A DNA stretch of 51,511 nt. Origin: Methylococcales bacterium (GTDB lineage: Bacteria > Pseudomonadota > Gammaproteobacteria > Methylococcales > DRLZ01). The stretch spans positions 1 to 51,511 of the forward strand of contig JAZGEP010000209.1 of the NCBI GenBank assembly GCA_036478815.1. The letters run 5' to 3'. Each line of letters begins with the position of its first letter. Positions within the stretch are counted from its first letter, which is position 1. This document shows positions 1 to 51,511 of the stretch, piece by piece. The notes beneath the pieces were generated by a model. It saw only the letters and a list, made by a program, of their open reading frames with translations. It was not told the DNA's origin and did not search any database. The translations under genes were made by a program, and so were the position numbers.

Positions 1-99
1 ATAAACAGTTACATAGCTCACTATGCGCCTGTTGATGCGTCTTGAATATGATAAAAAATCCTGCGTAAAATTGTTAAAATATTTATGATCGAGTACTTA
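1..99. mobile_element. MITE, core-2 type with J-type terminus, truncated by the window edge
   Basis: ACAGTTACATAGCTCACTATGCGCCTGTT ... AAAAATCCTGCG ... TGTTAAAATATTTATGATCGAGTAC-TTA matches the right half of the full copy at 22613-22773. Confidence 0.75.
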
Positions 100-174
100 C
101 AACCGTAGCAGCAACGCGGAAGATGGATAAAAAGACAAGTCAGTTGACCCAAGTTATTGCGTGCACGTTCCTTA
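100..174. repeat. MITE right-half fragment with A-type terminus
   Basis: ...AAAAAGACAAGTCAGTTGACCCAAGTTATTGCGTGCACGTTCC-TTA. Similar to the half-copy at 4313-4390. Confidence 0.6.
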
Positions 175-936
175 GCCGGGTCGATTTGGATTTTTCCCTA
201 AGGCACGCCAAATTGGATACCAGACATCGTTGATATGCTGGTTCAATGGATCTTTGAGCTCTCCTTCCAAGTGTAGTTTGATCACGCTACATAGCAGCCC
301 CATAAAAGTACAATAGGCCAGCTTTGGTTGAACGCGTTCTAATTCTCCAGAATCCATTCCAGCCTTGAGAATATCGATCATTTGTTCATACGCAGGATAG
401 AATTCTGTGCTTGGCCTATTGTGTACCAAACCATTGTCTCTAGGGCAAAACAGAAGTTGTGCAACAGCTGGTGCTTGTTCGGTCAGGTCTAATGAAAATT
501 CCACAATAGAGCGCAAACAACCAATTGATGTCGTATTGTTTTCATCGATATCGGCAATTGTTTGATCAAGTCGCTGGATTAAGTCACAATGCAATGCTTC
601 AGCAATCGCTTCTTTGTTTTGAAAGTGTTTATAGAGGCTGGCTTTGGATAATTTTGCTTGTGTTGAAATATCAACCAGAGAAGTTTGATAAACACCTTTT
701 TCAGCAAATAAATTAAGCGAAGCATCAAGAATACTGTCGCGATCTTGATTGGTCTCGGGTTTTTGTTGTTTGCTTGTGTCTTTAGGTTGAGAAACAGAAC
801 CGGATATAGTTTCTTCTTGATGCGAAGAGACAGGGGTTTCTTGTTCAGTCGTTGGAAGATCTTCAATGCTAACTGATGTCAGCACTTCAGCTGATTCAGG
901 CTCGATCTCGATTATTGGTTGCCCACTTTCCGTCAT
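172..936 (-). CDS. TetR/AcrR-family transcriptional regulator with acidic low-complexity N-terminal extension
   Basis: 254-aa ORF. Canonical TetR HTH region RDSILDASLNLFAEKGVYQTSLVDISTQAKLSKASLYKHFQNKEAI follows a ~65-aa Ser/Thr/Glu/Pro-rich leader. The stop codon (172-174) coincides with the TTA flank of a MITE half-copy. Confidence 0.85.
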   Translation of the reverse strand: MTESGQPIIEIEPESAEVLTSVSIEDLPTTEQETPVSSHQEETISGSVSQPKDTSKQQKPETNQDRDSILDASLNLFAEKGVYQTSLVDISTQAKLSKASLYKHFQNKEAIAEALHCDLIQRLDQTIADIDENNTTSIGCLRSIVEFSLDLTEQAPAVAQLLFCPRDNGLVHNRPSTEFYPAYEQMIDILKAGMDSGELERVQPKLAYCTFMGLLCSVIKLHLEGELKDPLNQHINDVWYPIWRALGKNPNRPG

Positions 937-1148
937 TGATGCAGTGGTTAAAGCCGGATTTTAAGCAATTTTTCTAAGTTTCGAAAATACAATGCTATTA
1001 GCAACAGAAATTGGGTCATCATTCTTATGCGCCATCATAGCACTTAAACAGGTAAACGAAATTATGATGAGATAGTTTGTCCAACGTGGAATCTGGACAT
1101 AAGCATGAGTTGTTAGTTGCGGTTGTTGTAAAATTCACGTTATTAACT

Positions 1149-1496
1149 CTAACTGCGTGCAGCTTGCTCTTTTGCTGCAATCGCCATTTTCTCCATTTCT
1201 TTGACGCGTTCAATAGCCATATTAAAAAGTGACATTCCAACATCAAGTAATAAACGCCAGATTTCAGGTTTTTTCCACAGAGTATAGCCGGCATAAGCAA
1301 CAAGACCAGTTGTTGCCAGCACCGAAAGAATGGCCGGTATCCCGATGAACACCAAGACTCGCTGTAGTTGAAACATTAGATCTAAAGGAATCAGTAGCAA
1401 TGTGGCAAAATACACGATTACGATAAAAATAAAGACTGTAAACAGAATGAACTGAAAAAACCGGATTAAAATTAGATCGATGTTTATTTGCTTCAT
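1149..1496 (-). CDS. hypothetical small integral membrane protein
   Basis: 115-aa ORF with 2-3 strongly hydrophobic segments (ILFTVFIFIVIVYFATLLLIPL; VFIGIPAILSVLATTGLVAYAGY). No recognisable family. Confidence 0.5.
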   Translation of the reverse strand: MKQINIDLILIRFFQFILFTVFIFIVIVYFATLLLIPLDLMFQLQRVLVFIGIPAILSVLATTGLVAYAGYTLWKKPEIWRLLLDVGMSLFNMAIERVKEMEKMAIAAKEQAARS

Positions 1497-1810
1497 TGTT
1501 TATTGTGATGTTGTGACTTGAGTGATTGATAGACGATTTTTATAAATTGACACTTTGTATGATTACGACTTTTCAACGGCTGGTTTTTATTGATGGCTCA
1601 TCACTAAATATAGTTGCTTATACTGTTATGCGCCTGTTTTAGCGCTTTACTCTCGAAAAAACCCAACTCACTAGAAAACCCAGAACCGTGCCCGCACGAA
1701 GCCTATCCAGACACCGAGCACTCAAAATCTACTTGAGTTATGCGTTAGATCATTGACGAATTGATAGACAACAATTGTACTCTATTTTTGCAGTTCTTTC
1801 TATTTTGGCG

Positions 1811-1946
1811 ATAGATATCTCCGCAGATGATGATTTAGCATTTTGTATGCGCACTTTTTTGCGGATAGTTGTGTTGGAAAACCTTGCTGTAGAGTAGAGG
1901 TTTCCCGCTATACTCTCCACAACAACCCACACACAAAATGCTAAAT
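1811..1946. repeat. degenerate F-type repeat
   Basis: Shares the identical 25-mer TGCGGATAGTTGTGTTGGAAAACCT (1860-1884) and ATTTAGCAT...TATACTCTCC blocks with the copy at 48951-49114. Confidence 0.55.
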
Positions 1947-1955
1947 CCTTGCTCC

Positions 1956-2113
1956 TAAGGAGCGTACAAGGATTAACTTGAACAACTGTCTTGTCTTTTA
2001 GTCCGTCTTCTGCGTTGTAGTAACAGCTACATAGCCTGCTATGCGCTTGTTGCTACGCCTTGAACACGAACAAAAACCCTACGCCAGTTGTTCAAGTTAT
2101 TCCATCCACGTTT
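1956..2113. mobile_element. MITE, core-2, degenerate A-type termini
   Basis: TAAGGAGCGTACAAGGATTAACTTGAACAA ... ACAGCTACATAGCCTGCTATGCGCTTGTT ... TTGTTCAAGTTATTCCATCCACGTT. Confidence 0.7.
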
Positions 2114-2118
2114 TTTAA

Positions 2119-2814
2119 TTATTCAATGTCTCGGTGTTGTCGCTCTTTCGGTAGAAAAAACTGAAAAAGAATTGCACCGATAAAAAATCCCGCCAAATGT
2201 CCGGCCCATGACAGTGAGGTTAATTCATCGCTGGTTAATGTAGTTGTTAAGTCATGAAATTGAAAGATTACCCACACACCTAAAAAAGCAATCGCTGGGA
2301 TTTCGATAAAAATTGGCAGGAACAATATCGGAATCCACACCACGATTTTGGCATACGGAAACAGAAACATATAAGCGCCCAGAATACCGGCCAGCGCACC
2401 GGATGCGCCAACAACAGGGAGTGGGGAATTCGTTGCAACAAGAACAACAATTAAATTAGCGCCAATACCGCAGAAGAAATAAAATAGTATAAAACGCAAC
2501 TTGCCCATATCATCTTCGATATCATCACCAAAGATCCATAACATCCACATATTCATGAGTAAATGCATCCAGCTGGAATGCATGAACAGACTGATTACGA
2601 ATGGCCAATAATTAGTAGCGGATGTTTTGGTAATCAGTGCCCACATCGGGTTGTTATAGCGTGCTGGAACCAATCCGTATTGTTGAAATAATGCGAACAG
2701 GTAACCATCAGGTAATGTTTGAAGATAGCCAAAAATAGCGATATTAATCGCTATCAAGCTCCAGGTGATATAAGGTGTGTTGCGGACTTCCAGTGTGTCT
2801 CGAAAAGGAATCAT
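2119..2814 (-). CDS. rhomboid-family intramembrane serine protease
   Basis: 231-aa polytopic ORF with rhomboid signatures HSSWMHLLMNMWMLWIFG and catalytic GASGALAGILGAY plus a downstream His (WAGHLAGF). Confidence 0.9.
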   Translation of the reverse strand: MIPFRDTLEVRNTPYITWSLIAINIAIFGYLQTLPDGYLFALFQQYGLVPARYNNPMWALITKTSATNYWPFVISLFMHSSWMHLLMNMWMLWIFGDDIEDDMGKLRFILFYFFCGIGANLIVVLVATNSPLPVVGASGALAGILGAYMFLFPYAKIVVWIPILFLPIFIEIPAIAFLGVWVIFQFHDLTTTLTSDELTSLSWAGHLAGFFIGAILFQFFLPKERQHRDIE

Positions 2815-3362
2815 AAGTTCTGTTGCTTGAGTCTAGCCCGGATTTCTCTCACGTTTTTAATTTCTGGCAAGTCGTACCAGAAATATTTCATTCAGAGCAC
2901 AAGAGCAATCATTCCAGACTTCAAAACCAATCCTGCGCTGATGATGCGATTTCTGGGGATTCCATGGGCGGTATTGTATGTCAACGACACAATTGCCAGT
3001 GTTTAGACAACACTTTCCCTGATAACCCCATTTGTGTTGTTGAGGTGATACTTGTTTCACACTGACCTGGCTGATTAGGCTAACAGCGCATCCGGCTGAA
3101 ATGCTGCAAATTGCCAAGCACCTGTATCTAAGAGAACAGCATAGGGGTAACTTTCGGATAAGGTAACCCAGACCTTGCGCACGGTGACGCTGATTTTGAG
3201 TGGTTTCAGCCGAATGGTTCCACATTGCGCTTGATTCAACTCAGTTCCCTCGAGCTCAACACGATGCAAGGGTTGCAAGCGCATCCGTCTGTGGCATCAA
3301 TGTCCATAATCAGTTCACTCGGTGCCGTTGCGAATGATTCAAGAAACAGCTCCACCATCAAC

Positions 3363-3525
3363 TTAGGTGGTTTGACGAAACAAAGTTACCAACCTTGCTC
3401 GTCTTTTTGCTCTTGACTAAACACTCTCAATCGTTGCGTAGAACAACTATGCTCCTCTTGTGATTGTTCAGTCAGCAACAAAAATCCTGTGCCATCATTG
3501 TTCAAGTTATTCAATGCACGTTCCT
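3363..3525. mobile_element. MITE, core-1, hybrid termini (B-type left, A-type right)
   Basis: TTAGGTGGTTTGACGAAACAAAGTTACCAACCTTGC ... core hairpin ... CATTGTTCAAGTTATTCAATGCACGTTCC. It abuts a solo C-type end (ATTCTCGGACGGCCTCCTAA, to 3546). Confidence 0.75.
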
Positions 3526-3556
3526 ATTCTCGGACGGCCTCCTAACTGATTAAATT

Positions 3557-3856
3557 TTACTTCATCATTGAACGTTTGAACAAGCGATCCAGTTTTTCAC
3601 TGGTTGCTATAGAAGCTTGTTCTGCGGCATTGGCGGCGGCGGCGGCATCATTAGCGCTTGACTCGGCACGTTGTGCAGATGCATTCGCTTCTTCAACTGA
3701 AGCCAATGCATTTTTCGCCGTTTGATCTGTGCTGGCTAAATCAGCTTTCAATGCAGACATATCGCTTTTTAATGTGTCGACATCAGAATTTGATGCACAC
3801 CCAGTTAGTCCGATTAGCAAACAAATGGTTACGATTTTGATACTATGATTTTTCAT
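3557..3856 (-). CDS. Lpp-like alanine-rich coiled-coil lipoprotein with C-terminal Lys
   Basis: Lipobox LIGLTGC after a signal peptide, an Ala-rich heptad-like body, and a terminal ...RSMMK. I prefer the ATG at 3856 (GGGAG 11 nt upstream) over the ORF-track start at 3883. Confidence 0.7.
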   Translation of the reverse strand: MKNHSIKIVTICLLIGLTGCASNSDVDTLKSDMSALKADLASTDQTAKNALASVEEANASAQRAESSANDAAAAANAAEQASIATSEKLDRLFKRSMMK

Positions 3857-3913
3857 CCTTATCACTCCCTGGTTATTTAACATATTGGTATAGAAAATAA
3901 TGAATACTATTAT

Positions 3914-4078
3914 TTAGGAACGTGCGTGGAATAACTTGAACAATGATGGCGCAGGATTTTTGTTGCTGACGAAACGATCTCAAGAGGCGCATAGTTGTTC
4001 TACACAACGATTGAGATCGTTTCGTCAGGAGCAAAAAGACCAGCCGGAATGTTCAAGTTATTTCATGCACGTTCCTTA
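3914..4078. mobile_element. MITE, core-1, A-type termini, TTA/TTA flanks
   Basis: TTA-GGAACGTGCGTGGAATAACTTGAACA ... CTGACGAAACGATCTCAAGAGGCGCATAG...TTGAGATCGTTTCGTCAG ... TGTTCAAGTTATTTCATGCACGTTCC-TTA. Confidence 0.9.
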
Positions 4079-4146
4079 CGCAAGTCTGACATCCATTTCG
4101 TCGATTCTGATCACCACTGCCGTCATGGTTCTTCGTTACATGTGGG

Positions 4147-4312
4147 CTAGGAGGCTGTCCGAGAATAGAGAGCCTACTGCGGAAAAGCGGATTTTGGCCC
4201 ATTTTTCCGATTAAATTCGTTTAATACAGCAAGTATTCGCCTCATTTAATCGAAAAGATGGACGCAAAACCGCTTTTCTCGTTACGGCTTCTATTCTCGG
4301 ACAGCCTTCTAG
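4147..4312. mobile_element. MITE, C-type (CTAG-GAGGCTGTCCGAGAATAG termini)
   Basis: 166 bp with ~20-bp terminal inverted repeats. Near-identical to the copy at 48209-48374. Confidence 0.9.
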
Positions 4313-4390
4313 ACTATTGAAACTGTTGCTGCAACGCAGAAAACAAACAGACAAACCGAGGTTGTGTGAGTTGTTTCATGCACGTTCATA
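4313..4390. repeat. MITE right-half fragment (A-like terminus)
   Basis: GTTGCTGCAACGCAGAAAACAAACAGACAAACC...GTTGTTTCATGCACGTTCATA resembles 100-174. Confidence 0.55.
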
Positions 4391-4411
4391 AGCAGTTACT
4401 ATGTTCTGTTG

Positions 4412-4975
4412 CTATTGAACCAGAACAACGGTGCCTGTTTTTATCCAGTGTCCAAGTCGATCAATTTGTTGGTTGGTCAGTGCGATACAACCACGTGTCC
4501 AGTTAACGCGCTTGTGTAGATCTGGATCGGCGTTTCCCAACCCATGAATTCCAAGCATGCCACCTAGCGCCGTATATTGTGATGGTGTTTTGTAGCGTCG
4601 ATGCGCCGTTTTGATTTGTTTGGCAATTGATTCTGTTGTCCTGCCGTCAGTTAATGCACGTTCAGCATCCTCTACACTGGGATAGTTAAAACCATAAAAA
4701 GTTCGATACCGGCTTTTGTGATTCACCCAGGTTATGCGATAGCGTCCTAACGGGGTTTTATTATCACCAGTTTGTTTTGTCAATGTTGTGCCACCTTGGC
4801 CAATTGCAATGTTTTTGAAAATCTCTAGTGAGACTTCGCCCCTAAACACTGTTAAAATCTGCCGGTCGGTATCGACATGAACCCAAATCCCTTGTTGCTG
4901 GGCTGAGCAAAATCCAGACCAGATTAGAGCAGTGAATATTGCAGTCGCGTAAAATAATGATCTAAACATAAACAT
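4412..4975 (-). CDS. L,D-transpeptidase (YkuD domain), secreted
   Basis: 187-aa ORF with a signal peptide (ATAIFTALIWSGFCSA) and the YkuD active-site region GIHGLGNADPDLHKRVNWTRGCIALTN (His ... Gly-Cys). Confidence 0.85.
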   Translation of the reverse strand: MFMFRSLFYATAIFTALIWSGFCSAQQQGIWVHVDTDRQILTVFRGEVSLEIFKNIAIGQGGTTLTKQTGDNKTPLGRYRITWVNHKSRYRTFYGFNYPSVEDAERALTDGRTTESIAKQIKTAHRRYKTPSQYTALGGMLGIHGLGNADPDLHKRVNWTRGCIALTNQQIDRLGHWIKTGTVVLVQ

Positions 4976-5043
4976 TGATGGCTGTTATCATACTATAACT
5001 CTAATATATTTATCTACTCTTCTTATTGAATTCAATCTCTTAA

Positions 5044-6702
<1,659 letters not shown>

Positions 6703-6728
6703 TCAATGATAAAAGGTATCGCTGGCAT

Positions 6729-7193
6729 TCATTTGAAACCTAGCTGATGCCAGGCATGATACAACACAACAGCAACGCTGTTGGATAGATTAATACTACG
6801 TTGCCCTATGCGCATCGGTATATATAAACGGTGTTTGTCTGGAAGTTGATCGAGAACCTGTTGGGGTAGACCGCGGGTTTCCGGCCCAAATAACAAAACA
6901 TCGCCAGCTTGGTAATCAATATCTGTATAGGCTTGCGAACCGCGTGTTGTTAGCGCAAGAATACGTTCTGGCTGTATGGCGGTAACGCAGTCATCAAGTG
7001 ACTGATGCTGAGTGATATTCTGCCACTCGGCATAGTCAAGCCCGGCACGTCTCAGTCTTTTATCGTCGAGCTCAAAGCCTAGTGGCTTAATCAAGTGTAA
7101 TTGTGCGCCTGTATTGGCGCACAATCGAATGATGTTGCCTGTATTTGGGGGGATTTCCGGTTCGTATAGAACGATTTGTATCGGACAACTCAA
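6729..7193 (-). CDS. trmL: tRNA (cytidine/uridine-34 2'-O)-methyltransferase, SpoU/TrmL type
   Basis: 154 aa. IVLYEPEIPPNTGNIIRLCANTG closely matches the E. coli TrmL N-terminus. C-terminal knot motif SINLSNSVAV. Apparent TTG start. Confidence 0.9.
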   Translation of the reverse strand: MSCPIQIVLYEPEIPPNTGNIIRLCANTGAQLHLIKPLGFELDDKRLRRAGLDYAEWQNITQHQSLDDCVTAIQPERILALTTRGSQAYTDIDYQAGDVLLFGPETRGLPQQVLDQLPDKHRLYIPMRIGQRSINLSNSVAVVLYHAWHQLGFK

Positions 7194-7249
7194 TTTATCT
7201 AACCTTGCTATTCAGTGTGCCCCAGCATCAATTCTTATGATAATAATTT

Positions 7250-7370
7250 GTAACTACTCAGATTGCCCTCTCATGTACAAGAGCAGGGCGAAAGTACGGA
7301 GTTTACAGGTGTAAATGAGCACTTTCCAGGCAGCGATTGGGCAAAATAGAAGGTAAGCTGAGTAGTTACC
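7250..7370. mobile_element. MITE, D-type (GTAACTACTCAG termini) with 8-bp target duplication
   Basis: Termini GTAACTACTCAGATTGCCCTCT / reverse complement GGTAACTACTCAGCTTACCTTCT. Flanked by AATAATTT at 7242-7249 and 7371-7378. Confidence 0.85.
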
Positions 7371-7377
7371 AATAATT

Positions 7378-9876
7378 TTACTTAGGATTAACAGGTGTCA
7401 GTTTCCAAATGTCGCGATTATAGTCAAGAATGGTACGGTCGCTTGAAAACTTTCCACTGGTAGCACAATTGATAATACTCATTTGTGTCCAGTGTTTCTG
7501 GTCTTGATAAGCGATATCCACTTTGTTTTGTGTATCTACAAAACTGCGGAAATCGGCAATCGTCATCCACGGATCATGAGGGTTGTACAAGGAGTTGATG
7601 ATATCGTTAAACAAACCGGGCTCAAACTGGTTGAAATGACTGCATGTCAGCAATTCCATGACTTGTTTTAAATCGCTGTCAGCTTCAATGAGTGCTTGCG
7701 GATTATAATGCGAGCGCAAGTCTTCAACTTCGCTTTCAGTTAAACCAAACAAGAAGAAATTCTTTTCGCCAGCCTCTTCCATAATTTCGATATTGGCACC
7801 ATCCAGTGTGCCAATGGTCAGTGCGCCATTCATCATCAGTTTCATGTTTCCAGTGCCAGATGCTTCTTTTCCGGCGGTGGATATTTGTTCTGATAAGTCG
7901 GTGCCCGGACTGATGATTTCCATTGCTGAAACACGATAGTTGGGTATGAAGACCAGTTTTAACAGGTCACCAACATCGGGATCATTGTTAACCACTTCAG
8001 CGACGTTGTGGATTAATTTGATGATCAGCTTCGCCATCACATAGCCAGGTGCCGCCTTACCACCGATAATGATGCAACGCGGTGTCATAGTTGCTGTGTC
8101 ACCGTTTTTGATTCGATTGTAGCGATAAATCACATGCAATACGTTTAACAATTGACGCTTGTATTCATGGATGCGTTTTACCTGTACGTCGAACAGTGCT
8201 TCTGGATTGACTACAATTCCAGTTGATTCCTCGATATAGTCTTTTAAGCGTAATTTGTTGTCTTGTTTGACGGTTTGCCATTGTTTCTGAAATTTCGCTT
8301 TACTGGCATAAGGTGTGAGTTTTGAGAGTTGTGTCAAGTCAGTCAACCAACTCTTTCCAATGGTATCCGTGAGTAATTTGGTCTGAGTGGGATTGCTTAA
8401 TGCAATCCAGCGTCGAGGTGTGACACCATTGGTTTTGTTGTTGAATTTCTCAGGCCAGAGTTCATAAAAATCACTAAATAATCCTGCTTTGAGCAAGTCA
8501 GTATGTAATTGTGCAACGCCATTCACTGAAAAACTACCGACAATGGCTAAATAAGCCATACGAATTTGCTGTTCTCCACCTTCTTCAACTATGGATAGCA
8601 GTTGTAATTTATGCAGTTGTGCCGGCCAGCGTTTAGACACTTCCGCCAGAAAACGTGCGTTGATTTCCAGAATAATTTCAAGAATACGAGGTAGTAAATC
8701 TTGAAGCATACGCACAGACCAGCGCTCCAGTGCTTCAGGAAGCAGAGTATGGTTGGTGTATGCCATGGTTTGGCTGGTGATATTCCAAGCTTTTTCCCAA
8801 CCCATTCCATACTCATCCATGAATAAACGCATCAGCTCAGGAATGGCAATAGTTGGATGGGTATCGTTGAGTTGGAAACAGTTTTTCTCGGCAAAGGTAT
8901 CGAAATTTTCGCCATGCGTACTGATCCATTTGTCGAGCTTATCCTGCACGCTAGCGGATGCAAGAAAGTATTGTTGGCGTAAGCGCAGTTCCTTGCCGTT
9001 TTCGCTGGAATCATTGGGATAAAGTACCATGGTGATGTTTTCAGCCAGGTTTTTATCGGCAACCGATTCGGTGTAACTGCCGGCATTAAATTCGCCCAGA
9101 TCAAATTCATCAGTCGCTTCTGATTTCCACAGCCTGAGGGTGTTAACTGTGCCGTTTTCAAAACCTGGGATTGGTACATCGTAAGGCACGGCCAATACAT
9201 CGCGGGTATTGACCCAGCGACGACTTGAAACGCCATTGTTGTCAGTGAATAACTCAGTGTGTCCACCAAACTTGATGCGCCGTGTCAGTTCCGGGCGTTC
9301 AATATCCCAGACATGACCGTTGCGCAACCAGCGATCGGGTTCTTCAATCTGATGGCCTTCGTGGATTTCTTGACGGAACATGCCATATTCATAGCGAATC
9401 CCGTAGCCTTTAACCGGCAACTGCAAGGTTGCGCAACTATCTATAAAACATGCTGCGAGTCGTCCTAAACCGCCATTGCCGAGACCGGCATCTGGCTCAA
9501 TTTCAATCAGTTCGGCAATATCAACACCAAGCTCTTTCAGTGCAGCCGTGGTTTCGTCCCAAAGCCCAAGATTCAAAATAGAGTTGCCGAGAGAGCGCCC
9601 CATTAAAAATTCTAGTGATAGATAACAGGTTTGGCGACTATCCGCATCATCTTGTGCATAATGCGTATCTCTCCAGCGCTCCATCAGTCGATCACGTATT
9701 GCCAAGGCGACTGCTGAGTAAACATAAAACACCGACTGGCAACTTTTATCTCTAGCCAGTGAGTGTGAGTAATGATGTTTGATGTCTTTTAATAACGAGT
9801 CTTTATCCATGCCCAAGGCTGGGACATCGGTAAATGTGGTGCACAAATTGCTATGTTTAAATGTTCGAGTTGGCAT
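7378..9876 (-). CDS. glgP: glycogen/maltodextrin phosphorylase
   Basis: GT35 phosphorylase with the PLP-lysine motif EASGTGNMKLMMNGALTIGTLDGANIEI. The ORF is open to 9939; ATG 9876 (MPTRTF...) fits the family length better. Confidence 0.95.
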   Translation of the reverse strand: MPTRTFKHSNLCTTFTDVPALGMDKDSLLKDIKHHYSHSLARDKSCQSVFYVYSAVALAIRDRLMERWRDTHYAQDDADSRQTCYLSLEFLMGRSLGNSILNLGLWDETTAALKELGVDIAELIEIEPDAGLGNGGLGRLAACFIDSCATLQLPVKGYGIRYEYGMFRQEIHEGHQIEEPDRWLRNGHVWDIERPELTRRIKFGGHTELFTDNNGVSSRRWVNTRDVLAVPYDVPIPGFENGTVNTLRLWKSEATDEFDLGEFNAGSYTESVADKNLAENITMVLYPNDSSENGKELRLRQQYFLASASVQDKLDKWISTHGENFDTFAEKNCFQLNDTHPTIAIPELMRLFMDEYGMGWEKAWNITSQTMAYTNHTLLPEALERWSVRMLQDLLPRILEIILEINARFLAEVSKRWPAQLHKLQLLSIVEEGGEQQIRMAYLAIVGSFSVNGVAQLHTDLLKAGLFSDFYELWPEKFNNKTNGVTPRRWIALSNPTQTKLLTDTIGKSWLTDLTQLSKLTPYASKAKFQKQWQTVKQDNKLRLKDYIEESTGIVVNPEALFDVQVKRIHEYKRQLLNVLHVIYRYNRIKNGDTATMTPRCIIIGGKAAPGYVMAKLIIKLIHNVAEVVNNDPDVGDLLKLVFIPNYRVSAMEIISPGTDLSEQISTAGKEASGTGNMKLMMNGALTIGTLDGANIEIMEEAGEKNFFLFGLTESEVEDLRSHYNPQALIEADSDLKQVMELLTCSHFNQFEPGLFNDIINSLYNPHDPWMTIADFRSFVDTQNKVDIAYQDQKHWTQMSIINCATSGKFSSDRTILDYNRDIWKLTPVNPK

Positions 9877-9939
9877 ATTGATATGGATTACTTGATTAAT
9901 AATTGATGTTCTGAAGCCTTGCAGCGGTATTTTGAACAA

Positions 9940-10155
9940 TTACGGTGTCGATTTCAAAGCATTATGATGTTTTCTGATTCCAGTATAAATACAAACAAAG
10001 GTGATTCCATAGAAAATAAAGAGAGCAAGCCATGTTGATCTGAATTGTTTAAGCTGTGATGCATTTGGAGGCGCTTTCTGAATGTGCCAACAGATCATTT
10101 CTTCGTTGATACCCTGCCCGGCAACATATGCTTTGCTATGTTTCGGAATACTCAT
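9940..10155 (-). CDS. possible small membrane protein (hypothetical)
   Basis: 71 aa from ATG 10155 with one C-terminal TM (WLALFIFYGITFVCIYTG). The longer ORF-track version starts inside a MITE. No family recognised. Confidence 0.25.
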   Translation of the reverse strand: MSIPKHSKAYVAGQGINEEMICWHIQKAPPNASQLKQFRSTWLALFIFYGITFVCIYTGIRKHHNALKSTP

Positions 10156-10161
10156 TTGATT

Positions 10162-10285
10162 GTAACTACTCAGCTTACCCTCTATTTTATCCAATAGCCG
10201 CGTTGAAAGTACTCATTTATACCTATAAACTCCGCGCTTTCACCTTGCTCTTGAATAAAATAGAGGGCAATCTGAGCAGTTACCT
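10162..10285. mobile_element. MITE, D-type, opposite orientation to the 7250-7370 copy
   Basis: Colinear with the reverse complement of 7250-7370 over its whole length. An extra partial terminus GCTGAGTAATTAC follows at ~10291-10303. Confidence 0.85.
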
Positions 10286-10518
10286 ATTTAGCTGAGTAAT
10301 TACTTTTAATCAAGATGGCCAGGTTGACAAATTAGTTCGGATGATTTGGGGATAATCTGAATTGGACTCATCCAACATATAACGATTACAGTAATGACCA
10401 TAGTAATAATACTGTAACCGAAACAATGCCAAATAATTAGCATCCCTCCATACACACCTGACCAAGAAATCATTTCGATTAGCCGAACAATTATACACGA
10501 ATAGTATTTTGATGAAAG

Positions 10519-12291
10519 TCAGAGTTCTGAGTTTTCAGCCTGATCCCTGAACTGCAATTGATGAAGTCGGGCGTAATGTTTATTTAATGCCAGCAACTGT
10601 TGATGCGTGCCGGATTCAACAATTCTGCCGTGTTTTAGTACCAGAATCTTATCCGCTTTTTCTACGGTCGATAGCCGATGTGCAATAACAATGGTCGTGC
10701 GACCTGCCATCGCATGTTCCAGGGCATTCTGTATTTTTCGTTCTGAGGCTGAATCCAGCGCTGATGTGGCTTCATCTAGGATTAACAATGGAGCATCTTT
10801 CAATAAAGCACGTGCTATTGCCAGACGTTGGCGTTCGCCACCCGAAAGTCGAACGCCATTTTCACCAACCAAAGTGTCAAGTCCAGCAGGCATGTTGCGT
10901 ATAAAGTCCATGGCATTTGCGGCTTCTGCTGCGGCTTCTATTTGCTCAGTTGTGGCATCGTACAGTGAGCCGTAGGCAATGTTATGGGCAATCGTATCAT
11001 TGAATAAACTCACTTGTTGTGGCACTAGTGAGATTTGCCGACGCAGATCTGTCAGGGCTAACTGTTGAATATCAACATCATCAAGTTGAATCACTCCGTT
11101 ACTGACATCATAAAAGCGTGGCAGTAAATTTATTAGCGTTGATTTACCGCTGCCGGAGTGACCAACTAAAGCAATGGTTTGCCCTGGTTCAGCAATAAAA
11201 GAAATCGCATGTAATGCAGCTACTTCTGTATTGGGATAACCAAAACTGACATTGTCAAACACCACTTTACCAGTTGCTCTGCTCATGGTCTGCTGTCCTA
11301 AGTCCAGCTCGCCTGGTTGATCGAGCACCTCAAAGACACTCTGTGCAGCTGCAATTCCTTTTTGTATTTTGGAATTAATCGAGCTGAGCTGACGTACTGG
11401 CTTGGGTATTAGAATAGCGGCTGTGATATAAGCAATAAATTCTCCGGTGCTAGCACCAGTCATCATCGAAAGAGCTAGTGCTACAAGAATCGCAATCGCA
11501 ATCGTCACGATGAGTTGCAGTAGTGGCGTATGGATGGCAGAGGCGATTGCCAAGCGTAACGATTGCTTGAAGTTCATATGGCTGGCTTGATGAAAACGGC
11601 GTTTCTCATCGTCTTCACCGCCAAAACTGCGCACCACACGGTAGCCGTGAATTAATTCAGATGCGACATGGGTTACATCGCCCATTGAGGACTGAATTTT
11701 ATGACTGATTTTACGAAAACGCTTGCTCGCCTTGCGCACAATCAACCAGATAATGGGTGTTAAAGCGAGAAAAATCAATGACAATTGCCAGTTTAACCAA
11801 GTGATATATCCAAGCAAGGTAATGACTGTTAATCCTTCACGCACCATTACTTTTAAAGCATCGGTTGCTGCATCAGTAACCTGGGTAACGTTGTAAGTAA
11901 CCCGAGAAATCATATGCCCAGGGTTTTCGTTGTCAAAATAACTGGCTGGAAGTGTCGTGTAATGATCAAACACTTCACAGCGCAAGGTATGAACGATACT
12001 GTTGGATACACGTGCTAAAAAGTAGTTGCCCATAAAACTACCAATGCTGCGTACGGCAATAACAGCAATAAACGCAGGTGGAATCCAGTAAACAAGGTTT
12101 GGTGTTTTGGCATCCATTGCGTCAATGACTTTTTGTAACAACACCGCGACTGCGGGCTGGGTAATTGCGTAGATCAAGAAGCCGATCATACTCAGTGCGA
12201 AGATGCCTGTATAAGGTCGAACGTATGTTAGTAACCTTAAATAAGCAGAGGAACCTGATAGTGTGTGGGGTGTTTGATTGTATGGAGGCAA
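10519..12291 (-). CDS. msbA: ABC exporter, fused permease/ATPase, MsbA-like lipid flippase
   Basis: 590 aa. Six-TM N-terminal half, Walker A GHSGSGKST, signature LSGGERQRLAIARALL, Walker B LLILDEATSALD. Apparent TTG start. Confidence 0.85.
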   Translation of the reverse strand: MPPYNQTPHTLSGSSAYLRLLTYVRPYTGIFALSMIGFLIYAITQPAVAVLLQKVIDAMDAKTPNLVYWIPPAFIAVIAVRSIGSFMGNYFLARVSNSIVHTLRCEVFDHYTTLPASYFDNENPGHMISRVTYNVTQVTDAATDALKVMVREGLTVITLLGYITWLNWQLSLIFLALTPIIWLIVRKASKRFRKISHKIQSSMGDVTHVASELIHGYRVVRSFGGEDDEKRRFHQASHMNFKQSLRLAIASAIHTPLLQLIVTIAIAILVALALSMMTGASTGEFIAYITAAILIPKPVRQLSSINSKIQKGIAAAQSVFEVLDQPGELDLGQQTMSRATGKVVFDNVSFGYPNTEVAALHAISFIAEPGQTIALVGHSGSGKSTLINLLPRFYDVSNGVIQLDDVDIQQLALTDLRRQISLVPQQVSLFNDTIAHNIAYGSLYDATTEQIEAAAEAANAMDFIRNMPAGLDTLVGENGVRLSGGERQRLAIARALLKDAPLLILDEATSALDSASERKIQNALEHAMAGRTTIVIAHRLSTVEKADKILVLKHGRIVESGTHQQLLALNKHYARLHQLQFRDQAENSEL

Positions 12292-12527
12292 AATGCTACT
12301 TAGAAGTGAATAGGAAATAGAGCGCTATAGTATATAGGGCTATCAGTGATCACCATAAATAATTTAATAATCTGCCAGTTATTTTTTAGCTGAAGTTTCA
12401 CTGAATGCATATGATTACTCATGGTGATCATCAATTATCAAGCATCGTGAATGCGAATTATTAGCCATTATGTACACCGATTATTATCTGAATGTGAACA
12501 CGTTCTAGATATACCCTCATGCAGAGG

Positions 12528-12577
12528 CAACAGTATCCAGTCAACAGTATCCAGTCAACAGTATCCAGTCAACAGTA
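12528..12577. repeat. 14-bp tandem repeat CAACAGTATCCAGT x 3.6
   Basis: Perfect units at 12528-12541, 12542-12555 and 12556-12569, plus the partial unit CAACAGTA. Located between the fumC stop and the msbA-like start. Confidence 0.95.
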
Positions 12578-12714
12578 GCTGCCTGACTGGTTAGCCTCAT
12601 TTCTCACACCCCGCTTAAACCCCTGAAAAGTGCGCCAGAAATTGTTCATTCCGCTAAAATTGAAATGCTGATTTAATAAATAAATCAAAATTTTTTGAAT
12701 TTCGTGCAATATGT

Positions 12715-14103
12715 CTAGGCCTCTGACTCTACTCCACCTTTCGTCAATTGTACGGGTTCCAACAGTTGACTCAGTCTCTCACGCGGAATATCGGTAAGCT
12801 CTTCGGCTACATCAATCACAGGACGACCTTGTTGATAAGCTGTTTTGGCAATTTCAGCTGCTTTTAAATAACCGACTATGGGATTGAGTGCGGTGACCAG
12901 AATCGGGTTTCGGCCCAGGGCGTTTTGCAGTGTGTCTTCTCGTACTTCAAAGCCTTTAATTGCTTTTTCTGCCAGCAAGATTGCTGCATTTCCGAGCAAT
13001 TCTATACTTTGTAATACGTTATAAGCAATCACTGGCAACATGACATTGAGTTGAAAATTACCTGATTGTCCGGCGATAGTGATGGTGGTGTCATTGCCAA
13101 TCACTTGCGCTGCAACCATGGTGACTGCTTCTGGAATAACCGGGTTAACTTTGCCTGGCATGATGCTGCTGCCGGGTTGTAAGGCTGGCAAGCTGATTTC
13201 GCCGAGACCGGCAAGTGGGCCGCTATTCATCCAGCGTAAGTCATTGGCGATTTTCATCAAGCTGACTGCAATGACTTTGAGCTGACCGGATAACTCAACG
13301 ACTGCATCTTGACAGCTCAGGCTTTCAAACAATGATTCACTGGGATGAAAAGCCAGTCGGGTTTCGATTGCAAGTTGTTGGGCAAAACGCTCTGCAAATA
13401 GCGGGTGGGCATTGATGCCGGTGCCAACTGCTGTTCCGCCTTGTGCAATAGCATAGACTCGCTGTAACGTATCATGAAGCCGATCCAGTCCATGTCGGAT
13501 TTGTGCTGCCCATGCGCCTAATTCCTGATCCAGACGAATCGGCATGGCATCCATTAAATGAGTTCGCCCGGTTTTGACGACTCTATCTAATTCTTTGGCC
13601 TTTAGTTCAAGTGTTTCCAGCAATGTTTTGAGTGCTGGAATTAAATGGTTGTGAGCCAGCAACGCTGCGCTGAGATGAATTGCAGTTGGGATCACATCGT
13701 TGCTGCTTTGCCCCATGTTGACATGATCATTGGCGCTGACAGGCTCACCACAATAGCGCGTTGCTAATGTAGCAATGACCTCGTTAACATTCATATTGGT
13801 GCTGGTACCAGATCCGGTTTGGAAGACATCGACTGGAAATTGATCTAAATGCTGTCCATCAATAATTTCAGTAGCGGCTTGTTCAATACCAGCTGCTCTG
13901 GTTTCATCAAGCAAGCCCAATTGCTGGTTAATTTGACTGGCGATTTTTTTGATTTGCGCCACGGCTTTAATAAACTCAGTTGGTAGGGGAATACCACTGA
14001 CCGGAAAGTTATTGATTGCGCGTTGAGTTTGCGCGCCATAGAGTGCATCAGCCGGAACGGCTAACTCACCCATGCTGTCTTTTTCAATACGTGTTTTTCT
14101 CAC
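12715..14103 (-). CDS. fumC: class II fumarate hydratase
   Basis: 462 aa. N-terminus [25 protein letters not shown] parallels E. coli FumC. Lyase signature [11 protein letters not shown]. The GTG start overlaps the upstream stop (GTGA). Confidence 0.95.
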
Positions 14104-16586
14104 AGTGTTACTTTCTGAATTGAAGAAATATGTAGAGTAATGGTTTCAGGCGCCAGACAATGCTGATCATTACAGGCTTGTAAATTGATTTGTAGCGGGA
14201 CGAGATGATTGTGTTGTGCCGTTGCTTTTAGTTGCACTTGCAAACTAGCAGTATCCTCGTATAACGCCAGCGGTTGCTGCTGAAATTGCAGCGTTTTGAT
14301 AACCGGTTCTGGATAAATCACAGATTGCAATAACCAACCTGTTTCAGTTTCAGGTAGTGTAATCGTAGTTGCAATTAAATCAGCATCCAGCGGTTTATGT
14401 GCATTAATATGCCAGCCTGATTGCATTGATAACGAGATAGTCACAACACCATTTTGCGTGTTCTTGCTAGTAATACGAACCGCACCTTTTGCAGCATATT
14501 GAATGCTGCCTGTTGCGCCGTGTTCCAGTTCATCTCGCCCCATCAGTAAATAACCATAGCTGGCAGGATAGGTTTTAACTGATCCGGCAAGCGCTCCAAG
14601 TGTGTTGCGAGCCCGATTTTCATAATTCAGATCGTCAGTGCGCCGGGTCAACATCGCCAGTACGCGTAAGGCAACTGAGTTTCCGGAAGGAATCGCACCA
14701 TCGTTAAGATCTTTAGGACGCGCCAGAATAGGTACAGCTTGAGATGGTTCATTCATGAAAAAACCACCCTCCTTAGCATCCCAGAATTTCTCCAACATGG
14801 TATCAGTCAGCGCTTTAGCACGCTCCAACCAGTGAGTTTCACCGCTAACATCATATAAACTCAAAAAAGATTCTGCCAGATAAGCGTAATCTTCCTGACT
14901 AGCCGGTATAGAGGCATTATCATTCAATGATGCTCGCCACAATGAGTTATCCGGCTTGCGATGAAGCTTCCACAAAAACTCAGCAGCCTTGATGGCAGCA
15001 CTGGTGTAACGCGGTTCTTGCAAAGCATCCCCGGCTTCGGCAAGTGCAGTAATCATCATGCCATTCCATGCGGTAACAACCTTATCATCACGCAGTGGGT
15101 GAATGCGTTTTTCGCGTTCCAAGCGCATGATTTCGCGAATTTTATCGAGACGTTGATAGACTTCGGCAATTGCCAGTTTGCTTTGTTCTGCAAATGTAGC
15201 CAGAGAAACTGGTAAATTGAGAATATTCTGGCCTTCAAAATTACCTTGTTTGCTGATACCAAACAGTTTGATTACAAATGTTGCATCATCAGGCTTTAAC
15301 AATGTGTTGATCTGCTCAGTAGTCCACAAGAAAAACAAACCTTCTTCACCTTCACTGTCAGCATCGGTGGCAGAATAAAATCCATTTGAAGGTGTGGTCA
15401 TATCACGCAGCACATAATCCAGAGTCTGACGCGCAACTCTTTGATCAGCGTCATTGCCAGTTTGTTGCCAGGATTGTGTATAAGCTCGAGCAAGTAAAGC
15501 CTGGTTATAGAGCATCTTCTCAAAATGAGGAATTAACCAGTGCGCATCAGTTGCATAGCGAGCAAAACCACCGCCAATCTGGTCATAAATACCACCTTGA
15601 GCCATCGCATCCAGTGTTTTTCTGAGCGCTGTGGTAACAGATTGATCGATATGACGACGATTCTGATCGAGCAAAAATAGCAATGTTGGTTCATGCGGAA
15701 ATTTTGGAGCTGCACTAAAACCACCAAAACGCGCATCAAAACTATCAAGATTTTCCTGAACAGCCTGCTTTGTCAGAGCATCTGTAATTGCTTCGCCCTT
15801 GGCTTTGGCTTCGTTGTGATTTGCAACTGCTTGAGCAATACGCTCTGCCTGAGTATTTAGTTGATCAGGTTGTTGCTCCCAAGCCTGAGCTATTTGCGAT
15901 AGTAGTTCAGAAAATCGATCTGGTGGAAAATATGTTCCACCAAAAAAAGTCTTGCCTTCAGGTGTGAGAAAGCTGCTCATAGGCCAGCCACCGTGCTGAG
16001 TAATCATCATCACTGCTGTCATATAAGCAGAGTCGATATCGGGTCGTTGTTCACGGTCAACCTTGATACTTATAAAATGTTGATTGAGGATTTTGGCGAC
16101 TGCCGGATTATCAAAACTTTCTTCCTCCATCACATGACACCAATGGCAGGTTGAATAACCTATCGACAGAAAAATTGGCTTGTTCTCACGTTTTGCAGCG
16201 GCAAACGCCTCGTCACTCCATGAGTACCAATCAACAGGGTTGTGAGCATGCTGGATTAGATATGGAGAATCCTCCAGAATCAAGCGGTTCAAATAAACCG
16301 GCTTGCCATCTGTCTGCAAATGTTCGGTGCGTGGTTTATAAGTTGCACCTTTAGCAGCAAGCGACTGCTGGAGACGCTGTTGTAACTCTGGTGAATGAGG
16401 CATGGTAATCCTTGTTGGTTTTGAAGAGACCTCGGCATGACCAATGGTTTTCGCGTTAACTGTTGCACTTAAAGTCAGTATGCAACTGAACAACAGCAAC
16501 AAACGAATCGAAAAAATTTGCACATCAGCCATCGGGAATATGTCTTTCAATGAAGTATCAGCTAATTTTACAACAGCTTTGCTCAC
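14100..16586 (-). CDS. secreted thioredoxin-domain protein (DUF255/YyaL-like) with six-hairpin body and DsbD-alpha-like C-terminal domain
   Basis: 828 aa. Signal peptide ([19 protein letters not shown]; ATG 16532 is an alternative start). DUF255 motif [17 protein letters not shown]-terminal ~130 aa end in [13 protein letters not shown], as in DsbC/DsbD-N-type domains. Confidence 0.8.
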
Positions 16587-16746
16587 GCTGCATGGCTAAT
16601 GGAACGATGCTATTTACGTAGTTAAAAGCATGCCTACAATGTTGACTCTTGGTGAATCCAGAGCATGGAATGCATTCAAGTTTGAGAAAAATCAATGGTA
16701 ATAGTTCACAGATAATGTTGTCTACTTCAATTACTGTAAGGTGGTT

Positions 16747-16902
16747 TGACGGAATAAAGTTACCAAGATTGCGCAGGATTTTTGTTTCTGACCAACGCTA
16801 TCTCAAGAGGCGCATAGTCATTCTACGTAACGATTGAGATTGCGTTGGTCAGGAGCAAAAAAACCAGCAAGGTTGGTCACTTTGTTTCGTCAAACCACCT
16901 AA
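16747..16902. mobile_element. MITE, core-1, B-type termini, TAA/TAA flanks
   Basis: TAA-GGTGGTTTGACGGAATAAAGTTACCAAGATTGCGCAGGATTTTTG ... CAAAAAAACCAGCAAGGTTGGTCACTTTGTTTCGTCAAACCACC-TAA. Confidence 0.9.
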
Positions 16903-16943
16903 GGCAATGTAAAAAGACTAACTCTAATAGCTGAAAGCATTAC

Positions 16944-17115
16944 TTAGGAACGTGCATGAAATAACTTGAACAATTGACTTGTCTTTTTGATCATCAGTGT
17001 TGCGAAAACAGTTACATGGCTCACTAAGCGCCTGTTTTCGCGCCTTGAATATGAACAGTAATTTGACAAAAATGGCCTACGTTAATTGTTCAAGTTATTT
17101 CATGCGCGTTCCTTA
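16944..17115. mobile_element. MITE, core-2, A-type termini, TTA/TTA flanks
   Basis: TTA-GGAACGTGCATGAAATAACTTGAACA ... ACAGTTACATGGCTCACTAAGCGCCTGTT ... TGTTCAAGTTATTTCATGCGCGTTCC-TTA. Confidence 0.9.
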
Positions 17116-17202
17116 AAGGAAGTTAATCATGTATGAAAGTCGTTCATTGTTAATGTAGTATCAGGTGTTTCCATCAATTCTAGCAATCAGGAGGAAATTA
17201 TT

Positions 17203-17661
17203 ATGCCAGAACCCAAATCGGAACATTCAAAAAATAAGCTAACAACACTGTTTCATCAGGTCACCACATTGCCTGGTATTGTGTCTATCGCTGTTGTTCT
17301 TGCGATGCTTTTTGTCTACATAACCGCAGCACCTGGAGAAGTGGGGATAGCCAATGTTGATTATGCGAGAGGGATGATCACCTTGTTATTCGCCGTAGGC
17401 ACGGTAATGATCGCTTTATTACTGACCCTGAGTGCGATATTTCTAACAGGTGATGATGCTAAAGAACGATTCGATCGTGGCAAGGAGGTTCTAAGTTTGC
17501 TAATCGGAATATTCGGCACAATTATAGGCTTTTATTTCGGTTCAGCGACTCAAGAAAAAACCGTAAGCAACGACCCTGTTCAGCAACAAGAAAGATCAAT
17601 AGAAAAACAGCCGCTAATCAAAGACAGTTTGTCAGATGAGAAAGGCAAAACGCTAGAATAG
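17203..17661 (+). CDS. hypothetical membrane protein
   Basis: 152 aa with a strong SD (AGGAGGA 7 nt upstream), three predicted TM helices and a polar C-terminal tail. Confidence 0.6.
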   Translation: MPEPKSEHSKNKLTTLFHQVTTLPGIVSIAVVLAMLFVYITAAPGEVGIANVDYARGMITLLFAVGTVMIALLLTLSAIFLTGDDAKERFDRGKEVLSLLIGIFGTIIGFYFGSATQEKTVSNDPVQQQERSIEKQPLIKDSLSDEKGKTLE

Positions 17662-17953
17662 AAAAGAAGAACCGCTTAGACTGTCGCAATAAGATACATT
17701 TTGTATCGTCAGCTATCCTTTTTTTTGTATTTAAATTTCAATGGGTTGCAGGAGGGCTATGGCCTCATGCGGGCGTTTGGTGTCCCTTAACACGGTGGGG
17801 CTATGCTGGTTAAACGCATTGAGAACTGGCTCTGGTCAAGTGTTACTGTCATCTTGCAGGACACGATGATGGGTTGCTCGAGGTTCTGACGTGCTATGGT
17901 GATTTTTCTGTCTTTCTTGGTCAAGTGGGCATTGAATAGAATGTAATGATTAT

Positions 17954-18400
17954 TCAATCTCCTTTGTGGTCACCAATGCCCAAGAAGCTATCATGTGTCC
18001 AGATTAAGTCTCCAAACTTAAGAGATTCCACTTTTTTCAAAGCGAGTTGATAATTCATAGAGGCCTTTTCAAGATCTCCTTTATCGGATGCTCTTATACC
18101 GTAACGTAACTTTTTAAAACAACTTTCCAGCTTCGGAGCCCAACCTTCACTGGCAATTTCTTTCATTGCTAACATGGTATCTTTGCCATGTTTGAGAGAC
18201 ATCGATTGATCCCCATTATTTGCTGCTTTGATTGCCAGATGGAGTTGTTTTATTCCATTTTTTAACCATTTCTCATTTTCCTCAGAACTACGATCACCAC
18301 CATCATGCCCTAAAATTCCTCTTGCATACGGATTATTTACAAGTAAAACACTAATGACGGTAGTTAGTGCGATTATCACCAGTCTACGCTTTATTTTCAT
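17954..18400 (-). CDS. hypothetical secreted helical protein (possibly small metal-binding SmbP-like)
   Basis: 148 aa with a signal peptide (LVIIALTTVISVLLVNNPYA). Helical repeats with His/Lys spacing (HLAIKAANNGD...KHGKD) loosely recall SmbP. Assignment is weak. Confidence 0.45.
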   Translation of the reverse strand: MKIKRRLVIIALTTVISVLLVNNPYARGILGHDGGDRSSEENEKWLKNGIKQLHLAIKAANNGDQSMSLKHGKDTMLAMKEIASEGWAPKLESCFKKLRYGIRASDKGDLEKASMNYQLALKKVESLKFGDLIWTHDSFLGIGDHKGD

Positions 18401-19206
18401 GAACTTGCCTCGTTAGTTGTATGCACACGTGTGAGCAATCAGCCTGCATTTAGTTATTATGCGCTAGCTTAATCATTTGTAACGGGCAATGTCAATGACC
18501 AGAGTGTGAAAAACTTACAATTCTGATCAATCTGGCACACCGCATGTTGACTGAAGGTGTTGAGCTCAAGCAATAGAACCTCGGGTATTTCATAGGTGTC
18601 TTTCAACAACACATCACTCACAGTCACTCGATCAAGATAGGTTTGTGCCAAGTCAATATACCTGATGGTGAGGTTCACGAATTTACACTACGTGCGTGTT
18701 GTTTGTCATTGTTTTTGAGGGTGGAATGACGCAGCTTAATGTATTGTTCGATACAGCTTCTTGAATTGGCGCAGGTTGTATCGATGCTGTCGCCATCTCT
18801 GACGCAAGTAGGGCATTTCACTCTGGGATTGTCTTACTGATCGAAGAGGAAAGACGAAACAAATTGCTCCAATGGCAGATATTCTCCAGGCTACCGCCTG
18901 TGGATAATGAGAAGTTACCAAATTTGTTCGTAATTCAGTTATTCATTGTTTAAACTCCGAAAAAATCCCTTAGTCTGCACGTTATCTCAAGAATTTCCTT
19001 TGTGCTTCATACTTTTTTCTTCATTAGGTTCAATATTCCTGGCTTAGCAATTGTGACTGCACCAGTCTGAATAATGTAGCACACCAAATTAAACATGTTT
19101 CACCAGAACACCAATTACAACACTGACATACAATATCAACATGTGGTCGGTAATAGCCTCCTACCCACGATTTCTCGAGAAAATAAATCTAATTGATAGA
19201 AACACC

Positions 19207-19249
19207 TGTGATCTGGATCATAGGTGTTTAGCCAAGTCTGTGTTTATAT
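19207..19249 (+). promoter_or_regulatory. CRP-like box TGTGATCTGGATCATA + TG-extended -10 (copy 1 of a conserved module)
   Basis: Box at 19207-19222, embedded in the 28-bp near-palindrome AACACCTGTGATCTGGATCATAGGTGTT. TGtTTATAT at 19241-19249. The box centre is ~29.5 bp upstream of the hexamer (about -41.5). Confidence 0.45.
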
Positions 19250-19992
19250 TGATACACCGTAATAAAACCTGGATTAATAGTTTTAGATAACCTAATAACT
19301 GTAAGATCAGTGTTCAATCATATAAAGCATTGTAAATATGTTAGATGATGTAAAAATTCACAGGGGTCAGAGGTAACTTCATCTGTTATTTTTACTGTTA
19401 ACTTAAATAATTAAAGACCATCTGTTTGCTCAGAATATCCTAGCCCGTAATTGTCACCAGTTGATGAAATGATCGCTTGGCTAGTTGGATTCACAAGGAG
19501 TTTTATGAAGGAGTGGAATAACCGTGTGTAGTTCTGACGGAAGAAAATTTCTTGTGGACTCAAATAGCTCGCGAGGGCTCATCAGAGAGAGAAATGCGGG
19601 CAAGTCTATTCAAAGCCTCCGTTTAATAAAGAAGATGCCATCATGAACAATAACAACAAAACAGTTAATCAATACTCTTAAGTTTTATTTGTTTGTTTAA
19701 TTTTAACCATGAAAGTCATTACGTTAACGAAATTAATGGTTTTATTGTTCGCATTTTAAATAAGATGGAGGTGATAATTGAAATATTAAATACAGAAATA
19801 AAATGAAAATTATTTATCTTGTTGGTGTTCTGAATTCGATAACTTTTATACGTATAATGAGTGGTTATACAGCCTGGTAGCAGTACTACCGATTTTCTGA
19901 TGCCAATGGTCAACTCTAATGCAATCCTTGATTGGGATTGCATTGATGGATTGCAGCACATTAATCTATTGTAGTCATAAAGAGGAAATACT

Positions 19993-22179
19993 ATGAAATA
20001 TTTTATTCCTATATTATCTTTGCTATTATTTATTTCAATATCAAATGCAGCATCCACAGAAGCTGGTGTACCCACAGCATTATCTCCGAGTGGAACAATC
20101 AGTACCAATCAACCAACATTCACGTGGACTGCAGTGCCTGAAACCAAGGTATATTTGGTTTATGCCGTAGACGCTGCTGGTGAACTTCCAGTCTGGAGAG
20201 CTGTGGGTGCTAACCAAGCTGGATGCGCATCCGGGACTGGATCTTGCTCGTATACTCATCCATCTGCTATTTTTGCAGAAGGCACAGGTGCTTTCTGGAA
20301 TGTCACTATATTTGACAGAGGTTTTGGCCCAGAAAGCAATACTCTGGAATTTACAGTGGATACAGGAGAAACAACGCCGGCGACACAAGCACCAACAGCT
20401 TTATCTCCGAGTGGTACGATTGATACAGATCAGCCGACTTTTACATGGACAGCCGTGCCAAACACAACATATTATGCGCTGTATGCAAGAGATGCTGAAG
20501 ATGTGCTACAAATCTGGAATATCGTAGGCGCTGATACAGCTGGCTGTGCCTCTGGGACAGGAAACTGTTCGTATACGCACGCACCCGCCACATTTGCAGA
20601 GGGTTCAGGTGGCTATTGGCTTGTCCTGACTGCAGACGATGAGTATGGCCCGGACAGTAATATTCTGGAATTCACAGTGGATACCAGTAATGTCAATCCT
20701 CCAGTTTCCGGCATACCGAAACAGTTGACACCAGATGGAACTATTAACACGAATACACCAACGTTCACTTGGGAGCCAGTGCCAGGTTTCACTAGCTATG
20801 CTATTTATGCAGTTGACTCGTCAGGTGAAGTCAAAGTTAATAATATTGTAGGTTGTACAACCAGTACATGTTTGTATAGTAAATCGGATTCAGTCTTTGC
20901 AGATGGCCCTGCTACATGGGAAATCAGAACTGAAGCTGATGATGGAACCAATGGCATATGGAGTGATATCCTGAATTTTACTGTGGATACAGACAGTAGT
21001 TGTGATCTATCTAAAGATTCTGATAACGATAGATTGCCAGATTGTTATGAAACAAATACAGGAGTATTCCTGAGTAACTTTGATACAGGAACTGATCCTA
21101 ACAAAGCAGATACGGATGGTGACGCAATTAATGATGGCGATGAAGTTCTGGGTACTCAGGCAGGTCTTGATTTACCTGGTATGGGTGTCAGTCCTGTTCA
21201 TAAGGATTTGTTAGTTGAGTATGACTGGTTTGAAGACGAGTTTCCTTGTAACTCTGGTGAACCACATTCACATCGACCTACTGAAGCGATAGTAAACCTT
21301 GTCTCGGCTGGTTTTTCTACAGCGCCTGCTGATCTCATCAACAATCCGGATGGACAACCTGGAGTGAATGTCATCCATGATTATGGCCAGGGTGGTTTGT
21401 TTACTGGCGGGAATTTTATCGATGATAACGATGGAATTATTGATGGTACACCCGATGCGAACAGTCAACAAGATGGAATATACTTTGAAAACATAAAAAA
21501 TCAAAATTTTGATGCTAACCGTCGTGGATATTTTTATCGTGTTTTATTGGCACACGCATTTGGAGAATTTAGTAACACTGTTTCAGGAACATCTGAATTA
21601 CCTGGTGATGATACGATTGTAGCAACACGCTGTGGAGAAGAGAATTTTCACCCTGGTGCAACGACTGAGCTAGTGATTGCAAGTACGATAATGCATGAAC
21701 TAGGACATAATTTAGGATTAAGACATGGGGGTGGTCAATTTTTAAATAGTGGGCCTGATATGAATTACAAGCCCAATTATAACTCCGTTATGAATTATCG
21801 CTTTCAATTTCCAGGAATTGATTCTGATTCAAGTTGCGATTCCCAGCCTGATGGGATAATCGGATTTTCCAATGGTACACGCTTATCATTAGATGAAAGT
21901 AATCTAGATGAAACCCAGGGAGTGTGTGGCAATATTCCAATTGACTTTAGTGGAGATGGTTTTTTTGATATCGGCATTCTGGCTGAAATAAACATCATAG
22001 AATCATTCGCTCAAAAAGATGATTTTATTGAATATACTGGTCAAGGCGATAATGAGACCCACACATTGCTTGATAACAATGATTGGGAAGATCTCGATTT
22101 TTATGCCAAGATCGAACATAGCAATGACGGTGCTGGATCAGGTGCCACATGGATGAAGTGTCAAGGAGGTGTTGAGTAA
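19993..22179 (+). CDS. secreted multidomain zinc metalloprotease (metzincin-type) with three N-terminal repeats and TSP3-like Ca-binding repeats
   Basis: 728 aa with SD AGAGGAAA and a signal peptide. Three ~107-aa repeats (20071-20361, 20392-20685, 20713-20991; core SPSGTI-T-QPTFTWTAVP ... LEFTVDT). Asp-rich DSDNDRLPDCYE / DPNKADTDGDAINDGDE. HELGHNLGLRH at 21694-21726 followed by a Met-turn-like SVMNY. Confidence 0.85.
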   Translation: MKYFIPILSLLLFISISNAASTEAGVPTALSPSGTISTNQPTFTWTAVPETKVYLVYAVDAAGELPVWRAVGANQAGCASGTGSCSYTHPSAIFAEGTGAFWNVTIFDRGFGPESNTLEFTVDTGETTPATQAPTALSPSGTIDTDQPTFTWTAVPNTTYYALYARDAEDVLQIWNIVGADTAGCASGTGNCSYTHAPATFAEGSGGYWLVLTADDEYGPDSNILEFTVDTSNVNPPVSGIPKQLTPDGTINTNTPTFTWEPVPGFTSYAIYAVDSSGEVKVNNIVGCTTSTCLYSKSDSVFADGPATWEIRTEADDGTNGIWSDILNFTVDTDSSCDLSKDSDNDRLPDCYETNTGVFLSNFDTGTDPNKADTDGDAINDGDEVLGTQAGLDLPGMGVSPVHKDLLVEYDWFEDEFPCNSGEPHSHRPTEAIVNLVSAGFSTAPADLINNPDGQPGVNVIHDYGQGGLFTGGNFIDDNDGIIDGTPDANSQQDGIYFENIKNQNFDANRRGYFYRVLLAHAFGEFSNTVSGTSELPGDDTIVATRCGEENFHPGATTELVIASTIMHELGHNLGLRHGGGQFLNSGPDMNYKPNYNSVMNYRFQFPGIDSDSSCDSQPDGIIGFSNGTRLSLDESNLDETQGVCGNIPIDFSGDGFFDIGILAEINIIESFAQKDDFIEYTGQGDNETHTLLDNNDWEDLDFYAKIEHSNDGAGSGATWMKCQGGVE

Positions 22180-22210
22180 AAAAACCTGATCTTTATCTAG
22201 AGTTCTTTAG

Positions 22211-22254
22211 AAAAGTCTCAGGGTTTGAAATTAAGACCCTGAGACTTTTGTTGT
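22211..22254 (+). terminator. intrinsic terminator downstream of the metalloprotease gene
   Basis: Perfect 14-bp stem AAAAGTCTCAGGGT / ACCCTGAGACTTTT (22211-22224 / 22236-22249), followed by a T-rich GTTGT. Confidence 0.7.
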
Positions 22255-22353
22255 ATATCTGTAATATTCTATATGTATTGTCTCTCCTTGGTGGGTAAAA
22301 CCTCCAGCTTCAGCAGACAGTTTCCAATATTAATGAGTTTAGCAAAAGTAATT

Positions 22354-22495
22354 GTTACTACTCAGCTTACCCTCTATTTATTCCAATAGCTGCGTTGAAA
22401 GTGCTCATTGACACCTATGTAACAATTTTATTAGCGCTTCTGTGGGGCCAAAGGACAAGTTAAAATTCGAAAGTTATTAAATCCTCACTTCTCGT
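22354..22495. repeat. composite of a D-type left half and an I/E-type right half
   Basis: TGTTACTACTCAGCTTACCCTCTATTTATTCCAATAGCTGCGTTGAAAGTGCTCATT, then ATTAGCGCTTCTGTGGGGCCAAAGGACAAGTTAAAATTCGAAAGTTATTAAATCCTCACTTCT (compare 41738-41790). Confidence 0.65.
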
Positions 22496-22612
22496 TCTCC
22501 ATTTTATTTTGAATCCAACCAAACAGATTTTCAATCGATTGGCTAATCCTGAAGACGGCTGTTGATAGCCATTATCGATCTGGATTGGCGTGTATTTGCA
22601 CACGAATATGTA

Positions 22613-22773
22613 TAAGTACCTGAGCATCATTAATTTAACATTTTACTGGTCTTTTTTCTCATCTTCGGCGTTGCAACAACAGTTACATAGCTCACTAGAG
22701 CTAAGTTGTTGCGCCTTGAAGATGAAAAAAAATCCTGCGCAAAATTGTTAAATTAATGATGCTCAGGTACTTA
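22613..22773. mobile_element. MITE, core-2, J-type termini
   Basis: TAAGTACCTGAGCATCATTAATTTAACA ... ACAGTTACATAGCTCACTAGAGC ... TGTTAAATTAATGATGCTCAGGTACTTA. Confidence 0.9.
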
Positions 22774-22835
22774 GAACGCTATTTTTAAGCTTGCGATCAG
22801 TTGTTAAAAAAATCAATCAAATTTATATAACCACC

Positions 22836-22879
22836 TGTGATCTAGATCATAGGTCGCCTAATCAAGCCTGTGTTTATAT
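22836..22879 (+). promoter_or_regulatory. CRP-like box TGTGATCTAGATCATA + TG-extended -10 (copy 2), upstream of secreted paralog 1
   Basis: Box at 22836-22851 (15/16 match to TGTGATCTAGATCACA). TGtTTATAT at 22871-22879. Lies ~190 bp upstream of ATG 23039. Confidence 0.5.
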
Positions 22880-23038
22880 TGGTATACAGCAATAAGAATT
22901 GGGCCTATAGCTATCTATATAACAGCATATTCTGGGCATCAATGAGGATATCTCTCTATCCGAATTTTTGGTTATTCCTTTAATTCGAGAAAGTTTTGTT
23001 TCTTAAAACGTTATGGTGACATGACCAAGGAGTGTGAC

Positions 23039-24898
23039 ATGAAAATACGCAATGCAAAACATCTAGCACCGATCATTTCAATACTCAGTATTTTACTTGC
23101 AACCACGGTGGTTAATGCTGCGAACGGTTATTTTGACTGTCCACTCAGCCCTACCGAATTTCAGGTAGCCATTCTCAATCCCGACCCTGGATCTGAATTA
23201 GGCGAATTTCCAGCAGATCTGGATGAAATACTGGGTTATGTACTACAAAACAATATCGGCACGGTAAAAGAATTGCTCGATCATTTGCCAGATCATATGC
23301 GTAAAAATTACGCTTTCGTGGCGGAAACCAGGGGTTTGAATGAAACCAGTGCCGATCAGCCTGGACTTATGCTGTTCGGATCAGATGGCCAATTTATGAT
23401 GAATATCGGTACCATACCGAGCTCCACTCTTTATGAAGTTGTCGACATTGCTTACCTAAATGAGGCAGGTGACTGGGAATTCAAGTCTCTGGATTTTCGT
23501 ACCAGTCCGCCCGTTTTAAGTCCTAATGGTGGCAATAATGCTGAGTGCCGAGAATGTCATGGTAAAGGTGGCGTAGACAGTAACGGTCCAATGCGTCCTT
23601 TCTGGGGAAATTACCTCGACTGGCCTGGCATCTTTTCAGACGACGGACAAGGCGGGGAAAAAATTACGCAGGCACAAGTTGCTGCGCTAACACGCATAAA
23701 AAATGGCACACAAAATCAGGAACGATTTCACAGTATTATTCCCACATTTCGATTTTTTGACACAGTTGATCAGCCGATTTTCTTACCTGATCGTCAATAT
23801 GGAAACAGCTTGACTGTAGCGAATAACGAAATGGGAAGCGCTGCAGTGGAAAGTATTTTCAAGCGTGCCAAACGTTCTCCACTTTATAACCAACTGAGGG
23901 AAGAATATCTGACCTTGGCATACTGTGGACGTGTCGGAGAAGTTTCCCCGGAGGATAAAACCAACCTCTCCAATTTGATTGAAAGCCTGGGTGGAACCAC
24001 TTCTGTATTATCTGCAAGTCTATTTAATGGCTGGATAGATATTGTCAGGTTATGGGGGCTTGATCCGCTGCACGAGTTTCCATTACATAAACTGACTAAA
24101 GAGCATGCGACGACTACCGTAAACGATACCAGATGGAATGCCAGTAGCGGGGATCTTGACGAGCAGTTAACTCTACTGGTGCTGTTAGATCTGGCCGCAC
24201 AGAATCCACAGGTCGATGTCATTCTGCGAAATAATCAATCGTCTTACGAAATGACTAACTGTGGAACGCTTTTTAGCAATCAGAAGGAGTACTTACAACA
24301 TAAAGTCTATGCAAATTTCACCTTGAAAGGCAATGCAAGACAGCTGGCTCGTTCCAGTTACTATGATATTAATTATACCCGCTTCACCCAGTCCATGGTG
24401 AATGTCAAAACCGAGCTATGTGACCTGTTAACCAGTGAGATAGGAACAGATACATTGCAACCAATAACACCTGTTGTGCTCCCAACTCAACCTGTTGATG
24501 ATCCTGCAGCCAATATACCCAATGACCCAGTCAATCAGATCGTCGATGCCTGCCAGCAAGGGCAGACTCCTGTTGGAAACATTCACTTAACTGCAGATAA
24601 CGCAGTCTGTTTGCAAGATGTTTCCAATGGTGATCAAAAACAAATGGCTCTCTTTGTACCCGATGACAAGGTGGGATCTACGTTGGAAATTATACTGAGC
24701 CACGGTAGTGGAAATGGCAATTTATTGCACAAACATGACAGCAGACCAACCAGTGCGGTATTTGATCATAGATCCAGTAATTCTGGAAATGAAGAAAAAA
24801 TACTGGTTCAGAATGTACAACGAAATTGGAACTATATCCATGTCCGCTCTGATCCAGCATTTTCTGGCGTTACTTTGCGAGTCCGTTTTATTCAGTAG
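23039..24898 (+). CDS. secreted protein of unknown family, paralog 1 (single CxxCH motif, degenerate PPC-like C-terminus)
   Basis: ATG 23039 is preceded by AAGGAG. Signal peptide IISILSILLATTVVNA. CRECH at 23546-23560. Pro/Thr linker, then a beta-rich C-terminal domain. Long blocks are identical to the next gene. Confidence 0.8.
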   Translation: MKIRNAKHLAPIISILSILLATTVVNAANGYFDCPLSPTEFQVAILNPDPGSELGEFPADLDEILGYVLQNNIGTVKELLDHLPDHMRKNYAFVAETRGLNETSADQPGLMLFGSDGQFMMNIGTIPSSTLYEVVDIAYLNEAGDWEFKSLDFRTSPPVLSPNGGNNAECRECHGKGGVDSNGPMRPFWGNYLDWPGIFSDDGQGGEKITQAQVAALTRIKNGTQNQERFHSIIPTFRFFDTVDQPIFLPDRQYGNSLTVANNEMGSAAVESIFKRAKRSPLYNQLREEYLTLAYCGRVGEVSPEDKTNLSNLIESLGGTTSVLSASLFNGWIDIVRLWGLDPLHEFPLHKLTKEHATTTVNDTRWNASSGDLDEQLTLLVLLDLAAQNPQVDVILRNNQSSYEMTNCGTLFSNQKEYLQHKVYANFTLKGNARQLARSSYYDINYTRFTQSMVNVKTELCDLLTSEIGTDTLQPITPVVLPTQPVDDPAANIPNDPVNQIVDACQQGQTPVGNIHLTADNAVCLQDVSNGDQKQMALFVPDDKVGSTLEIILSHGSGNGNLLHKHDSRPTSAVFDHRSSNSGNEEKILVQNVQRNWNYIHVRSDPAFSGVTLRVRFIQ

Positions 24899-25026
24899 TG
24901 AGCAATTATTCTGAATCTGTGAGCCTGATGTTTAAAAACTTATCATAGTGGGATTACCAGGTATATTTTATTTCGGTTATTGGAAAAAAGTATACCTGCC
25001 AGCCTGTGATAGTCAATAGATTGACA

Positions 25027-25190
25027 TTAGGGAGCTGGAAACAAATAATCATCCAATATTGCTGGTCTTTTTGTCCGTCTTCTGCGTTGTAGTAACAGTT
25101 ACATAGCCTGCTATGCGCCTGTTACTACCTCTTGAATACGAACAAAAATCCTGCCCAATATTGGACGATTATTTATTTCCAGCTCCCTTA
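25027..25190. mobile_element. MITE, core-2, G-type termini, TTA/TTA flanks, between the two paralog genes
   Basis: TTA-GGGAGCTGGAAACAAATAATCATCCAATATTG ... ACAGTTACATAGCCTGCTATGCGCCTGTT ... CAATATTGGACGATTATTTATTTCCAGCTCCC-TTA. Confidence 0.9.
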
Positions 25191-25252
25191 TTCTCGAAAC
25201 TTCTGGATTCAGGATTTATATCATGTCCCTCGTTATCAAAAAGGAGTGCGAA

Positions 25253-27076
25253 ATGAAAATACGAAAAGTATCAACTCTAGCATCAATTATTTCGGTCATT
25301 GGAGTTTTGTTTTTGACCATTACAGCAGATGTAACGGCCAATACTTATGAATGTCCGCTAAGTCCTACCGAGTTTCAAGTGTCCATTTCCAACCCGGATC
25401 CAGAACCTGAACCGGGGGAATTTCCGGCAGATTTGGATGAGATAATGGGTTATGTGCAGGAAAATAATATTAACTCAGTGAAAGAGTTGATGGATCATTT
25501 ACCCGAACACATGCGTAAAAATTATGCGTTCGTAGCGGAAACACGTGGCTTGGGACATACCAGTACTGAAGAACCGGGACTATTGTTGTTCGGATCAGAT
25601 GGCAGGTTTATGATGAACATGGATACCATGCCGATTTCTCCACGCTACAAAGTTGTTGATATGGCCTATCTCAATGAGAAAGGTGATTGGGAATTTAAGT
25701 CTTTGGATTTCAATATCAGCCCTCCTGTATTAAGCCCTGATGGAGGTAACAACGGTGAATGCCGTCAATGCCATGGACAAGGCGGCGTAAACAGCAACGG
25801 CCCAATGCGACCTTTTTGGGGAACTTATCAGGAGTGGCCCGGATTTTTTTCAGATACCATAGAAAGACAGGAAAGAGTTACACTTCAACAAGCATCTGTG
25901 TTGGCACGCATTGAGAATGGAATGCAAAATTCAGATCGGTTTCATAACCTAATTACCCGGGAGAAATATTTTTTTAAAATCGATCGGTATATTGATTTGC
26001 CTGATCGCGATTATGGCATCAGCCTGACTGTAGCGAATAACGAAATAGGTAGTGCAGCAGCTGAAAGCATTTTTAAGCGTGTTAAGCGTTCACAGCTTTA
26101 TAGTGAGCTGAGGGATGAATATCTGGCTTTGGCATACTGTGCCGGTCAGGGAGTACTCTCTTCAGAAGATAGAATAAATTACACCAGTCTTATACAATCC
26201 CTGGGAGGATCGACCGAAGGTATTACCAACAGATTTGATACTGGTTGGATTGATATCGTTCGGCTGTGGGGGCTGGACCCTTTGCATGAGTTTCCATTAC
26301 ACAAATTAACCCAGGAGTATGCAACGAATACCTTCGTAGAGACTAGATGGAATGTCGGTAACGGTGACCTGCCTGAACAATTGACTTTATTGATACTGTT
26401 AGATTTAGCCGAAAACAATACACAAGTTGATTCGATTCTGCGAAATAGCCAGACATCTTGGGAGATGGATGGTTGTGGAGTTCCCTTTAACAACATGAAG
26501 GAATACTTACAGCATAAAATCTACGCTAATTACACCTTAAAAGGAAATGCTCGACAACTTGCCCGTTCGAGTTACTACGATCAAAACTATCCTCGTTTCA
26601 GCCAATCTATGGAGAATGTCAAAACCGAACTATGCGATTTGCTAGTCAATGATTTTGGGTCTGACACGTCACCATCAACAGAACCTTCCCAGCCATCAGA
26701 ACCTATTGACGATAACAATCTTGATGACACTCCCACCAATAATTCAGATGGCGCATTGTTAGTGACAGGACAATCGGTTTCTATCACACAATCCGAGGAA
26801 GATGCCGAAGACACTTTTTACATAGACGTTCCTGCGGGTACCAACCGATTAGTCATTAGCATTACTGGTGAATTAAGTGATGCTAACTTGGGTAGTGCTA
26901 ATTTATATATTCGTCACGGTTCAAAACCAACCTTATCTGCTTTTGATTGTCGTCCTTACTTCAATGGCAACAATGAAATTTGTAACCAGGAGAATCCGGC
27001 AGCGGGTCGATGGTATGTCACAATTGTAGCATTTGATGCTTATTCCGAAGTTAAGTTGAAAGCTATTATTGAGTAG
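25253..27076 (+). CDS. secreted protein of unknown family, paralog 2 (single CxxCH motif, C-terminal PPC domain)
   Basis: ATG 25253 is preceded by AAAGGAG, in the same RBS context as paralog 1. Signal peptide. CRQCH at 25760-25774. C-terminal pre-peptidase (PPC)-like pattern FYIDVPAGTNRLVISITG...ANLYIRHGSKPTLSAFDCRPY..GNNEICN...GRWYVTIVAFDAYSEV. Confidence 0.8.
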   Translation: MKIRKVSTLASIISVIGVLFLTITADVTANTYECPLSPTEFQVSISNPDPEPEPGEFPADLDEIMGYVQENNINSVKELMDHLPEHMRKNYAFVAETRGLGHTSTEEPGLLLFGSDGRFMMNMDTMPISPRYKVVDMAYLNEKGDWEFKSLDFNISPPVLSPDGGNNGECRQCHGQGGVNSNGPMRPFWGTYQEWPGFFSDTIERQERVTLQQASVLARIENGMQNSDRFHNLITREKYFFKIDRYIDLPDRDYGISLTVANNEIGSAAAESIFKRVKRSQLYSELRDEYLALAYCAGQGVLSSEDRINYTSLIQSLGGSTEGITNRFDTGWIDIVRLWGLDPLHEFPLHKLTQEYATNTFVETRWNVGNGDLPEQLTLLILLDLAENNTQVDSILRNSQTSWEMDGCGVPFNNMKEYLQHKIYANYTLKGNARQLARSSYYDQNYPRFSQSMENVKTELCDLLVNDFGSDTSPSTEPSQPSEPIDDNNLDDTPTNNSDGALLVTGQSVSITQSEEDAEDTFYIDVPAGTNRLVISITGELSDANLGSANLYIRHGSKPTLSAFDCRPYFNGNNEICNQENPAAGRWYVTIVAFDAYSEVKLKAIIE

Positions 27077-27096
27077 CATTAATCCATTCATAGAGC

Positions 27097-27131
27097 AGGA
27101 ACGTGTAAGAAATAATTTCTTACACGTTCCT
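27097..27131 (+). terminator. perfect 16-bp hairpin after paralog 2 (MITE-terminus-like mini-palindrome; possible terminator)
   Basis: AGGAACGTGTAAGAAA-TAA-TTTCTTACACGTTCCT. The arms resemble the A-type MITE terminus GGAACGTGCATGAAATAAC. No T-tract follows. Confidence 0.35.
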
Positions 27132-27373
27132 CTATGTGGGAAAATAAATATCTTTTTTGGAGGATAGGTGAAATAACCATTTATCTATTCTCATTAAATC
27201 CTCACTCCTTAGTGTATGGCTAAGGGATCCCGATACCAGGTGTTTTTAAGAATTTTATCACTTGCATATGCTGAATTCTGAATTGCAATGAATAGATTGA
27301 GTATATACTGATATATCTGGAAAACCATCCGGCGTGTAGTCAAATATTATTACTACTTTCTGAAGGACTCCTT

Positions 27374-29662
27374 GTGGTTTATTTATTCAGATTTATTGTG
27401 TTAGTTGCTACTGCCAATGTAGTGTTTGCCACGCCAAACATCATCACAACGCAGGAATTTGAAATACGCAACGGGCACGCTGAAAAAGCCTTTCAACACG
27501 GTGATTTTGAAAATGCCATCGTTCATTGGTTATCGACGGCAGATGTTTTTGCCAGTCGTGGTGAGACAGCCAAGCAAATCACAGCCTTGATCAGGCTCAG
27601 TGATGCATATCAGGCCATGGGTCAAAACGCAGCTTCAATTATTGCTTTAAATGCGGCTAATACACTGACTGACAAATTGACTGATCAACGTCAAAAAATC
27701 AATATATTTAATAGTTTGAGTGCAGCCTATAGTGCTGCTGGAAAGCATCAAAGAGCCACTGTTTTTGTTCAGCAGGCTATTGAGAAAGCTCGCGCTGCTA
27801 ACGCACCAGGACTCCTTGCCGCAACACTCAATAACCAAGGCAATTTGTTGGTTCGTCAGAAGAAATTGAACCAGGCTGTTGAAGCCTACTCTGAGAGTAT
27901 TCAATTGGCTGACTCTTCAGGAAATCAAATGCTTGCTGCAAAAGCATCGGTTAATTCAGTAATCGCAGCTTTTGAAATGGGAATTGTTGACACTATTGAG
28001 GTGAAGTTACTAATCGCACAAGCGCATTTGGAGAAAATCGCCGATGATCATAATAAAGCCTTTCACTGGATCAGTCTGGGGCAGATAGCGCAGCGCTTGT
28101 CTGTCAATGATGCAAATCAACGTCTCTGGCAGCCTTTCGCCCACCATGCTTTTAAACAGGCAAGCGCTATCGGAAAACGTATTTCAGACGCTCGTGCGAT
28201 CTCTTACGCTACGGGCTATCTAGGTGATCTTTATGCGGCTGAGAATCGATATGACGAGGCATTACAGCTCACTCGGCAGGCGATTTTTGCGATCGAAACC
28301 ATCAATGCCCCTGAAATTTTGTATCGTTGGCAGTGGCAAACAGGTCAAATACTGAAAGCGAAAAGTGAACCCAAAGCCGCTATTCAAGCCTATCAACAAG
28401 CTATCAATACATTGCAGTTGGTACGCCAGGATTTTACAGTTCGACAACTAAGCACATCATCCTTTCGTGAGGAAATTGGTCCTTTATATCTGGAGTTAGC
28501 AGATTTGTTACTGCAATCTAACGATACACTATCAGACCAGGACAAAATTCAACACAATCTGGTTGCTGCACGCAATACCATGGAACAGTTAAAAGCAGCA
28601 GAATTACAAGATTATTTTAAAGATGATTGCGTTGTCAGTTTACAGAAAAAGTTGCGTTCGCTGGAAACTATTGATCAACTGACTGCAGCAATCTATCCGA
28701 TACTGCTTGCTGACCGTACAGAGATTTTACTTAGCTTACCGGAGGGGATAAAACGTTTTACCATTCCAGTTAGCCGCGCTGATGTCACTCAGCAGGTACG
28801 GCTTTTTCGTCAAAATCTGGAAAATCGCACCACACGAGAATATCTTCCACAAGCTCAACAACTTTATCAATGGTTGATTGCTCCGCTCCAATCGACATTA
28901 AATGCGCATCAGATTGAAACATTGATAATGGTGCCTGATGAATTCTTGCGAACAATTCCCATGGCTGCGCTTCATGACGGCGAAGCATTCCTGATCGAAA
29001 AATATGCTATCGCAAACACACCAAGTCTGAGTTTAACCGACCCTAAGCCGCTGGATTTGAATAAAATCCATGTTCTCGCTAGCGGTTTATCGGAAGCTGT
29101 TCAGGGGTTTTCACCCCTGCCTCATGTTGCAGAAGAACTAGCCAACATTCAGAAAACACTTGGCGGTCAAGTGTTATTGGACAATGCATTCCTGCTGAAC
29201 AGAATCCAGAAAGAACTAAAAAACACCTCTTATAATATTGTCCATATTGCTTCACATGGACAATTCAAAAACAATACACAGGAAAACTTCGTATTAACCT
29301 TCGATAAAAAGTTAAATATGGATGCGCTGGAGCAGCTTATTGGACAAAGCAGATTTCGTGATAAACCGGTGGAATTACTTGTCTTGAGCGCTTGTCAAAC
29401 CGCAGCTGGTGATGATCGGGCCGCCTTGGGACTTGCCGGCATTGCTATCAAAGCCGGTGCTCGAAGCGCCGTTGCTACTCTATGGTTTATCAACGATCTG
29501 GCGGCGGCTGATTTGGTGACTGAATTTTATCGTCAACTAAAAGCAACCCACACATCAAAAGCCCAGGCATTACAAAAAGCGCAAATTCACCTCATTAAGA
29601 AACCTGCCTATCACCACCCTTACTTTTGGTCACCATTTTTGTTGATTGGTAATTGGCTTTAA
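27374..29662 (+). CDS. signal-peptide TPR-repeat + CHAT (caspase-like) domain protein
   Basis: 762 aa with a GTG start after GAAGGAC. N-terminal hydrophobic signal FIVLVATANVVFA and ~400 aa of TPR-like helical repeats. CHAT dyad: His in VHIASHG (29255-29257) and Cys in LVLSACQTAAGD (29393-29395). Family-typical ending HPYFWSPFLLIGNW. Confidence 0.9.
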   Translation: MVYLFRFIVLVATANVVFATPNIITTQEFEIRNGHAEKAFQHGDFENAIVHWLSTADVFASRGETAKQITALIRLSDAYQAMGQNAASIIALNAANTLTDKLTDQRQKINIFNSLSAAYSAAGKHQRATVFVQQAIEKARAANAPGLLAATLNNQGNLLVRQKKLNQAVEAYSESIQLADSSGNQMLAAKASVNSVIAAFEMGIVDTIEVKLLIAQAHLEKIADDHNKAFHWISLGQIAQRLSVNDANQRLWQPFAHHAFKQASAIGKRISDARAISYATGYLGDLYAAENRYDEALQLTRQAIFAIETINAPEILYRWQWQTGQILKAKSEPKAAIQAYQQAINTLQLVRQDFTVRQLSTSSFREEIGPLYLELADLLLQSNDTLSDQDKIQHNLVAARNTMEQLKAAELQDYFKDDCVVSLQKKLRSLETIDQLTAAIYPILLADRTEILLSLPEGIKRFTIPVSRADVTQQVRLFRQNLENRTTREYLPQAQQLYQWLIAPLQSTLNAHQIETLIMVPDEFLRTIPMAALHDGEAFLIEKYAIANTPSLSLTDPKPLDLNKIHVLASGLSEAVQGFSPLPHVAEELANIQKTLGGQVLLDNAFLLNRIQKELKNTSYNIVHIASHGQFKNNTQENFVLTFDKKLNMDALEQLIGQSRFRDKPVELLVLSACQTAAGDDRAALGLAGIAIKAGARSAVATLWFINDLAAADLVTEFYRQLKATHTSKAQALQKAQIHLIKKPAYHHPYFWSPFLLIGNWL

Positions 29663-29673
29663 ATCCTCGTTCC

Positions 29674-29834
29674 TTAGAAACGTGCATGAAATAACGTGAA
29701 CATTCTGGCTTGTCTTTTTGCTCCTGACGAAACCATCTCAATCGTTGCGTAGAACAACTATGCGCCTCTTTAGATCGTTTCATCAGCAACAAAAATCCTG
29801 CACCATCATTGTTCAAGTTATTCCACGCACGTTT
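29674..29834. mobile_element. MITE, core-1, A-type termini, immediately after the CHAT gene stop
   Basis: TTAGAAACGTGCATGAAATAACGTGAACA ... core-1 hairpin ... CATTGTTCAAGTTATTCCACGCACGTTT. Preceded by the E-type 19-mer TTAAATCCTCGTTCCTTAG (29659-29677). Confidence 0.85.
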
Positions 29835-29883
29835 GTATTTTAGACAACCATAAAGCCGCCCCATATGTGAAAAAAAACAGACC

Positions 29884-29927
29884 TGTGATCTAGCTCATAG
29901 CTCCACAAACCAAAAATGTGTTTTTAT
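29884..29927 (+). promoter_or_regulatory. CRP-like box TGTGATCTAGCTCATA + -10-like element (copy 3), upstream of the DUF928 gene
   Basis: Box at 29884-29899. TGtTTTTAT at 29919-29927. Lies ~200 bp upstream of ATG 30100. The same flanking block (CCTGTGATCT...GTGTTT.TAT) as copies 1 and 2. Confidence 0.45.
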
Positions 29928-30099
29928 AGGGCTATAGGGAAAGAACTGGTTTGGTTTCCATGATCTTATTGACGGAAACTCATTATCGGACGGACTTTTT
30001 TCAGTAATGCTGCATATTCTTACCTATGCATGAACAGTAATTATTAAATCCTTGTTCCTCAGTATCGTGAACATTTATCTAGATAGTAAGAGAATAATT

Positions 30100-30960
30100 A
30101 TGAATATCAACGTCACCTTGTTATTTTATCTTGGGATATTTTGTCTCGGAATAGCCTTTTTGGCGTCCAATGGATTTGCCGAGAATTTACACAAGCCTGA
30201 CCTTCAAAAACGCCTCTTGGGAGCTGATGAAAATACAGAAGGATCGATCCTGAAAAAAACAGATGTACGGTCTAATATTAATGATCAGCAGGTAAAACCT
30301 TCCCAGCGCCCAGTTTACACTCCTCCATTTCTTGGTGCTCCATCTGCCAATCGACTGATTGGCATGGCTGTGCGTGGGATCGACCATGAAGATTTGTTGT
30401 TATCGGTGCTTACGCCAGAGCATACTGGATTAACCTCCCATGCTCAGCCGGTATTTTATTGGTATCTATCCAAGCCGGTTCCCAAATCTTATCAGTTTAT
30501 TGAATTTGTGTTGAGCTCTGATAAATCAACAACACCTGTTTTACGAACACGGTTAGATAAACCCTCAAAAGGGGGTATACAGAAAATACCATTAGCGGAC
30601 TACAACATCAGTCTGATACCAGAAGTAGAATACAGGTGGTCGATTGCATTAGTGTCAGATGCTAATGCACGTTCACTTGATATTGTTAGCAGTGGAAACG
30701 TCAAACTGGCTAAGCCCAATAAGGTATTGGAGACAAGTCTTCAAGCAGTCTCTATTGCACAACATCCTGCTATTTTCGCCCAAGCAGGATTATGGTATGA
30801 AGCGATGACTAGTCTCGTTAATCAAGTTGAGAAGCAACCTGAAAACTTGACACACACTCAAAATTTAGCAGCACTTCTTGAGCAAGCAGGATTACAGGAA
30901 ATAGTTACCCATATGAATAATAATGCTATCAGCATGGGCATTGTAGATAAACAAAAGTGA
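30100..30960 (+). CDS. DUF928-like secreted protein
   Basis: ATG 30100 gives the signal peptide LLFYLGIFCLGIAFLASNGFA. Family-like landmarks from memory: PPFLGAP..R..G..VRG, LTPEHTGLTSHAQPVFYWYLSKP, and C-terminal AGLWYEAMTSL. Confidence 0.7.
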   Translation: MNINVTLLFYLGIFCLGIAFLASNGFAENLHKPDLQKRLLGADENTEGSILKKTDVRSNINDQQVKPSQRPVYTPPFLGAPSANRLIGMAVRGIDHEDLLLSVLTPEHTGLTSHAQPVFYWYLSKPVPKSYQFIEFVLSSDKSTTPVLRTRLDKPSKGGIQKIPLADYNISLIPEVEYRWSIALVSDANARSLDIVSSGNVKLAKPNKVLETSLQAVSIAQHPAIFAQAGLWYEAMTSLVNQVEKQPENLTHTQNLAALLEQAGLQEIVTHMNNNAISMGIVDKQK

Positions 30961-31031
30961 ATGACAGGATAGATACACTATCTGATTAATCGCTGCTTGT
31001 TTTGTTCAGCATGAAATGATGTTTCTCAAGC

Positions 31032-33752
31032 TTAATATTGTTGATTGCAATCAACCCTCATGGCTGAATACAGGATGCTTTTTTCTAATCCTGAATATAA
31101 AGTATCACGATCATTCTCTGGTGAATGCAGGAATGACGCGCCTTTATTAATCGGATATTGAGGTGGAGTCTCATCAATCGTTGTATAATCCAAAAAATCT
31201 GATGGTATCAAATCTCCAGGCTTAACCGGTATTCCACCGCGCCCTTTTACCACAAACCGACTCAAGTTACTTCCGGAACGGGCGGCACATCGCTTACTCA
31301 GCTGCTGTGAAGCATTCATTAATGTATCTGGAAGAACCGCAATGCTACCACTGATGTTGGTATCTGGTGTTAGACTGAGTAAGCCATCCATGCTTACTTC
31401 TGATGAGGCAGTTACCTCGTTGCTGGGTGATTCGAAGACTAAGCCTGAAATAGTGATATTACCACCTGGACCTCCAGCAGCGTCAGCTTTTACTTTACTG
31501 TTGTTGAAAGCCACGATTGGAGTATTAATGATAATATCACCTCCTTTACCATTATCGGCGCGAACACTGGCTTCAATGCTGCTATCACTTAACTGCAAAC
31601 TGTTACCATTGATTATTTTGATATTGCCTGCATCTGGTTGAGTTGATTCAGTTGTAATAGCTGACCCGTTCTGTATACGAAACGTGTTAGATAATGTGAT
31701 AACAATATCGCCAGATTGATTACTCTCGGACTGTCTTGTTTTGTCAGAATTGTCACGAACAATATTTGAACCGAGCGATGCGCCATTATCCAAAAGAATG
31801 TCGTCGGCGGTTATTTTTAAATCTCCGCTTTTACCTGTGCCTGTTGTAGTTGCACTTATGTTTGATTGACTGACTTCTATGTGTTTTGCGTTGATTTGTA
31901 TCTCTCCGGCATTACCGGCAATTGCGGTAGCGGCGTTGATGAGTGATTTATTGGAGATGTTAAGAAAATCAGCATTAATTTTCACATTACCTCCTTTTCC
32001 TGCGTTCAAACTGGTAGTAAGAATGCCAGAAACATCATAGATGTCTATGTGGTCAGCTTTTAATGAAATATTGCCAGAATCTACACTGGAATCAGCAGAA
32101 ATGATCAAATTACCATCTTTATCGGCCTGTAAGGGAATACTGGTAATCAATGAACCACTAAATACTTTTATACTCTTGGCTATTATTGAAATATTGCCAG
32201 CAGATCCAGTATTATCAACTTGTTCTGTAAGGGAAGTAGTCGCAATAAATCCATTATTATAAATTTCCAGTTGACCAGTATTAGCATTAATTGTTAAATT
32301 TCCTCCATTTCCAGAACCATTCGTAAAGACACTGACTATGGCTGAATCATGAATTCTTGGATCCACAGAAACAATCTGTAAATCACCTGTATTTCCTGAA
32401 CTCTTGGTAAAAATTCCGATTGAGCTTCCATCAGAAACATCTAGATAATCAGCATCAATCATCATATTACCTGCATTACCTGCACCCGAGGTAGATGATT
32501 GAATTACAGCACCATCACTGACTTCTAGATTATCAGAATTGATGACTATATTTCCTGCGTTGCCTGCATTTCTCGCTTCTGTGAATAGTCCAGGAACAAA
32601 TTCAGACACATTACCCTCAAGTAGAATAGAATTCGCATTGATTATCAAATCTCCACCTTGACCTGTAGAATGAGTTGTTGAGTTAATGCGTGTCCTATGT
32701 GTTAATTTAATTCCATCAACGTCCAGCATAATGTTACCTGCGTTACCTTCACCTGATGCGAAGGTATCAATACCGCTTTGAGGGGGGGATTCTATATCAT
32801 CTGTTTTCGGAACCCCGTTGATATTTAAATTACCTGTTAAAGCAATATCAATATTACCGCCATTACCGTTTGTTGTATTCGCGGCAATAAATGTGTTATC
32901 CATAATCAATTGTCCACCGCGAATAAATATTGTTCCGGCGGTATCAGCGCTAACATCAACTTCGGCTTTTGTTTTTGATTCAATCGAAACACGTGGAACA
33001 TTCGGGTCATGACTAAGATGAATATTTCCAAATTGAGTAAATGACGTGGTATCCACCCTTGATTCATCCACAATCACTGCTCCGACAGAGTCAACGCTCA
33101 CCAGGTTAATTTGCCCACTGGGTGCGTAGAGTGAACTGTTTTTACTCGTGATGTTCCCTCCGACTAAGGATAGTGTTGAATCTGTTGGTACCTTAAGCAC
33201 GGTGTTTGAGACAGAAATGCCTGCAGGATGACTGTTTAAAAAGCCAAAGGATTCAGGTGCAGCTGTTGTTATTATCGGGCTGATGGTTGCTGTGCCATTG
33301 TTAAAATGCACGCCATCTTTAAACCCTAGATAGTCGGCAGTACTGGCATGAAAAGAACCTTGCACATTAAGGCTCGCATTCTCACCAAAAATTACGCCGG
33401 CTGGATTTAGAAAATATAGATTAGCTCCTGAGATAGTAGAACGTATTGTGCCGTCAATGTTTGATGCTTGCCCACCTGTGACGCGCCCAATAACATTCTG
33501 GATGTCAGTTGAACCACTAAACACAGCACTTTCTGTGTTGTTAAGATTGAATTGTCCAAAGCTGTGAAATAAATTACCACCAGCACGTTGGCCCAAGTCC
33601 TCAGTGATTTGATAATTTGGACCTGAAAGAGTGCCAGCAGCTCCCACAGAGCCATCGAGAGTCACTTCGCTCTGGAGAGAAGAGCTGAAAATACAGATGA
33701 TAATCAGTAGCAAACAATCTTGTGTCGAGAATTTTTGAGTACCGTTTTTCAT
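31032..33752 (-). CDS. two-partner-secretion exoprotein (TpsA-like; filamentous-haemagglutinin N-terminal domain + beta-helix)
   Basis: 906 aa with SD AAGGAG 8 nt upstream and a signal peptide. TPS domain GNLFHSFGQFNL ... VIGRVTGG ... ANLYFLNPAGVIFG ... GSFHAST. Long run of G-N-A/G-G-N-I/M beta-helix repeats. C-terminal CAARSGSNLSRFVVKGRGGIPVKPGD module. Confidence 0.9.
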   Translation of the reverse strand: MKNGTQKFSTQDCLLLIIICIFSSSLQSEVTLDGSVGAAGTLSGPNYQITEDLGQRAGGNLFHSFGQFNLNNTESAVFSGSTDIQNVIGRVTGGQASNIDGTIRSTISGANLYFLNPAGVIFGENASLNVQGSFHASTADYLGFKDGVHFNNGTATISPIITTAAPESFGFLNSHPAGISVSNTVLKVPTDSTLSLVGGNITSKNSSLYAPSGQINLVSVDSVGAVIVDESRVDTTSFTQFGNIHLSHDPNVPRVSIESKTKAEVDVSADTAGTIFIRGGQLIMDNTFIAANTTNGNGGNIDIALTGNLNINGVPKTDDIESPPQSGIDTFASGEGNAGNIMLDVDGIKLTHRTRINSTTHSTGQGGDLIINANSILLEGNVSEFVPGLFTEARNAGNAGNIVINSDNLEVSDGAVIQSSTSGAGNAGNMMIDADYLDVSDGSSIGIFTKSSGNTGDLQIVSVDPRIHDSAIVSVFTNGSGNGGNLTINANTGQLEIYNNGFIATTSLTEQVDNTGSAGNISIIAKSIKVFSGSLITSIPLQADKDGNLIISADSSVDSGNISLKADHIDIYDVSGILTTSLNAGKGGNVKINADFLNISNKSLINAATAIAGNAGEIQINAKHIEVSQSNISATTTGTGKSGDLKITADDILLDNGASLGSNIVRDNSDKTRQSESNQSGDIVITLSNTFRIQNGSAITTESTQPDAGNIKIINGNSLQLSDSSIEASVRADNGKGGDIIINTPIVAFNNSKVKADAAGGPGGNITISGLVFESPSNEVTASSEVSMDGLLSLTPDTNISGSIAVLPDTLMNASQQLSKRCAARSGSNLSRFVVKGRGGIPVKPGDLIPSDFLDYTTIDETPPQYPINKGASFLHSPENDRDTLYSGLEKSILYSAMRVDCNQQY

Positions 33753-33807
33753 CAGTTTATTCTCCTTGTGCCAGAAAGTGCATTACATACTTTGCTCAAT
33801 CTGTTGC

Positions 33808-35616
33808 CTATAATAACCGTGCATTAACCTGAAAATGGATTCCAAAATCTTGAATATCATGTTCTGTGCCTTCTTTAATCGATCGAAAAGGTAGGCCCCA
33901 ATATAGCTCTGAGTGCAACATTGGCGATGGATCCCAAAGAAGACCCAATCCCCAACTGCCGATCGTATTAGGTTCGGGTGATGCAAGGTCGCTATTTTTT
34001 GACCATCCAAAGTCAACGAAGGTTGCCAGTTGTACATTGCCATCCGTCATTGTTTTGCTGAGACCGGGAATTGGGATGCGAATAATGGGAACTCGCCATT
34101 CCAAAGAGGTGGTAGCACCATTGTCTCTTACAAATTGGTTTTCACGATAACCGCGTACACTGTGTCGACCACCAACAGAAAACTTTTCCAAGGGTAACAA
34201 GGAGTCGTTAGCCAGTTGTGCATCTGCGCGAAACAGTATTTGACTGTCTAATATTGGCAGACGCATAACCCATTGGAATTGGCCTAGCCAAGTAAAGAAT
34301 TGACCATCTGGATCACCATTACTATTGTGAGTTGCATCGAATGCATTGATTCCCCAATTCAATGTCGAACGGGCCGCAATGACTTGTGTTTGACTACGAT
34401 CTAGCCATTCTTGAGTAAAGCGAAGCACAGAGATTTTACTCACACCTTTAGCATTGCCTTCCTCCGGCACGCCTAAAGAGAAGGAAAAAGGTTGGTTATC
34501 GAGAAAGGTCTTACTGCGTCTGTATTCAAAAGCGAGTGTTGCAGAAAAGGTTTGGTTGGGTGTTCTGTAAAAAGGATGGGACAGTGCAATGCCATAGGTT
34601 TCCGAGCGACTCTCAATAGAGATGTCGTTGATCGGCTTTTCTACGACATCCGAATCGCTGTTTTGGTAATAGAGATTGAGACGGGTATCGTATGCTGTTA
34701 GTGGTAATGAGTAAGATCCATTAAAGTCGTGCAGTCCTTCCATGCCAGTGTAACTAAAAAACAGCCCATCTCCAAATCCTGTTAAATTACGATGTCGGAA
34801 CCATATTTTGCCACTGATACCACCGATACTTGGTGAGCGGTCATTTGCCGCGACTGCACCGATTTCATAAGGTCTTGCTTCAGTGACAGCAATGTTCATG
34901 CGGCTTTCTCCAGGTTTTAGCCCAGGATGCAACTCTGCGTTGATTCTTTCAATCAGTGGATCTTGCTGCAACAACAACAGATGTTTCTGTACATTGGTGA
35001 TATTCAGTGGCGGTCCGAAGCTTTGTGCGATTCGATCCTCAATATATGAAGAGCGTAACCAATGGTTGCCGCTAAGTGTCATTTTGGACAATTCCCCTTC
35101 AATGACTTGCAGTTGTATTATGCCATCCTGAACCTGTTGGTCTGGAAGGATGACACCTGAGTTAATATAACCTTGATCAATATAATAGCGGGTCAGTTGG
35201 TATCGAAGTGCTTGGAGTTGTTCATTGGTAACGGTGCGGTTTTCGTAGTGAGTGGTAATTTTTTTGAGTGTTTGGTCAGAAAATACGGTGTTGCCCGTTA
35301 TCCTGATTTCTTTAATAAAAACGCTAAATGTAGTGGATAGCAGCGCATCTTTTTCTGGTGCGATTTCAACCGGTGGCAACCGAAACTCAGGTTTTTGTGG
35401 AAATTGATTGAGTTTTAAGTCAGGTAGTTTTTTCGATTCATTGCTGAGCGCATCGGGAGCGGTAATTACAGGTGTGTTTATTGTTGGGCTACTAGGCGCT
35501 GGAGATCCAGCGTGGCTTGCCTTTGGCTGAAAACACAAACAAGATAATAGTGAGATAATAATGGACTTGATTAATATTTCCATTTGATCTTGATGTGTTA
35601 ACAGTATCTTGTTCAC
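33808..35616 (-). CDS. TpsB outer-membrane transporter (ShlB/FhaC/HecB family, POTRA + beta-barrel)
   Basis: 602 aa. POTRA-like IKEIRITGNTVFSDQTLKKI and loop-6 motif FSVGGRHSVRGYRENQ. Lies 55 bp upstream of the TpsA gene on the same strand. Start uncertain (GTG 35616 or ATG 35583). Confidence 0.85.
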   Translation of the reverse strand: MNKILLTHQDQMEILIKSIIISLLSCLCFQPKASHAGSPAPSSPTINTPVITAPDALSNESKKLPDLKLNQFPQKPEFRLPPVEIAPEKDALLSTTFSVFIKEIRITGNTVFSDQTLKKITTHYENRTVTNEQLQALRYQLTRYYIDQGYINSGVILPDQQVQDGIIQLQVIEGELSKMTLSGNHWLRSSYIEDRIAQSFGPPLNITNVQKHLLLLQQDPLIERINAELHPGLKPGESRMNIAVTEARPYEIGAVAANDRSPSIGGISGKIWFRHRNLTGFGDGLFFSYTGMEGLHDFNGSYSLPLTAYDTRLNLYYQNSDSDVVEKPINDISIESRSETYGIALSHPFYRTPNQTFSATLAFEYRRSKTFLDNQPFSFSLGVPEEGNAKGVSKISVLRFTQEWLDRSQTQVIAARSTLNWGINAFDATHNSNGDPDGQFFTWLGQFQWVMRLPILDSQILFRADAQLANDSLLPLEKFSVGGRHSVRGYRENQFVRDNGATTSLEWRVPIIRIPIPGLSKTMTDGNVQLATFVDFGWSKNSDLASPEPNTIGSWGLGLLWDPSPMLHSELYWGLPFRSIKEGTEHDIQDFGIHFQVNARLL

Positions 35617-35712
35617 AGGTAGATGATAATGGAGAGTGGTGATGAGGCACTATCATGGCACTTTTATTATACTCTTATTAAATTAATACATAGATTAAAA
35701 TTTCTTTAATTT

Positions 35713-37635
35713 CTATTTGTTTTTTCCTGTAACCTGATAAATATCAACGTTATCTTTTTTTCCGCGTAGTTCAACATTTCCTATTATTTTCAGTTGAAAT
35801 TGATTACCGATATAATCCAGCATTTTTCCACCAATGAGAATGCGACAGGGTTGATTAAAATAATCTGGATTAAATTGGGATTTATCAAAATCCTCCAGCC
35901 GTGCTGCTGTATTAACTGTGTCACCATAGATGGTATATTCCATGCGGTCTCGGCCACCAATACTGCCTGTTGCTAATGACCCTGTAAACAAGCCGATACG
36001 CATTCCTACGACCGGTAGCCGCCGCTGCTTCCATTGCTTATTCAACTGAATTAACCTTTCGTTCATTGCCAACGCACAGCTAATCCCATTGATCGCATCC
36101 TGGCGAATTTCTGATACAGACTGGCGTGGCACAGGTATTCCAAATCCAGCGAAAATGGCATCGCCAACAAAGTGGATAACAATGCCTTCATGATTGGCAA
36201 CAAGTGGAGTCATTTCAGCTAAATATTCGTTGAGCCAGTCAAATAAATCTTCAGGCTTCAGTTGTTCTGCTAACGCAATAAAGTGTTGCAGGTCAGTAAA
36301 CATGACTGTGGCTGTAGTTTTTTGTGGTCGGGGACGACCGCCGGCATAAAAAAGTTCCTGTTGTCGCCAGATATCTTCGGCAATTTCGGGTGCAACGTGT
36401 TTTGAAAATAAACTCATGAGTTGCGAGCGTTTCACTTTTTCCAGTGTGGCTTTGTGGGCAGTGGTTAATACACTGGATAATAACCAAGCCAGTGTCGGTG
36501 TGGCGACAATTAGCCATATGCCATTCATAAATAAAAGTGCTGTAAAGCCAAGTAATGCAGCAAGTCCTGCCATCCACACCACGATTAACCGCCCAACAGA
36601 ATGTTGCCGCAGACTCATGAGTACTCCGAACACCGTCCACAGCAAAATCCATAACATTTCTTGCCTGGTAGTGGCTGTTTTCATTGGCGTGTGTCCTTGC
36701 TGTGCAATTCTAAGGATTTGATCAACAATAGCTGCGTGCATCATTACACCGCTAGCCCGGTTGTTCTGTTCTGCACCCCGGTTACAAGACGTATAATAAA
36801 AGTCTTTCACACTGTCTGCGATAACTCCGACCAACACTATTTTATTCTTGAAATCCTCAAGACGAACATTTCCATGCCTGAATTGTTTTAGTGTATATCG
36901 AGGTATCAACTCAGGCGGTTTGCAAAAATCCAGAAGGAACTGATAGCCTTTTGCATCGGCATCCACATATCCACCATCATTCTTTTTGAAAGGGACAATA
37001 ACGGTCGATTGTAGCTTGAGGTTGGTAGTATTCGGCTGAGGAGCAATACCTTCTGCTTGTAAATATATCAGCGCGATGCGCAGAGGTAGCGAATAAAAAA
37101 CCTCTTTGCCATCATCTAAAAACAACAAACCACGTCGAATAATGCCATCACGGTCGGGAAGTGCGTCGATAAAGCCAAATTGATCAGTATTGAACAACGC
37201 AGGCGGAGGATTGACTCTCGAGGATTGTTGATCACTATACTTTATTGAAGTGATTATGTTTTGATGCTGTTTAAATAGGTTCTCCAAAGTTTGATGGCCT
37301 GGAGGAACGGGCGTATCTCGATAGATATCAATACCAATGACACGCGCTTGGTATTGTATTAGTTGAGTCAATATTTCTGCTAATAACTGATCTGAAATTG
37401 GCCAGCTGCTTAATTGACTAATATCATTTTCTGTTATAGTGATAGCAGTGATGGGAGGGACAGTAGAAGCGATAGGACTATGTCGTATCAGTTTATCATA
37501 AGCAGACAACTCCAAAAACTCTGACACACCACTTTTATAGAAAATCAATACAGAACAATAGGCTAGAACAACAATTAAAATACTGGCCATACTTTGCTTG
37601 ATTGCATGGGTTAAAAATCGGAATAATTTTATCAC
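35713..37635 (-). CDS. CHASE2 sensor-domain class III adenylate/guanylate cyclase
   Basis: 640 aa. TM1, then a ~290-aa periplasmic CHASE2-like region, three TMs and a cyclase domain (VMFTDLQHF, HFVGDAIFAGFG, RIGLFTGSLATGSIGG..RMEYTIYGDTVNTAARLE). The GTG start overlaps the crp-like stop. Confidence 0.9.
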   Translation of the reverse strand: MIKLFRFLTHAIKQSMASILIVVLAYCSVLIFYKSGVSEFLELSAYDKLIRHSPIASTVPPITAITITENDISQLSSWPISDQLLAEILTQLIQYQARVIGIDIYRDTPVPPGHQTLENLFKQHQNIITSIKYSDQQSSRVNPPPALFNTDQFGFIDALPDRDGIIRRGLLFLDDGKEVFYSLPLRIALIYLQAEGIAPQPNTTNLKLQSTVIVPFKKNDGGYVDADAKGYQFLLDFCKPPELIPRYTLKQFRHGNVRLEDFKNKIVLVGVIADSVKDFYYTSCNRGAEQNNRASGVMMHAAIVDQILRIAQQGHTPMKTATTRQEMLWILLWTVFGVLMSLRQHSVGRLIVVWMAGLAALLGFTALLFMNGIWLIVATPTLAWLLSSVLTTAHKATLEKVKRSQLMSLFSKHVAPEIAEDIWRQQELFYAGGRPRPQKTTATVMFTDLQHFIALAEQLKPEDLFDWLNEYLAEMTPLVANHEGIVIHFVGDAIFAGFGIPVPRQSVSEIRQDAINGISCALAMNERLIQLNKQWKQRRLPVVGMRIGLFTGSLATGSIGGRDRMEYTIYGDTVNTAARLEDFDKSQFNPDYFNQPCRILIGGKMLDYIGNQFQLKIIGNVELRGKKDNVDIYQVTGKNK

Positions 37636-38399
37636 TCGTAACCACTAGCAATATCTTCCAGAGTATCACTATCCAGAATGGTGATGCTGAGGCTTTGTCC
37701 CCCAAGAGAGACTAATCCTTGTTTTTTCCATTTATTAAATTGTCTGTTAACGCTTTCACGCGTGGTACCAATCTCATTTGCTATGTCTTGTTGCGATTTT
37801 TTCCAGTCTAAATAGACGCCTTCAGGCGTTTCTTCTCCTGTTATTTCTGCTGCTTTAATCAACAAACGCGCCAGACTCACAGAAACAGGTAGTAAACCGA
37901 GAACTTCTACTCTATCGTTGGTATCTCTCAACTTCTTACACAAAACTTTCAGCCAGTGAATAGCGATATCAGGATTTTTTTTCAAAAAAGGCAAAAAATC
38001 ACCGCTTCTGATCGTCAATAGCGTCGTTTCTCCAATTGCCGTAGCCGTTGCCGAACGCTGCATGCCATCGATAAAGGCAATTTCACCAAATATTTCTCCT
38101 CGAAATGTAGTATTTAAAATAATTTCTTTACCATCATCCGAGCTGGTGCTGATACGCACTTTGCCATCTAATACTGCCAACAGACTATCTCCGAAATCTC
38201 CTTTTTGAAAGATGATTTGCCCATTCGAATAATGATTCTCAGAAGAAAAAGACAAGATTTTATCGAGTTCTTCAGCAGTTATTCCTCTGAAAAAAATGTT
38301 GTTTGCCAGTAAATTTCGTTTGTCAGGGAGCAAATATGTCACAACGACTTTTCTCCTTCGGCGTAAATGGTTTGACAGATTGACACTATGATAGAACAA
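37632..38399 (-). CDS. Crp/Fnr-family cNMP-binding transcriptional regulator
   Basis: cNMP pocket FGEIAFIDGMQRSATATA. HTH SQQDIANEIGTTRESVNRQF, whose recognition helix RESVNR (37743-37760) keeps the R-E-x-x-x-R pattern of E. coli CRP (RETVGR). The ORF-track start is TTG 38399; GTG 38342 after GAAGGAGA is an alternative. Confidence 0.85.
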   Translation of the reverse strand: MFYHSVNLSNHLRRRRKVVVTYLLPDKRNLLANNIFFRGITAEELDKILSFSSENHYSNGQIIFQKGDFGDSLLAVLDGKVRISTSSDDGKEIILNTTFRGEIFGEIAFIDGMQRSATATAIGETTLLTIRSGDFLPFLKKNPDIAIHWLKVLCKKLRDTNDRVEVLGLLPVSVSLARLLIKAAEITGEETPEGVYLDWKKSQQDIANEIGTTRESVNRQFNKWKKQGLVSLGGQSLSITILDSDTLEDIASGYE

Positions 38400-38688
38400 G
38401 TGGTGTTAGATTATTTCTGTACTCTCGGGTGATGAGGTATTACAAACGAAATATTAGCATTTTGTCAGTGTGATGGTTCGTGTGAACCAAGTGAAAATAT
38501 TAGCCGTAGTCTTTCTACAGCAAGGTTTTCGAAAACGACTGTTTGCGAAGCGGCTGAACTGGATGAACAGTGGTTACATGTCTGCAAGAAATCAAATCAA
38601 CGTTGGATATTATATGTCGTTGATTATGCTGAAAATACTGTGCTTGCCTCTGTTTTCGGTCTATGTAAAGATGTTGTTTTCAAGGAAT

Positions 38689-38857
38689 TTAAGGTGGTTT
38701 GACGAAACAAAGTTACCAACCTTGCTGGTCTTATTGTTCCTGACCAACGCAATCTCAATCGATACGTAGAATGACTATGTGCCTCTTGAGATAGTTCGGC
38801 CAGAATCAAAAATCCTGCGTCAAACTTTCGTATATTATTAATATCCTCGCTCCTAAG
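38689..38857. repeat. MITE, core-1, B-type left terminus, right end replaced or degenerate, ending in an E-type motif
   Basis: TTAAGGTGGTTTGACGAAACAAAGTTACCAACCTTGCTGG ... CAAAAATCCTGCG, then TTAATATCCTCGCTCCTAAGG. Confidence 0.7.
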
Positions 38858-39457
38858 GCCTTACTTGAGTCCTTCAATCTTAGTCGTAATAACACCGATG
38901 ATTGAGGAGCCTATGAGCGACATCTCGCGACTGAAAAACATGAAATATGTAAAACAAGCACACAAAAAATTGAACGCAAGAATCATAATTTTAGAACGTG
39001 GATTAAACGCTTGGCGCGTCGAACAATCTGTTTTTCCAAGCGGGAAAAAATGCATGATATTGTGATTGGATTACTCATCAATAAAGTGGAATTCGGGTGA
39101 GACATTCATGCCCACAACAAGTTTAACCCACTACCAGCACAAGGAGCGATTGTTTAGCGATTGTTTCATGTTAGACCTTCCAAATAGAAAGCAATGAGAT
39201 TTATCAGAAAAAATTACTTTTTGATTGTTATCTATTGACTGTATTGTTCGTTTCTATGGTACCGTAGAAGCAATAGTCAGAGTAAGAATTTATTAACATT
39301 CAGAAGTTTGACGTAGAATTTTGGTTTCAGAGGAGTGTCAATAAAACAGTTGCGTACAGGCTGCGTCATTCTTGTTCAACGTAGCGATTGAAAATATAGT
39401 CCGTTCCATCAGTTAAACATACTGATTTCTGTAGTTGTTCCCCCCGCACGTTCCGAA

Positions 39458-41623
39458 ATGAAATCTATCGAAAATACTTTTAAACCTGCAATACCACCAA
39501 AGCTATCAAGCATGATTCAATATTCCACTCAAACGGGTAAGCGTTACCCACCCGGAGCATCAACAACGCCTGGTGGTGTCAACTTTTGCATTTTCTGTCG
39601 GCACGCGGCGGATGTCGAACTGCTGTTATATGAGCGGTGTGATAGCCTCAAGCCATTCCAGATAATCATTCTTGATCCCGACATTAATCGAACGTTTTTC
39701 TTCTGGCATGTTTTTGTTGAAAATCTGCCGTCAGAAACCGCATATACTTGGCGCGTGGGTGGCCCCGGTGATACTCGCAACACTGGATTTCGTTTCGACA
39801 AACGCAGGCAATTACTCGATCCTTGGGCGCGTGCAGTGAGCGATAAGTTGTGGGATCGCAATCAGGCTTCCGATCCAAATCAGGAATCACCTTACTCAAT
39901 GCGTGCTATTGTTGCAAATGACACAGACTACAACTGGGAAGGTGATCAGCCTATCAACCGCTCGTTGGAAACGAGTATTATTTACGAACTTCATGTCGGC
40001 GGTTTTACAAGAGACAAAAGCGCAAAAGTCGAATATCCAGGTACCTTTCGCGGTGTGATTGAGAAAATACCTTATCTCAAGCAACTGGGTATTACCGCAG
40101 TTGAATTGCTACCGATTATGGCGTTCGACGAACAGGATATTCCAAAAGGGACGCAAAACCTGGGCCTTAACAACTATTGGGGCTATAGTACTCATAGTTT
40201 TTACAGTCCGCATCCTGGTTATTGCATCACTCCCGAAAAAGCCACCCATGGACATGAATTTCGTGACATGGTTAAAGCACTACATAACACAGGTATTGGC
40301 GTTATTCTGGATGTCGTGTTTAATCATACTGCTGAAGGCGGTGCAGATGGCCCGATGATTAATTTCAAGGGTTTCGGCAATCAAGATTTTTATCATCTCG
40401 ATGAAAAGGATCGTCGTATTTATAAGGATTTTACTGGTTGCGGCAATACCGTTAATTGTAACCATCCAATGATGGCAGCTCTGATAGTAGAGTGCCTGGA
40501 ATATTGGGTTCGTGAATTTCACATCGACGGTTTTCGTTTCGATTTGGCCAGTATCTTTTCGCGCGGTGAAGATGGCGAGCCAATGCATCATGCGCCAGTT
40601 TTGTGGAATATCGAATTTTCAGACATTCTGGCACATACCAAATTGATCGCTGAGGCATGGGATGCTGCTGGACTTTATCAAGTGGGTAATTTCCCCGGTT
40701 TTCGTTGGTCAGAGTGGAACGGTTGTTATCGCGATGTGATGCGTCGTTTTGTGCGTGGCGATTGTGGTTTGATCAGTGAGGTCGCAACTCGCCTCAGCGG
40801 CAGTAGTGATTTTTATAAAGCCAATGGACGCTTACCTATTAACAGTATCAACTTTGTGACTTGTCATGACGGTTTTACTCTGAATGATCTTGTCAGTTAC
40901 GACCACAAGCATAATGAAGGCAATGGTGAAAATAACCAGGATGGCAGTAATGAAAACTATAGCCATAATTATGGTCACGAAGGTCCGACTAACAGTACAG
41001 AAATTGAATATTTACGCAGATGCCAGGCGAAAAATGTTATGGCAATATTACTGCTCAGCCAGGGTGTTCCAATGTTACTTGCTGGTGACGAAGTACTGAG
41101 AAGCCAGGGAGGAAACAACAATGCCTATTGTCAGGACAATGAAGTCAGCTGGTTCGATTGGCGATTATTGACTAAAAACCAGGATATGTTTCGCTTTGTG
41201 CAACAAATGATCGCTTTGCGCAAACGTCATCCAAATTTAATGCGCCAACGGTTTTTAACGGGAGAAAAAAATAGTCAACGACCTCGAGCAGATATCAGCT
41301 GGCACGGTTATGCGCTTAATGAACCACTCTGGGATGATCCCGATGCCTGCTATCTGGCTTTTACCCTTGATGCTGTGAGTGATTCCGAAGAGCCGCTCTA
41401 TGTGATGATTAATATGGGTGAAAATCCTGTGGAAGCACCCATGCCAAATTTACCCAACTATTCTTGGTATCTGGCTGTCGATACCAGCCATCAAAGTCCA
41501 CAAGATATTATCGAGCCTTCCCAGCAAACCCAATTGACACAATCGCACTATGTTGTGACACCACACTCTGTCGTTGTGTTAGAAGGCTGGGCAGATGCCG
41601 TTCAACGGTTAACGCCCTTGTAA
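39458..41623 (+). CDS. glgX: glycogen debranching enzyme (isoamylase-type, GH13)
   Basis: 721 aa. PPGASTTPGGVNFCIF N-domain, GH13 regions VILDVVFNHT, GFRFDLAS, EAWD, FVTCHDGFTLNDLVSY. ATG 39512 is an alternative start. Confidence 0.95.
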   Translation: MKSIENTFKPAIPPKLSSMIQYSTQTGKRYPPGASTTPGGVNFCIFCRHAADVELLLYERCDSLKPFQIIILDPDINRTFFFWHVFVENLPSETAYTWRVGGPGDTRNTGFRFDKRRQLLDPWARAVSDKLWDRNQASDPNQESPYSMRAIVANDTDYNWEGDQPINRSLETSIIYELHVGGFTRDKSAKVEYPGTFRGVIEKIPYLKQLGITAVELLPIMAFDEQDIPKGTQNLGLNNYWGYSTHSFYSPHPGYCITPEKATHGHEFRDMVKALHNTGIGVILDVVFNHTAEGGADGPMINFKGFGNQDFYHLDEKDRRIYKDFTGCGNTVNCNHPMMAALIVECLEYWVREFHIDGFRFDLASIFSRGEDGEPMHHAPVLWNIEFSDILAHTKLIAEAWDAAGLYQVGNFPGFRWSEWNGCYRDVMRRFVRGDCGLISEVATRLSGSSDFYKANGRLPINSINFVTCHDGFTLNDLVSYDHKHNEGNGENNQDGSNENYSHNYGHEGPTNSTEIEYLRRCQAKNVMAILLLSQGVPMLLAGDEVLRSQGGNNNAYCQDNEVSWFDWRLLTKNQDMFRFVQQMIALRKRHPNLMRQRFLTGEKNSQRPRADISWHGYALNEPLWDDPDACYLAFTLDAVSDSEEPLYVMINMGENPVEAPMPNLPNYSWYLAVDTSHQSPQDIIEPSQQTQLTQSHYVVTPHSVVVLEGWADAVQRLTPL

Positions 41624-41640
41624 TCGATACTGAAAACAAT

Positions 41641-41799
41641 TTGGAGCGAGGATTTAATAACTTCCGGAAGTTTGGTGTAGAGTCTTGATTTTACAGGAGT
41701 ATTCAGCGGAATAGGCGCGTCAGGTTATGTGACGATTGTATTAGCGTTTCTGTGGAGCCAAAAGGCAAGTCAAAATCCGGAAGTTATTCCATGCACGTT
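41641..41799. mobile_element. I-type repeat element (AATAACTTCCGG inverted ends) with E-type and A-type outer ends
   Basis: GGAGCGAGGATTTAATAACTTCCGGAAGTTTGG ... ATTAGCGTTTCTGTGGAGCCAAAAGGCAAGTCAAAATCCGGAAGTTATTCCATGCACGTTT. Confidence 0.65.
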
Positions 41800-41914
41800 T
41801 GTCATTTGCAAGAAAAAATCCAACGACTGACTTGCTTTTTTTCCGCGCCTCATAAAATTCCCTGTGAATCAAAAAGGTAATACGGTCATCTCATCAACTG
41901 TTGAGAAATATGGG

Positions 41915-42259
41915 CTAGAATGTGCCAGAATTCCATCCCCATAGATGCCGTGAATTATTAATAAATTCAATATAAATTCTTTCGGGGTCAATTCCAAGAG
42001 CCTGATTGAGAAAATCACATAAATCCGCCGAAAAACCTGCAGTGTCTTTTTCCGGCAATCCAATACTTTTTAATTCAACATAAGCTGCAGGCTCAATTGA
42101 ACCTGACATTGACAGGCTTTGACCTGAGGCAATTTCGACAAATACATAACGTTCGGGTTTTGAGAGCAACTGACTCACTGTATCTGACGCTTGGTTGAGA
42201 AAATCTTTTTTATCACTCTCACTCATAGTGAGGTTGGTACTGACTTTAAAATATGGCAT
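41915..42259 (-). CDS. MIF / phenylpyruvate tautomerase-family protein
   Basis: 114 aa from ATG 42259 (AAGGAG 7 nt upstream), beginning MPYFKVSTN. It aligns by eye along its length with macrophage migration inhibitory factor (MPMFIVNTN ... P-RIYI-F ... GWN..TF). Confidence 0.8.
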   Translation of the reverse strand: MPYFKVSTNLTMSESDKKDFLNQASDTVSQLLSKPERYVFVEIASGQSLSMSGSIEPAAYVELKSIGLPEKDTAGFSADLCDFLNQALGIDPERIYIEFINNSRHLWGWNSGTF

Positions 42260-42361
42260 ATCACTTCTCCTTTGGGGGTGTGGATGAAATAACTTGTGCA
42301 ATTATGGGGCAGGAAATTTATTAGTCTTCAAGGCGTGGAAACTGGCGTATTGAGCTATGTA

Positions 42362-42437
42362 ACGAATTTAATTGGAAAAATGGGCCAAAATCCGCTTTTC
42401 TGTAGTAGGCTCTCTATTCTCGGGCAGCCTCCTAGGG
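42362..42437. repeat. C-type MITE half-copy (reverse orientation)
   Basis: ACGAATTTAATTGGAAAAATGGGCCAAAATCCGCTTTTCTGTAGTAGGCTCTCTATTCTCGGGCAGCCTCCTAG equals the reverse complement of the left half of 4147-4312. Confidence 0.8.
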
Positions 42438-42726
42438 TCTTTGGATTATTGTTTCTTAATAAGAATTAACAATCAATCCGTGTGATAATTGATCATTCGC
42501 GGCGATAATAAAAACTGGTATTATACTCAGGTACACTGCCTAAGTTCTGCAAGCAATTGCGCATATTGATCGTAAGGTATTGATTGGTTGGGTTAATTAA
42601 AACCTGAGTCAGTTCTTGTTGTGATCGCTGGAAATTTTCATTTATTCTATGGGTTAACAGCTTGTACACATAGAGCACAAGCATTTGCACGTTCCTTACT
42701 AGTGATTATTGACAAATTTTAAGTTT

Positions 42727-43779
42727 ATGAAGCAATCCACTCAACAAGCACCTGGCCCGGTCATGCTGGATATTGCAGGTATTGATCTGACGGCTATTGA
42801 ACGTGAAATGCTGGCACATCCCAGTACAGGCGGGGTAATCCTGTTCGCCAGAAATTACTATTCACCAGAACAAATTTCCAGTTTGATTGAACTAATCAGG
42901 GCAAGTCGACAAGGTCCACTACTCATTGCTGTAGATCAAGAAGGCGGGCGTGTGCAGCGTTTTAAACAAGGTTTTTCGTTGCTGCCTCCGGCCAGTTACT
43001 ATGTCAGTTCTGCACTGAATTCAGAACAGGGTGCATTAGAAAATACACAAGCAGCTGGATGGTTGATGGCGTCTGAATTACTCTCGGTCGGTGTTGACTT
43101 CAGCTTCGCTCCAATTCTTGATATTGAAGCCGGCATCAGCAAAGTAATTGGCGATCGCGCTTTTGCTGACGATAAAGACAGAGTATGCAATTTCGCGACA
43201 GCATTCCGAACAGGAATGCGTAGTGCTGGGATGTCAGCAGTTGGCAAGCATTTTCCTGGACATGGCAATGTAGCACTTGACTCCCATCTTGATCTTCCTC
43301 AAGATCTACGTTCATTAGAAGTCATTGAGCAGCATGATCTGGTGCCATTCTGGCATTTGATCAAACAAGGCCTGGAAGGAATTATGACTGCTCATATTCT
43401 CTACCCTGAAGTGGATGATAAACCAGCAACTTATTCAACGCGCTGGATTACTGAGATTCTCCGCCAGCAACTCAATTTTAACGGAGTGATTTTTACTGAC
43501 GATTTGAATATGGGTGGTGCAGCGTTTGCTGCTACGTTTGGGGAACGCGCTAATTTGGCATTGACTGCTGGTTGCGATATGGTGCTAATCTGCAATAACC
43601 CAGATGCGGCTGCTGATATTCTTGATCACTTACCCATAACAAGGGATGAACAACGTACCCAGCGTTTGCTAACCATGTTACACAGTAGCTCATTCTCACG
43701 CGATGAATTGTTTGCCAGCACGCAATGGCAGCAAGCTGCATTAGGGCTTCAGCAGAGCGCCAAAAACCTTAGTGCTTGA
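42727..43779 (+). CDS. nagZ: beta-N-acetylhexosaminidase (peptidoglycan recycling)
   Basis: GPVMLDIAGIDLTAIEREMLAHPSTGGVILFARNY parallels the E. coli NagZ N-terminus. KHFPGHG motif. I prefer ATG 42727 over the TTG at 42709. Confidence 0.93.
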   Translation: MKQSTQQAPGPVMLDIAGIDLTAIEREMLAHPSTGGVILFARNYYSPEQISSLIELIRASRQGPLLIAVDQEGGRVQRFKQGFSLLPPASYYVSSALNSEQGALENTQAAGWLMASELLSVGVDFSFAPILDIEAGISKVIGDRAFADDKDRVCNFATAFRTGMRSAGMSAVGKHFPGHGNVALDSHLDLPQDLRSLEVIEQHDLVPFWHLIKQGLEGIMTAHILYPEVDDKPATYSTRWITEILRQQLNFNGVIFTDDLNMGGAAFAATFGERANLALTAGCDMVLICNNPDAAADILDHLPITRDEQRTQRLLTMLHSSSFSRDELFASTQWQQAALGLQQSAKNLSA

Positions 43780-44318
43780 TGACTCCAGAGGAAATCATTC
43801 AAGTTCAAAACAATGCAGATTGCCTTTATTCTGCTGATCAGCTAGATGCTGCAATCGACAATATGGCACAAGCAATTAACCAACGGCTATATGCTCAAAA
43901 CCCCTTGTGCTTATGCGTCATAAACGGTGCAATAGTGTTAACCGGAAAACTACTACCGTTATTAACTTTCCCGTTAAATCTCGACTGCGTTAATGCGAGT
44001 CGATACGGCGAGCTGACATATGGCAATGAGATTGAATGGTTGTATCGACCAGCCACATCGGTTGCTAACCGAACGATTCTGATTTTTGATGATATCTTGG
44101 ATCAAGGTACTACACTAGCTGCCGTAAAAGAAGATTGTATGAAGCGTGGTGCAACAAAAATTTACAGCGCTGTATTGGTGAATAAATTGATTGGTCAGGA
44201 AAAACCAATTAAAGCAGACTTTATCGGTGTGAATGCTGAGAATCGTTATTTATTTGGTTACGGAATGGATTACAAAGGTTATTTGCGCAATGCCCCTGGC
44301 CTATTTGCTTGTAACTAA
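43776..44318 (+). CDS. purine phosphoribosyltransferase (hypoxanthine-guanine PRTase-like)
   Basis: 180 aa with PRPP-binding loop ILIFDDILDQGTTL. 4-bp overlap with the nagZ stop. Confidence 0.8.
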   Translation: MMTPEEIIQVQNNADCLYSADQLDAAIDNMAQAINQRLYAQNPLCLCVINGAIVLTGKLLPLLTFPLNLDCVNASRYGELTYGNEIEWLYRPATSVANRTILIFDDILDQGTTLAAVKEDCMKRGATKIYSAVLVNKLIGQEKPIKADFIGVNAENRYLFGYGMDYKGYLRNAPGLFACN

Positions 44319-44417
44319 GGGATGAAAGTTAAATAACTTATACATTCTGAGCAGTTACAGATTACGCTGAGTCGTTACAATTAATTATGCACAGGTACTC
44401 AGGTATCACTCATCGAC

Positions 44418-45152
44418 ATGTCGACAATTGCAATCATTGGTGGATCTGGTCTAACCCAGCTGGGTGGTTTTATCCTAAGCCACCAGGAAATCATCGAAAC
44501 TCCATGGGGTGATCCATCTGCCCCCTTATTTTTTGGGAGCCTGGCTGGTAAACAGATAATTTTTCTGCCGCGACATGGCGCAGAACACAGTATTGCACCT
44601 CACAAAATTAACTATCGTGCCAACATCTGGGCATTAAACCAAGCAGGTGTTCAATCAATCATAGCGATTGCTGCTGTTGGTGGTATTCACTCTGAAGCTC
44701 AGCCGGCAAGCATCGTCATTCCCGATCAAATCATCGACTATAGTTGGGGGCGTGCGTCAACTTATTTTGAAGACCCGCAAACCCCAGTCACCCATATTGA
44801 TTTCAGTTGGCCTTACAGCGAATCATTGCGAAAAAAGTTAATTAACACAGCTAAAAACAGCGGTATTTCTGTTATTCCAAGCGGTGTATATGGGTGTACA
44901 CAAGGCCCGAGACTGGAAACAGCCGCAGAAATTGTTCGCATGGAAAAAGATGGTTGTACGCTGGTTGGCATGACCGGCATGCCTGAAGCCGCTCTCGCAC
45001 GTGAACTGGAAATAAATTATGTGTGCTGTGCAGTGGTCGCCAATATCGCAGCGGGAAAAACAGATCAGGTTATTACAATGGATGAGATAGAAAAGCATTT
45101 GCACACAGGAATCAACAATACTTATCAGTTGTTACAAGCATTCCTTATTTGA
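44418..45152 (+). CDS. mtnP: S-methyl-5'-thioadenosine/thioinosine phosphorylase (PNP family 2)
   Basis: 244 aa. IAIIGGSGL, FLPRHGAEHSIAPHKINYRANIWAL and GMTGMPEA are typical of MTAP-type phosphorylases. Confidence 0.85.
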   Translation: MSTIAIIGGSGLTQLGGFILSHQEIIETPWGDPSAPLFFGSLAGKQIIFLPRHGAEHSIAPHKINYRANIWALNQAGVQSIIAIAAVGGIHSEAQPASIVIPDQIIDYSWGRASTYFEDPQTPVTHIDFSWPYSESLRKKLINTAKNSGISVIPSGVYGCTQGPRLETAAEIVRMEKDGCTLVGMTGMPEAALARELEINYVCCAVVANIAAGKTDQVITMDEIEKHLHTGINNTYQLLQAFLI

Positions 45153-45177
45153 GAATGTATCATGCTTTACAGACTAC

Positions 45178-45354
45178 TAAGGAACGTGCATGAATTAACT
45201 TGAACATTTTGGCTAGTCCTTTTGTTCGTCTTCCTTTAACCGTCAATATAGCCTTGACCGGAGTATTGAGTCCGCATTTCTCACCAGTCTGATGAGAAAT
45301 GCGGGTTAGTTAATTGTGCTATGCAACTGCTGTCGCAACTTTGAAGACGAAACC
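45178..45354. repeat. disrupted A-type/core-2 MITE carrying an internal foreign segment
   Basis: TAAGGAACGTGCATGAATTAACTTGAACA...GTCCTTTTGTTCGTCTTC, then ~80 bp of unrelated sequence with the hairpin CCGCATTTCTCA...TGAGAAATGCGG, then TGCTATGCAACTGCTGTCGCAACTTTGAAGACGAAA. Confidence 0.6.
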
Positions 45355-45517
45355 TTAGGCAATTGGAAAAATAACCCACCCACCTTACTTGCCTTTTTGT
45401 CCGTCTTCGATCTTGTTGCTTCGGATACATAGCTTGCTATGTGCTCTACGCAACAAGATCGAAGACAAACAAAAATTCTTTGCAATATGGGTGAGTTATT
45501 TATTTCCAGTTGCCTAA
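45355..45517. mobile_element. MITE, core-2, G-like termini, inserted at the end of the disrupted copy
   Basis: TTAGGCAATTGGAAAAATAAC ... GATACATAGCTTGCTATGTGCTC ... GTTATTTATTTCCAGTTGCCTAA. Confidence 0.85.
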
Positions 45518-45548
45518 AGACAGGCAAACGATTTGTGCCTGTCTGTGG

Positions 45549-46757
45549 TTAAGGGACCAAATTTTCGAGATAGTCTTCAATCTCAGCTGCCGTACAACGA
45601 TTACAACCATCTCCCACAGAATTGTTGATCAGGGCTGCATCACGAATACCAAAAACATAACGAATGATTAACAACCCATCCGATAGTGCGTCTACCTCTC
45701 CATTGTCGTCTATGTCCGACGCAAGTGAAGTGGCACATTGATCGAGAAAAAGTTCAATTGCAGAGGCTGAGCATCGAGTGCAATCAGTTCCAACTGCGCC
45801 CTCAACCAAGCTCTCGCCATGGATGCCAAACATTTGTCGAATAAACAGCAACCCATCGGTCAACGCATTAACATTTGCATCTCCATCAACATCCAGAGTA
45901 CACTCGGTGACAGTTGACGTTCCAAAGGGATCGGTTCCAGCCTGAAATTCTTGTAGATTGGTAAAGCCATCCATATCAGGGTCTTCAGCCGCATCATCAA
46001 AATTTGTTGGGTCCAGTCCAAAGGCTAACTCCCAGCTATCCAAGATTCCATCGCTATCATTGTCCAGGCCTTCGTTGATGCCGAATCTGATGGTATAGGT
46101 ACCGTCATTATCATCATAAGCAGCCGGCATTCCGTTAAAACCGAAAGAATCTGGCACTCCTAAGAATAAGCGAGTTGCGCCAGCGGGTGCAGTGAACTCC
46201 TGAGCTACATTATTCGATGTCATTCCATCTCCAATAAAAAAGAGTTGGCCCAGCTCAGGTGAAAGCGTTGTAAAATTGATACCCAAACCACTGTTTGAAA
46301 AATCCAGGGTAGCAGGCGCTTCACCATTGGGAATCTCGTCATTCAGGAATACACCAACTAAGCCACCCTTGGTGGCTATATAGCCACTGATTCCTCCAAA
46401 AGATCCGATGATACTGCTGCCAGCTGCATCGCTGCCATCCGGATTGAAAATTCGACCTCCAAAACCGAGCACAAAGCTGATTCCTCCGCTCGCAGGATTT
46501 AATACCTTAATAACATCACCTTCGTTTACTGCAAATCCAGGAGGTAAGGTTTCCTTGATTTCTTCGGGCGTTGTTACTTCATGTCGTACTAAACCATCAG
46601 GCCATGGATCGACTGTTGCTGGAATGTCTAAATCGGTACGTCCCGCAAGCCATATAGCATCACTGCCCTTGACATCTGTTTGTATAATGACTGCATTAGC
46701 CCCTGAGATAAACATGGATAAAAATATTCCAACAAACAAAGTTTTTCGTTTATTCAT
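45549..46757 (-). CDS. secreted protein: beta-sandwich N-domain + TSP3-like Asp repeats + two dockerin/EF-hand-like C-terminal repeats
   Basis: ATG 46757 gives the signal peptide LFVGIFLSMFISGANA. DNDSDGILDSWE ... DPDMDGFTNLQEFQAGTDP. Two ~55-aa repeats: DVDGDANVNALTDGLLFIRQMFG...CTRCSASAIELFL and DIDDNGEVDALSDGLLIIRYVFG...CNRCTAAEIEDYL. Confidence 0.7.
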   Translation of the reverse strand: MNKRKTLFVGIFLSMFISGANAVIIQTDVKGSDAIWLAGRTDLDIPATVDPWPDGLVRHEVTTPEEIKETLPPGFAVNEGDVIKVLNPASGGISFVLGFGGRIFNPDGSDAAGSSIIGSFGGISGYIATKGGLVGVFLNDEIPNGEAPATLDFSNSGLGINFTTLSPELGQLFFIGDGMTSNNVAQEFTAPAGATRLFLGVPDSFGFNGMPAAYDDNDGTYTIRFGINEGLDNDSDGILDSWELAFGLDPTNFDDAAEDPDMDGFTNLQEFQAGTDPFGTSTVTECTLDVDGDANVNALTDGLLFIRQMFGIHGESLVEGAVGTDCTRCSASAIELFLDQCATSLASDIDDNGEVDALSDGLLIIRYVFGIRDAALINNSVGDGCNRCTAAEIEDYLENLVP

Positions 46758-47442
46758 TAATTCACACCATTTATGCCAAAAATTATATTTCATCTATAAA
46801 GCATAGAAGATATTTGAGATTCATACAATAAAATCTATCTTCAAGCGCTCGCTTTCGCGAATAATAGCTGGATATCAACCCCAATGGGCTGCTGCTAAGC
46901 GACGAAGTTTAACGCATTATCACTTGTTCGTGTTGTACTAAGCAAGCTCAGTGCCAACGCCAAATCGGTTTTATATGAAGTCCCAGCGTATATTGGTAAC
47001 CCTGTAATTATTTGTTCCTGAGGTAAGGGAAGTCTAATGTTAGGCACTCGGAATCAATACCGACATTTTGTATAGAATTGTTGTTTGACTTTAAGGCACA
47101 ACACAGGGCTTGTGACAAGCAATACAATTATTTTTATATCAGCTTGGGTGGAGCAAAAATGTCAGTTTCAGTAAGATTCCTTAGAACCTGTTCAAGATCT
47201 TGATCAAGGGATGCAGCGCAAAGCAAAATGGGACGAAAAGGGACAGCATATAGGAGGATGTGAGTATATTGAGTCCACCTTTAACGCAGCGATGCACTCT
47301 TCAGCAAGATTTTGAACCGGTTCTTGGGAATTGATCGAGAGCAGAAGGTTTTCTAGCGAGGGCTTATCAGGCTGGGGAGAAATGCGGGTTAGGGATCAAT
47401 TAATTGCTATTTCAGTAAGTTAGCTGAATACAATTATTTTAT

Positions 47443-47940
47443 TCAACTGATGATTTCATTTTGGTTAGCCACAACCCAATCGAACTGCTGCTCAGTGTCA
47501 GGTACCTGAATACCGCGAGCTTTGGATATTCGTTGAAATGCTTCAGTCGCTCCTAATTCTGCGTGAAGGAGAACGCCAGCAGCAACAATGCCTGTTCGAC
47601 CGATTCCTGCACGACAATGAATAACAGTATTCGCACCTCCAATGATTTGCTTATGAATGACTTTTGTTAACTGAGCAAATTCTTGTACTGACGACGGCAA
47701 TCCACGATCTTTAATTGGATAAGAAATGAATTTAATATTGTTTTTTTCACAGAGAATTTTTTCGTCTTTAAGGCCGAGTTTATTTTGTTCTGATAGCTCT
47801 AGAAGCGATAAGATCTGTAATACCTGAAGATTAGCCAAGCCAGAAAATTCATCCTCAATCCATTCGCCAGACATTGGTTTGGCCATAATTGCCAGAAAAC
47901 CAAGTCCAATTTTCTCAACGTAGTAAACTTTAGGGCTCAT
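47443..47940 (-). CDS. dual-specificity / protein-tyrosine phosphatase-like protein
   Basis: 165 aa with the CX5R P-loop VIHCRAGIGRTGIV. Confidence 0.8.
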   Translation of the reverse strand: MSPKVYYVEKIGLGFLAIMAKPMSGEWIEDEFSGLANLQVLQILSLLELSEQNKLGLKDEKILCEKNNIKFISYPIKDRGLPSSVQEFAQLTKVIHKQIIGGANTVIHCRAGIGRTGIVAAGVLLHAELGATEAFQRISKARGIQVPDTEQQFDWVVANQNEIIS

Positions 47941-47992
47941 GATTTAAAACACATATGATTCTTAGTGGTTTGCTGTAATACATTATTAGAAT

Positions 47993-48122
47993 TCCTGGGA
48001 TTTTGTTTCTGCCTGAGTCAATAATCTGAAAGGATCATCGTCGTTTTACGCAACGATTAAGATAGTTGAGTCAGGAGTAAAAAGACAAGTTTGAATGCTC
48101 AAATTTTTCATGTACACTCCTA
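47993..48122. repeat. degenerate core-1 MITE remnant
   Basis: CTGGGATTTTGTTTCTGCCTGAGTCAA...CGCAACGATTAAGATAGTTGAGTCAGGAGTAAAAAGACAAG...TCAAATTTTTCATGTACACTCCTA. Confidence 0.55.
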
Positions 48123-48208
48123 AAGTGTAGTAAACATTCACGATACAGTCAGGCAGATAACTGCACCAAAATCTAGCCCGCTTTTCTCGCCAATCTGATC
48201 AAGCCTCG

Positions 48209-48374
48209 CTAGGAGGTTGTCCGAGAATAGAAACCTACTGTGGAAAAACGGATTTTGGCTCTTTTTTTCGATTAAATTCGTTAATAACAGCAAGTATTCG
48301 CCTCATTTAATCGAAAAAATGGACTCAAAATCGCTTTCCCTCGCTACGGCTTCTATTCTCGGACAGTCTCCTAG
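48209..48374. mobile_element. MITE, C-type, second full copy
   Basis: CTAG-GAGGTTGTCCGAGAATAG ... CGATTAAATTCGTTAATAACAGCAAGTATTCGCCTCATTTAATCG ... CTATTCTCGGACAGTCTC-CTAG. 166 bp, the same length as 4147-4312. Confidence 0.9.
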
Positions 48375-48467
48375 AAACTGTCATAGACACTTTTCCGGTT
48401 CATCCGGTGTGTCAATAAATTCAAGATTGAGAGTGTTGTTTCGATCAATTTGAAAAGGTCACTGAGC

Positions 48468-48905
48468 ATGAGTAAAAAAATTAACCTACTATTTCTCTGC
48501 ACAGGAAATTCCTGTCGCAGCCAAATGGCGGAAGGTCTTTGCCGCCATTTTAGAGGCGACCTAATTGAGCCATTCTCTGCGGGAATCGAAGAACATGGGC
48601 TTAACCCACTTGCAGTCAAAGCAATGGGTGAAATTGGGATCGATATTTCCAAACATCAGAGCAAAACTGTTGCTAAAATTAGCAACGTAGAGTTTGAATA
48701 TGTGGTCACTGTGTGTGGGCATGCGAATGAGTCCTGTCCTGTATTTCCAGCAAATACCAAGATGATTCACCAAGGTTTTGACGATCCACCGAAACTGGCA
48801 ATGAATTCTCTAAACGAAGAACAAGCTCTGGTTCATTATCGTCGCATTAGGGATGAAATCAAAGATTACATCTTGACGTTTCCGGGATGCTGGATATTGA
48901 AGTAG
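48468..48905 (+). CDS. arsC: LMW-PTP-fold arsenate reductase (thioredoxin-coupled type)
   Basis: P-loop LFLCTGNSCRSQMAEG plus a downstream Cys pair in VTVCGHANESCPVFP, as in pI258-type ArsC. I prefer ATG 48468. Confidence 0.75.
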   Translation: MSKKINLLFLCTGNSCRSQMAEGLCRHFRGDLIEPFSAGIEEHGLNPLAVKAMGEIGIDISKHQSKTVAKISNVEFEYVVTVCGHANESCPVFPANTKMIHQGFDDPPKLAMNSLNEEQALVHYRRIRDEIKDYILTFPGCWILK

Positions 48906-48950
48906 TGCTCACAAACGGTAATCGAGAATAAACCGAGACGTTGATCAAAC

Positions 48951-49114
48951 CATTATACTCTCCGCACATAAAAATTTAGCATCTTGTGCACGCACGGTTT
49001 GTGTGTAAATTTGGTGCGGATAGTTGTGTTGGAAAACCTAAGATTTCCAGCCTTACTCACCACAAAATATCACGCACACAATAAGCTATATATTCATGTG
49101 TGAAGAGTATAATG
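48951..49114. mobile_element. MITE-like F-type element with ~45-bp imperfect terminal inverted repeats
   Basis: Left end CATTATACTCTCCGCACATAAAAATTTAGCATCTTGTGCACGCAC. Right end reverse complement CATTATACTCTTCACACATGAATATATAGCTTATTGTGTGCGTG. Confidence 0.7.
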
Positions 49115-49200
49115 ATTAAAATGGCTTTCACTCTCTACGACTTTTATTCTCGAACAACCTTCAGTCGAGAGAGGTGTTAAAACGAATGGGTGGTTCTAAC

Positions 49201-49380
49201 ATGAAACAAATTGAACATTTTTTCAGCTGCCCACACTGTGGTGAAAAGATATCGATGCTTCTAGATCTTTCGGTTTCAGAACAACAATACGTTGAAGATT
49301 GTGAAGTCTGTTGCGCACCAATTGAAATTCGGTATAGTGCGACCGGAGATGAGCTCGCCGATTTTATAGCTGAGTCATAA
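49201..49380 (+). CDS. CPXCG-motif cysteine-rich small protein (zinc-ribbon-like)
   Basis: 59 aa from ATG 49201: FFSCPHCGEKISMLLDLS....YVEDCEVCCAPIEI, i.e. two Cys pairs. Confidence 0.75.
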   Translation: MKQIEHFFSCPHCGEKISMLLDLSVSEQQYVEDCEVCCAPIEIRYSATGDELADFIAES

Positions 49381-49390
49381 ATGAGATGAC

Positions 49391-49536
49391 AGGAATGCGC
49401 ATGCAATCACTTGAACATTTTGGCTGGTCTTTTTTACTCCTGACGAAACGATCTAACAACTATGCGTCTCTTGAGATTACTTCGTCAGAAAAAAATACTG
49501 CGCCATCACTGTTCAAGTTATTCCATGCTTGTTTGT
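49391..49536. mobile_element. MITE, core-1 with internal deletion, A-like termini
   Basis: AGGAATGCGCATGCAATCACTTGAACA ... CTGACGAAACGATCTAACAACTATGCGTCTCTTGAGATTACTTCGTCAG ... CTGTTCAAGTTATTCCATGCTTGTTT. Confidence 0.8.
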
Positions 49537-49563
49537 AATAGATGAAAAATGTGTTGTGAAGCG

Positions 49564-50262
49564 CTATTTGTAAGCGTTCCAAGGATAATTAATCGCGAAA
49601 TTTTTGTTGCGAAAAAAGGGTATCAACAGCATGCCAGCGATAAATCCACCAATATGTGCTCCGAAGGCAACCCCGCCTTGCTGCGATCCACTACCGATTG
49701 AGCTGAAAAGCTGCAGCCCAAACCACATCACCAATACATAGAGCGCAGAAATTCTCATGGTGCGTGAAAATACTCCAAAAGGAATAAGAACCAGCACTTT
49801 TGCATGTGGGTATAGCAACATATACGCGCCTAATACTCCGGAAATTGCTCCGCTGGCTCCAACCATAGGAATCGTTGAGCCAGGATTGGGGATGACTTGT
49901 GCAAACACTGCTGCTATACCACAGAGGATGTAGAATATCACAAACTTCACGTGTCCCATTGAGTCCTCGACATTATTGCCAAAAATCCACAGGTAAAGCA
50001 TATTTCCACCTAAGTGCATCCAGCCACCATGCATAAACATTGAAGTAAAAATAGTGAGCCAAGCAGGAATCATTGCTATTTCTACTGGTAACGATTGACT
50101 GCCCAGCAATATGGCTGGAATCACACCTAAACTGTAAATTGCTTGCTCAACTTGACTACCCAATGATGATTCCCAGAAATATACCAGGCAACAGAGCACA
50201 ATAAAGATTATTGATACTAGAGGTTTGATTGAGGTCGGATTGTCATCGTGTAGTGGAATCAT
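49564..50262 (-). CDS. rhomboid-family intramembrane serine protease (second copy)
   Basis: 232 aa with MHGGWMHLGGNMLYLWIFG, catalytic GASGAISGVLGAY and His in GAHIGGF. Confidence 0.9.
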   Translation of the reverse strand: MIPLHDDNPTSIKPLVSIIFIVLCCLVYFWESSLGSQVEQAIYSLGVIPAILLGSQSLPVEIAMIPAWLTIFTSMFMHGGWMHLGGNMLYLWIFGNNVEDSMGHVKFVIFYILCGIAAVFAQVIPNPGSTIPMVGASGAISGVLGAYMLLYPHAKVLVLIPFGVFSRTMRISALYVLVMWFGLQLFSSIGSGSQQGGVAFGAHIGGFIAGMLLIPFFRNKNFAINYPWNAYK

Positions 50263-50449
50263 CTCAGTTCTCGTTTAAATTTAATTTTGGCTTGGAGGCT
50301 GTTCGATAATAGAACCCATAGTGAGGGAAGGCTATTTGAGCAGTCATGTTAATTATTATTGGTTTGATCAATTGAGGTGATTAGTCTTTTTATTTCAAGG
50401 ACAACTTCCTGGATCCAATCTATTGAATTAGAGGGAATCTATTAACAGT

Positions 50450-50502
50450 TTAGGAGCGAGAATTTAATAACTTCGGTAACTTATTAAATCCTCACTTCTA
50501 AG
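50450..50502. repeat. 53-bp mini-palindrome made of two E/I-type termini
   Basis: TTAGGAGCGAGAATTTAATAAC-TTCGGTAA-CTTATTAAATCCTCACTTCTAA. Lies directly after the stop of the 50505..51050 gene. Confidence 0.7.
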
Positions 50503-50504
50503 TG

Positions 50505-51050
50505 TCATGATTTTGTTGGTTTCTTCAGTTTCAGTATTTTCTGCTGTGGCGCATCAATCTGTTTTTGTATGGCTATTTTGGCCTGTCTGTCTTGTCTGAC
50601 CCGTGCCAGATAGCCGGTTAACGCCCCACCTGTTGATGCCAGCATAATTAGCCCCACAGTAATAAATTGAGTAAACAACACCACTGCACTAATCCCAACA
50701 GCGGCAGTAAACATAGCACCAACTTTTAAATTAGCTGTGGCATGTGCGCGATTGGTTTCTTTAACAATCTGGTTGTGGGTTTGTTTTAGCATTTCTGCTT
50801 TTTGACGCTCAGTATCAACCAACAGGTTTTCGCGCTCCTGGGCATGTGTTTGTCTGGTTCTCTCCAATGCATCTTTGTGAATATTTTGAGCGATCGATGC
50901 AAACCAGAATGCACCAAACAAGCTAATTACAAGGCTGAGTATTGCAACAGCGATGATCTGAAAATCCTCAACTGAAGTTTTAAGCAGGATAAATACCAAC
51001 GCAGAGGTGGCTATTTGAATCAGCAATATACCGGGCAGAAATTTAAACAT
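50505..51050 (-). CDS. hypothetical membrane protein with central charged coiled segment
   Basis: 181 aa. Two N-terminal TMs, a charged helix (RTRQTHAQERENLLVDTERQKAEMLKQ), then two more TMs. No family recognised. Confidence 0.5.
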   Translation of the reverse strand: MFKFLPGILLIQIATSALVFILLKTSVEDFQIIAVAILSLVISLFGAFWFASIAQNIHKDALERTRQTHAQERENLLVDTERQKAEMLKQTHNQIVKETNRAHATANLKVGAMFTAAVGISAVVLFTQFITVGLIMLASTGGALTGYLARVRQDRQAKIAIQKQIDAPQQKILKLKKPTKS

Positions 51051-51324
51051 ATCATCTAATATATCGCATTAAACACAATCTTGTGCTGAATTGTTGTACA
51101 CGATTTGGTTTTGAATGGCCGTTTCGATTGCTTCATTCGTTGTTTGTTAGCTATTTGTTTTCATGGGAAAAGCCTTTTGATATTCGATGTTTTGAACTGA
51201 TTGAGGATAAATTTTGAAAAACTCTTTTTACGGTTTTACCCTTTCCTTCTTTCAGTGTGCAAATACTGGCCCCTTATGAACATTTTTGCTATTTATCCGG
51301 AATTAGACGTTCCAGTTCAAGTTA

Positions 51325-51489
51325 TTAGGTGGTTTGACGAAACAAAGTGACCAACCTTGCTTGTCTTTTTGCTCCTGACCAACGCAATCTCAATCGTTAC
51401 GTAGAATGACTATGCGCCTCTTGAGATAGTTTGGTCAGAAACAAAAATCCTGCGCAATCTTGGTAACTTTATTCCGTCAAACCACCTTA
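51325..51489. mobile_element. MITE, core-1, B-type termini, TTA/TTA flanks
   Basis: TTA-GGTGGTTTGACGAAACAAAGTGACCAACCTTGC ... core-1 ... CTTGGTAACTTTATTCCGTCAAACCACC-TTA. Followed by the E-type 19-mer TTAAATCCTCACTCCTTAG. Confidence 0.9.
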
Positions 51490-51511
51490 AATCCTCACTC
51501 CTTAGTTGCTT

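Follow-up and report, generated by a model that had tools for sequence, protein, structure and literature searches.

The locus described here raises the question of whether a cyclase/Crp gene pair drives three CRP-box promoter modules that precede genes for secreted proteins on the same stretch of DNA, as had been proposed in a first-pass annotation. The window, that is, the whole stretch of 51,511 nucleotides that was analysed (contig JAZGEP010000209.1 of a Methylococcales bacterium), was found only in metagenome assemblies, and identical or related proteins come from organisms listed as "Methylococcales bacterium", "Methylococcaceae bacterium" and "Crenotrichaceae bacterium". These names point to a host among the gammaproteobacterial relatives of methanotrophs, and a cyanobacterial origin, which the DUF928, CHAT and CHASE2 genes had at first suggested, was rejected on their account. 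The island is flanked by housekeeping genes coding for glycogen phosphorylase, fumarase, phosphoglucomutase and isoamylase. Its minus-strand operon has the order crp, CHASE2 class III cyclase, TpsB and TPS-domain exoprotein, and the candidate target genes lie on the plus strand:

19993-22179, plus strand: target gene 1, a secreted protein of 728 amino acids, which carries the metzincin motif HELGHNLGLRH and, at its N terminus, three repeats
22211-22249: terminator with a 16-bp stem after target gene 1, which separates this gene from module 2
23039-24898, plus strand: target gene 2 (secreted paralogue 1), with a signal peptide, an invariant CxxCH motif and a C-terminal PPC-like domain
25253-27076, plus strand: paralogue 2, secreted, with a PPC domain and without a box of its own
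27374-29662, plus strand: TPR-CHAT protein gene, without a box of its own in the window
30100-30960, plus strand: target gene 3, a DUF928 protein with a signal peptide
31032-33752, minus strand: TPS-domain (TpsA-like) exoprotein gene, the last gene of the operon
33808-35616, minus strand: ShlB/FhaC-type transporter gene (TpsB; POTRA and Omp85, outer membrane)
35713-37635, minus strand: gene for a CHASE2 and class III nucleotide cyclase protein, with a start that overlaps the stop of crp; His/Thr form the substrate-specifying pair
37632-38342, minus strand: gene for a Crp-family regulator of 236 amino acids with a GTG start

A consensus-like sigma-70 site is located at 25021-25049, by paralogue 2. 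As to the function of the paralogues, sequence searches of Pfam, NCBIfam and the PDB and a Foldseek search with the AlphaFold model (pLDDT 68) recognised only the C-terminal PPC domain.

Three promoter modules in the window

The three 16-bp cores were found at the coordinates that had been annotated, all on the plus strand, and the observation of three box-bearing promoter modules is confirmed. Their components are listed below; bit scores refer to a position matrix that is introduced with the related lineages.

19180-19265, plus strand: conserved block of module 1
19204-19225, plus strand: box 1, 22-mer ACCTGTGATCTGGATCATAGGT with the 16-bp core TGTGATCTGGATCATA at 19207-19222; matrix score 33.4 bits
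19239-19250, plus strand: extended -10-like element of module 1, TGTGTTTATATT, with the hexamer TTATAT
22833-22854, plus strand: box 2, 22-mer ACCTGTGATCTAGATCATAGGT with the 16-bp core TGTGATCTAGATCATA at 22836-22851; matrix score 35.8 bits
22869-22880, plus strand: extended -10-like element of module 2, TGTGTTTATATT
29881-29902, plus strand: box 3, 22-mer ACCTGTGATCTAGCTCATAGCT with the 16-bp core TGTGATCTAGCTCATA at 29884-29899; matrix score 33.4 bits
29917-29928, plus strand: -10 region of module 3, TGTGTTTTTATA

Each box carries the 16-bp inverted repeat of a CRP/CAP-type DNA site, TGTGA-N6-TCACA, with one mismatch, and box 2 departs in a single base of its core from TGTGATCTAGATCACA, the idealised E. 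coli CAP site (ICAP). When up to two mismatches are allowed, TGTGATCTNGNTCATA has four matches in the 51.5-kb window, namely the three boxes and the reverse reading of box 2; dinucleotide-preserving shuffles contain 0.48 matches on average, and none of 100 shuffles attains four. Only these three boxes lie within one mismatch of TGTGA-N6-TCACA in the window, in which the two-mismatch class is not enriched (20 matches versus 35 expected). Other site types fit less well. The lux box is a 20-bp palindrome with CTG-N10-CAG, whereas the boxes form a 22-bp dyad with CTG-N12-TAG, and the window contains no LuxR gene; among the related loci, a LuxR gene is found downstream of a box in L023 and L042. 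An FNR box (TTGAT-N4-ATCAA) was rejected due to the G at the discriminating position (GTGA), and the T following TGTGA is not conserved among lineages (TGTGAC, TGTGAA and others).

The conservation extends beyond the boxes, as had been noted in the annotation: positions 19180-19265 and 22809-22895 are 82% identical over 87 bp, and positions 22833-22902 and 29881-29949 are 74% identical over 70 bp. In each of these blocks of 70-87 bp, TGTGTTT(T)ATA begins 16-17 bp past the box, so that the box centre and the start of the TG-n-hexamer are 29.5 bp apart in copy 1 and 30.5 bp apart in copies 2 and 3, in agreement with the earlier estimate. This spacing implies that the centre of the site would be located at approximately -41.5 to -43.5, provided that the -10-like hexamer is used as such. 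Sigma-70 promoter prediction yielded no -35/-10 pair at any of the window modules, and the putative -35 positions read AGGTCG, AGGTGT and AGCTCC without a recognisable -35 hexamer, as would be expected of a promoter without a -35 element. Class II promoters combine a weak or absent -35 element with a functional and often extended -10 element, and TGTG-n-TTATAT/TTTTAT is indeed kept across lineages. CAP class II sites adjoin the -35 element, and the predicted features of the module are those of CAP class II promoters as they are defined in the same work (PMC10127613).

A Crp-family protein bound to a site that overlaps the -35 region could also repress transcription by occluding this region, or the site might have an architectural or insulator function. 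We consider this unlikely, since there is no recognisable -35 hexamer that could be occluded, and since the phasing of the box to the extended -10 within ±1 bp and its fixed orientation are hallmarks of class II promoters (class definitions in PMC10127613). Activation is the preferred reading of the modules.

The distance between box and gene had been given as around 200 bp for copies 2 and 3, which stands: box 2 starts 203 bp upstream of the probable ATG of paralogue 1 at 23039, and box 3 starts 216 bp upstream of the probable DUF928 ATG at 30100. This does not extend to copy 1, which lies 786 bp upstream of the start codon of the metzincin-like gene at 19993 and has a leader of 740 nt, within which a copy of a dispersed repeat lies at 19437-19521. 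Within a promoter subtype, conservation reaches into the early transcribed region, and leaders are not conserved past about +40 across lineages. No Rfam family was found in the window in a search for RNA elements.

Conservation of the module across lineages

Using homologues of the paralogue, the Crp protein and the DUF928 protein, islands were located in seven other lineages. The module is present upstream of orthologous genes in six further lineages (proteins 49-85% identical), these being the genes for the DUF928 protein, the haem-motif/PPC paralogue and the secreted protease. The related loci carry the module at the following positions:

L026/L046 (Crenotrichaceae MAG; paralogue 74% and DUF928 protein 52% identical): before the paralogue gene and before the DUF928 gene
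L027: before a Peptidase_S8 gene, the paralogue gene and the DUF928 gene
L047: before the paralogue gene and the DUF928 gene
L028: before the DUF928 gene
L045: before the DUF928 gene, with another box next to the CHAT gene
L023: before a string (operon) of LuxR-type, PPC and paralogue genes
L036: before an HMG-CoA-reductase-like operon, directly after crp, cyclase and TPS genes

Fifteen sites in seven lineages, all of them intergenic, bear out the description of the boxes as CRP-type sites that are oriented, linked to promoters and conserved. The consensus of the module is ACCT(G/A)TGA-N6-TCATAG(G/C), followed after 16-17 bp by the -10 region, and the TCATA half is always the one nearest to the -10 region. 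The distance from the box to TGTG is 16 or 17 bp in 11 sites, and that from the box to the start codon is 97-290 bp in all 15 sites except copy 1 of the window. The orientation of the module is constant and its spacing is kept within ±1 bp, the remaining intergenic sequence has diverged, and among the 15 sites the sequence around the box differs and the N6 spacer varies freely. An alignment of the DUF928 upstream regions of four lineages contains only two invariant blocks, ACCTGTGA...TCATAGC in the box and T.TGTTTT.ATA in the -10 region. Together, the lineages give a clean phylogenetic footprint of a promoter.

In a held-out test, 10 sites were used to construct a position matrix, with which 148,817 bp of other loci were then scanned. 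The matrix retrieved five new sites with seven matches of at least 20 bits, as palindromic sites are counted twice, and no match in 20 shuffles. The promoter-proximal half reads TCATA in 15 of the 15 sites and never TCACA, and perfect ACCTATGA-N6-TCATAGGT palindromes are present at two sites (L047 and L036). The invariant TCATA, together with the two TATGA/TCATA palindromes, suggests that T(G/A)TGA is the true half-site of the regulator.

These comparisons also bear on the possibility that the block of 60-90 bp is a dispersed repeat, a MITE remnant or a recent local duplication without a regulatory role. The window is crowded with dispersed repeats, some of which come to within 42-55 bp of boxes 2 and 3 on the upstream side, and the 82% identity of modules 1 and 2 over 87 bp is consistent with a duplication. 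However, only three copies of the block exist in the window, all of them promoter-proximal and none belonging to its repeat families, and a search of 185,579 species genomes with the 18-base box ACCTGTGATCTNGNTCAYAG yielded matches at chance level (17 single matches in unrelated taxa; the genome set lacks the source species, and the pattern is too specific in the spacer). Furthermore, the box and the -10 region are kept at orthologous positions where their surroundings are lost and the proteins are only 49-74% identical. A non-functional repeat is therefore a most unlikely explanation, and the scenario under which the annotation would have failed, namely that the block is yet another dispersed repeat, finds no support in the window or in the related loci.

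The module and the crp gene do not coincide everywhere: no box was found within ±10 kb of the crp loci of L038 and L040 (Crp proteins 62-63% identical), and at one target locus at least, L045, no crp is found within 10 kb. A comparison of the last position of the Crp recognition helix (R or K) with the box variants revealed no clear pattern of covariation.

The Crp-family regulator, the CHASE2 cyclase and the reader of the boxes

The recognition helix RESVNR is encoded on the minus strand at 37743-37760, where the annotation had placed it. The end of crp at 37632 likewise stands; the start, however, is the GTG at 38342 and not a TTG at 38399, which results in a protein of 236 amino acids identical to P0021. 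The protein is a member of the Crp/Fnr superfamily, having a cNMP-binding domain at the N terminus and a Crp-type HTH at the C terminus (PF00027, 1.7e-23; PF13545, 7.8e-15; PF00325, 7.2e-07). Alignment with E. coli CAP gives 26% identity, and E72, R82/S83, T127, R180, E181 and R185 of CAP are retained in the window protein. RESVNR aligns with RETVGR of CAP, the G184 of which is replaced by N, and R-E-S-(V/I)-N-(R/K) is conserved in 11 Crp orthologues down to 44% identity. RE(T/M)VGR is the defining motif of the CAP main cluster and of the DNA readout in that cluster (PMC10127613), and the residues corresponding to R180, E181 and R185 are all present in the window Crp. The residues contacting the cyclic nucleotide (E, R-S and T) are conserved as well; the position of CAP S128 is occupied by N in the window Crp and by S in most orthologues.

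In spite of these shared residues, the window Crp reaches only 84.3 bits against the NCBIfam CRP equivalog NF008732, for which the cut-off is 266, and this score together with the 26% identity indicates that it is not an orthologue of CAP. The solved protein closest to it is Clr of S. meliloti (7pza, E = 2.4e-32), which lacks E181 and reads HGTYHC-N4-GRWACA, i.e. GTNNC-N4-GNNAC (PMC10127613). With Clr as the closest relative and CAP-type R-E...R residues, the window Crp thus appears to be a Clr-like sequence with a CAP-like readout, and this predicted readout matches the CAP-like boxes. An eight-lineage alignment and a matrix scan of the region upstream of crp revealed no conserved autoregulatory box.

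The cyclase combines a CHASE2 domain (1.2e-55) with a Guanylate_cyc domain (7.6e-22). A crp gene followed by an adjacent or overlapping CHASE2-cyclase gene was found in eight of eight lineages (window, L028, L030, L036, L038, L040, L046 and L047), and the pair is usually followed by ShlB and/or TPS genes. The substrate-specifying position was determined by alignment with P. aeruginosa CyaB (3r5g) and Spirulina CyaC (1wc0), which have Lys, and with Cya2 (2w01), which has Glu; Lys is the residue of adenylate cyclases and Glu that of guanylate cyclases. At this position, the window protein and those of L028 and L036 have His, those of L038, L040 and L047 have Arg, and the partner residue is Thr, so that the Lys with Asp or Thr of class III adenylate cyclases is absent. 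The annotation had regarded the region as an accessory block carrying its own circuit. The boxes do travel with the crp/cyclase pair, but the pair is order-wide and occurs in varied chromosomal contexts.

The main rival to control by the local pair is that the boxes are genuine CRP-type activator sites read by another Crp/Fnr protein, for instance a canonical CAP/Vfr orthologue, and that the local pair regulates something else. The near-identity of box 2 to the idealised CAP site would fit such a reader, as would the affiliation of the source organism with the Gammaproteobacteria; the local Crp falls outside the CAP equivalogs, and Clr, to which it is nearest, reads GTNNC-N4-GNNAC (PMC10127613). 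In six lineages, however, the boxes share an island or contig with this crp, and no box occurs in the remaining approximately 40 kb of the window or in most of the 149 kb of other loci. In addition, readout residues of the CAP type, R-E...R, are present in the local Crp, and the site has features that are not those of CAP, the shared ACC/GGT flanks and the invariant TCATA, which suggest a dedicated reader. Taking both sides into account, we give another CAP-like regulator only a small chance of being the reader.

The interpretation that the local cyclase/Crp pair drives the promoters is supported, and we consider it probable that the modules are class II-type promoters activated by the local Crp loaded with a cyclic nucleotide. 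The CHASE2 domain would sense a periplasmic or envelope signal, whereupon the co-transcribed membrane cyclase would produce a cyclic nucleotide. The dimeric Crp (37632-38342), once loaded with this nucleotide, would bind the 22-bp CRP-family site ACCT(G/A)TGA-N6-TCATAG(G/C), which is predicted to stand in for the -35 element, its centre lying 29.5-30.5 bp upstream of the hexamer start in the TG(TG)-extended -10, and recruit RNA polymerase. Thereby, the genes for the secreted metzincin-like protease, the CxxCH/PPC paralogue(s) and the DUF928 protein would be switched on, probably together with further genes of the target transcription units. Within this scheme, the identity of the reader, of the nucleotide and of the signal, the positions of the start sites and the choice of activation over repression are inferred.

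Several observations run against activation by the local Crp. The promoter-proximal TCATA represents a G-to-A change relative to the CAP half-site, and G at this position matters for E. coli CAP. Copy 1 is distant from its gene, L038 and L040 have no box near crp, the cyclase does not have the canonical Lys, and the Crp protein scores far below the CRP equivalog cut-off and is nearest to Clr, which has a different motif.

It is tempting to speculate that the island forms a self-contained outside-in loop, in which TpsB/TpsA report an event to the CHASE2 cyclase and a dedicated Crp controls an insulated regulon. The CHAT protease and the DUF928 protein might also report an envelope or extracellular event, comparable to NsrA for CyaK in S. 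meliloti. The cyclic nucleotide may be one other than cAMP in view of the His/Arg-Thr specificity pair, and the non-consensus site with its ACC flanks and obligatory TCATA proximal half would shut other Crp/Fnr proteins out of the regulon, a small set of secreted haem/PPC proteins and proteases. This loop as a whole is doubtful, though conceivable.

Relation to known systems and implications

The galP1 promoter is a class II CAP promoter with a site at -41.5 and an extended -10. The window modules have in common with E. coli CAP class II promoters the 16-bp inverted repeat TGTGA-N6-TCAxA, as seen when box 2 (TGTGATCTAGATCATA) is compared with TGTGATCTAGATCACA, and a site that replaces the -35 element, with a TG-extended -10 approximately 30 bp from the site centre; R180/E181/R185 and the cNMP-contact residues are likewise common to E. 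coli CAP and the window Crp. They differ from each other in the flanks, which are AAA/TTT for CAP and ACC/GGT for the window sites, and in the proximal half, for which the CAP consensus has TCACA and the island sites invariably have TCATA, two of them being TATGA/TCATA palindromes. Furthermore, the partner of E. coli CAP is the class I cyclase CyaA, whereas the island has a CHASE2 cyclase of class III whose gene shares the operon of crp.

In S. meliloti, the CHASE2 class III cyclases CyaD1, CyaD2 and CyaK sense an envelope signal together with NsrA, a beta-barrel protein of the outer membrane, and the cyclic nucleotide activates the Crp-family protein Clr, the sites of which are located at -42 to -76 from the start (PMC13001267, PMC7529298, PMC10127613). 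A CHASE2 class III cyclase and a Crp-family regulator are found in both systems, and NsrA and the ShlB/FhaC-type protein of the window are both of the outer-membrane beta-barrel type. In contrast, the island boxes are of the TGTGA type and do not follow the Clr site GTNNC-N4-GNNAC, the window Crp has the E181 that is absent from Clr, the crp-cyclase-TpsB-TpsA operon of the window has no counterpart in S. meliloti, and the targets of the island (genes for a secreted protease, haem-motif proteins and DUF928) differ from those of Clr. As a circuit, the island nevertheless most resembles the pathway of CHASE2 cyclases, Clr and NsrA of S. meliloti.

Genes for CHASE2 sensors and DUF928 proteins also co-occur in Nostoc punctiforme (PMC5587647). 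For cyanobacterial CHASE2/DUF928/CHAT/TPS neighbourhoods, no regulator, promoter or link to a cyclic nucleotide has been described, whereas the CHASE2 output of the island is a cyclase coupled to Crp with candidate target promoters. In a literature search, no description of this regulon was found, Crp or cAMP-type signalling in methanotrophs is apparently undescribed, and a function of DUF928 is absent beyond a passing mention in PMC5587647. The mechanism is a textbook class II Crp-type arrangement and adds no new principle; what is undescribed is the regulon.

The candidate regulon comprises a secreted protease, CxxCH/PPC proteins and DUF928, and in some lineages additionally a LuxR-type regulator and a lipid-synthesis operon. 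A conserved promoter module beside its probable regulator and second-messenger source turns the gene cluster into a testable circuit, and one regulator, one cyclase and three promoters are a set that could be rebuilt in E. coli. DUF928, the ligands of CHASE2 and the CHAT/TPS neighbourhood are essentially uncharacterised, and the module gives an entry to them. If the outside-in loop were true, it would provide the first functional handle on the widespread CHASE2-CHAT-DUF928-TPS neighbourhood.

Putative targets of the CRP-box modules in the window

The first of the three CRP-box modules, promoter blocks in which a CRP-type box is combined with a -10 element, lies unusually far from its gene (~740 nt, 19256-19992). 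Apart from one copy of a dispersed repeat (19437-19521), this leader contains only short ORFs, none longer than 50 aa; an Rfam search returned no family for it.

Module 1 (19180-19265, +) and the secreted-protein genes
19993-22179 (+), metzincin-like gene, the gene of module 1
23039-24898 (+), secreted paralogue 1
25253-27076 (+), secreted paralogue 2

The product of 19993-22179 is a secreted protein of 728 aa, which carries three N-terminal repeats of ~100 aa (…LSPSGTI.T.QPTFTWTAVP…) and the metzincin zinc motif HELGHNLGLRH. A Pfam search with this protein gave no hit, and its matches to adamalysins were weak, with nothing stronger found. In the related loci L027 and L047, the equivalent box-controlled slot is occupied by a Peptidase_S8 gene.

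The secreted paralogues possess a CxxCH (haem-c type) motif, which is invariant across 16 homologues, and a PPC domain at the C-terminal end; Pfam, NCBIfam and PDB fold searches yielded no match for the N-terminal ~450 aa. Since paralogue 2 has no CRP-type box and is preceded by a predicted near-consensus sigma-70 promoter of its own (TTGACA-17-AATAAT, 25021-25049), its expression may be independent of the CRP-box module.

Dispersed repeats and a divergent contig of the same strain

The intergenic regions of the window are densely populated by several MITE/REP-like families of dispersed repeats (50-165 bp, 70-98% identity, both orientations), from which the CRP-box modules are distinct.

Dispersed repeats of the window
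First family: 29674-29839, 3377-3528, 3914-4080, 16739-16903, 38692-38822, 48024-48123, 49391-49537, 51325-51491
Second family: 4-103, 1972-2104, 16966-17089, 22629-22777, 25056-25176
Third family: 4146-4307, 42356-42435, 48208-48374

A contig of the same strain, L019 (GCA_044240345.1, JAZHCG010287418.1), is 99.9% identical to the window, but this identity is confined to 16737-29834 and bounded at each end by a dispersed-repeat copy. Its flanks are unlike those of the window, with ALAD and shikimate dehydrogenase genes on the left and a CHAT gene that is not followed by DUF928. This mismatch reflects either a repeat-mediated rearrangement or an assembly chimera.

The cyclase and CRP-type boxes of related islands

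The class III cyclase (35713-37635, -) and its orthologues in L028, L036, L038, L040 and L047 have His or Arg at the specificity position, which is held by the adenine-specifying Lys in adenylate cyclases and by Glu in guanylate cyclases; the partner residue is Thr.

In L036, crp-cyclase-TPS is directly followed by a string of HMG-CoA-reductase-like, CDP-alcohol phosphatidyltransferase and MMPL genes. The box located 146 bp upstream of this string (16216-16237) is a perfect palindrome, ACCTATGACCTAGTTCATAGGT, with TCTAAT at the standard -10 distance.

Two further islands encode a LuxR-type protein with an autoinducer-binding domain and GerE.

CRP-type boxes upstream of LuxR-type genes
L023: box 7943-7958; gene 8040-8822
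L042: box 10215-10230 (variant, CTGTGACTCATCGCACAG); gene 10327-11109

Because a CRP-type box precedes both genes, their arrangement hints at a Crp-to-LuxR cascade in these islands.

What the first reader, a model, noticed from the sequence alone, without database searches (positions are those of the whole stretch)
23039..27076. Tandem paralogs: secreted ~600-aa proteins of unrecognised family with a conserved single CxxCH motif and PPC-type tails
Seen: two adjacent + strand genes share RBS context (AAGGAGTG.GA.ATGAAAATACG), signal peptides and long identical blocks. Those blocks include HMRKNYAFVAETRGL, GDWEFKSLDF, SNGPMRPFWG, WIDIVRLWGLDPLHEFPLHKLT, LKGNARQLARSSYYD and VKTELCDLL. Both keep C-R-x-C-H at the same position (23546-23560; 25760-25774) and four further aligned Cys. 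After a Pro/Thr/Ser linker, paralog 2 has a clear pre-peptidase C-terminal (PPC)-like domain. Paralog 1 has a diverged version that lacks the Cys pair. A MITE separates the genes, and the CRP-box module precedes paralog 1. Established: CxxCH in an exported protein is the covalent haem c attachment motif. PPC domains decorate secreted hydrolases. Inference: these may be novel extracellular or periplasmic mono-haem (or metal-binding) proteins belonging to the same cNMP regulon. I could not place the ~450-aa core in any family from memory.
Basis: partly seen in the sequence, partly recalled or inferred. Interest (0 to 1): 0.65.

Follow-up and report, generated by a model that had tools for sequence, protein, structure and literature searches.

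The report
Secreted haem-c proteins, unknown fold
Two neighbouring genes of an uncultured methane-oxidiser relative encode secreted proteins that almost certainly carry one covalently bound haem, and they belong to a large, unnamed protein family with no known 3D relative that repeatedly sits next to secreted degradative enzymes.

Summary
P1 (23039-24898) and P2 (25253-27076) are old tandem paralogs: 56% identical, dS saturated, omega about 0.1. Each has a signal peptide, a ~470-aa core and a PPC tail. The core matches nothing in Pfam, NCBIfam or PDB sequences. A confident AlphaFold model (pLDDT 94.5) has no Foldseek match in the PDB.

The family is large, not rare: 1449 clusters at 50% identity. 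CxxCH is kept in 134-136 of 134-136 distant representatives. The signature is CxxCHG...RPxWGxYxxWPG. No second His or Met is conserved. C296 and C461 co-vary like a disulfide.

Distant members are often fused to class-I cytochrome c domains. Closer ones carry PPC, PKD or Ig-like tails, one is fused to an M12B protease, and others neighbour M9/M4/M43 proteases or an AA10 LPMO.

P1, the upstream metzincin-like gene and DUF928 share one CRP-box promoter module. The adjacent Crp-like regulator has a CRP-type recognition helix and sits beside a CHASE2-cyclase. The whole TPR-CHAT/DUF928/TpsAB/CHASE2 module is syntenic in other Methylococcales.

Best reading: secreted mono-haem c redox proteins, probably catalytic, under cNMP-Crp control. 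Haem binding and activity are untested.

The parts
23039..24898 (+). Paralog 1 (P1), 619 aa: signal peptide, ~470-aa haem-c core, Pro/Thr linker, diverged PPC tail
   Evidence: ORF and RBS. 56% identical to P2. Orthologs at 67-74% identity in L001, L013, L015 and L017. Omega 0.04-0.11.
23039..23119 (+). P1 predicted Sec signal peptide (MKIRNAKHLAPIISILSILLATTVVNA)
   Evidence: Read from the sequence plus a hydrophobicity heuristic. No dedicated predictor was run.
23546..23560 (+). P1 haem-c attachment motif CRECH (C170, C173, H174)
   Evidence: Translation. Invariant across the family.
23594..23629 (+). P1 conserved loop RPFWGNYLDWPG (R186, P187, W189, Y192, W195, G197), the proposed haem-pocket signature
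   Evidence: Family-wide conservation of 83-99%. The pocket role is inferred.
24527..24895 (+). P1 C-terminal PPC-like domain, variant with Cys505/Cys524
   Evidence: The same tail sits at 76% identity on a Peptidase_S8 in L012.
25253..27076 (+). Paralog 2 (P2), 607 aa: same architecture as P1, with a canonical PPC tail
   Evidence: Ortholog at 79% identity in L012. Omega 0.12-0.13.
25253..25339 (+). P2 predicted Sec signal peptide (MKIRKVSTLASIISVIGVLFLTITADVTA)
   Evidence: Read from the sequence.
25760..25774 (+). P2 haem-c attachment motif CRQCH
25808..25843 (+). P2 conserved loop RPFWGTYQEWPG
26807..27025 (+). P2 PPC domain (PF04151) with Cys566/Cys577
   Evidence: Pfam E = 3.5e-16. PDB 2LUW at 3.4e-11.
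22833..22900 (+). CRP-box promoter module upstream of P1. The box TGTGATCTAGATCATA is at 22836-22851. It is followed by TGTGTTTATATTG, with a putative -10 hexamer TATATT at 22875-22880.
   Evidence: A similar box lies 193 nt upstream of the orthologs in L013 and L017, and 260 nt upstream of the first paralog in L012. The class II geometry is inferred.
22613..22773 (.). Palindromic intergenic repeat element, copy upstream of P1
   Evidence: Folds as one long hairpin, -76.7 kcal/mol, z = -12.7.
25026..25191 (.). Palindromic intergenic repeat element between P1 and P2. Its left arm carries a sigma-70-like TTGACA-17-AATAAT at 25021-25049.
19993..22179 (+). Secreted metzincin-like protein (HELGHNLGLRH...SVMNY) with three N-terminal ~105-aa repeats. 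It is preceded at 19207-19222 by the same CRP-box module.
   Evidence: Its repeat domain is also inserted in the P1 orthologs P0009 and P0010 (E = 4e-17).
27374..29662 (+). TPR-CHAT protein, the first gene of the conserved neighbouring module
   Evidence: Pfam CHAT 3e-63. Syntenic in L001, L012, L013, L016 and L017.
29884..30960 (+). Third CRP-box module (box at 29884-29899) and the DUF928 gene (30052-30960)
31032..35616 (-). Two-partner secretion pair: TpsA (31032-33752) and TpsB/ShlB (33808-35616)
   Evidence: Synteny.
35713..38399 (-). CHASE2-nucleotide cyclase (35713-37635) overlapping a Crp-like cNMP-binding regulator (37632-38399)
   Evidence: Recognition helix TRESVNR.

Best explanation
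P1 and P2 are Sec-exported proteins. Each is predicted to receive one haem c, thioether-linked to Cys170 and Cys173 with His174 as the proximal iron ligand. After haem attachment they are released to the cell surface or the medium, carrying a C-terminal PPC domain of the kind found on secreted proteases.

They belong to a large, unnamed family with its own fold: short N-terminal helices, a five-stranded beta region, the CxxCH helix, a conserved RPxWGxYxxWPG loop, and then an all-helical half clamped by a C296-C461 disulfide.

No sixth ligand (Met or a second His) is conserved. The residues around the motif that are conserved are Arg, Trp and Tyr. Distant members are often fused to an ordinary electron-carrier cytochrome c domain. 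For these reasons I take the haem to be a reactive site, five-coordinate or His/Tyr, that performs redox chemistry (peroxidase-, oxygenase- or reductase-like), and not a simple electron wire.

In the tailed, extracellular clade the protein works alongside secreted degradative enzymes.

In this genome P1, and probably P2 by read-through or from a promoter in the intervening repeat, is switched on together with the metzincin-like protease and DUF928. The proposed switch is the neighbouring Crp-like regulator, responding to cyclic nucleotide made by the CHASE2 sensor-cyclase.

Shown: paralogy, motif conservation, export signals, tails, fusions, synteny, and the shared promoter module. Inferred: haem attachment, spin state, catalysis, secretion route and regulation.
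For: Motif: CxxCH is invariant in 15 of 15 close homologs. Among 144 distant representatives the counts are C170 136/136, C173 135/135 and H174 134/134. This includes proteins with only 2-4 Cys in total.

Other conserved residues: P187, W189 and W195 are at least 98% conserved; R186, Y192 and R229 are 83-91%. No Met or second His is conserved.

Export: 107 of 132 full-length members have an N-terminal hydrophobic segment.

Redox fusions: 20 of 153 members carry a second CxxCH, and 13 of 56 long members hit Cytochrome_CBB3.

Extracellular tails: PPC 15, PKD 6, Calx-beta 3, plus Ig-like, cadherin-like and GEVED domains.

Company kept: fusion to an M12B protease in P0032. Neighbours are M9/M43 proteases, M9/M4 proteases, an S8 protease sharing the P1 tail, and an AA10 LPMO. 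Here the neighbour is a metzincin-like protein, which also shares a repeat domain with P1 orthologs.

Disulfide: C296 and C461 co-vary, 46 both present, 13 neither, 2 single.

Selection: omega 0.04-0.13.

New fold: the AF2 model has pLDDT 94.5 and pTM 0.94, with no PDB or BFVD Foldseek hit below E = 0.6.

Regulation: three copies of one CRP-box module, the box conserved upstream of orthologs, the regulator helix R-E-S-V-N-R, and the cyclase and regulator adjacent and syntenic.

Established knowledge: CxxCH in exported proteins is the System I (Ccm) haem attachment site. In E. coli CRP, R180, E181 and R185 read TGTGA.
Against: No biochemical data exist for any member, and no ccm genes lie in the window.

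Absence of a conserved sixth ligand is negative evidence. The ligand could vary between clades. The close subfamily has four invariant His of its own (H231, H345, H350, H421) that could make the haem bis-His and therefore a plain electron carrier.

The links to degradative enzymes rest on a handful of loci. Several distant members have uninformative neighbourhoods.

Synteny with the CHAT module is confined to Methylococcales, so it may reflect shared ancestry and not function. It is absent in L004, L014 and L015.

P2 has no CRP box. The box count alone is only modestly above chance: 3 observed against 0.35 expected, and 2 of 100 shuffles reach 3.

Confidence: 0.55

Rival explanations
1. Plain extracellular electron carrier. 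The haem is six-coordinate and low-spin. The sixth ligand would be, for example, one of the subfamily-specific His, or Tyr192. The protein only shuttles electrons to a partner outside the cell, such as an LPMO-type copper enzyme, a mineral or a mediator.
For: A secreted c-type cytochrome domain (CjX183 of Cbp2D) is known to reduce bacterial LPMOs (PMC8981238). P0025 lies directly downstream of an AA10 LPMO. The close subfamily has four invariant His that could supply a sixth ligand. In L013 a multicopper oxidase and SCO1 are nearby.
Against: No axial ligand candidate other than Tyr192 is conserved family-wide. A ~450-aa two-lobed protein is large for a mono-haem carrier. Fusion of distant members to a separate class-I cytochrome c domain suggests that domain is the carrier and this domain is the reactive site. 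Most neighbours are proteases, which need no electrons.
Confidence: 0.2
2. Haem-based binding protein. This would be a small-molecule sensor or scavenger (NO, hydroxylamine, O2, H2O2) in the manner of cytochrome c'/P460 proteins of methanotrophs and nitrifiers, or a haem carrier. It would have no catalytic role in polymer degradation.
For: Cytochrome_P460 is the only recurrent, though sub-threshold, Pfam hit. It appears in 5 of 33 members, and at 6e-4 for P0025, always at the CxxCH region. The order of predicted secondary structure, beta-sheet then CxxCH helix, and the lack of a sixth ligand resemble five-coordinate P460/c'-beta proteins. The host lineage is Methylococcales.
Against: All P460 hits are below the Pfam cut-off and cover only about 35 of 125 profile positions. 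No P460 or c' structure was found by the PDB profile search, by phmmer or by Foldseek. PPC/PKD tails and protease or LPMO neighbours are not what gas-binding periplasmic cytochromes have.
Confidence: 0.1
3. Accessory or cargo of the neighbouring TPR-CHAT/DUF928/two-partner-secretion system. The protein would be processed by the CHAT protease or exported or anchored through TpsAB, and its main role would be structural or signalling within that module.
For: The gene is adjacent to the module in four Methylococcales lineages despite local rearrangement. P1 and DUF928 share the CRP-box module.
Against: P1 and P2 lack a TPS domain. Family members outside Methylococcales, and some within (L014, L015), lack the module. 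The family is far more widespread than the module in the loci examined.
Confidence: 0.08
4. Not a haem protein. The Cys-x-x-Cys-His would form a disulfide or bind a metal ion (Zn, Cu or Fe), and the core would be a non-redox enzyme or a binding domain.
For: Haem has not been demonstrated. The close subfamily has an HEFxLH motif and extra His residues. One member carries a MopE-type metal motif elsewhere in the protein.
Against: The C, C and H are all about 100% conserved, with fixed spacing, in exported proteins over 1449 clusters. This is the hallmark of haem c attachment and is far stricter than structural disulfides, which are lost in about 20% of members here (C296/C461). HEFxLH is not conserved outside the subfamily. 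It is HExxxH, not HExxH. UniRef's automatic rule already calls a member a cytochrome c domain protein.
Confidence: 0.04

Closest known systems
c-type cytochromes in general (covalent haem on CxxCH, matured by Ccm/System I in proteobacteria)
   Same: An exported protein with a strictly conserved single CxxCH whose His serves as proximal ligand. Some relatives are fused to class-I cytochrome c domains.
   Different: The ~450-aa core matches no cytochrome family in Pfam or NCBIfam and no PDB fold. No Met or His sixth ligand is conserved.
Cytochrome P460 / cytochrome c'-beta (PF16694)
   Same: It works like this family in outline. A beta-sheet region precedes a CxxCH near the end of that lobe, and no sixth ligand is conserved. 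There are recurrent weak Pfam hits at the CxxCH segment. P460 occurs in methanotrophs and nitrifiers (from my own knowledge).
   Different: Scores stay below the Pfam cut-off and cover only about 35 of 125 positions. No hit came from the PDB profile search, phmmer or Foldseek. This protein also has an additional ~250-aa helical lobe and extracellular tails.
X183 cytochrome domains of Cbp2D-type secreted redox proteins (Cellvibrio japonicus, Teredinibacter turnerae; PMC8981238, PMC10916295)
   Same: A c-type haem domain in a secreted, multidomain protein of a polymer-degrading secretome. One relative (P0025) is adjacent to an AA10 LPMO.
   Different: X183 is a small class-I-like cytochrome. Its structures are described in those papers, yet no PDB entry of any kind matched this family by sequence profile or Foldseek.
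Di-haem peroxidase / MauG-type enzymes (catalytic haem plus electron-transfer haem)
   Same: Analogy only, from my own knowledge. Distant members pair this domain with a class-I cytochrome c domain, as catalytic and electron-transfer haem pairs do.
   Different: No CCP_MauG Pfam hit. P1 and P2 have a single haem motif. Fold and sequence are unrelated.
PPC-tailed secreted proteases of marine and environmental bacteria (PF04151; e.g. the metalloprotease of PDB 2LUW, and E495 in PMC3327674)
   Same: The same C-terminal PPC module after a Pro/Thr-rich linker. P1's tail variant is shared at 76% identity with a subtilase in L012.
   Different: The catalytic module is replaced by a haem-c core, not a peptidase.

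Membership tests
c-type haem proteins | CxxCH motif present and conserved among homologs | tested here: met
   15 of 15 close homologs keep it. Counts among distant representatives are C170 136/136, C173 135/135 and H174 134/134.
c-type haem proteins | Protein exported across the cytoplasmic membrane | tested here: met
   N-terminal signal-like segments are present in P1 and P2 and in 107 of 132 full-length members. This is a heuristic; no SignalP run was made.
c-type haem proteins | Covalently bound haem demonstrated | not testable with these tools
   Needs haem staining, a pyridine haemochrome assay or mass spectrometry on purified protein.
c-type haem proteins | Host encodes a cytochrome c maturation system | not tested
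   No ccm genes were seen among the window ORFs that were annotated. The rest of the genome is unavailable. Gammaproteobacteria normally have Ccm (from my own knowledge).
Class-I cytochrome c (PF00034 / PF13442) | Pfam match of the core, and a conserved Met sixth ligand | tested here: not met
   The core gives no hit. No Met is conserved. Only the extra fused domains of distant members hit these models.
Cytochrome P460 / c'-beta (PF16694) | Score at or above the Pfam gathering threshold (27 bits) | tested here: not met
   The best score is 20.6 bits (P0025). 5 of 33 members give weak hits, always to profile positions 82-117 only.
Cytochrome P460 / c'-beta (PF16694) | Structural or sequence match to solved P460/c' structures | tested here: not met
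   Foldseek against the PDB with the pLDDT-94.5 model gave nothing below E = 1. The profile search and phmmer against PDB sequences gave no hit. A domain-only fold search could not be run.
Cytochrome P460 / c'-beta (PF16694) | Beta-sheet platform followed by CxxCH, with a five-coordinate haem | tested here: inconclusive
   The model has five strands before the CxxCH helix, and no sixth ligand is conserved. Coordination state cannot be computed here.
PPC domain (PF04151) | Pfam match above threshold in the C-terminal tail | tested here: met
   P2 scores 60.3 bits. P1 alone scores 19.8-22.5 bits, below the cut-off, but 6 of 7 orthologous tails match and their profile hits 2LUW at 4.9e-7.
Zinc metallopeptidase (HExxH zincins) | Conserved HExxH with a third ligand | tested here: not met
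   The motif is HEFPLH, which is HExxxH. It is invariant only in the close subfamily and variable in the 144 distant members.
Di-haem peroxidase / MauG (PF03150) | Two CxxCH motifs and a Pfam CCP_MauG match | tested here: not met
   P1 and P2 each have one CxxCH. No such Pfam hit was found in any member scanned.
X183-type secreted cytochrome domains (Cbp2D) | Sequence or fold similarity to solved X183 structures | tested here: not met
   No PDB hit of any kind by profile or Foldseek.
CRP/FNR-type regulon member | Palindromic TGTGA-N6-TCACA-like site at promoter distance | tested here: met
   The box at 22836-22851 has one mismatch to the palindrome. It is part of a ~75-nt module repeated at 19207 and 29884 and is conserved upstream of orthologs. 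P2 has no box.
CRP/FNR-type regulon member | Cognate regulator with CRP-type recognition residues | tested here: met
   The regulator at 37632-38399 has cNMP_binding and HTH_Crp_2 domains, and its helix reads T-R-E-S-V-N-R.
CRP/FNR-type regulon member | Regulator binding and cNMP-dependent expression | not testable with these tools
   Needs EMSA or footprinting and expression analysis.
MITE | Conserved terminal inverted repeats and target-site duplications across copies | tested here: not met
   The centre is conserved (76-81%), but the outer arms differ between copies while staying self-complementary. Target-site duplications were not examined.

The most novel reading that the evidence does not exclude
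This family is a new class of secreted haem-c oxidative enzymes, or dedicated redox partners, with its own fold. Bacteria would deploy it outside the cell together with proteases and LPMO-type oxidases to attack recalcitrant biopolymers. In Methylococcales it would have been wired into a CHASE2-cyclase / Crp circuit that also controls a CHAT protease, DUF928 and a two-partner secretion system.
Probability: 0.3. Interest if true: 0.75.

Novelty: new variant of a known kind. Interest (0 to 1): 0.55.

Why it matters
This would give a name, a signature (CxxCHG...RPxWGxYxxWPG) and a confident structural model to a family of about 1,400 sequence clusters. These proteins are currently annotated only as hypothetical or by their tail domains.

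If the haem is catalytic, it adds an unrecognised extracellular redox activity to bacterial secretomes. This bears on an open question: the Cbp2D study (PMC8981238) notes that no bacterial LPMO electron donor had been identified before it.

It also supplies candidate output genes for a widespread but unstudied CHASE2 / CHAT / DUF928 / two-partner-secretion module.

Tried and rejected
(1) Metallopeptidase reading of the invariant HEFPLH. Rejected: the motif is HExxxH and is not conserved outside the close subfamily.

(2) Membership of cytochrome P460. Only sub-threshold, 35-residue Pfam hits were found. The PDB profile search, phmmer and Foldseek gave nothing. It is kept as a lead only.

(3) First AlphaFold run with a 10-sequence alignment. 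It gave pLDDT 61.6 and meaningless Foldseek hits. It was superseded by the 133-sequence run.

(4) The word-indexed homolog search made the family look rare, with 15-17 hits. The exhaustive HMM search showed 1449 clusters.

(5) Rfam scan of the window for the palindromic repeat: no hit.

(6) Literature on DUF928, CHAT, CHASE2 and TPS together: nothing relevant beyond caspase-CHASE2 fusions.

(7) Homology between the window's metzincin-like protein and the protease domain fused in P0032. Only the zinc-site motif aligns, so the link is at class level only.

(8) Search for further family members in the window or in the L013 neighbours: none.

(9) A conserved operon partner among distant members: none seen.

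(10) Geometry of the haem pocket and of the subfamily-specific His cluster: not possible, because model coordinates are not exposed.

Full report
**What is there.** The window carries two adjacent + strand genes. P1 runs from 23039 to 24898 (619 aa) and P2 from 25253 to 27076 (607 aa). Both start at ATGAAAATACG, preceded by AAGGAGTG(T/C)GA(C/A). Four further Cys align, at residues 34, 296, 408 and 461. Each protein begins with a signal-peptide-like segment and ends, after a Pro/Thr/Ser-rich linker, in a PPC domain.

**The tails.** The P2 tail is canonical PPC (PF04151, 3.5e-16) and has the usual Cys pair. The P1 tail alone is sub-threshold. However, 6 of 7 orthologous tails hit PPC, and their profile hits the PPC structure 2LUW at 4.9e-7. 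P1's tail uses a different Cys pair (505/524).

**Both genes are real and the duplication is old.** Nei-Gojobori estimates give dN 0.21 for P1 against P2 in the core, with dS saturated. For P2 against its L012 ortholog omega is about 0.12, with dS 0.85. For P1 against its L013 and L015 orthologs omega is 0.04-0.11. P1-type and P2-type genes each have their own orthologs in other genomes. L012 has a third, more diverged paralog that still keeps CFECH...RPIWGNY.

**The family.** The ~470-aa core hits nothing in Pfam or NCBIfam and nothing in PDB sequences except through the PPC tail. The word-indexed search found only 15 relatives. An exhaustive profile search of 1.84 billion representatives found 1449 clusters at E <= 1e-3, 333 at <= 1e-10 and 54 at <= 1e-30. 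None of 30 sampled members matches a Pfam or NCBIfam family above threshold. Source names are "hypothetical protein", "PKD domain-containing protein" (Endozoicomonas, Rhodanobacteraceae) or an automatic "Cytochrome c domain-containing protein" (Flammeovirga).

**Conservation.** All members were aligned to a family profile.
- Among 144 distant representatives, C170 is kept in 136/136, C173 in 135/135 and H174 in 134/134.
- P108, P187, W189 and W195 are at least 98% conserved.
- R186 (Arg or Lys), Y192 and R229 are 83-91% conserved.
- The signature is CxxCHG-x(3-10)-RPxWGxYxxWPG.
- No Met or second His is conserved.
- Many members have only 2-4 Cys in total. This argues against a purely structural role for the CxxC.
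- C296 and C461 co-vary like a disulfide: both present in 46 members, both absent in 13, only one present in 2.
- The HEFPLH motif that is invariant in the close subfamily is not conserved further out. A zincin reading is therefore rejected.
- The close subfamily does have its own invariant set: G109 (Arg in 130 of 136 distant members), H231, H345, H350 and H421. This remains unexplained.

**Structure.** With a 10-sequence alignment AlphaFold gave pLDDT 61.6. With 133 sequences it gave pLDDT 94.5 and pTM 0.94. The model has short N-terminal helices, five beta-strands, a helix carrying CxxCH, the conserved loop, and then an all-helical C-terminal half. Foldseek found no PDB match below E = 1 (TM <= 0.12) and no viral match below E = 0.6. 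A family profile also found no PDB sequence relative. The only recurrent weak signal is Pfam Cytochrome_P460, in 5 of 33 members and at 6e-4 for P0025. It always covers the ~35 positions around CxxCH and always scores below the cut-off. I treat P460/c'-beta as the nearest functional analogy (beta platform, then CxxCH, with no sixth ligand), not as a family assignment.

**Architectures and company.** Among the 56 longer members the fused domains are as follows.

| Fused domain | Members |
|---|---|
| PPC | 15 |
| Cytochrome_CBB3 (class-I cytochrome c) | 13 |
| PKD | 6 |
| Calx-beta | 3 |
| Cytochrom_C | 3 |
| Ig-like (Big_9) | 2 |
| Cadherin-like, GEVED, LRR | 1 each |
| M12B reprolysin-like protease (P0032) | 1 |

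In all, 20 of 153 members have a second CxxCH. There are therefore two classes: surface or extracellular, and redox-partner-fused. The neighbourhoods of the extracellular clade repeatedly hold secreted degradative enzymes:
- M9 and M43 proteases next to P0015.
- An M9 collagenase and an M4 protease flanking P0018.
- An AA10 LPMO with chitin-binding modules directly upstream of P0025.
- An S8 subtilase in L012 that carries P1's tail variant at 76% identity.
- In this window, a metzincin-like protein (HELGHNLGLRH...SVMNY). Its N-terminal repeat domain is also inserted into the P1 orthologs P0009 and P0010 (E = 4e-17).

More distant members have uninformative contexts. Secreted c-type cytochrome domains that reduce LPMOs are a published precedent (CjX183, PMC8981238; TtX183, PMC10916295). 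They are small class-I-like domains, and no PDB entry matched this family.

**Genomic and regulatory context.** Downstream of P2 lie, in order, TPR-CHAT, DUF928, TpsA, TpsB, a CHASE2-nucleotide cyclase and a Crp-like regulator. The same module lies beside the haem gene in L001/L002/L016, L012 and L013/L017, which are all Methylococcales. It is absent in L004, L014 and L015.

The box TGTGATCT(A/G)G(A/C)TCATA occurs three times in the window, against 0.35 expected by chance. Each copy lies upstream of a + strand gene: the metzincin-like gene, P1 and DUF928. Each is embedded in a shared ~75-nt module whose spacing to a TATATT hexamer fits a class II CRP promoter (the geometry is inferred). Similar boxes lie 193 nt upstream of the P1 orthologs in L013 and L017, and 260 nt upstream of the first paralog in L012.

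The regulator's recognition helix reads T-R-E-S-V-N-R. This is the CRP-type R-E-x-x-x-R pattern (the CRP-DNA contacts are established knowledge). P2 has no box. It is separated from P1 by a palindromic repeat whose left arm carries a good sigma-70-like promoter match. P2 may therefore be read through from P1 or have its own promoter.

**Organism.** The window's fumarase is 91% identical to that of a Methylococcales MAG and 88% identical to that of a Crenotrichaceae MAG. The closest genomic relatives of P1 are in Methylococcales, Methylomonas and Crenotrichaceae MAGs.

**Interpretation.** The haem-c reading is strongly supported by conservation, export and fusions. I put it at about 0.9. That the haem is a reactive site and not a wire is an inference. 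It rests on the missing sixth ligand, the conserved Arg/Trp/Tyr loop, the protein's size, and the pairing with separate carrier domains. The whole chain has confidence 0.55. Four rivals are listed with their refuting experiments: electron shuttle, P460-like binder or sensor, accessory of the CHAT/TPS module, and non-haem metal site.

**Novelty.** This is a new family and fold within the known kind "c-type haem proteins". Interest is moderate to good (0.55). It would be higher if the link to extracellular oxidative chemistry holds.

Noticed in passing
window 1-90 (partial), 1975-2105, 16955-17100, 22613-22773, 25026-25191, 29670-29830: An intergenic palindromic repeat of about 130-165 nt. Each copy folds as one long hairpin (about -75 kcal/mol, z about -12). 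The ~100-nt centre is conserved between copies. The outer 32-36-nt arms differ between copies while staying complementary within a copy, and they fall into sub-types. This is the opposite of a classical MITE. There is no Rfam hit.
   Followed up: partly
window 19207-19222, 22836-22851, 29884-29899: Three copies of one ~75-nt CRP-box promoter module. They precede the metzincin-like gene (about 790 nt before its start, an unusually long leader), P1 and DUF928. Two of the three lie 60-65 nt downstream of a copy of the palindromic repeat.
   Followed up: partly
window 27374-38399; also L001, L012, L013, L016, L017: A conserved module: TPR-CHAT, DUF928, TpsA/TpsB two-partner secretion, CHASE2-adenylate/guanylate cyclase and a Crp-like regulator. 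The searchable literature holds no description of this module.
   Followed up: partly
window 19993-21100; P0009/P0010 residues ~480-585 (L013 9560-9870): A ~105-aa Cys-containing domain (PTALSPSGTI.T.QPTFTWT.VP...) with no Pfam match. It is repeated three times at the N-terminus of the metzincin-like protein and is inserted once between the core and the tail of P1 orthologs (36-39% identity, E = 4e-17).
   Followed up: partly
P1/P2 residues 109, 231, 345, 350, 421 (e.g. P2 nt 25577-25579, 25943-25945, 26285-26287, 26300-26302, 26513-26515): The close subfamily replaces a near-universal Arg109 by Gly. It has also gained four invariant His that the wider family lacks. This suggests a remodelled haem pocket or a second metal site.
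   Followed up: no
L020 6322-10118: A family member (P0025; Ig-like, cadherin-like and GEVED tail) lies directly downstream of an AA10 LPMO with GbpA_2 and CBM_5_12 modules, on the same strand.
   Followed up: no
L012 5111-7321: A Peptidase_S8 subtilase carries a C-terminal domain 76% identical to P1's PPC-variant tail. The tail is therefore a shuffled module of this lineage's secreted proteins.
   Followed up: partly
window 14100-16586 (-) and 17954-18400 (-): An 827-aa protein combines thioredoxin-like DUF255 (Thioredox_DsbH), a GlcNAc 2-epimerase-like region and a DsbD_N domain. A 147-aa protein gives a weak Small-metal-binding-protein (SMBP) hit. Both lie a few kb upstream of the cluster.
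   Followed up: no
L013 746-7685: Upstream of the P1 ortholog in the hydrothermal-vent contig lie a multicopper oxidase, an SCO1/SenC protein and a 573-aa protein with faint cytochrome c hits. This is a copper and redox neighbourhood. The 573-aa protein is not a member of this family.
   Followed up: partly

Follow-up and report, generated by a model that had tools for sequence, protein, structure and literature searches.

A conserved five-gene module of the cell envelope, with an output that varies between lineages, in a Methylococcales genome

Results

The window, the whole stretch of 51,511 nucleotides analyzed here, comes from a Methylococcales MAG. The module genes sit on two converging strands. 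All six open reading frames proposed in a first-pass annotation were read at the positions it gave, and the Pfam search that it had suggested as a check returned each of its six domain calls.

22836-22851, + strand: second Crp-type box, TGTGATCTAGATCATA, upstream of the 23021-24898 gene
27374-29662, + strand: TPR-CHAT (caspase-fold) protease, predicted periplasmic, 762 aa (Pfam CHAT 3e-63, plus TPR); signal-like N terminus aa 1-20, TPR ~aa 100-410, CHAT aa 493-760
29670-29839, CHAT-DUF928 spacer: copy of a ~160-nt interspersed repeat, partly palindromic, MITE/REP-like, 94% match to 3919-4076
29884-29899, + strand: Crp-type operator candidate, TGTGATCTAGCTCATA, in a CCTGTGA-N6-TCATAGC block, 201 nt before the ATG of DUF928
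30100-30960, + strand: DUF928 protein, 286 aa (Pfam DUF928 9e-34); signal peptide, disordered N-terminal stretch, Ig-like beta-sandwich aa ~100-205, TPR-like helical hairpins aa 208-284
31032-33752, - strand: TpsA, 906 aa (Pfam TPS 8e-34, TIGR01901 1e-19), with a Gly/Asn-rich repeat region, presumed beta-helical
~33057-33629, - strand: TPS secretion domain of TpsA, aa 42-232
31035-31340, - strand: conserved C-terminal element of TpsA, aa ~805-906, motif RCAARSGSNLSRFVVKGRGGIPVKPGDLIPS
33808-35616, - strand: TpsB outer-membrane transporter, 602 aa, POTRA plus Omp85-type barrel (Pfam ShlB 2e-29, POTRA_2 6e-20, Omp85 7e-12)
35713-37635, - strand: receptor nucleotide cyclase, 640 aa (Pfam CHASE2 1e-55, Guanylate_cyc 8e-22); by hydropathy and Pfam, TM1, periplasmic CHASE2 aa ~28-340, TM bundle, class III cyclase aa ~438-636
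37632-38399, - strand: cNMP-binding transcription factor of the Crp family, 255 aa if translation begins at the first possible start, a TTG (Pfam cNMP_binding 2e-23, HTH_Crp_2 8e-15)
38679-38827: another copy of the ~160-nt repeat, located outside the block on the upstream side of crp

The crp stop codon overlaps the cyclase start in a GTGA, as proposed, and the strong Shine-Dalgarno sequence claimed for TpsA is present as AAGGAG 8 nt ahead of the ATG. The GTG of TpsB is its first possible start, and an internal ATG at 35583 may be the real one. Hydrophobic signal-like segments are found at the N termini of CHAT, DUF928, TpsA, and TpsB, and all five core proteins, these four and the CHASE2 receptor, carry export or membrane signals. 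Domain scans found no transposase, toxin/immunity, or phage domain, and a PADLOC search for defense systems returned nothing but generic class III cyclase and cNMP-domain matches. The genes around the module are housekeeping genes (glycogen metabolism, fumarase, NagZ). The description of the block as bounded by MITEs holds on one side: one repeat copy lies beyond crp, but the other is internal, and the left spacer (27077-27373) holds none. Because at least nine copies are spread across the window, the repeat does not mark the block.

With DUF928 as the seed, 51 loci were collected from six phyla: Pseudomonadota, Desulfobacterota, Verrucomicrobiota, Nitrospirota, Methylomirabilota, and Gemmatimonadota, the last with a cyclase-DUF928 pair. 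Of the 25 loci that span 15 kb or more, 22 carry the CHASE2 cyclase, 21 TPR-CHAT, 22 TpsB, and 23 TpsA; these frequencies are conditional on the presence of DUF928, as every locus was seeded with it. The complete five-gene set is found in 16 of these 25 loci, and most of the others end at a contig or locus edge. The check on co-occurrence across genomes found the five families together around DUF928 across the six phyla with their order shuffled; the DUF928-seeded loci contain at least 10 different gene orders, including interleaved ones such as TpsB-CHAT-cyclase-DUF928 (L017) and DUF928-TpsA-TpsB-CHAT-cyclase (L016). No further recurring family was found around the module in more than four of the DUF928-seeded loci.

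The His/Cys dyad assigned earlier to the protease was recovered as His628 (29255-29257) and Cys674 (29393-29395). This dyad is invariant in 29 of 29 orthologs, and signal-peptide-like N termini are present on almost all of them. Because of the signal peptide, the CHAT domain of the module is not expected to face the cytoplasm. Solved CHAT structures gave no sequence match to the window TPR-CHAT protein.

The only cysteines of mature TpsA are Cys822 (31287-31289) and Cys902 (31047-31049). They belong to a C-terminal motif, C-x(8-12)-SSFVV-x-GRGG-x-P, followed by the second cysteine 2-5 residues before the end of the protein. The two-cysteine pattern recurs in at least 15 orthologs, and also in 63 of the 84 top representatives of this large C-terminal family that have the motif with a tail of at most 150 aa. 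The C terminus is conserved across phyla and is not polymorphic. Some TpsAs, from Verrucomicrobiota, Desulfobacterales, and loci L030 and L039, are missing the second cysteine, and a cysteine hook therefore cannot be universal. Domain scans of five family members with long tails identified four TPS...TPR-CHAT fusions; the remaining protein matched TPS and TPR but gave no CHAT hit. One protein (L044) contains TPS, beta-helix, CAARSG..RFVV motif, TPR, and CHAT in a single chain, with the GRGGxP part of the TpsA motif degenerate, and two more fusions keep the TpsA motif directly ahead of the TPR-CHAT part.

Alignment of the window cyclase to CyaB and CyaC shows that its catalytic Asp/Asp/Asn/Arg residues are intact. 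At the base-specifying position, however, it has His instead of Lys, in a column that is variable across orthologs, which makes the label "adenylate cyclase" premature and bears out the neutral term "cNMP" chosen in the first-pass annotation. An AF2 model of the CHASE2 domain (pLDDT 87.9) gave no fold match in the PDB. The DUF928 product has a database match at 100% identity, and its AF2 model (pLDDT 77.5) gave only weak fold matches. The disordered N-terminal region of DUF928, 70 residues long, carries an Arg/Gly-rich motif, PPxxGAP...R.G..RG, that is conserved across phyla. This motif has no recognizable relation to that of TpsA (hhalign probability 0.04), and a CHAT recognition site shared by DUF928 and TpsA is therefore not supported. 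DUF928 directly adjoins the CHASE2 cyclase in 35 of the 40 loci that hold both, and it may partner the CHASE2 domain in the periplasm. Secreted partners are also seen with other CHASE2 receptors: a FecR-domain protein is encoded beside a CHASE2 cyclase in Phyllobacterium and beside the CHASE2 kinase of the Burkholderia biofilm operon (PMC5192318).

The co-occurrence of CHAT, DUF928, TPS, ShlB, and CHASE2 genes in cyanobacteria, stated in the first-pass annotation, was confirmed, and the five core genes are also found together on cyanobacterial plasmids. The closest plasmid-borne homologs of TpsB are cyanobacterial ShlB genes that adjoin CHAT genes. In the cyanobacterial version, a kinase-like tail on the CHASE2 protein and an adjoining response regulator replace cyclase and Crp, a swap of output that would follow if the CHASE2 protein passes its signal to a neighboring regulator. 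In Nostoc 7120, CHAT is fused to the cytoplasmic side of CHASE2, which disfavors a model in which the protease is purely periplasmic.

The best solved relative of the window Crp is Sinorhizobium meliloti Clr (7PZA, E 2.4e-32). The recognition helix of the window protein is TRESVNR, in which RESVNR resembles the motif RE(T/M)VGR of the main CRP cluster (PMC10127613). Crp is a variable accessory and lies outside the core: ~9 of the 51 loci have a Crp-type regulator, and some cNMP-binding protein, of many architectures, is found in 19 of 51, within 1.5 kb of the module in 18 of 51. Four Methylococcales genomes (the window and loci L001, L002, and L003) share a CCTGTGA-N6-TCATAG box upstream of DUF928 although their spacers are otherwise diverged, and in L012 the closest Crp ortholog is preceded by a perfect palindrome. 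Matches to the CRP consensus in the window are not above chance in number; what speaks for the candidate boxes is their conserved position and extended identity. The window CHAT gene has no CCTGTGA-N6-TCATAG box. The box at 22836 and a further copy at 19207 are embedded in a shared ~60-nt promoter-like block. The 23021-24898 gene, whose product has a weak PPC domain match and no homologs in the 51 related loci, may be in the same regulon and is outside the conserved module.

Discussion

The co-conservation of TPR-CHAT, DUF928, TpsA, TpsB, and the CHASE2 receptor across phyla in shuffled order, together with TpsA/TPR-CHAT and CHAT/CHASE2 fusions, strongly supports the view that these five form one functional unit, an envelope secretion/signaling system. 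Retention of gene linkage by selection is the simplest reading of 16 full sets in 25 long loci despite such shuffling. The original proposal of a six-gene unit stands for these five members but not for Crp, which is accessory.

We propose a mechanism, inferred from sequence features, to which we give about an even chance: a tethered TpsA, processing by CHAT, sensing by CHASE2 and DUF928, and feedback through a cNMP and Crp, with an output that is chosen locally. The beta-helix of TpsA would reach the cell surface through TpsB, and the conserved C-terminal element of TpsA, predicted to be unable to pass the TpsB pore, would stay in the periplasm and tether the filament; the Cys822/Cys902 pair probably forms a disulfide loop. 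Periplasmic TPR-CHAT would then bind and cut at or near the TpsA junction and so mature the filament or set it free. The CHASE2 receptor and its secreted partner DUF928 could report the state of the surface and periplasmic apparatus across the inner membrane, or else CHASE2 may control the pathway instead of sensing it. The fused class III cyclase would make a cyclic nucleotide of uncertain identity, to be read by the co-translated Crp-type regulator, and this regulator could act on CCTGTGA-N6-TCATAG boxes, closing a feedback loop through the one upstream of DUF928. The fusions, the TpsA C-terminal motif and cysteine pair, and the box upstream of DUF928 lend the scheme circumstantial support.

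In function, the predicted system most resembles a regulated surface adhesin or antenna coupled to outside-in second-messenger signaling. In the CdrA/CdrB-LapG/LapD system of Pseudomonas aeruginosa, a TpsB exports a TpsA filament, and an inner-membrane receptor links the system to a second messenger. A C-terminal cysteine hook keeps CdrA at the surface in CdrB (PMC7616799), and LapG, a periplasmic cysteine protease, cuts it free (PMC4694147). The window likewise has a C-terminal cysteine pair on TpsA, a periplasmic cysteine protease, and a membrane receptor, although the analogy is functional only: a Pfam scan of the window proteins revealed no LapG- or LapD-type domain, the protease is a caspase-fold TPR-CHAT protein, and DUF928 has no counterpart there. 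Whereas LapD binds c-di-GMP and works inside-out, the CHASE2 cyclase makes its nucleotide and probably works outside-in, with a cNMP read by Crp as the proposed messenger.

The sensing half can be compared with the CyaD1/CyaD2/CyaK-Clr-NsrA system of S. meliloti, in which CHASE2 class III cyclases perceive an extracellular proteinaceous signal via an outer-membrane beta-barrel protein, with Clr as their effector (PMC13001267, PMC7529298). This Crp-like regulator, the best solved relative of the window Crp, is encoded beside cyaD1 and activated by the CHASE2 cyclases (PMC13001267, PMC7529298, PMC5498481), an arrangement that parallels the adjoining cyclase and Crp genes here. Clr also activates SMc02178, a periplasmic protein of unknown function encoded beside cyaD1, and DUF928 similarly has a candidate Crp-type box. 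The two systems differ in that no CHAT protease, TpsA, or DUF928 is mentioned in PMC13001267, PMC7529298, or PMC5498481, that a cyaD1 neighbor encodes a FecR-domain protein (PMC5498481), as in Phyllobacterium, and that the Clr box is GTNNC-N4-GNNAC compared with TGTGA-N6-TCATA in the window. The Burkholderia "BiofilmReg" operon (response regulator, LysM/FecR protein, CHASE2 histidine kinase, and DUF4136), which has a biofilm phenotype (PMC5192318), shares a CHASE2 receptor with a secreted periplasmic partner, a cognate transcription factor, and a link to surface behavior (PMC5192318). Its output is a kinase and not a cyclase, however, its partner is FecR/LysM and not DUF928, and it is without TpsAB or CHAT genes.

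The architecture of the protease recalls Csx29 of the type III-E CRISPR Craspase, which also combines TPR and CHAT with a caspase-like His/Cys dyad. Csx29 is a cytoplasmic, RNA-guided protease, whereas the window protein bears a signal peptide.

The substrate of CHAT could instead be DUF928 or the CHASE2 domain, with TpsA/TpsB serving as a surface receptor like NsrA or FecA; a stimulus would license TPR-CHAT to cut the DUF928 N terminus, and the cut or removed DUF928 would switch the cyclase. We consider this rather unlikely, although it is not mutually exclusive with TpsA processing. It would account for the conserved Arg/Gly-rich motif in the disordered 70-residue region and for the nearly constant position of DUF928 beside the CHASE2 gene, and it fits the FecR-domain proteins in the equivalent place beside CHASE2 receptors of rhizobia and Burkholderia (PMC5192318) and the need of the S. 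meliloti cyclases for an upstream outer-membrane protein (PMC7529298). What it leaves unexplained are the conserved TpsA cysteine pair and the repeated fusion of TPR-CHAT to the TpsA C terminus right after the junction motif. That the genes represent two separate systems with distinct functions, a TpsAB-CHAT secretion unit beside a CHASE2-DUF928-cNMP sensing unit, seems improbable. The 20-kb locus L004 has the cyclase and DUF928 without TpsAB or CHAT, L012 and L039 hold CHAT, DUF928, TpsA, and TpsB with no cyclase within the DNA examined, ~28 kb separate an ShlB-CHAT pair on Nostoc sp. C057 plasmid NZ_CP040288.1 from the closest CHASE2 match, and the converging strands of the window would suit such a division. 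Set against these cases are the full sets of the long loci, kept through at least 10 orders in six phyla and in cyanobacteria, the interleaving in L016 and L017, and the existence of CHAT-CHASE2 fusions.

A role in conflict or cell death appears very improbable. CHASE2 would here sense envelope damage or attack, the caspase-like and cyclic-nucleotide outputs would bring about defense or suicide, as in Pycsar and CHAT/TIR systems, and TpsA would be a contact-dependent effector. Such a role finds precedent in the cytoplasmic CHAT of Nostoc 7120, in a Kovacikia plasmid on which a CHASE2 match coincides with a gene annotated as encoding a TIR domain, and in a CHASE2-metacaspase fusion of Trichodesmium (PMC2853523); the cyclase domain, with its noncanonical and variable base-specifying residue, also matches Pycsar cyclase models (1e-21). 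However, the PADLOC matches include no defense-specific component, the signal peptide places the module CHAT away from the cytoplasm, the TpsA C terminus is conserved rather than polymorphic with no toxin/immunity pair nearby, the neighborhood is one of housekeeping genes, and the receiver is a transcription factor and not a killing effector.

A search of the literature found no published description of this gene set. The five-gene module represents a widespread, conserved, and so far unstudied envelope system, and it provides a first concrete clue to the roles of the CHASE2 sensor and the DUF928 protein.

Conservation and organization of the module

The TPR-CHAT, DUF928, TpsA, TpsB and CHASE2 receptor families form a real and widespread module. 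Related loci were collected by scanning one genome per GTDB species with aligned DUF928 homologues, which gave 51 loci, and the six-frame ORFs of these loci were searched with the window proteins.

Table. Module genes in the 25 loci that are 15 kb or longer
CHASE2 cyclase: 22 of 25
TPR-CHAT: 21 of 25
TpsB: 22 of 25
TpsA: 23 of 25
All five genes: 16 of 25

The linkage of the five families, proposed in the first-pass annotation as part of one functional unit, is borne out by the loci with the full set, in which gene order is shuffled. Most of the loci that lack a gene are truncated by the end of a contig or of the locus. Taxonomically, the collection spans Alpha-, Beta- and Gammaproteobacteria, Desulfobacterales, Verrucomicrobiota, Nitrospirota, Methylomirabilota and Gemmatimonadota, and at least 10 different gene orders occur in it, so the linkage is not explicable by the shared synteny of close relatives. 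The cyclase directly adjoins DUF928 in 35 of the 40 loci that have both. As an internal control, all remaining ORFs of the loci were clustered, and no other family was found in more than four loci. A tandem DUF928 pair follows the CHASE2 cyclase in a Chthoniobacter MAG (L030, 8948-10555) and in Achromatium sp. WMS2 (L043, 7448-9260).

Within the window, the six ORFs claimed in the first-pass annotation are present at the positions that it gave, and an HMM search against Pfam backs each of its domain assignments (E-values in brackets).

27374-29662, +, TPR + CHAT protein (CHAT PF12770, 3e-63)
30100-30960, +, DUF928 protein, 286 aa (Pfam, 9e-34)
31032-33752, -, TpsA (TPS domain PF05860, 8e-34; TIGR01901 adhes_NPXG, 1e-19)
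33808-35616, -, TpsB (Pfam ShlB, 2e-29; POTRA_2, 6e-20; Omp85, 7e-12)
35713-37635, -, CHASE2 cyclase (CHASE2 PF05226, 1e-55; class III cyclase domain, 8e-22)
37632-38399, -, Crp (cNMP_binding PF00027, 2e-23; HTH_Crp_2 PF13545, 8e-15; PF00325, 7e-7)

The GTGA overlap of the crp stop with the cyclase start and the strong SD of tpsA (AAGGAG, 8 nt 5' of the ATG) are likewise as described there. tpsA and tpsB lie on the same strand, separated by 55 nt, and the CHAT, DUF928, TpsA and TpsB proteins have signal-like hydrophobic N-termini. The DUF928 protein (286 aa) is 100% identical to a protein annotated from a Methylococcales MAG, which places the source among gammaproteobacterial relatives of methanotrophs and not among cyanobacteria. 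Housekeeping genes flank the cluster (phosphoglucomutase, glycogen phosphorylase, an isoamylase-type enzyme, fumarase and NagZ). The block had been described as bounded by MITEs; a copy does lie at 38679-38827, but the left boundary is without one and another copy is internal (29670-29839). Both belong to an interspersed repeat family of ~160 nt with at least nine copies across the window. This family (~150-160 nt, partly palindromic, MITE/REP-like) occupies many intergenic spacers, and a second family is also present.

Repeat family 1: 29670-29839, 38679-38827, 3362-3528, 3909-4078, 16737-16903
Repeat family 1, further copies: 45173-45227, 48024-48123, 49384-49538, 51316-51492
Repeat family 2 (~85-130 nt): 4-98, 1990-2116, 17007-17089, 22646-22772, 25062-25191, 45388-45515

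Just upstream of the CHAT gene are three large genes with no assigned function (19993-22179, 23021-24898 and 25223-27076). The latter two are tandem paralogues (72-74% nucleotide identity), with a C-terminal PPC domain that is a strong match in the 25223 gene and a weak one in the 23021 gene. The 19993 gene has no Pfam match and a faint zinc-metalloproteinase-like stretch at aa 559-604. The PPC-domain paralogues (23021-27076) and the 19993 gene were considered as module members and rejected, since none of the 51 loci contains a homologue of them. Elsewhere in the window, 14100-16586 (-) encodes an unusual 828-aa fusion of a thioredoxin-like DUF255 (DsbH-type) domain, a GlcNAc-2-epimerase-like region and a C-terminal DsbD_N, with no relation to the module.

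Cyanobacterial versions

The first-pass annotation noted that CHAT, DUF928, TPS, ShlB and CHASE2 genes co-occur in cyanobacteria, and this is confirmed on plasmids of Nostoc flagelliforme and Calothrix. Plasmid pNFSY04 of N. flagelliforme encodes a response regulator, a CHASE2 protein, DUF928, TPR-CHAT, a 2288-aa TPS protein and ShlB; Calothrix NIES-4105 has the same gene set. In a tblastn cross-tabulation, CHASE2 and CHAT matches lie less than ~20 kb apart on at least 17 cyanobacterial plasmids, at least 10 of which also have a TpsB match within ~25 kb. The plasmid CHASE2 protein has no cyclase and is adjoined by a response regulator gene; its C-terminal region contains a stretch, EALCNVGKHA, that we read as resembling the N-box of histidine kinases. 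Thus the sensor stays with the same four partners throughout, and the output domain and its cognate regulator are exchanged as a pair.

CHASE2 is also found fused to effector-type domains of the cytoplasm. On pCC7120alpha of Nostoc sp. PCC 7120 (L052, 7801-10146), an N-terminal CHAT domain with no signal peptide precedes the first TM of the CHASE2 protein, and a DUF928 gene lies directly 3' of this fusion. On Kovacikia minuta plasmid NZ_CP083584.1 (34321-35436), a CHASE2 match falls under a gene annotated as TIR domain-containing. In Trichodesmium, a fusion of CHASE2 with a metacaspase has been described (PMC2853523).

TpsA and the CHAT protease

The hallmarks of two-partner secretion are present: TpsB has POTRA and an Omp85/ShlB-type barrel, and the neighbouring TpsA has an NPxG-type TPS domain. 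The TpsA C-terminus carries the element L-x-x-R-C-A-A-R-x(5-8)-S-S-F-V-V-x-G-R-G-G-[ILV]-P-x-x-P; beyond it come 30-90 variable residues and a Cys 2-5 residues from the end. Cys 822 and Cys 902 are the only cysteines of the mature window TpsA (906 aa), and this two-Cys pattern is common to most orthologues; it is also seen in 63 of the 84 top family representatives in which the motif was found by pattern with a tail of at most 150 aa. A word-indexed homologue search with the TpsA C-terminus gave two matches only, and an exhaustive profile search was used instead; it returned 10,367 cluster representatives at E ≤ 1e-3, a count inflated by the beta-helix repeats in the profile. The element ranges from Proteobacteria to cyanobacteria. 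Judged from these sequences, the TpsA C-terminus is a conserved element and not a variable toxin. A polymorphic-toxin or contact-dependent inhibition type of two-partner secretion was rejected on the grounds that the C-terminal motif is conserved across phyla, no extra ORF lies between the genes and no toxin domains are present.

The CHAT dyad proposed earlier was recovered as His628 (29255) and Cys674 (29393), and both residues are invariant in 29 of 29 orthologues, as fits a clan CD peptidase of the caspase fold. With signal peptides on nearly all CHAT proteins of the module, the protease looks periplasmic and active. We know of no characterised periplasmic CHAT protease, and no sequence relation was found between the window CHAT or TpsA and solved structures.

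Fusion proteins point to what the protease may cut. In one locus (L044), a single 1663-aa protein runs from TPS through beta-helix, CAARSG..RFVV and TPR to CHAT. Of five long-extension members of the TpsA C-terminal family that were scanned, four proved to be TPS...TPR-CHAT fusions; in the fifth, TPS and TPR were detected but CHAT was not. Two more fusions place the motif immediately N-terminal to the TPR-CHAT part. From these fusions we infer that TpsA may be the substrate of CHAT proteolysis.

CHASE2 cyclase and DUF928

The cyclase is organized as a TM, CHASE2, a TM bundle and the cyclase domain, with hydropathy segments at aa 11-38 and 346-391. The catalytic D, D, N and R are all present in the window protein; across the module cyclases, both metal-binding Asp and the transition-state Asn are found in 37 of 37 and the Arg in 36 of 37. 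The adenine-specifying Lys of CyaB and CyaC (IDKFVGD and VDKFVGD) is His in the window cyclase (VIHFVGD; domain 35713-36375), and this position varies among the module cyclases (D 16, K 11, Q 4, N 3, H 1, R 1, S 1), with its Thr partner retained in 29 of 37. Because the catalytic residues are intact but the Lys is variable, the module cyclases are probably active, and their product cannot be assumed to be cAMP.

The CHASE2 domain gave a confident alpha/beta model (pLDDT 87.9) that matched no PDB fold (best E 0.43). The DUF928 model (pLDDT 77.5) consists of a disordered N-terminal stretch, which holds the family motif Y-x-PP-x-RGAP-xx-R-x-GGG-x-RG, an Ig-like sandwich and TPR-like helices; against the PDB it gave weak matches only, among them MtxA. 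On this model, DUF928 looks like a binding or adaptor protein rather than an enzyme. A recognition motif common to the TpsA C-terminus and the DUF928 N-terminus was tried and rejected (hhalign probability 0.04).

The Arg/Gly-rich part of the DUF928 motif (window 30277-30390, aa ~60-97) reads R-[VI]-GGG-[TS]-RG in most phyla. We take it to recall, loosely, the GGGEG(R/K) loop of ribosomal protein uL2. uL2 is reported as an activator of S. meliloti CHASE2 cyclases (PMC7529298). The likeness is short and of low complexity and may be coincidence.

Crp and other cNMP receivers

The first-pass annotation counted all six genes as one unit. Five families are indeed linked across phyla, but Crp is a variable accessory, with a Crp-type regulator (E ≤ 1e-18) in 9 of 51 loci. 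Of the 51 loci, 19 encode some cNMP-binding protein, and 18 have one at most 1.5 kb from the module; the architectures are Crp-type regulators, stand-alone cNMP domains, glutaminase-STAS-cNMP, MMPL-cNMP, SpoIIE-cNMP and cNMP-histidine kinase. Two gammaproteobacterial-type loci have unusual receivers, with glutaminase-STAS-cNMP_binding genes right beside the CHASE2 cyclase/DUF928 pair (L004, 7441-9324; L037, 9699-11537); L004 also has an MMPL-cNMP_binding protein.

The nearest PDB relative of the window Crp is Clr, a Crp-like regulator of S. meliloti (7PZA, E 2.4e-32; next 9e-24). Its phosphate-binding RSA and recognition helix RESVNR can be read from the sequence, and the helix resembles the RE(T/M)VGR motif of TGTGA-reading CRPs (PMC10127613). 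A candidate Crp-type box, CCTGTGA-N6-TCATAG, lies at 29884-29899, 201 nt 5' of DUF928, and is kept upstream of DUF928 in the three nearest relatives, in which the spacers have otherwise diverged. The candidate boxes at 19207-19222, 22836-22851 and 29884-29899 are near-identical (TGTGATCT.G.TCATA), sit in a shared promoter-like block of ~60 nt and lie upstream of the 19993 gene, the 23021 gene and DUF928, respectively. A TATATT-like element follows the boxes at 22836 and 19207, at such a distance that the box would be centred near -42. These sites suggest a small local Crp regulon that may reach beyond the conserved module.

The remaining ~660 kb of loci contain the box pattern nowhere but upstream of the nearest Crp orthologue (L012), and no E. 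coli-type CRP boxes were found near the module in other clades with Crp neighbours, except L012. A general enrichment of the CRP consensus across the window is not borne out: with at most two mismatches there are 20 matches where 35 are expected, and with at most one there are 3 where 2.8 are expected. Only the extended, positionally conserved box is meaningful.

Comparison with known systems

The module can be compared with two characterized systems. In P. aeruginosa, a C-terminal cysteine hook keeps CdrA in CdrB (PMC7616799), and the periplasmic protease LapG cuts CdrA off (PMC4694147). A C-terminal Cys pair is also present in the window TpsA, whereas the protease is CHAT and the receptor a CHASE2 cyclase; Pfam detects no LapG-type protease or LapD c-di-GMP receptor domain in the six window proteins. 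By analogy, the window system may work like Cdr/Lap without being a member.

In S. meliloti, a proteinaceous signal acts via outer-membrane NsrA on the CHASE2 cyclases CyaD1, CyaD2 and CyaK, which in turn work through Clr (PMC13001267, PMC7529298, PMC5498481). Similarly, the window has a CHASE2 class III cyclase beside a Crp-like regulator. Pfam detected no FecR domain in the window cluster, tblastn queries with a rhizobial CHASE2 cyclase and with the CHASE2 domain of the window gave no Sinorhizobium record, and the CHAT query had no Sinorhizobium match among the groups listed. In other systems, too, the gene for a CHASE2 receptor is accompanied by one for a secreted partner: in Phyllobacterium, a FecR-domain protein adjoins the CHASE2 cyclase, and a LysM/FecR protein is beside a CHASE2 kinase in a Burkholderia biofilm operon (PMC5192318). 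The module is a functional analogue of type Vb adhesins under protease control (CdrAB/LapG/LapD) and of the CHASE2-cyclase/Clr cascade, set apart by its protease family, its receptor logic and an additional dedicated protein.

The module is previously unstudied. As the first-pass annotation had supposed, no published account of the gene set was found in full-text literature searched for DUF928 and for CHASE2 with CHAT, two-partner secretion or haemagglutinin; subscription journals are thinly covered there, and an earlier comparative-genomics mention is possible. The sole mention of DUF928 found is a passing one of CHASE2-DUF928 adjacency in Nostoc punctiforme, considered strain-specific there (PMC5587647).

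Proposed mechanism and alternatives

Our favoured model builds on what the sequences show: the genes are linked, the proteins have predicted locations and the catalytic residues are intact. TpsA would be exported by TpsB and kept tethered by its C-terminal element, and periplasmic TPR-CHAT would process the TpsA junction. CHASE2, together with DUF928, would report the state of the apparatus; the fused cyclase would produce a cNMP read by Crp, with Crp feeding back on DUF928 and on a small number of genes nearby. Which substrates are cut, which way the signal runs and what stimulus starts it are our inferences, and we rate the chance that the whole model holds as about even. Several observations speak against it: only one Cys is present in some TpsAs, the L044 fusion has a motif with a degenerate GRGGxP part, the Nostoc 7120 CHAT is fused on the cytoplasmic side of CHASE2, and the TpsA and DUF928 motifs are unrelated.

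It is possible, if doubtful, that CHAT cuts DUF928 and not TpsA in a regulated-proteolysis relay, an arrangement compatible with the favoured model. That the genes are two independent sub-modules side by side seems to us improbable. A conflict or cell-death system is slightly more improbable still, given that PADLOC returned only generic cyclase and cNMP-domain matches, that CHAT is an exported protein, that the C-terminus of TpsA is conserved and that the surrounding genes are housekeeping ones. Membership in Pycsar was rejected on the same PADLOC result, the cNMP receptor here being a Crp-type regulator.

The favoured model can be extended to a tethered-ligand, protease-activated receptor that acts across the envelope. 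The TpsA filament would be an extracellular antenna anchored via its C-terminal Cys loop, and a surface stimulus would let the caspase-like TPR-CHAT cut the junction. The freed periplasmic fragment, or DUF928, would be the long-sought ligand of CHASE2, for which no ligand or signal is known (PMC10581220, PMC5192318), and cyclases that lack the adenine-specifying Lys may signal by a nucleotide other than cAMP. We consider these parts, taken jointly, possible but doubtful.

Overall, CHASE2 is carried by cyclases, kinases, GGDEF and caspase-like proteins that control biofilm, motility and symbiosis, and the module joins CHASE2, DUF928 and a periplasmic CHAT to a compact set of partners, TpsB and a TpsA with a conserved tether. 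Because the module occurs in many phyla, including tractable cyanobacteria, questions about CHASE2, DUF928 and CHAT become directly testable. It also flags a group of class III cyclases for which cAMP should not be taken as the product. If the proposed mechanism is right, the module would be a second, non-homologous route to the protease-controlled display of a type Vb adhesin in which display is coupled to a second messenger.
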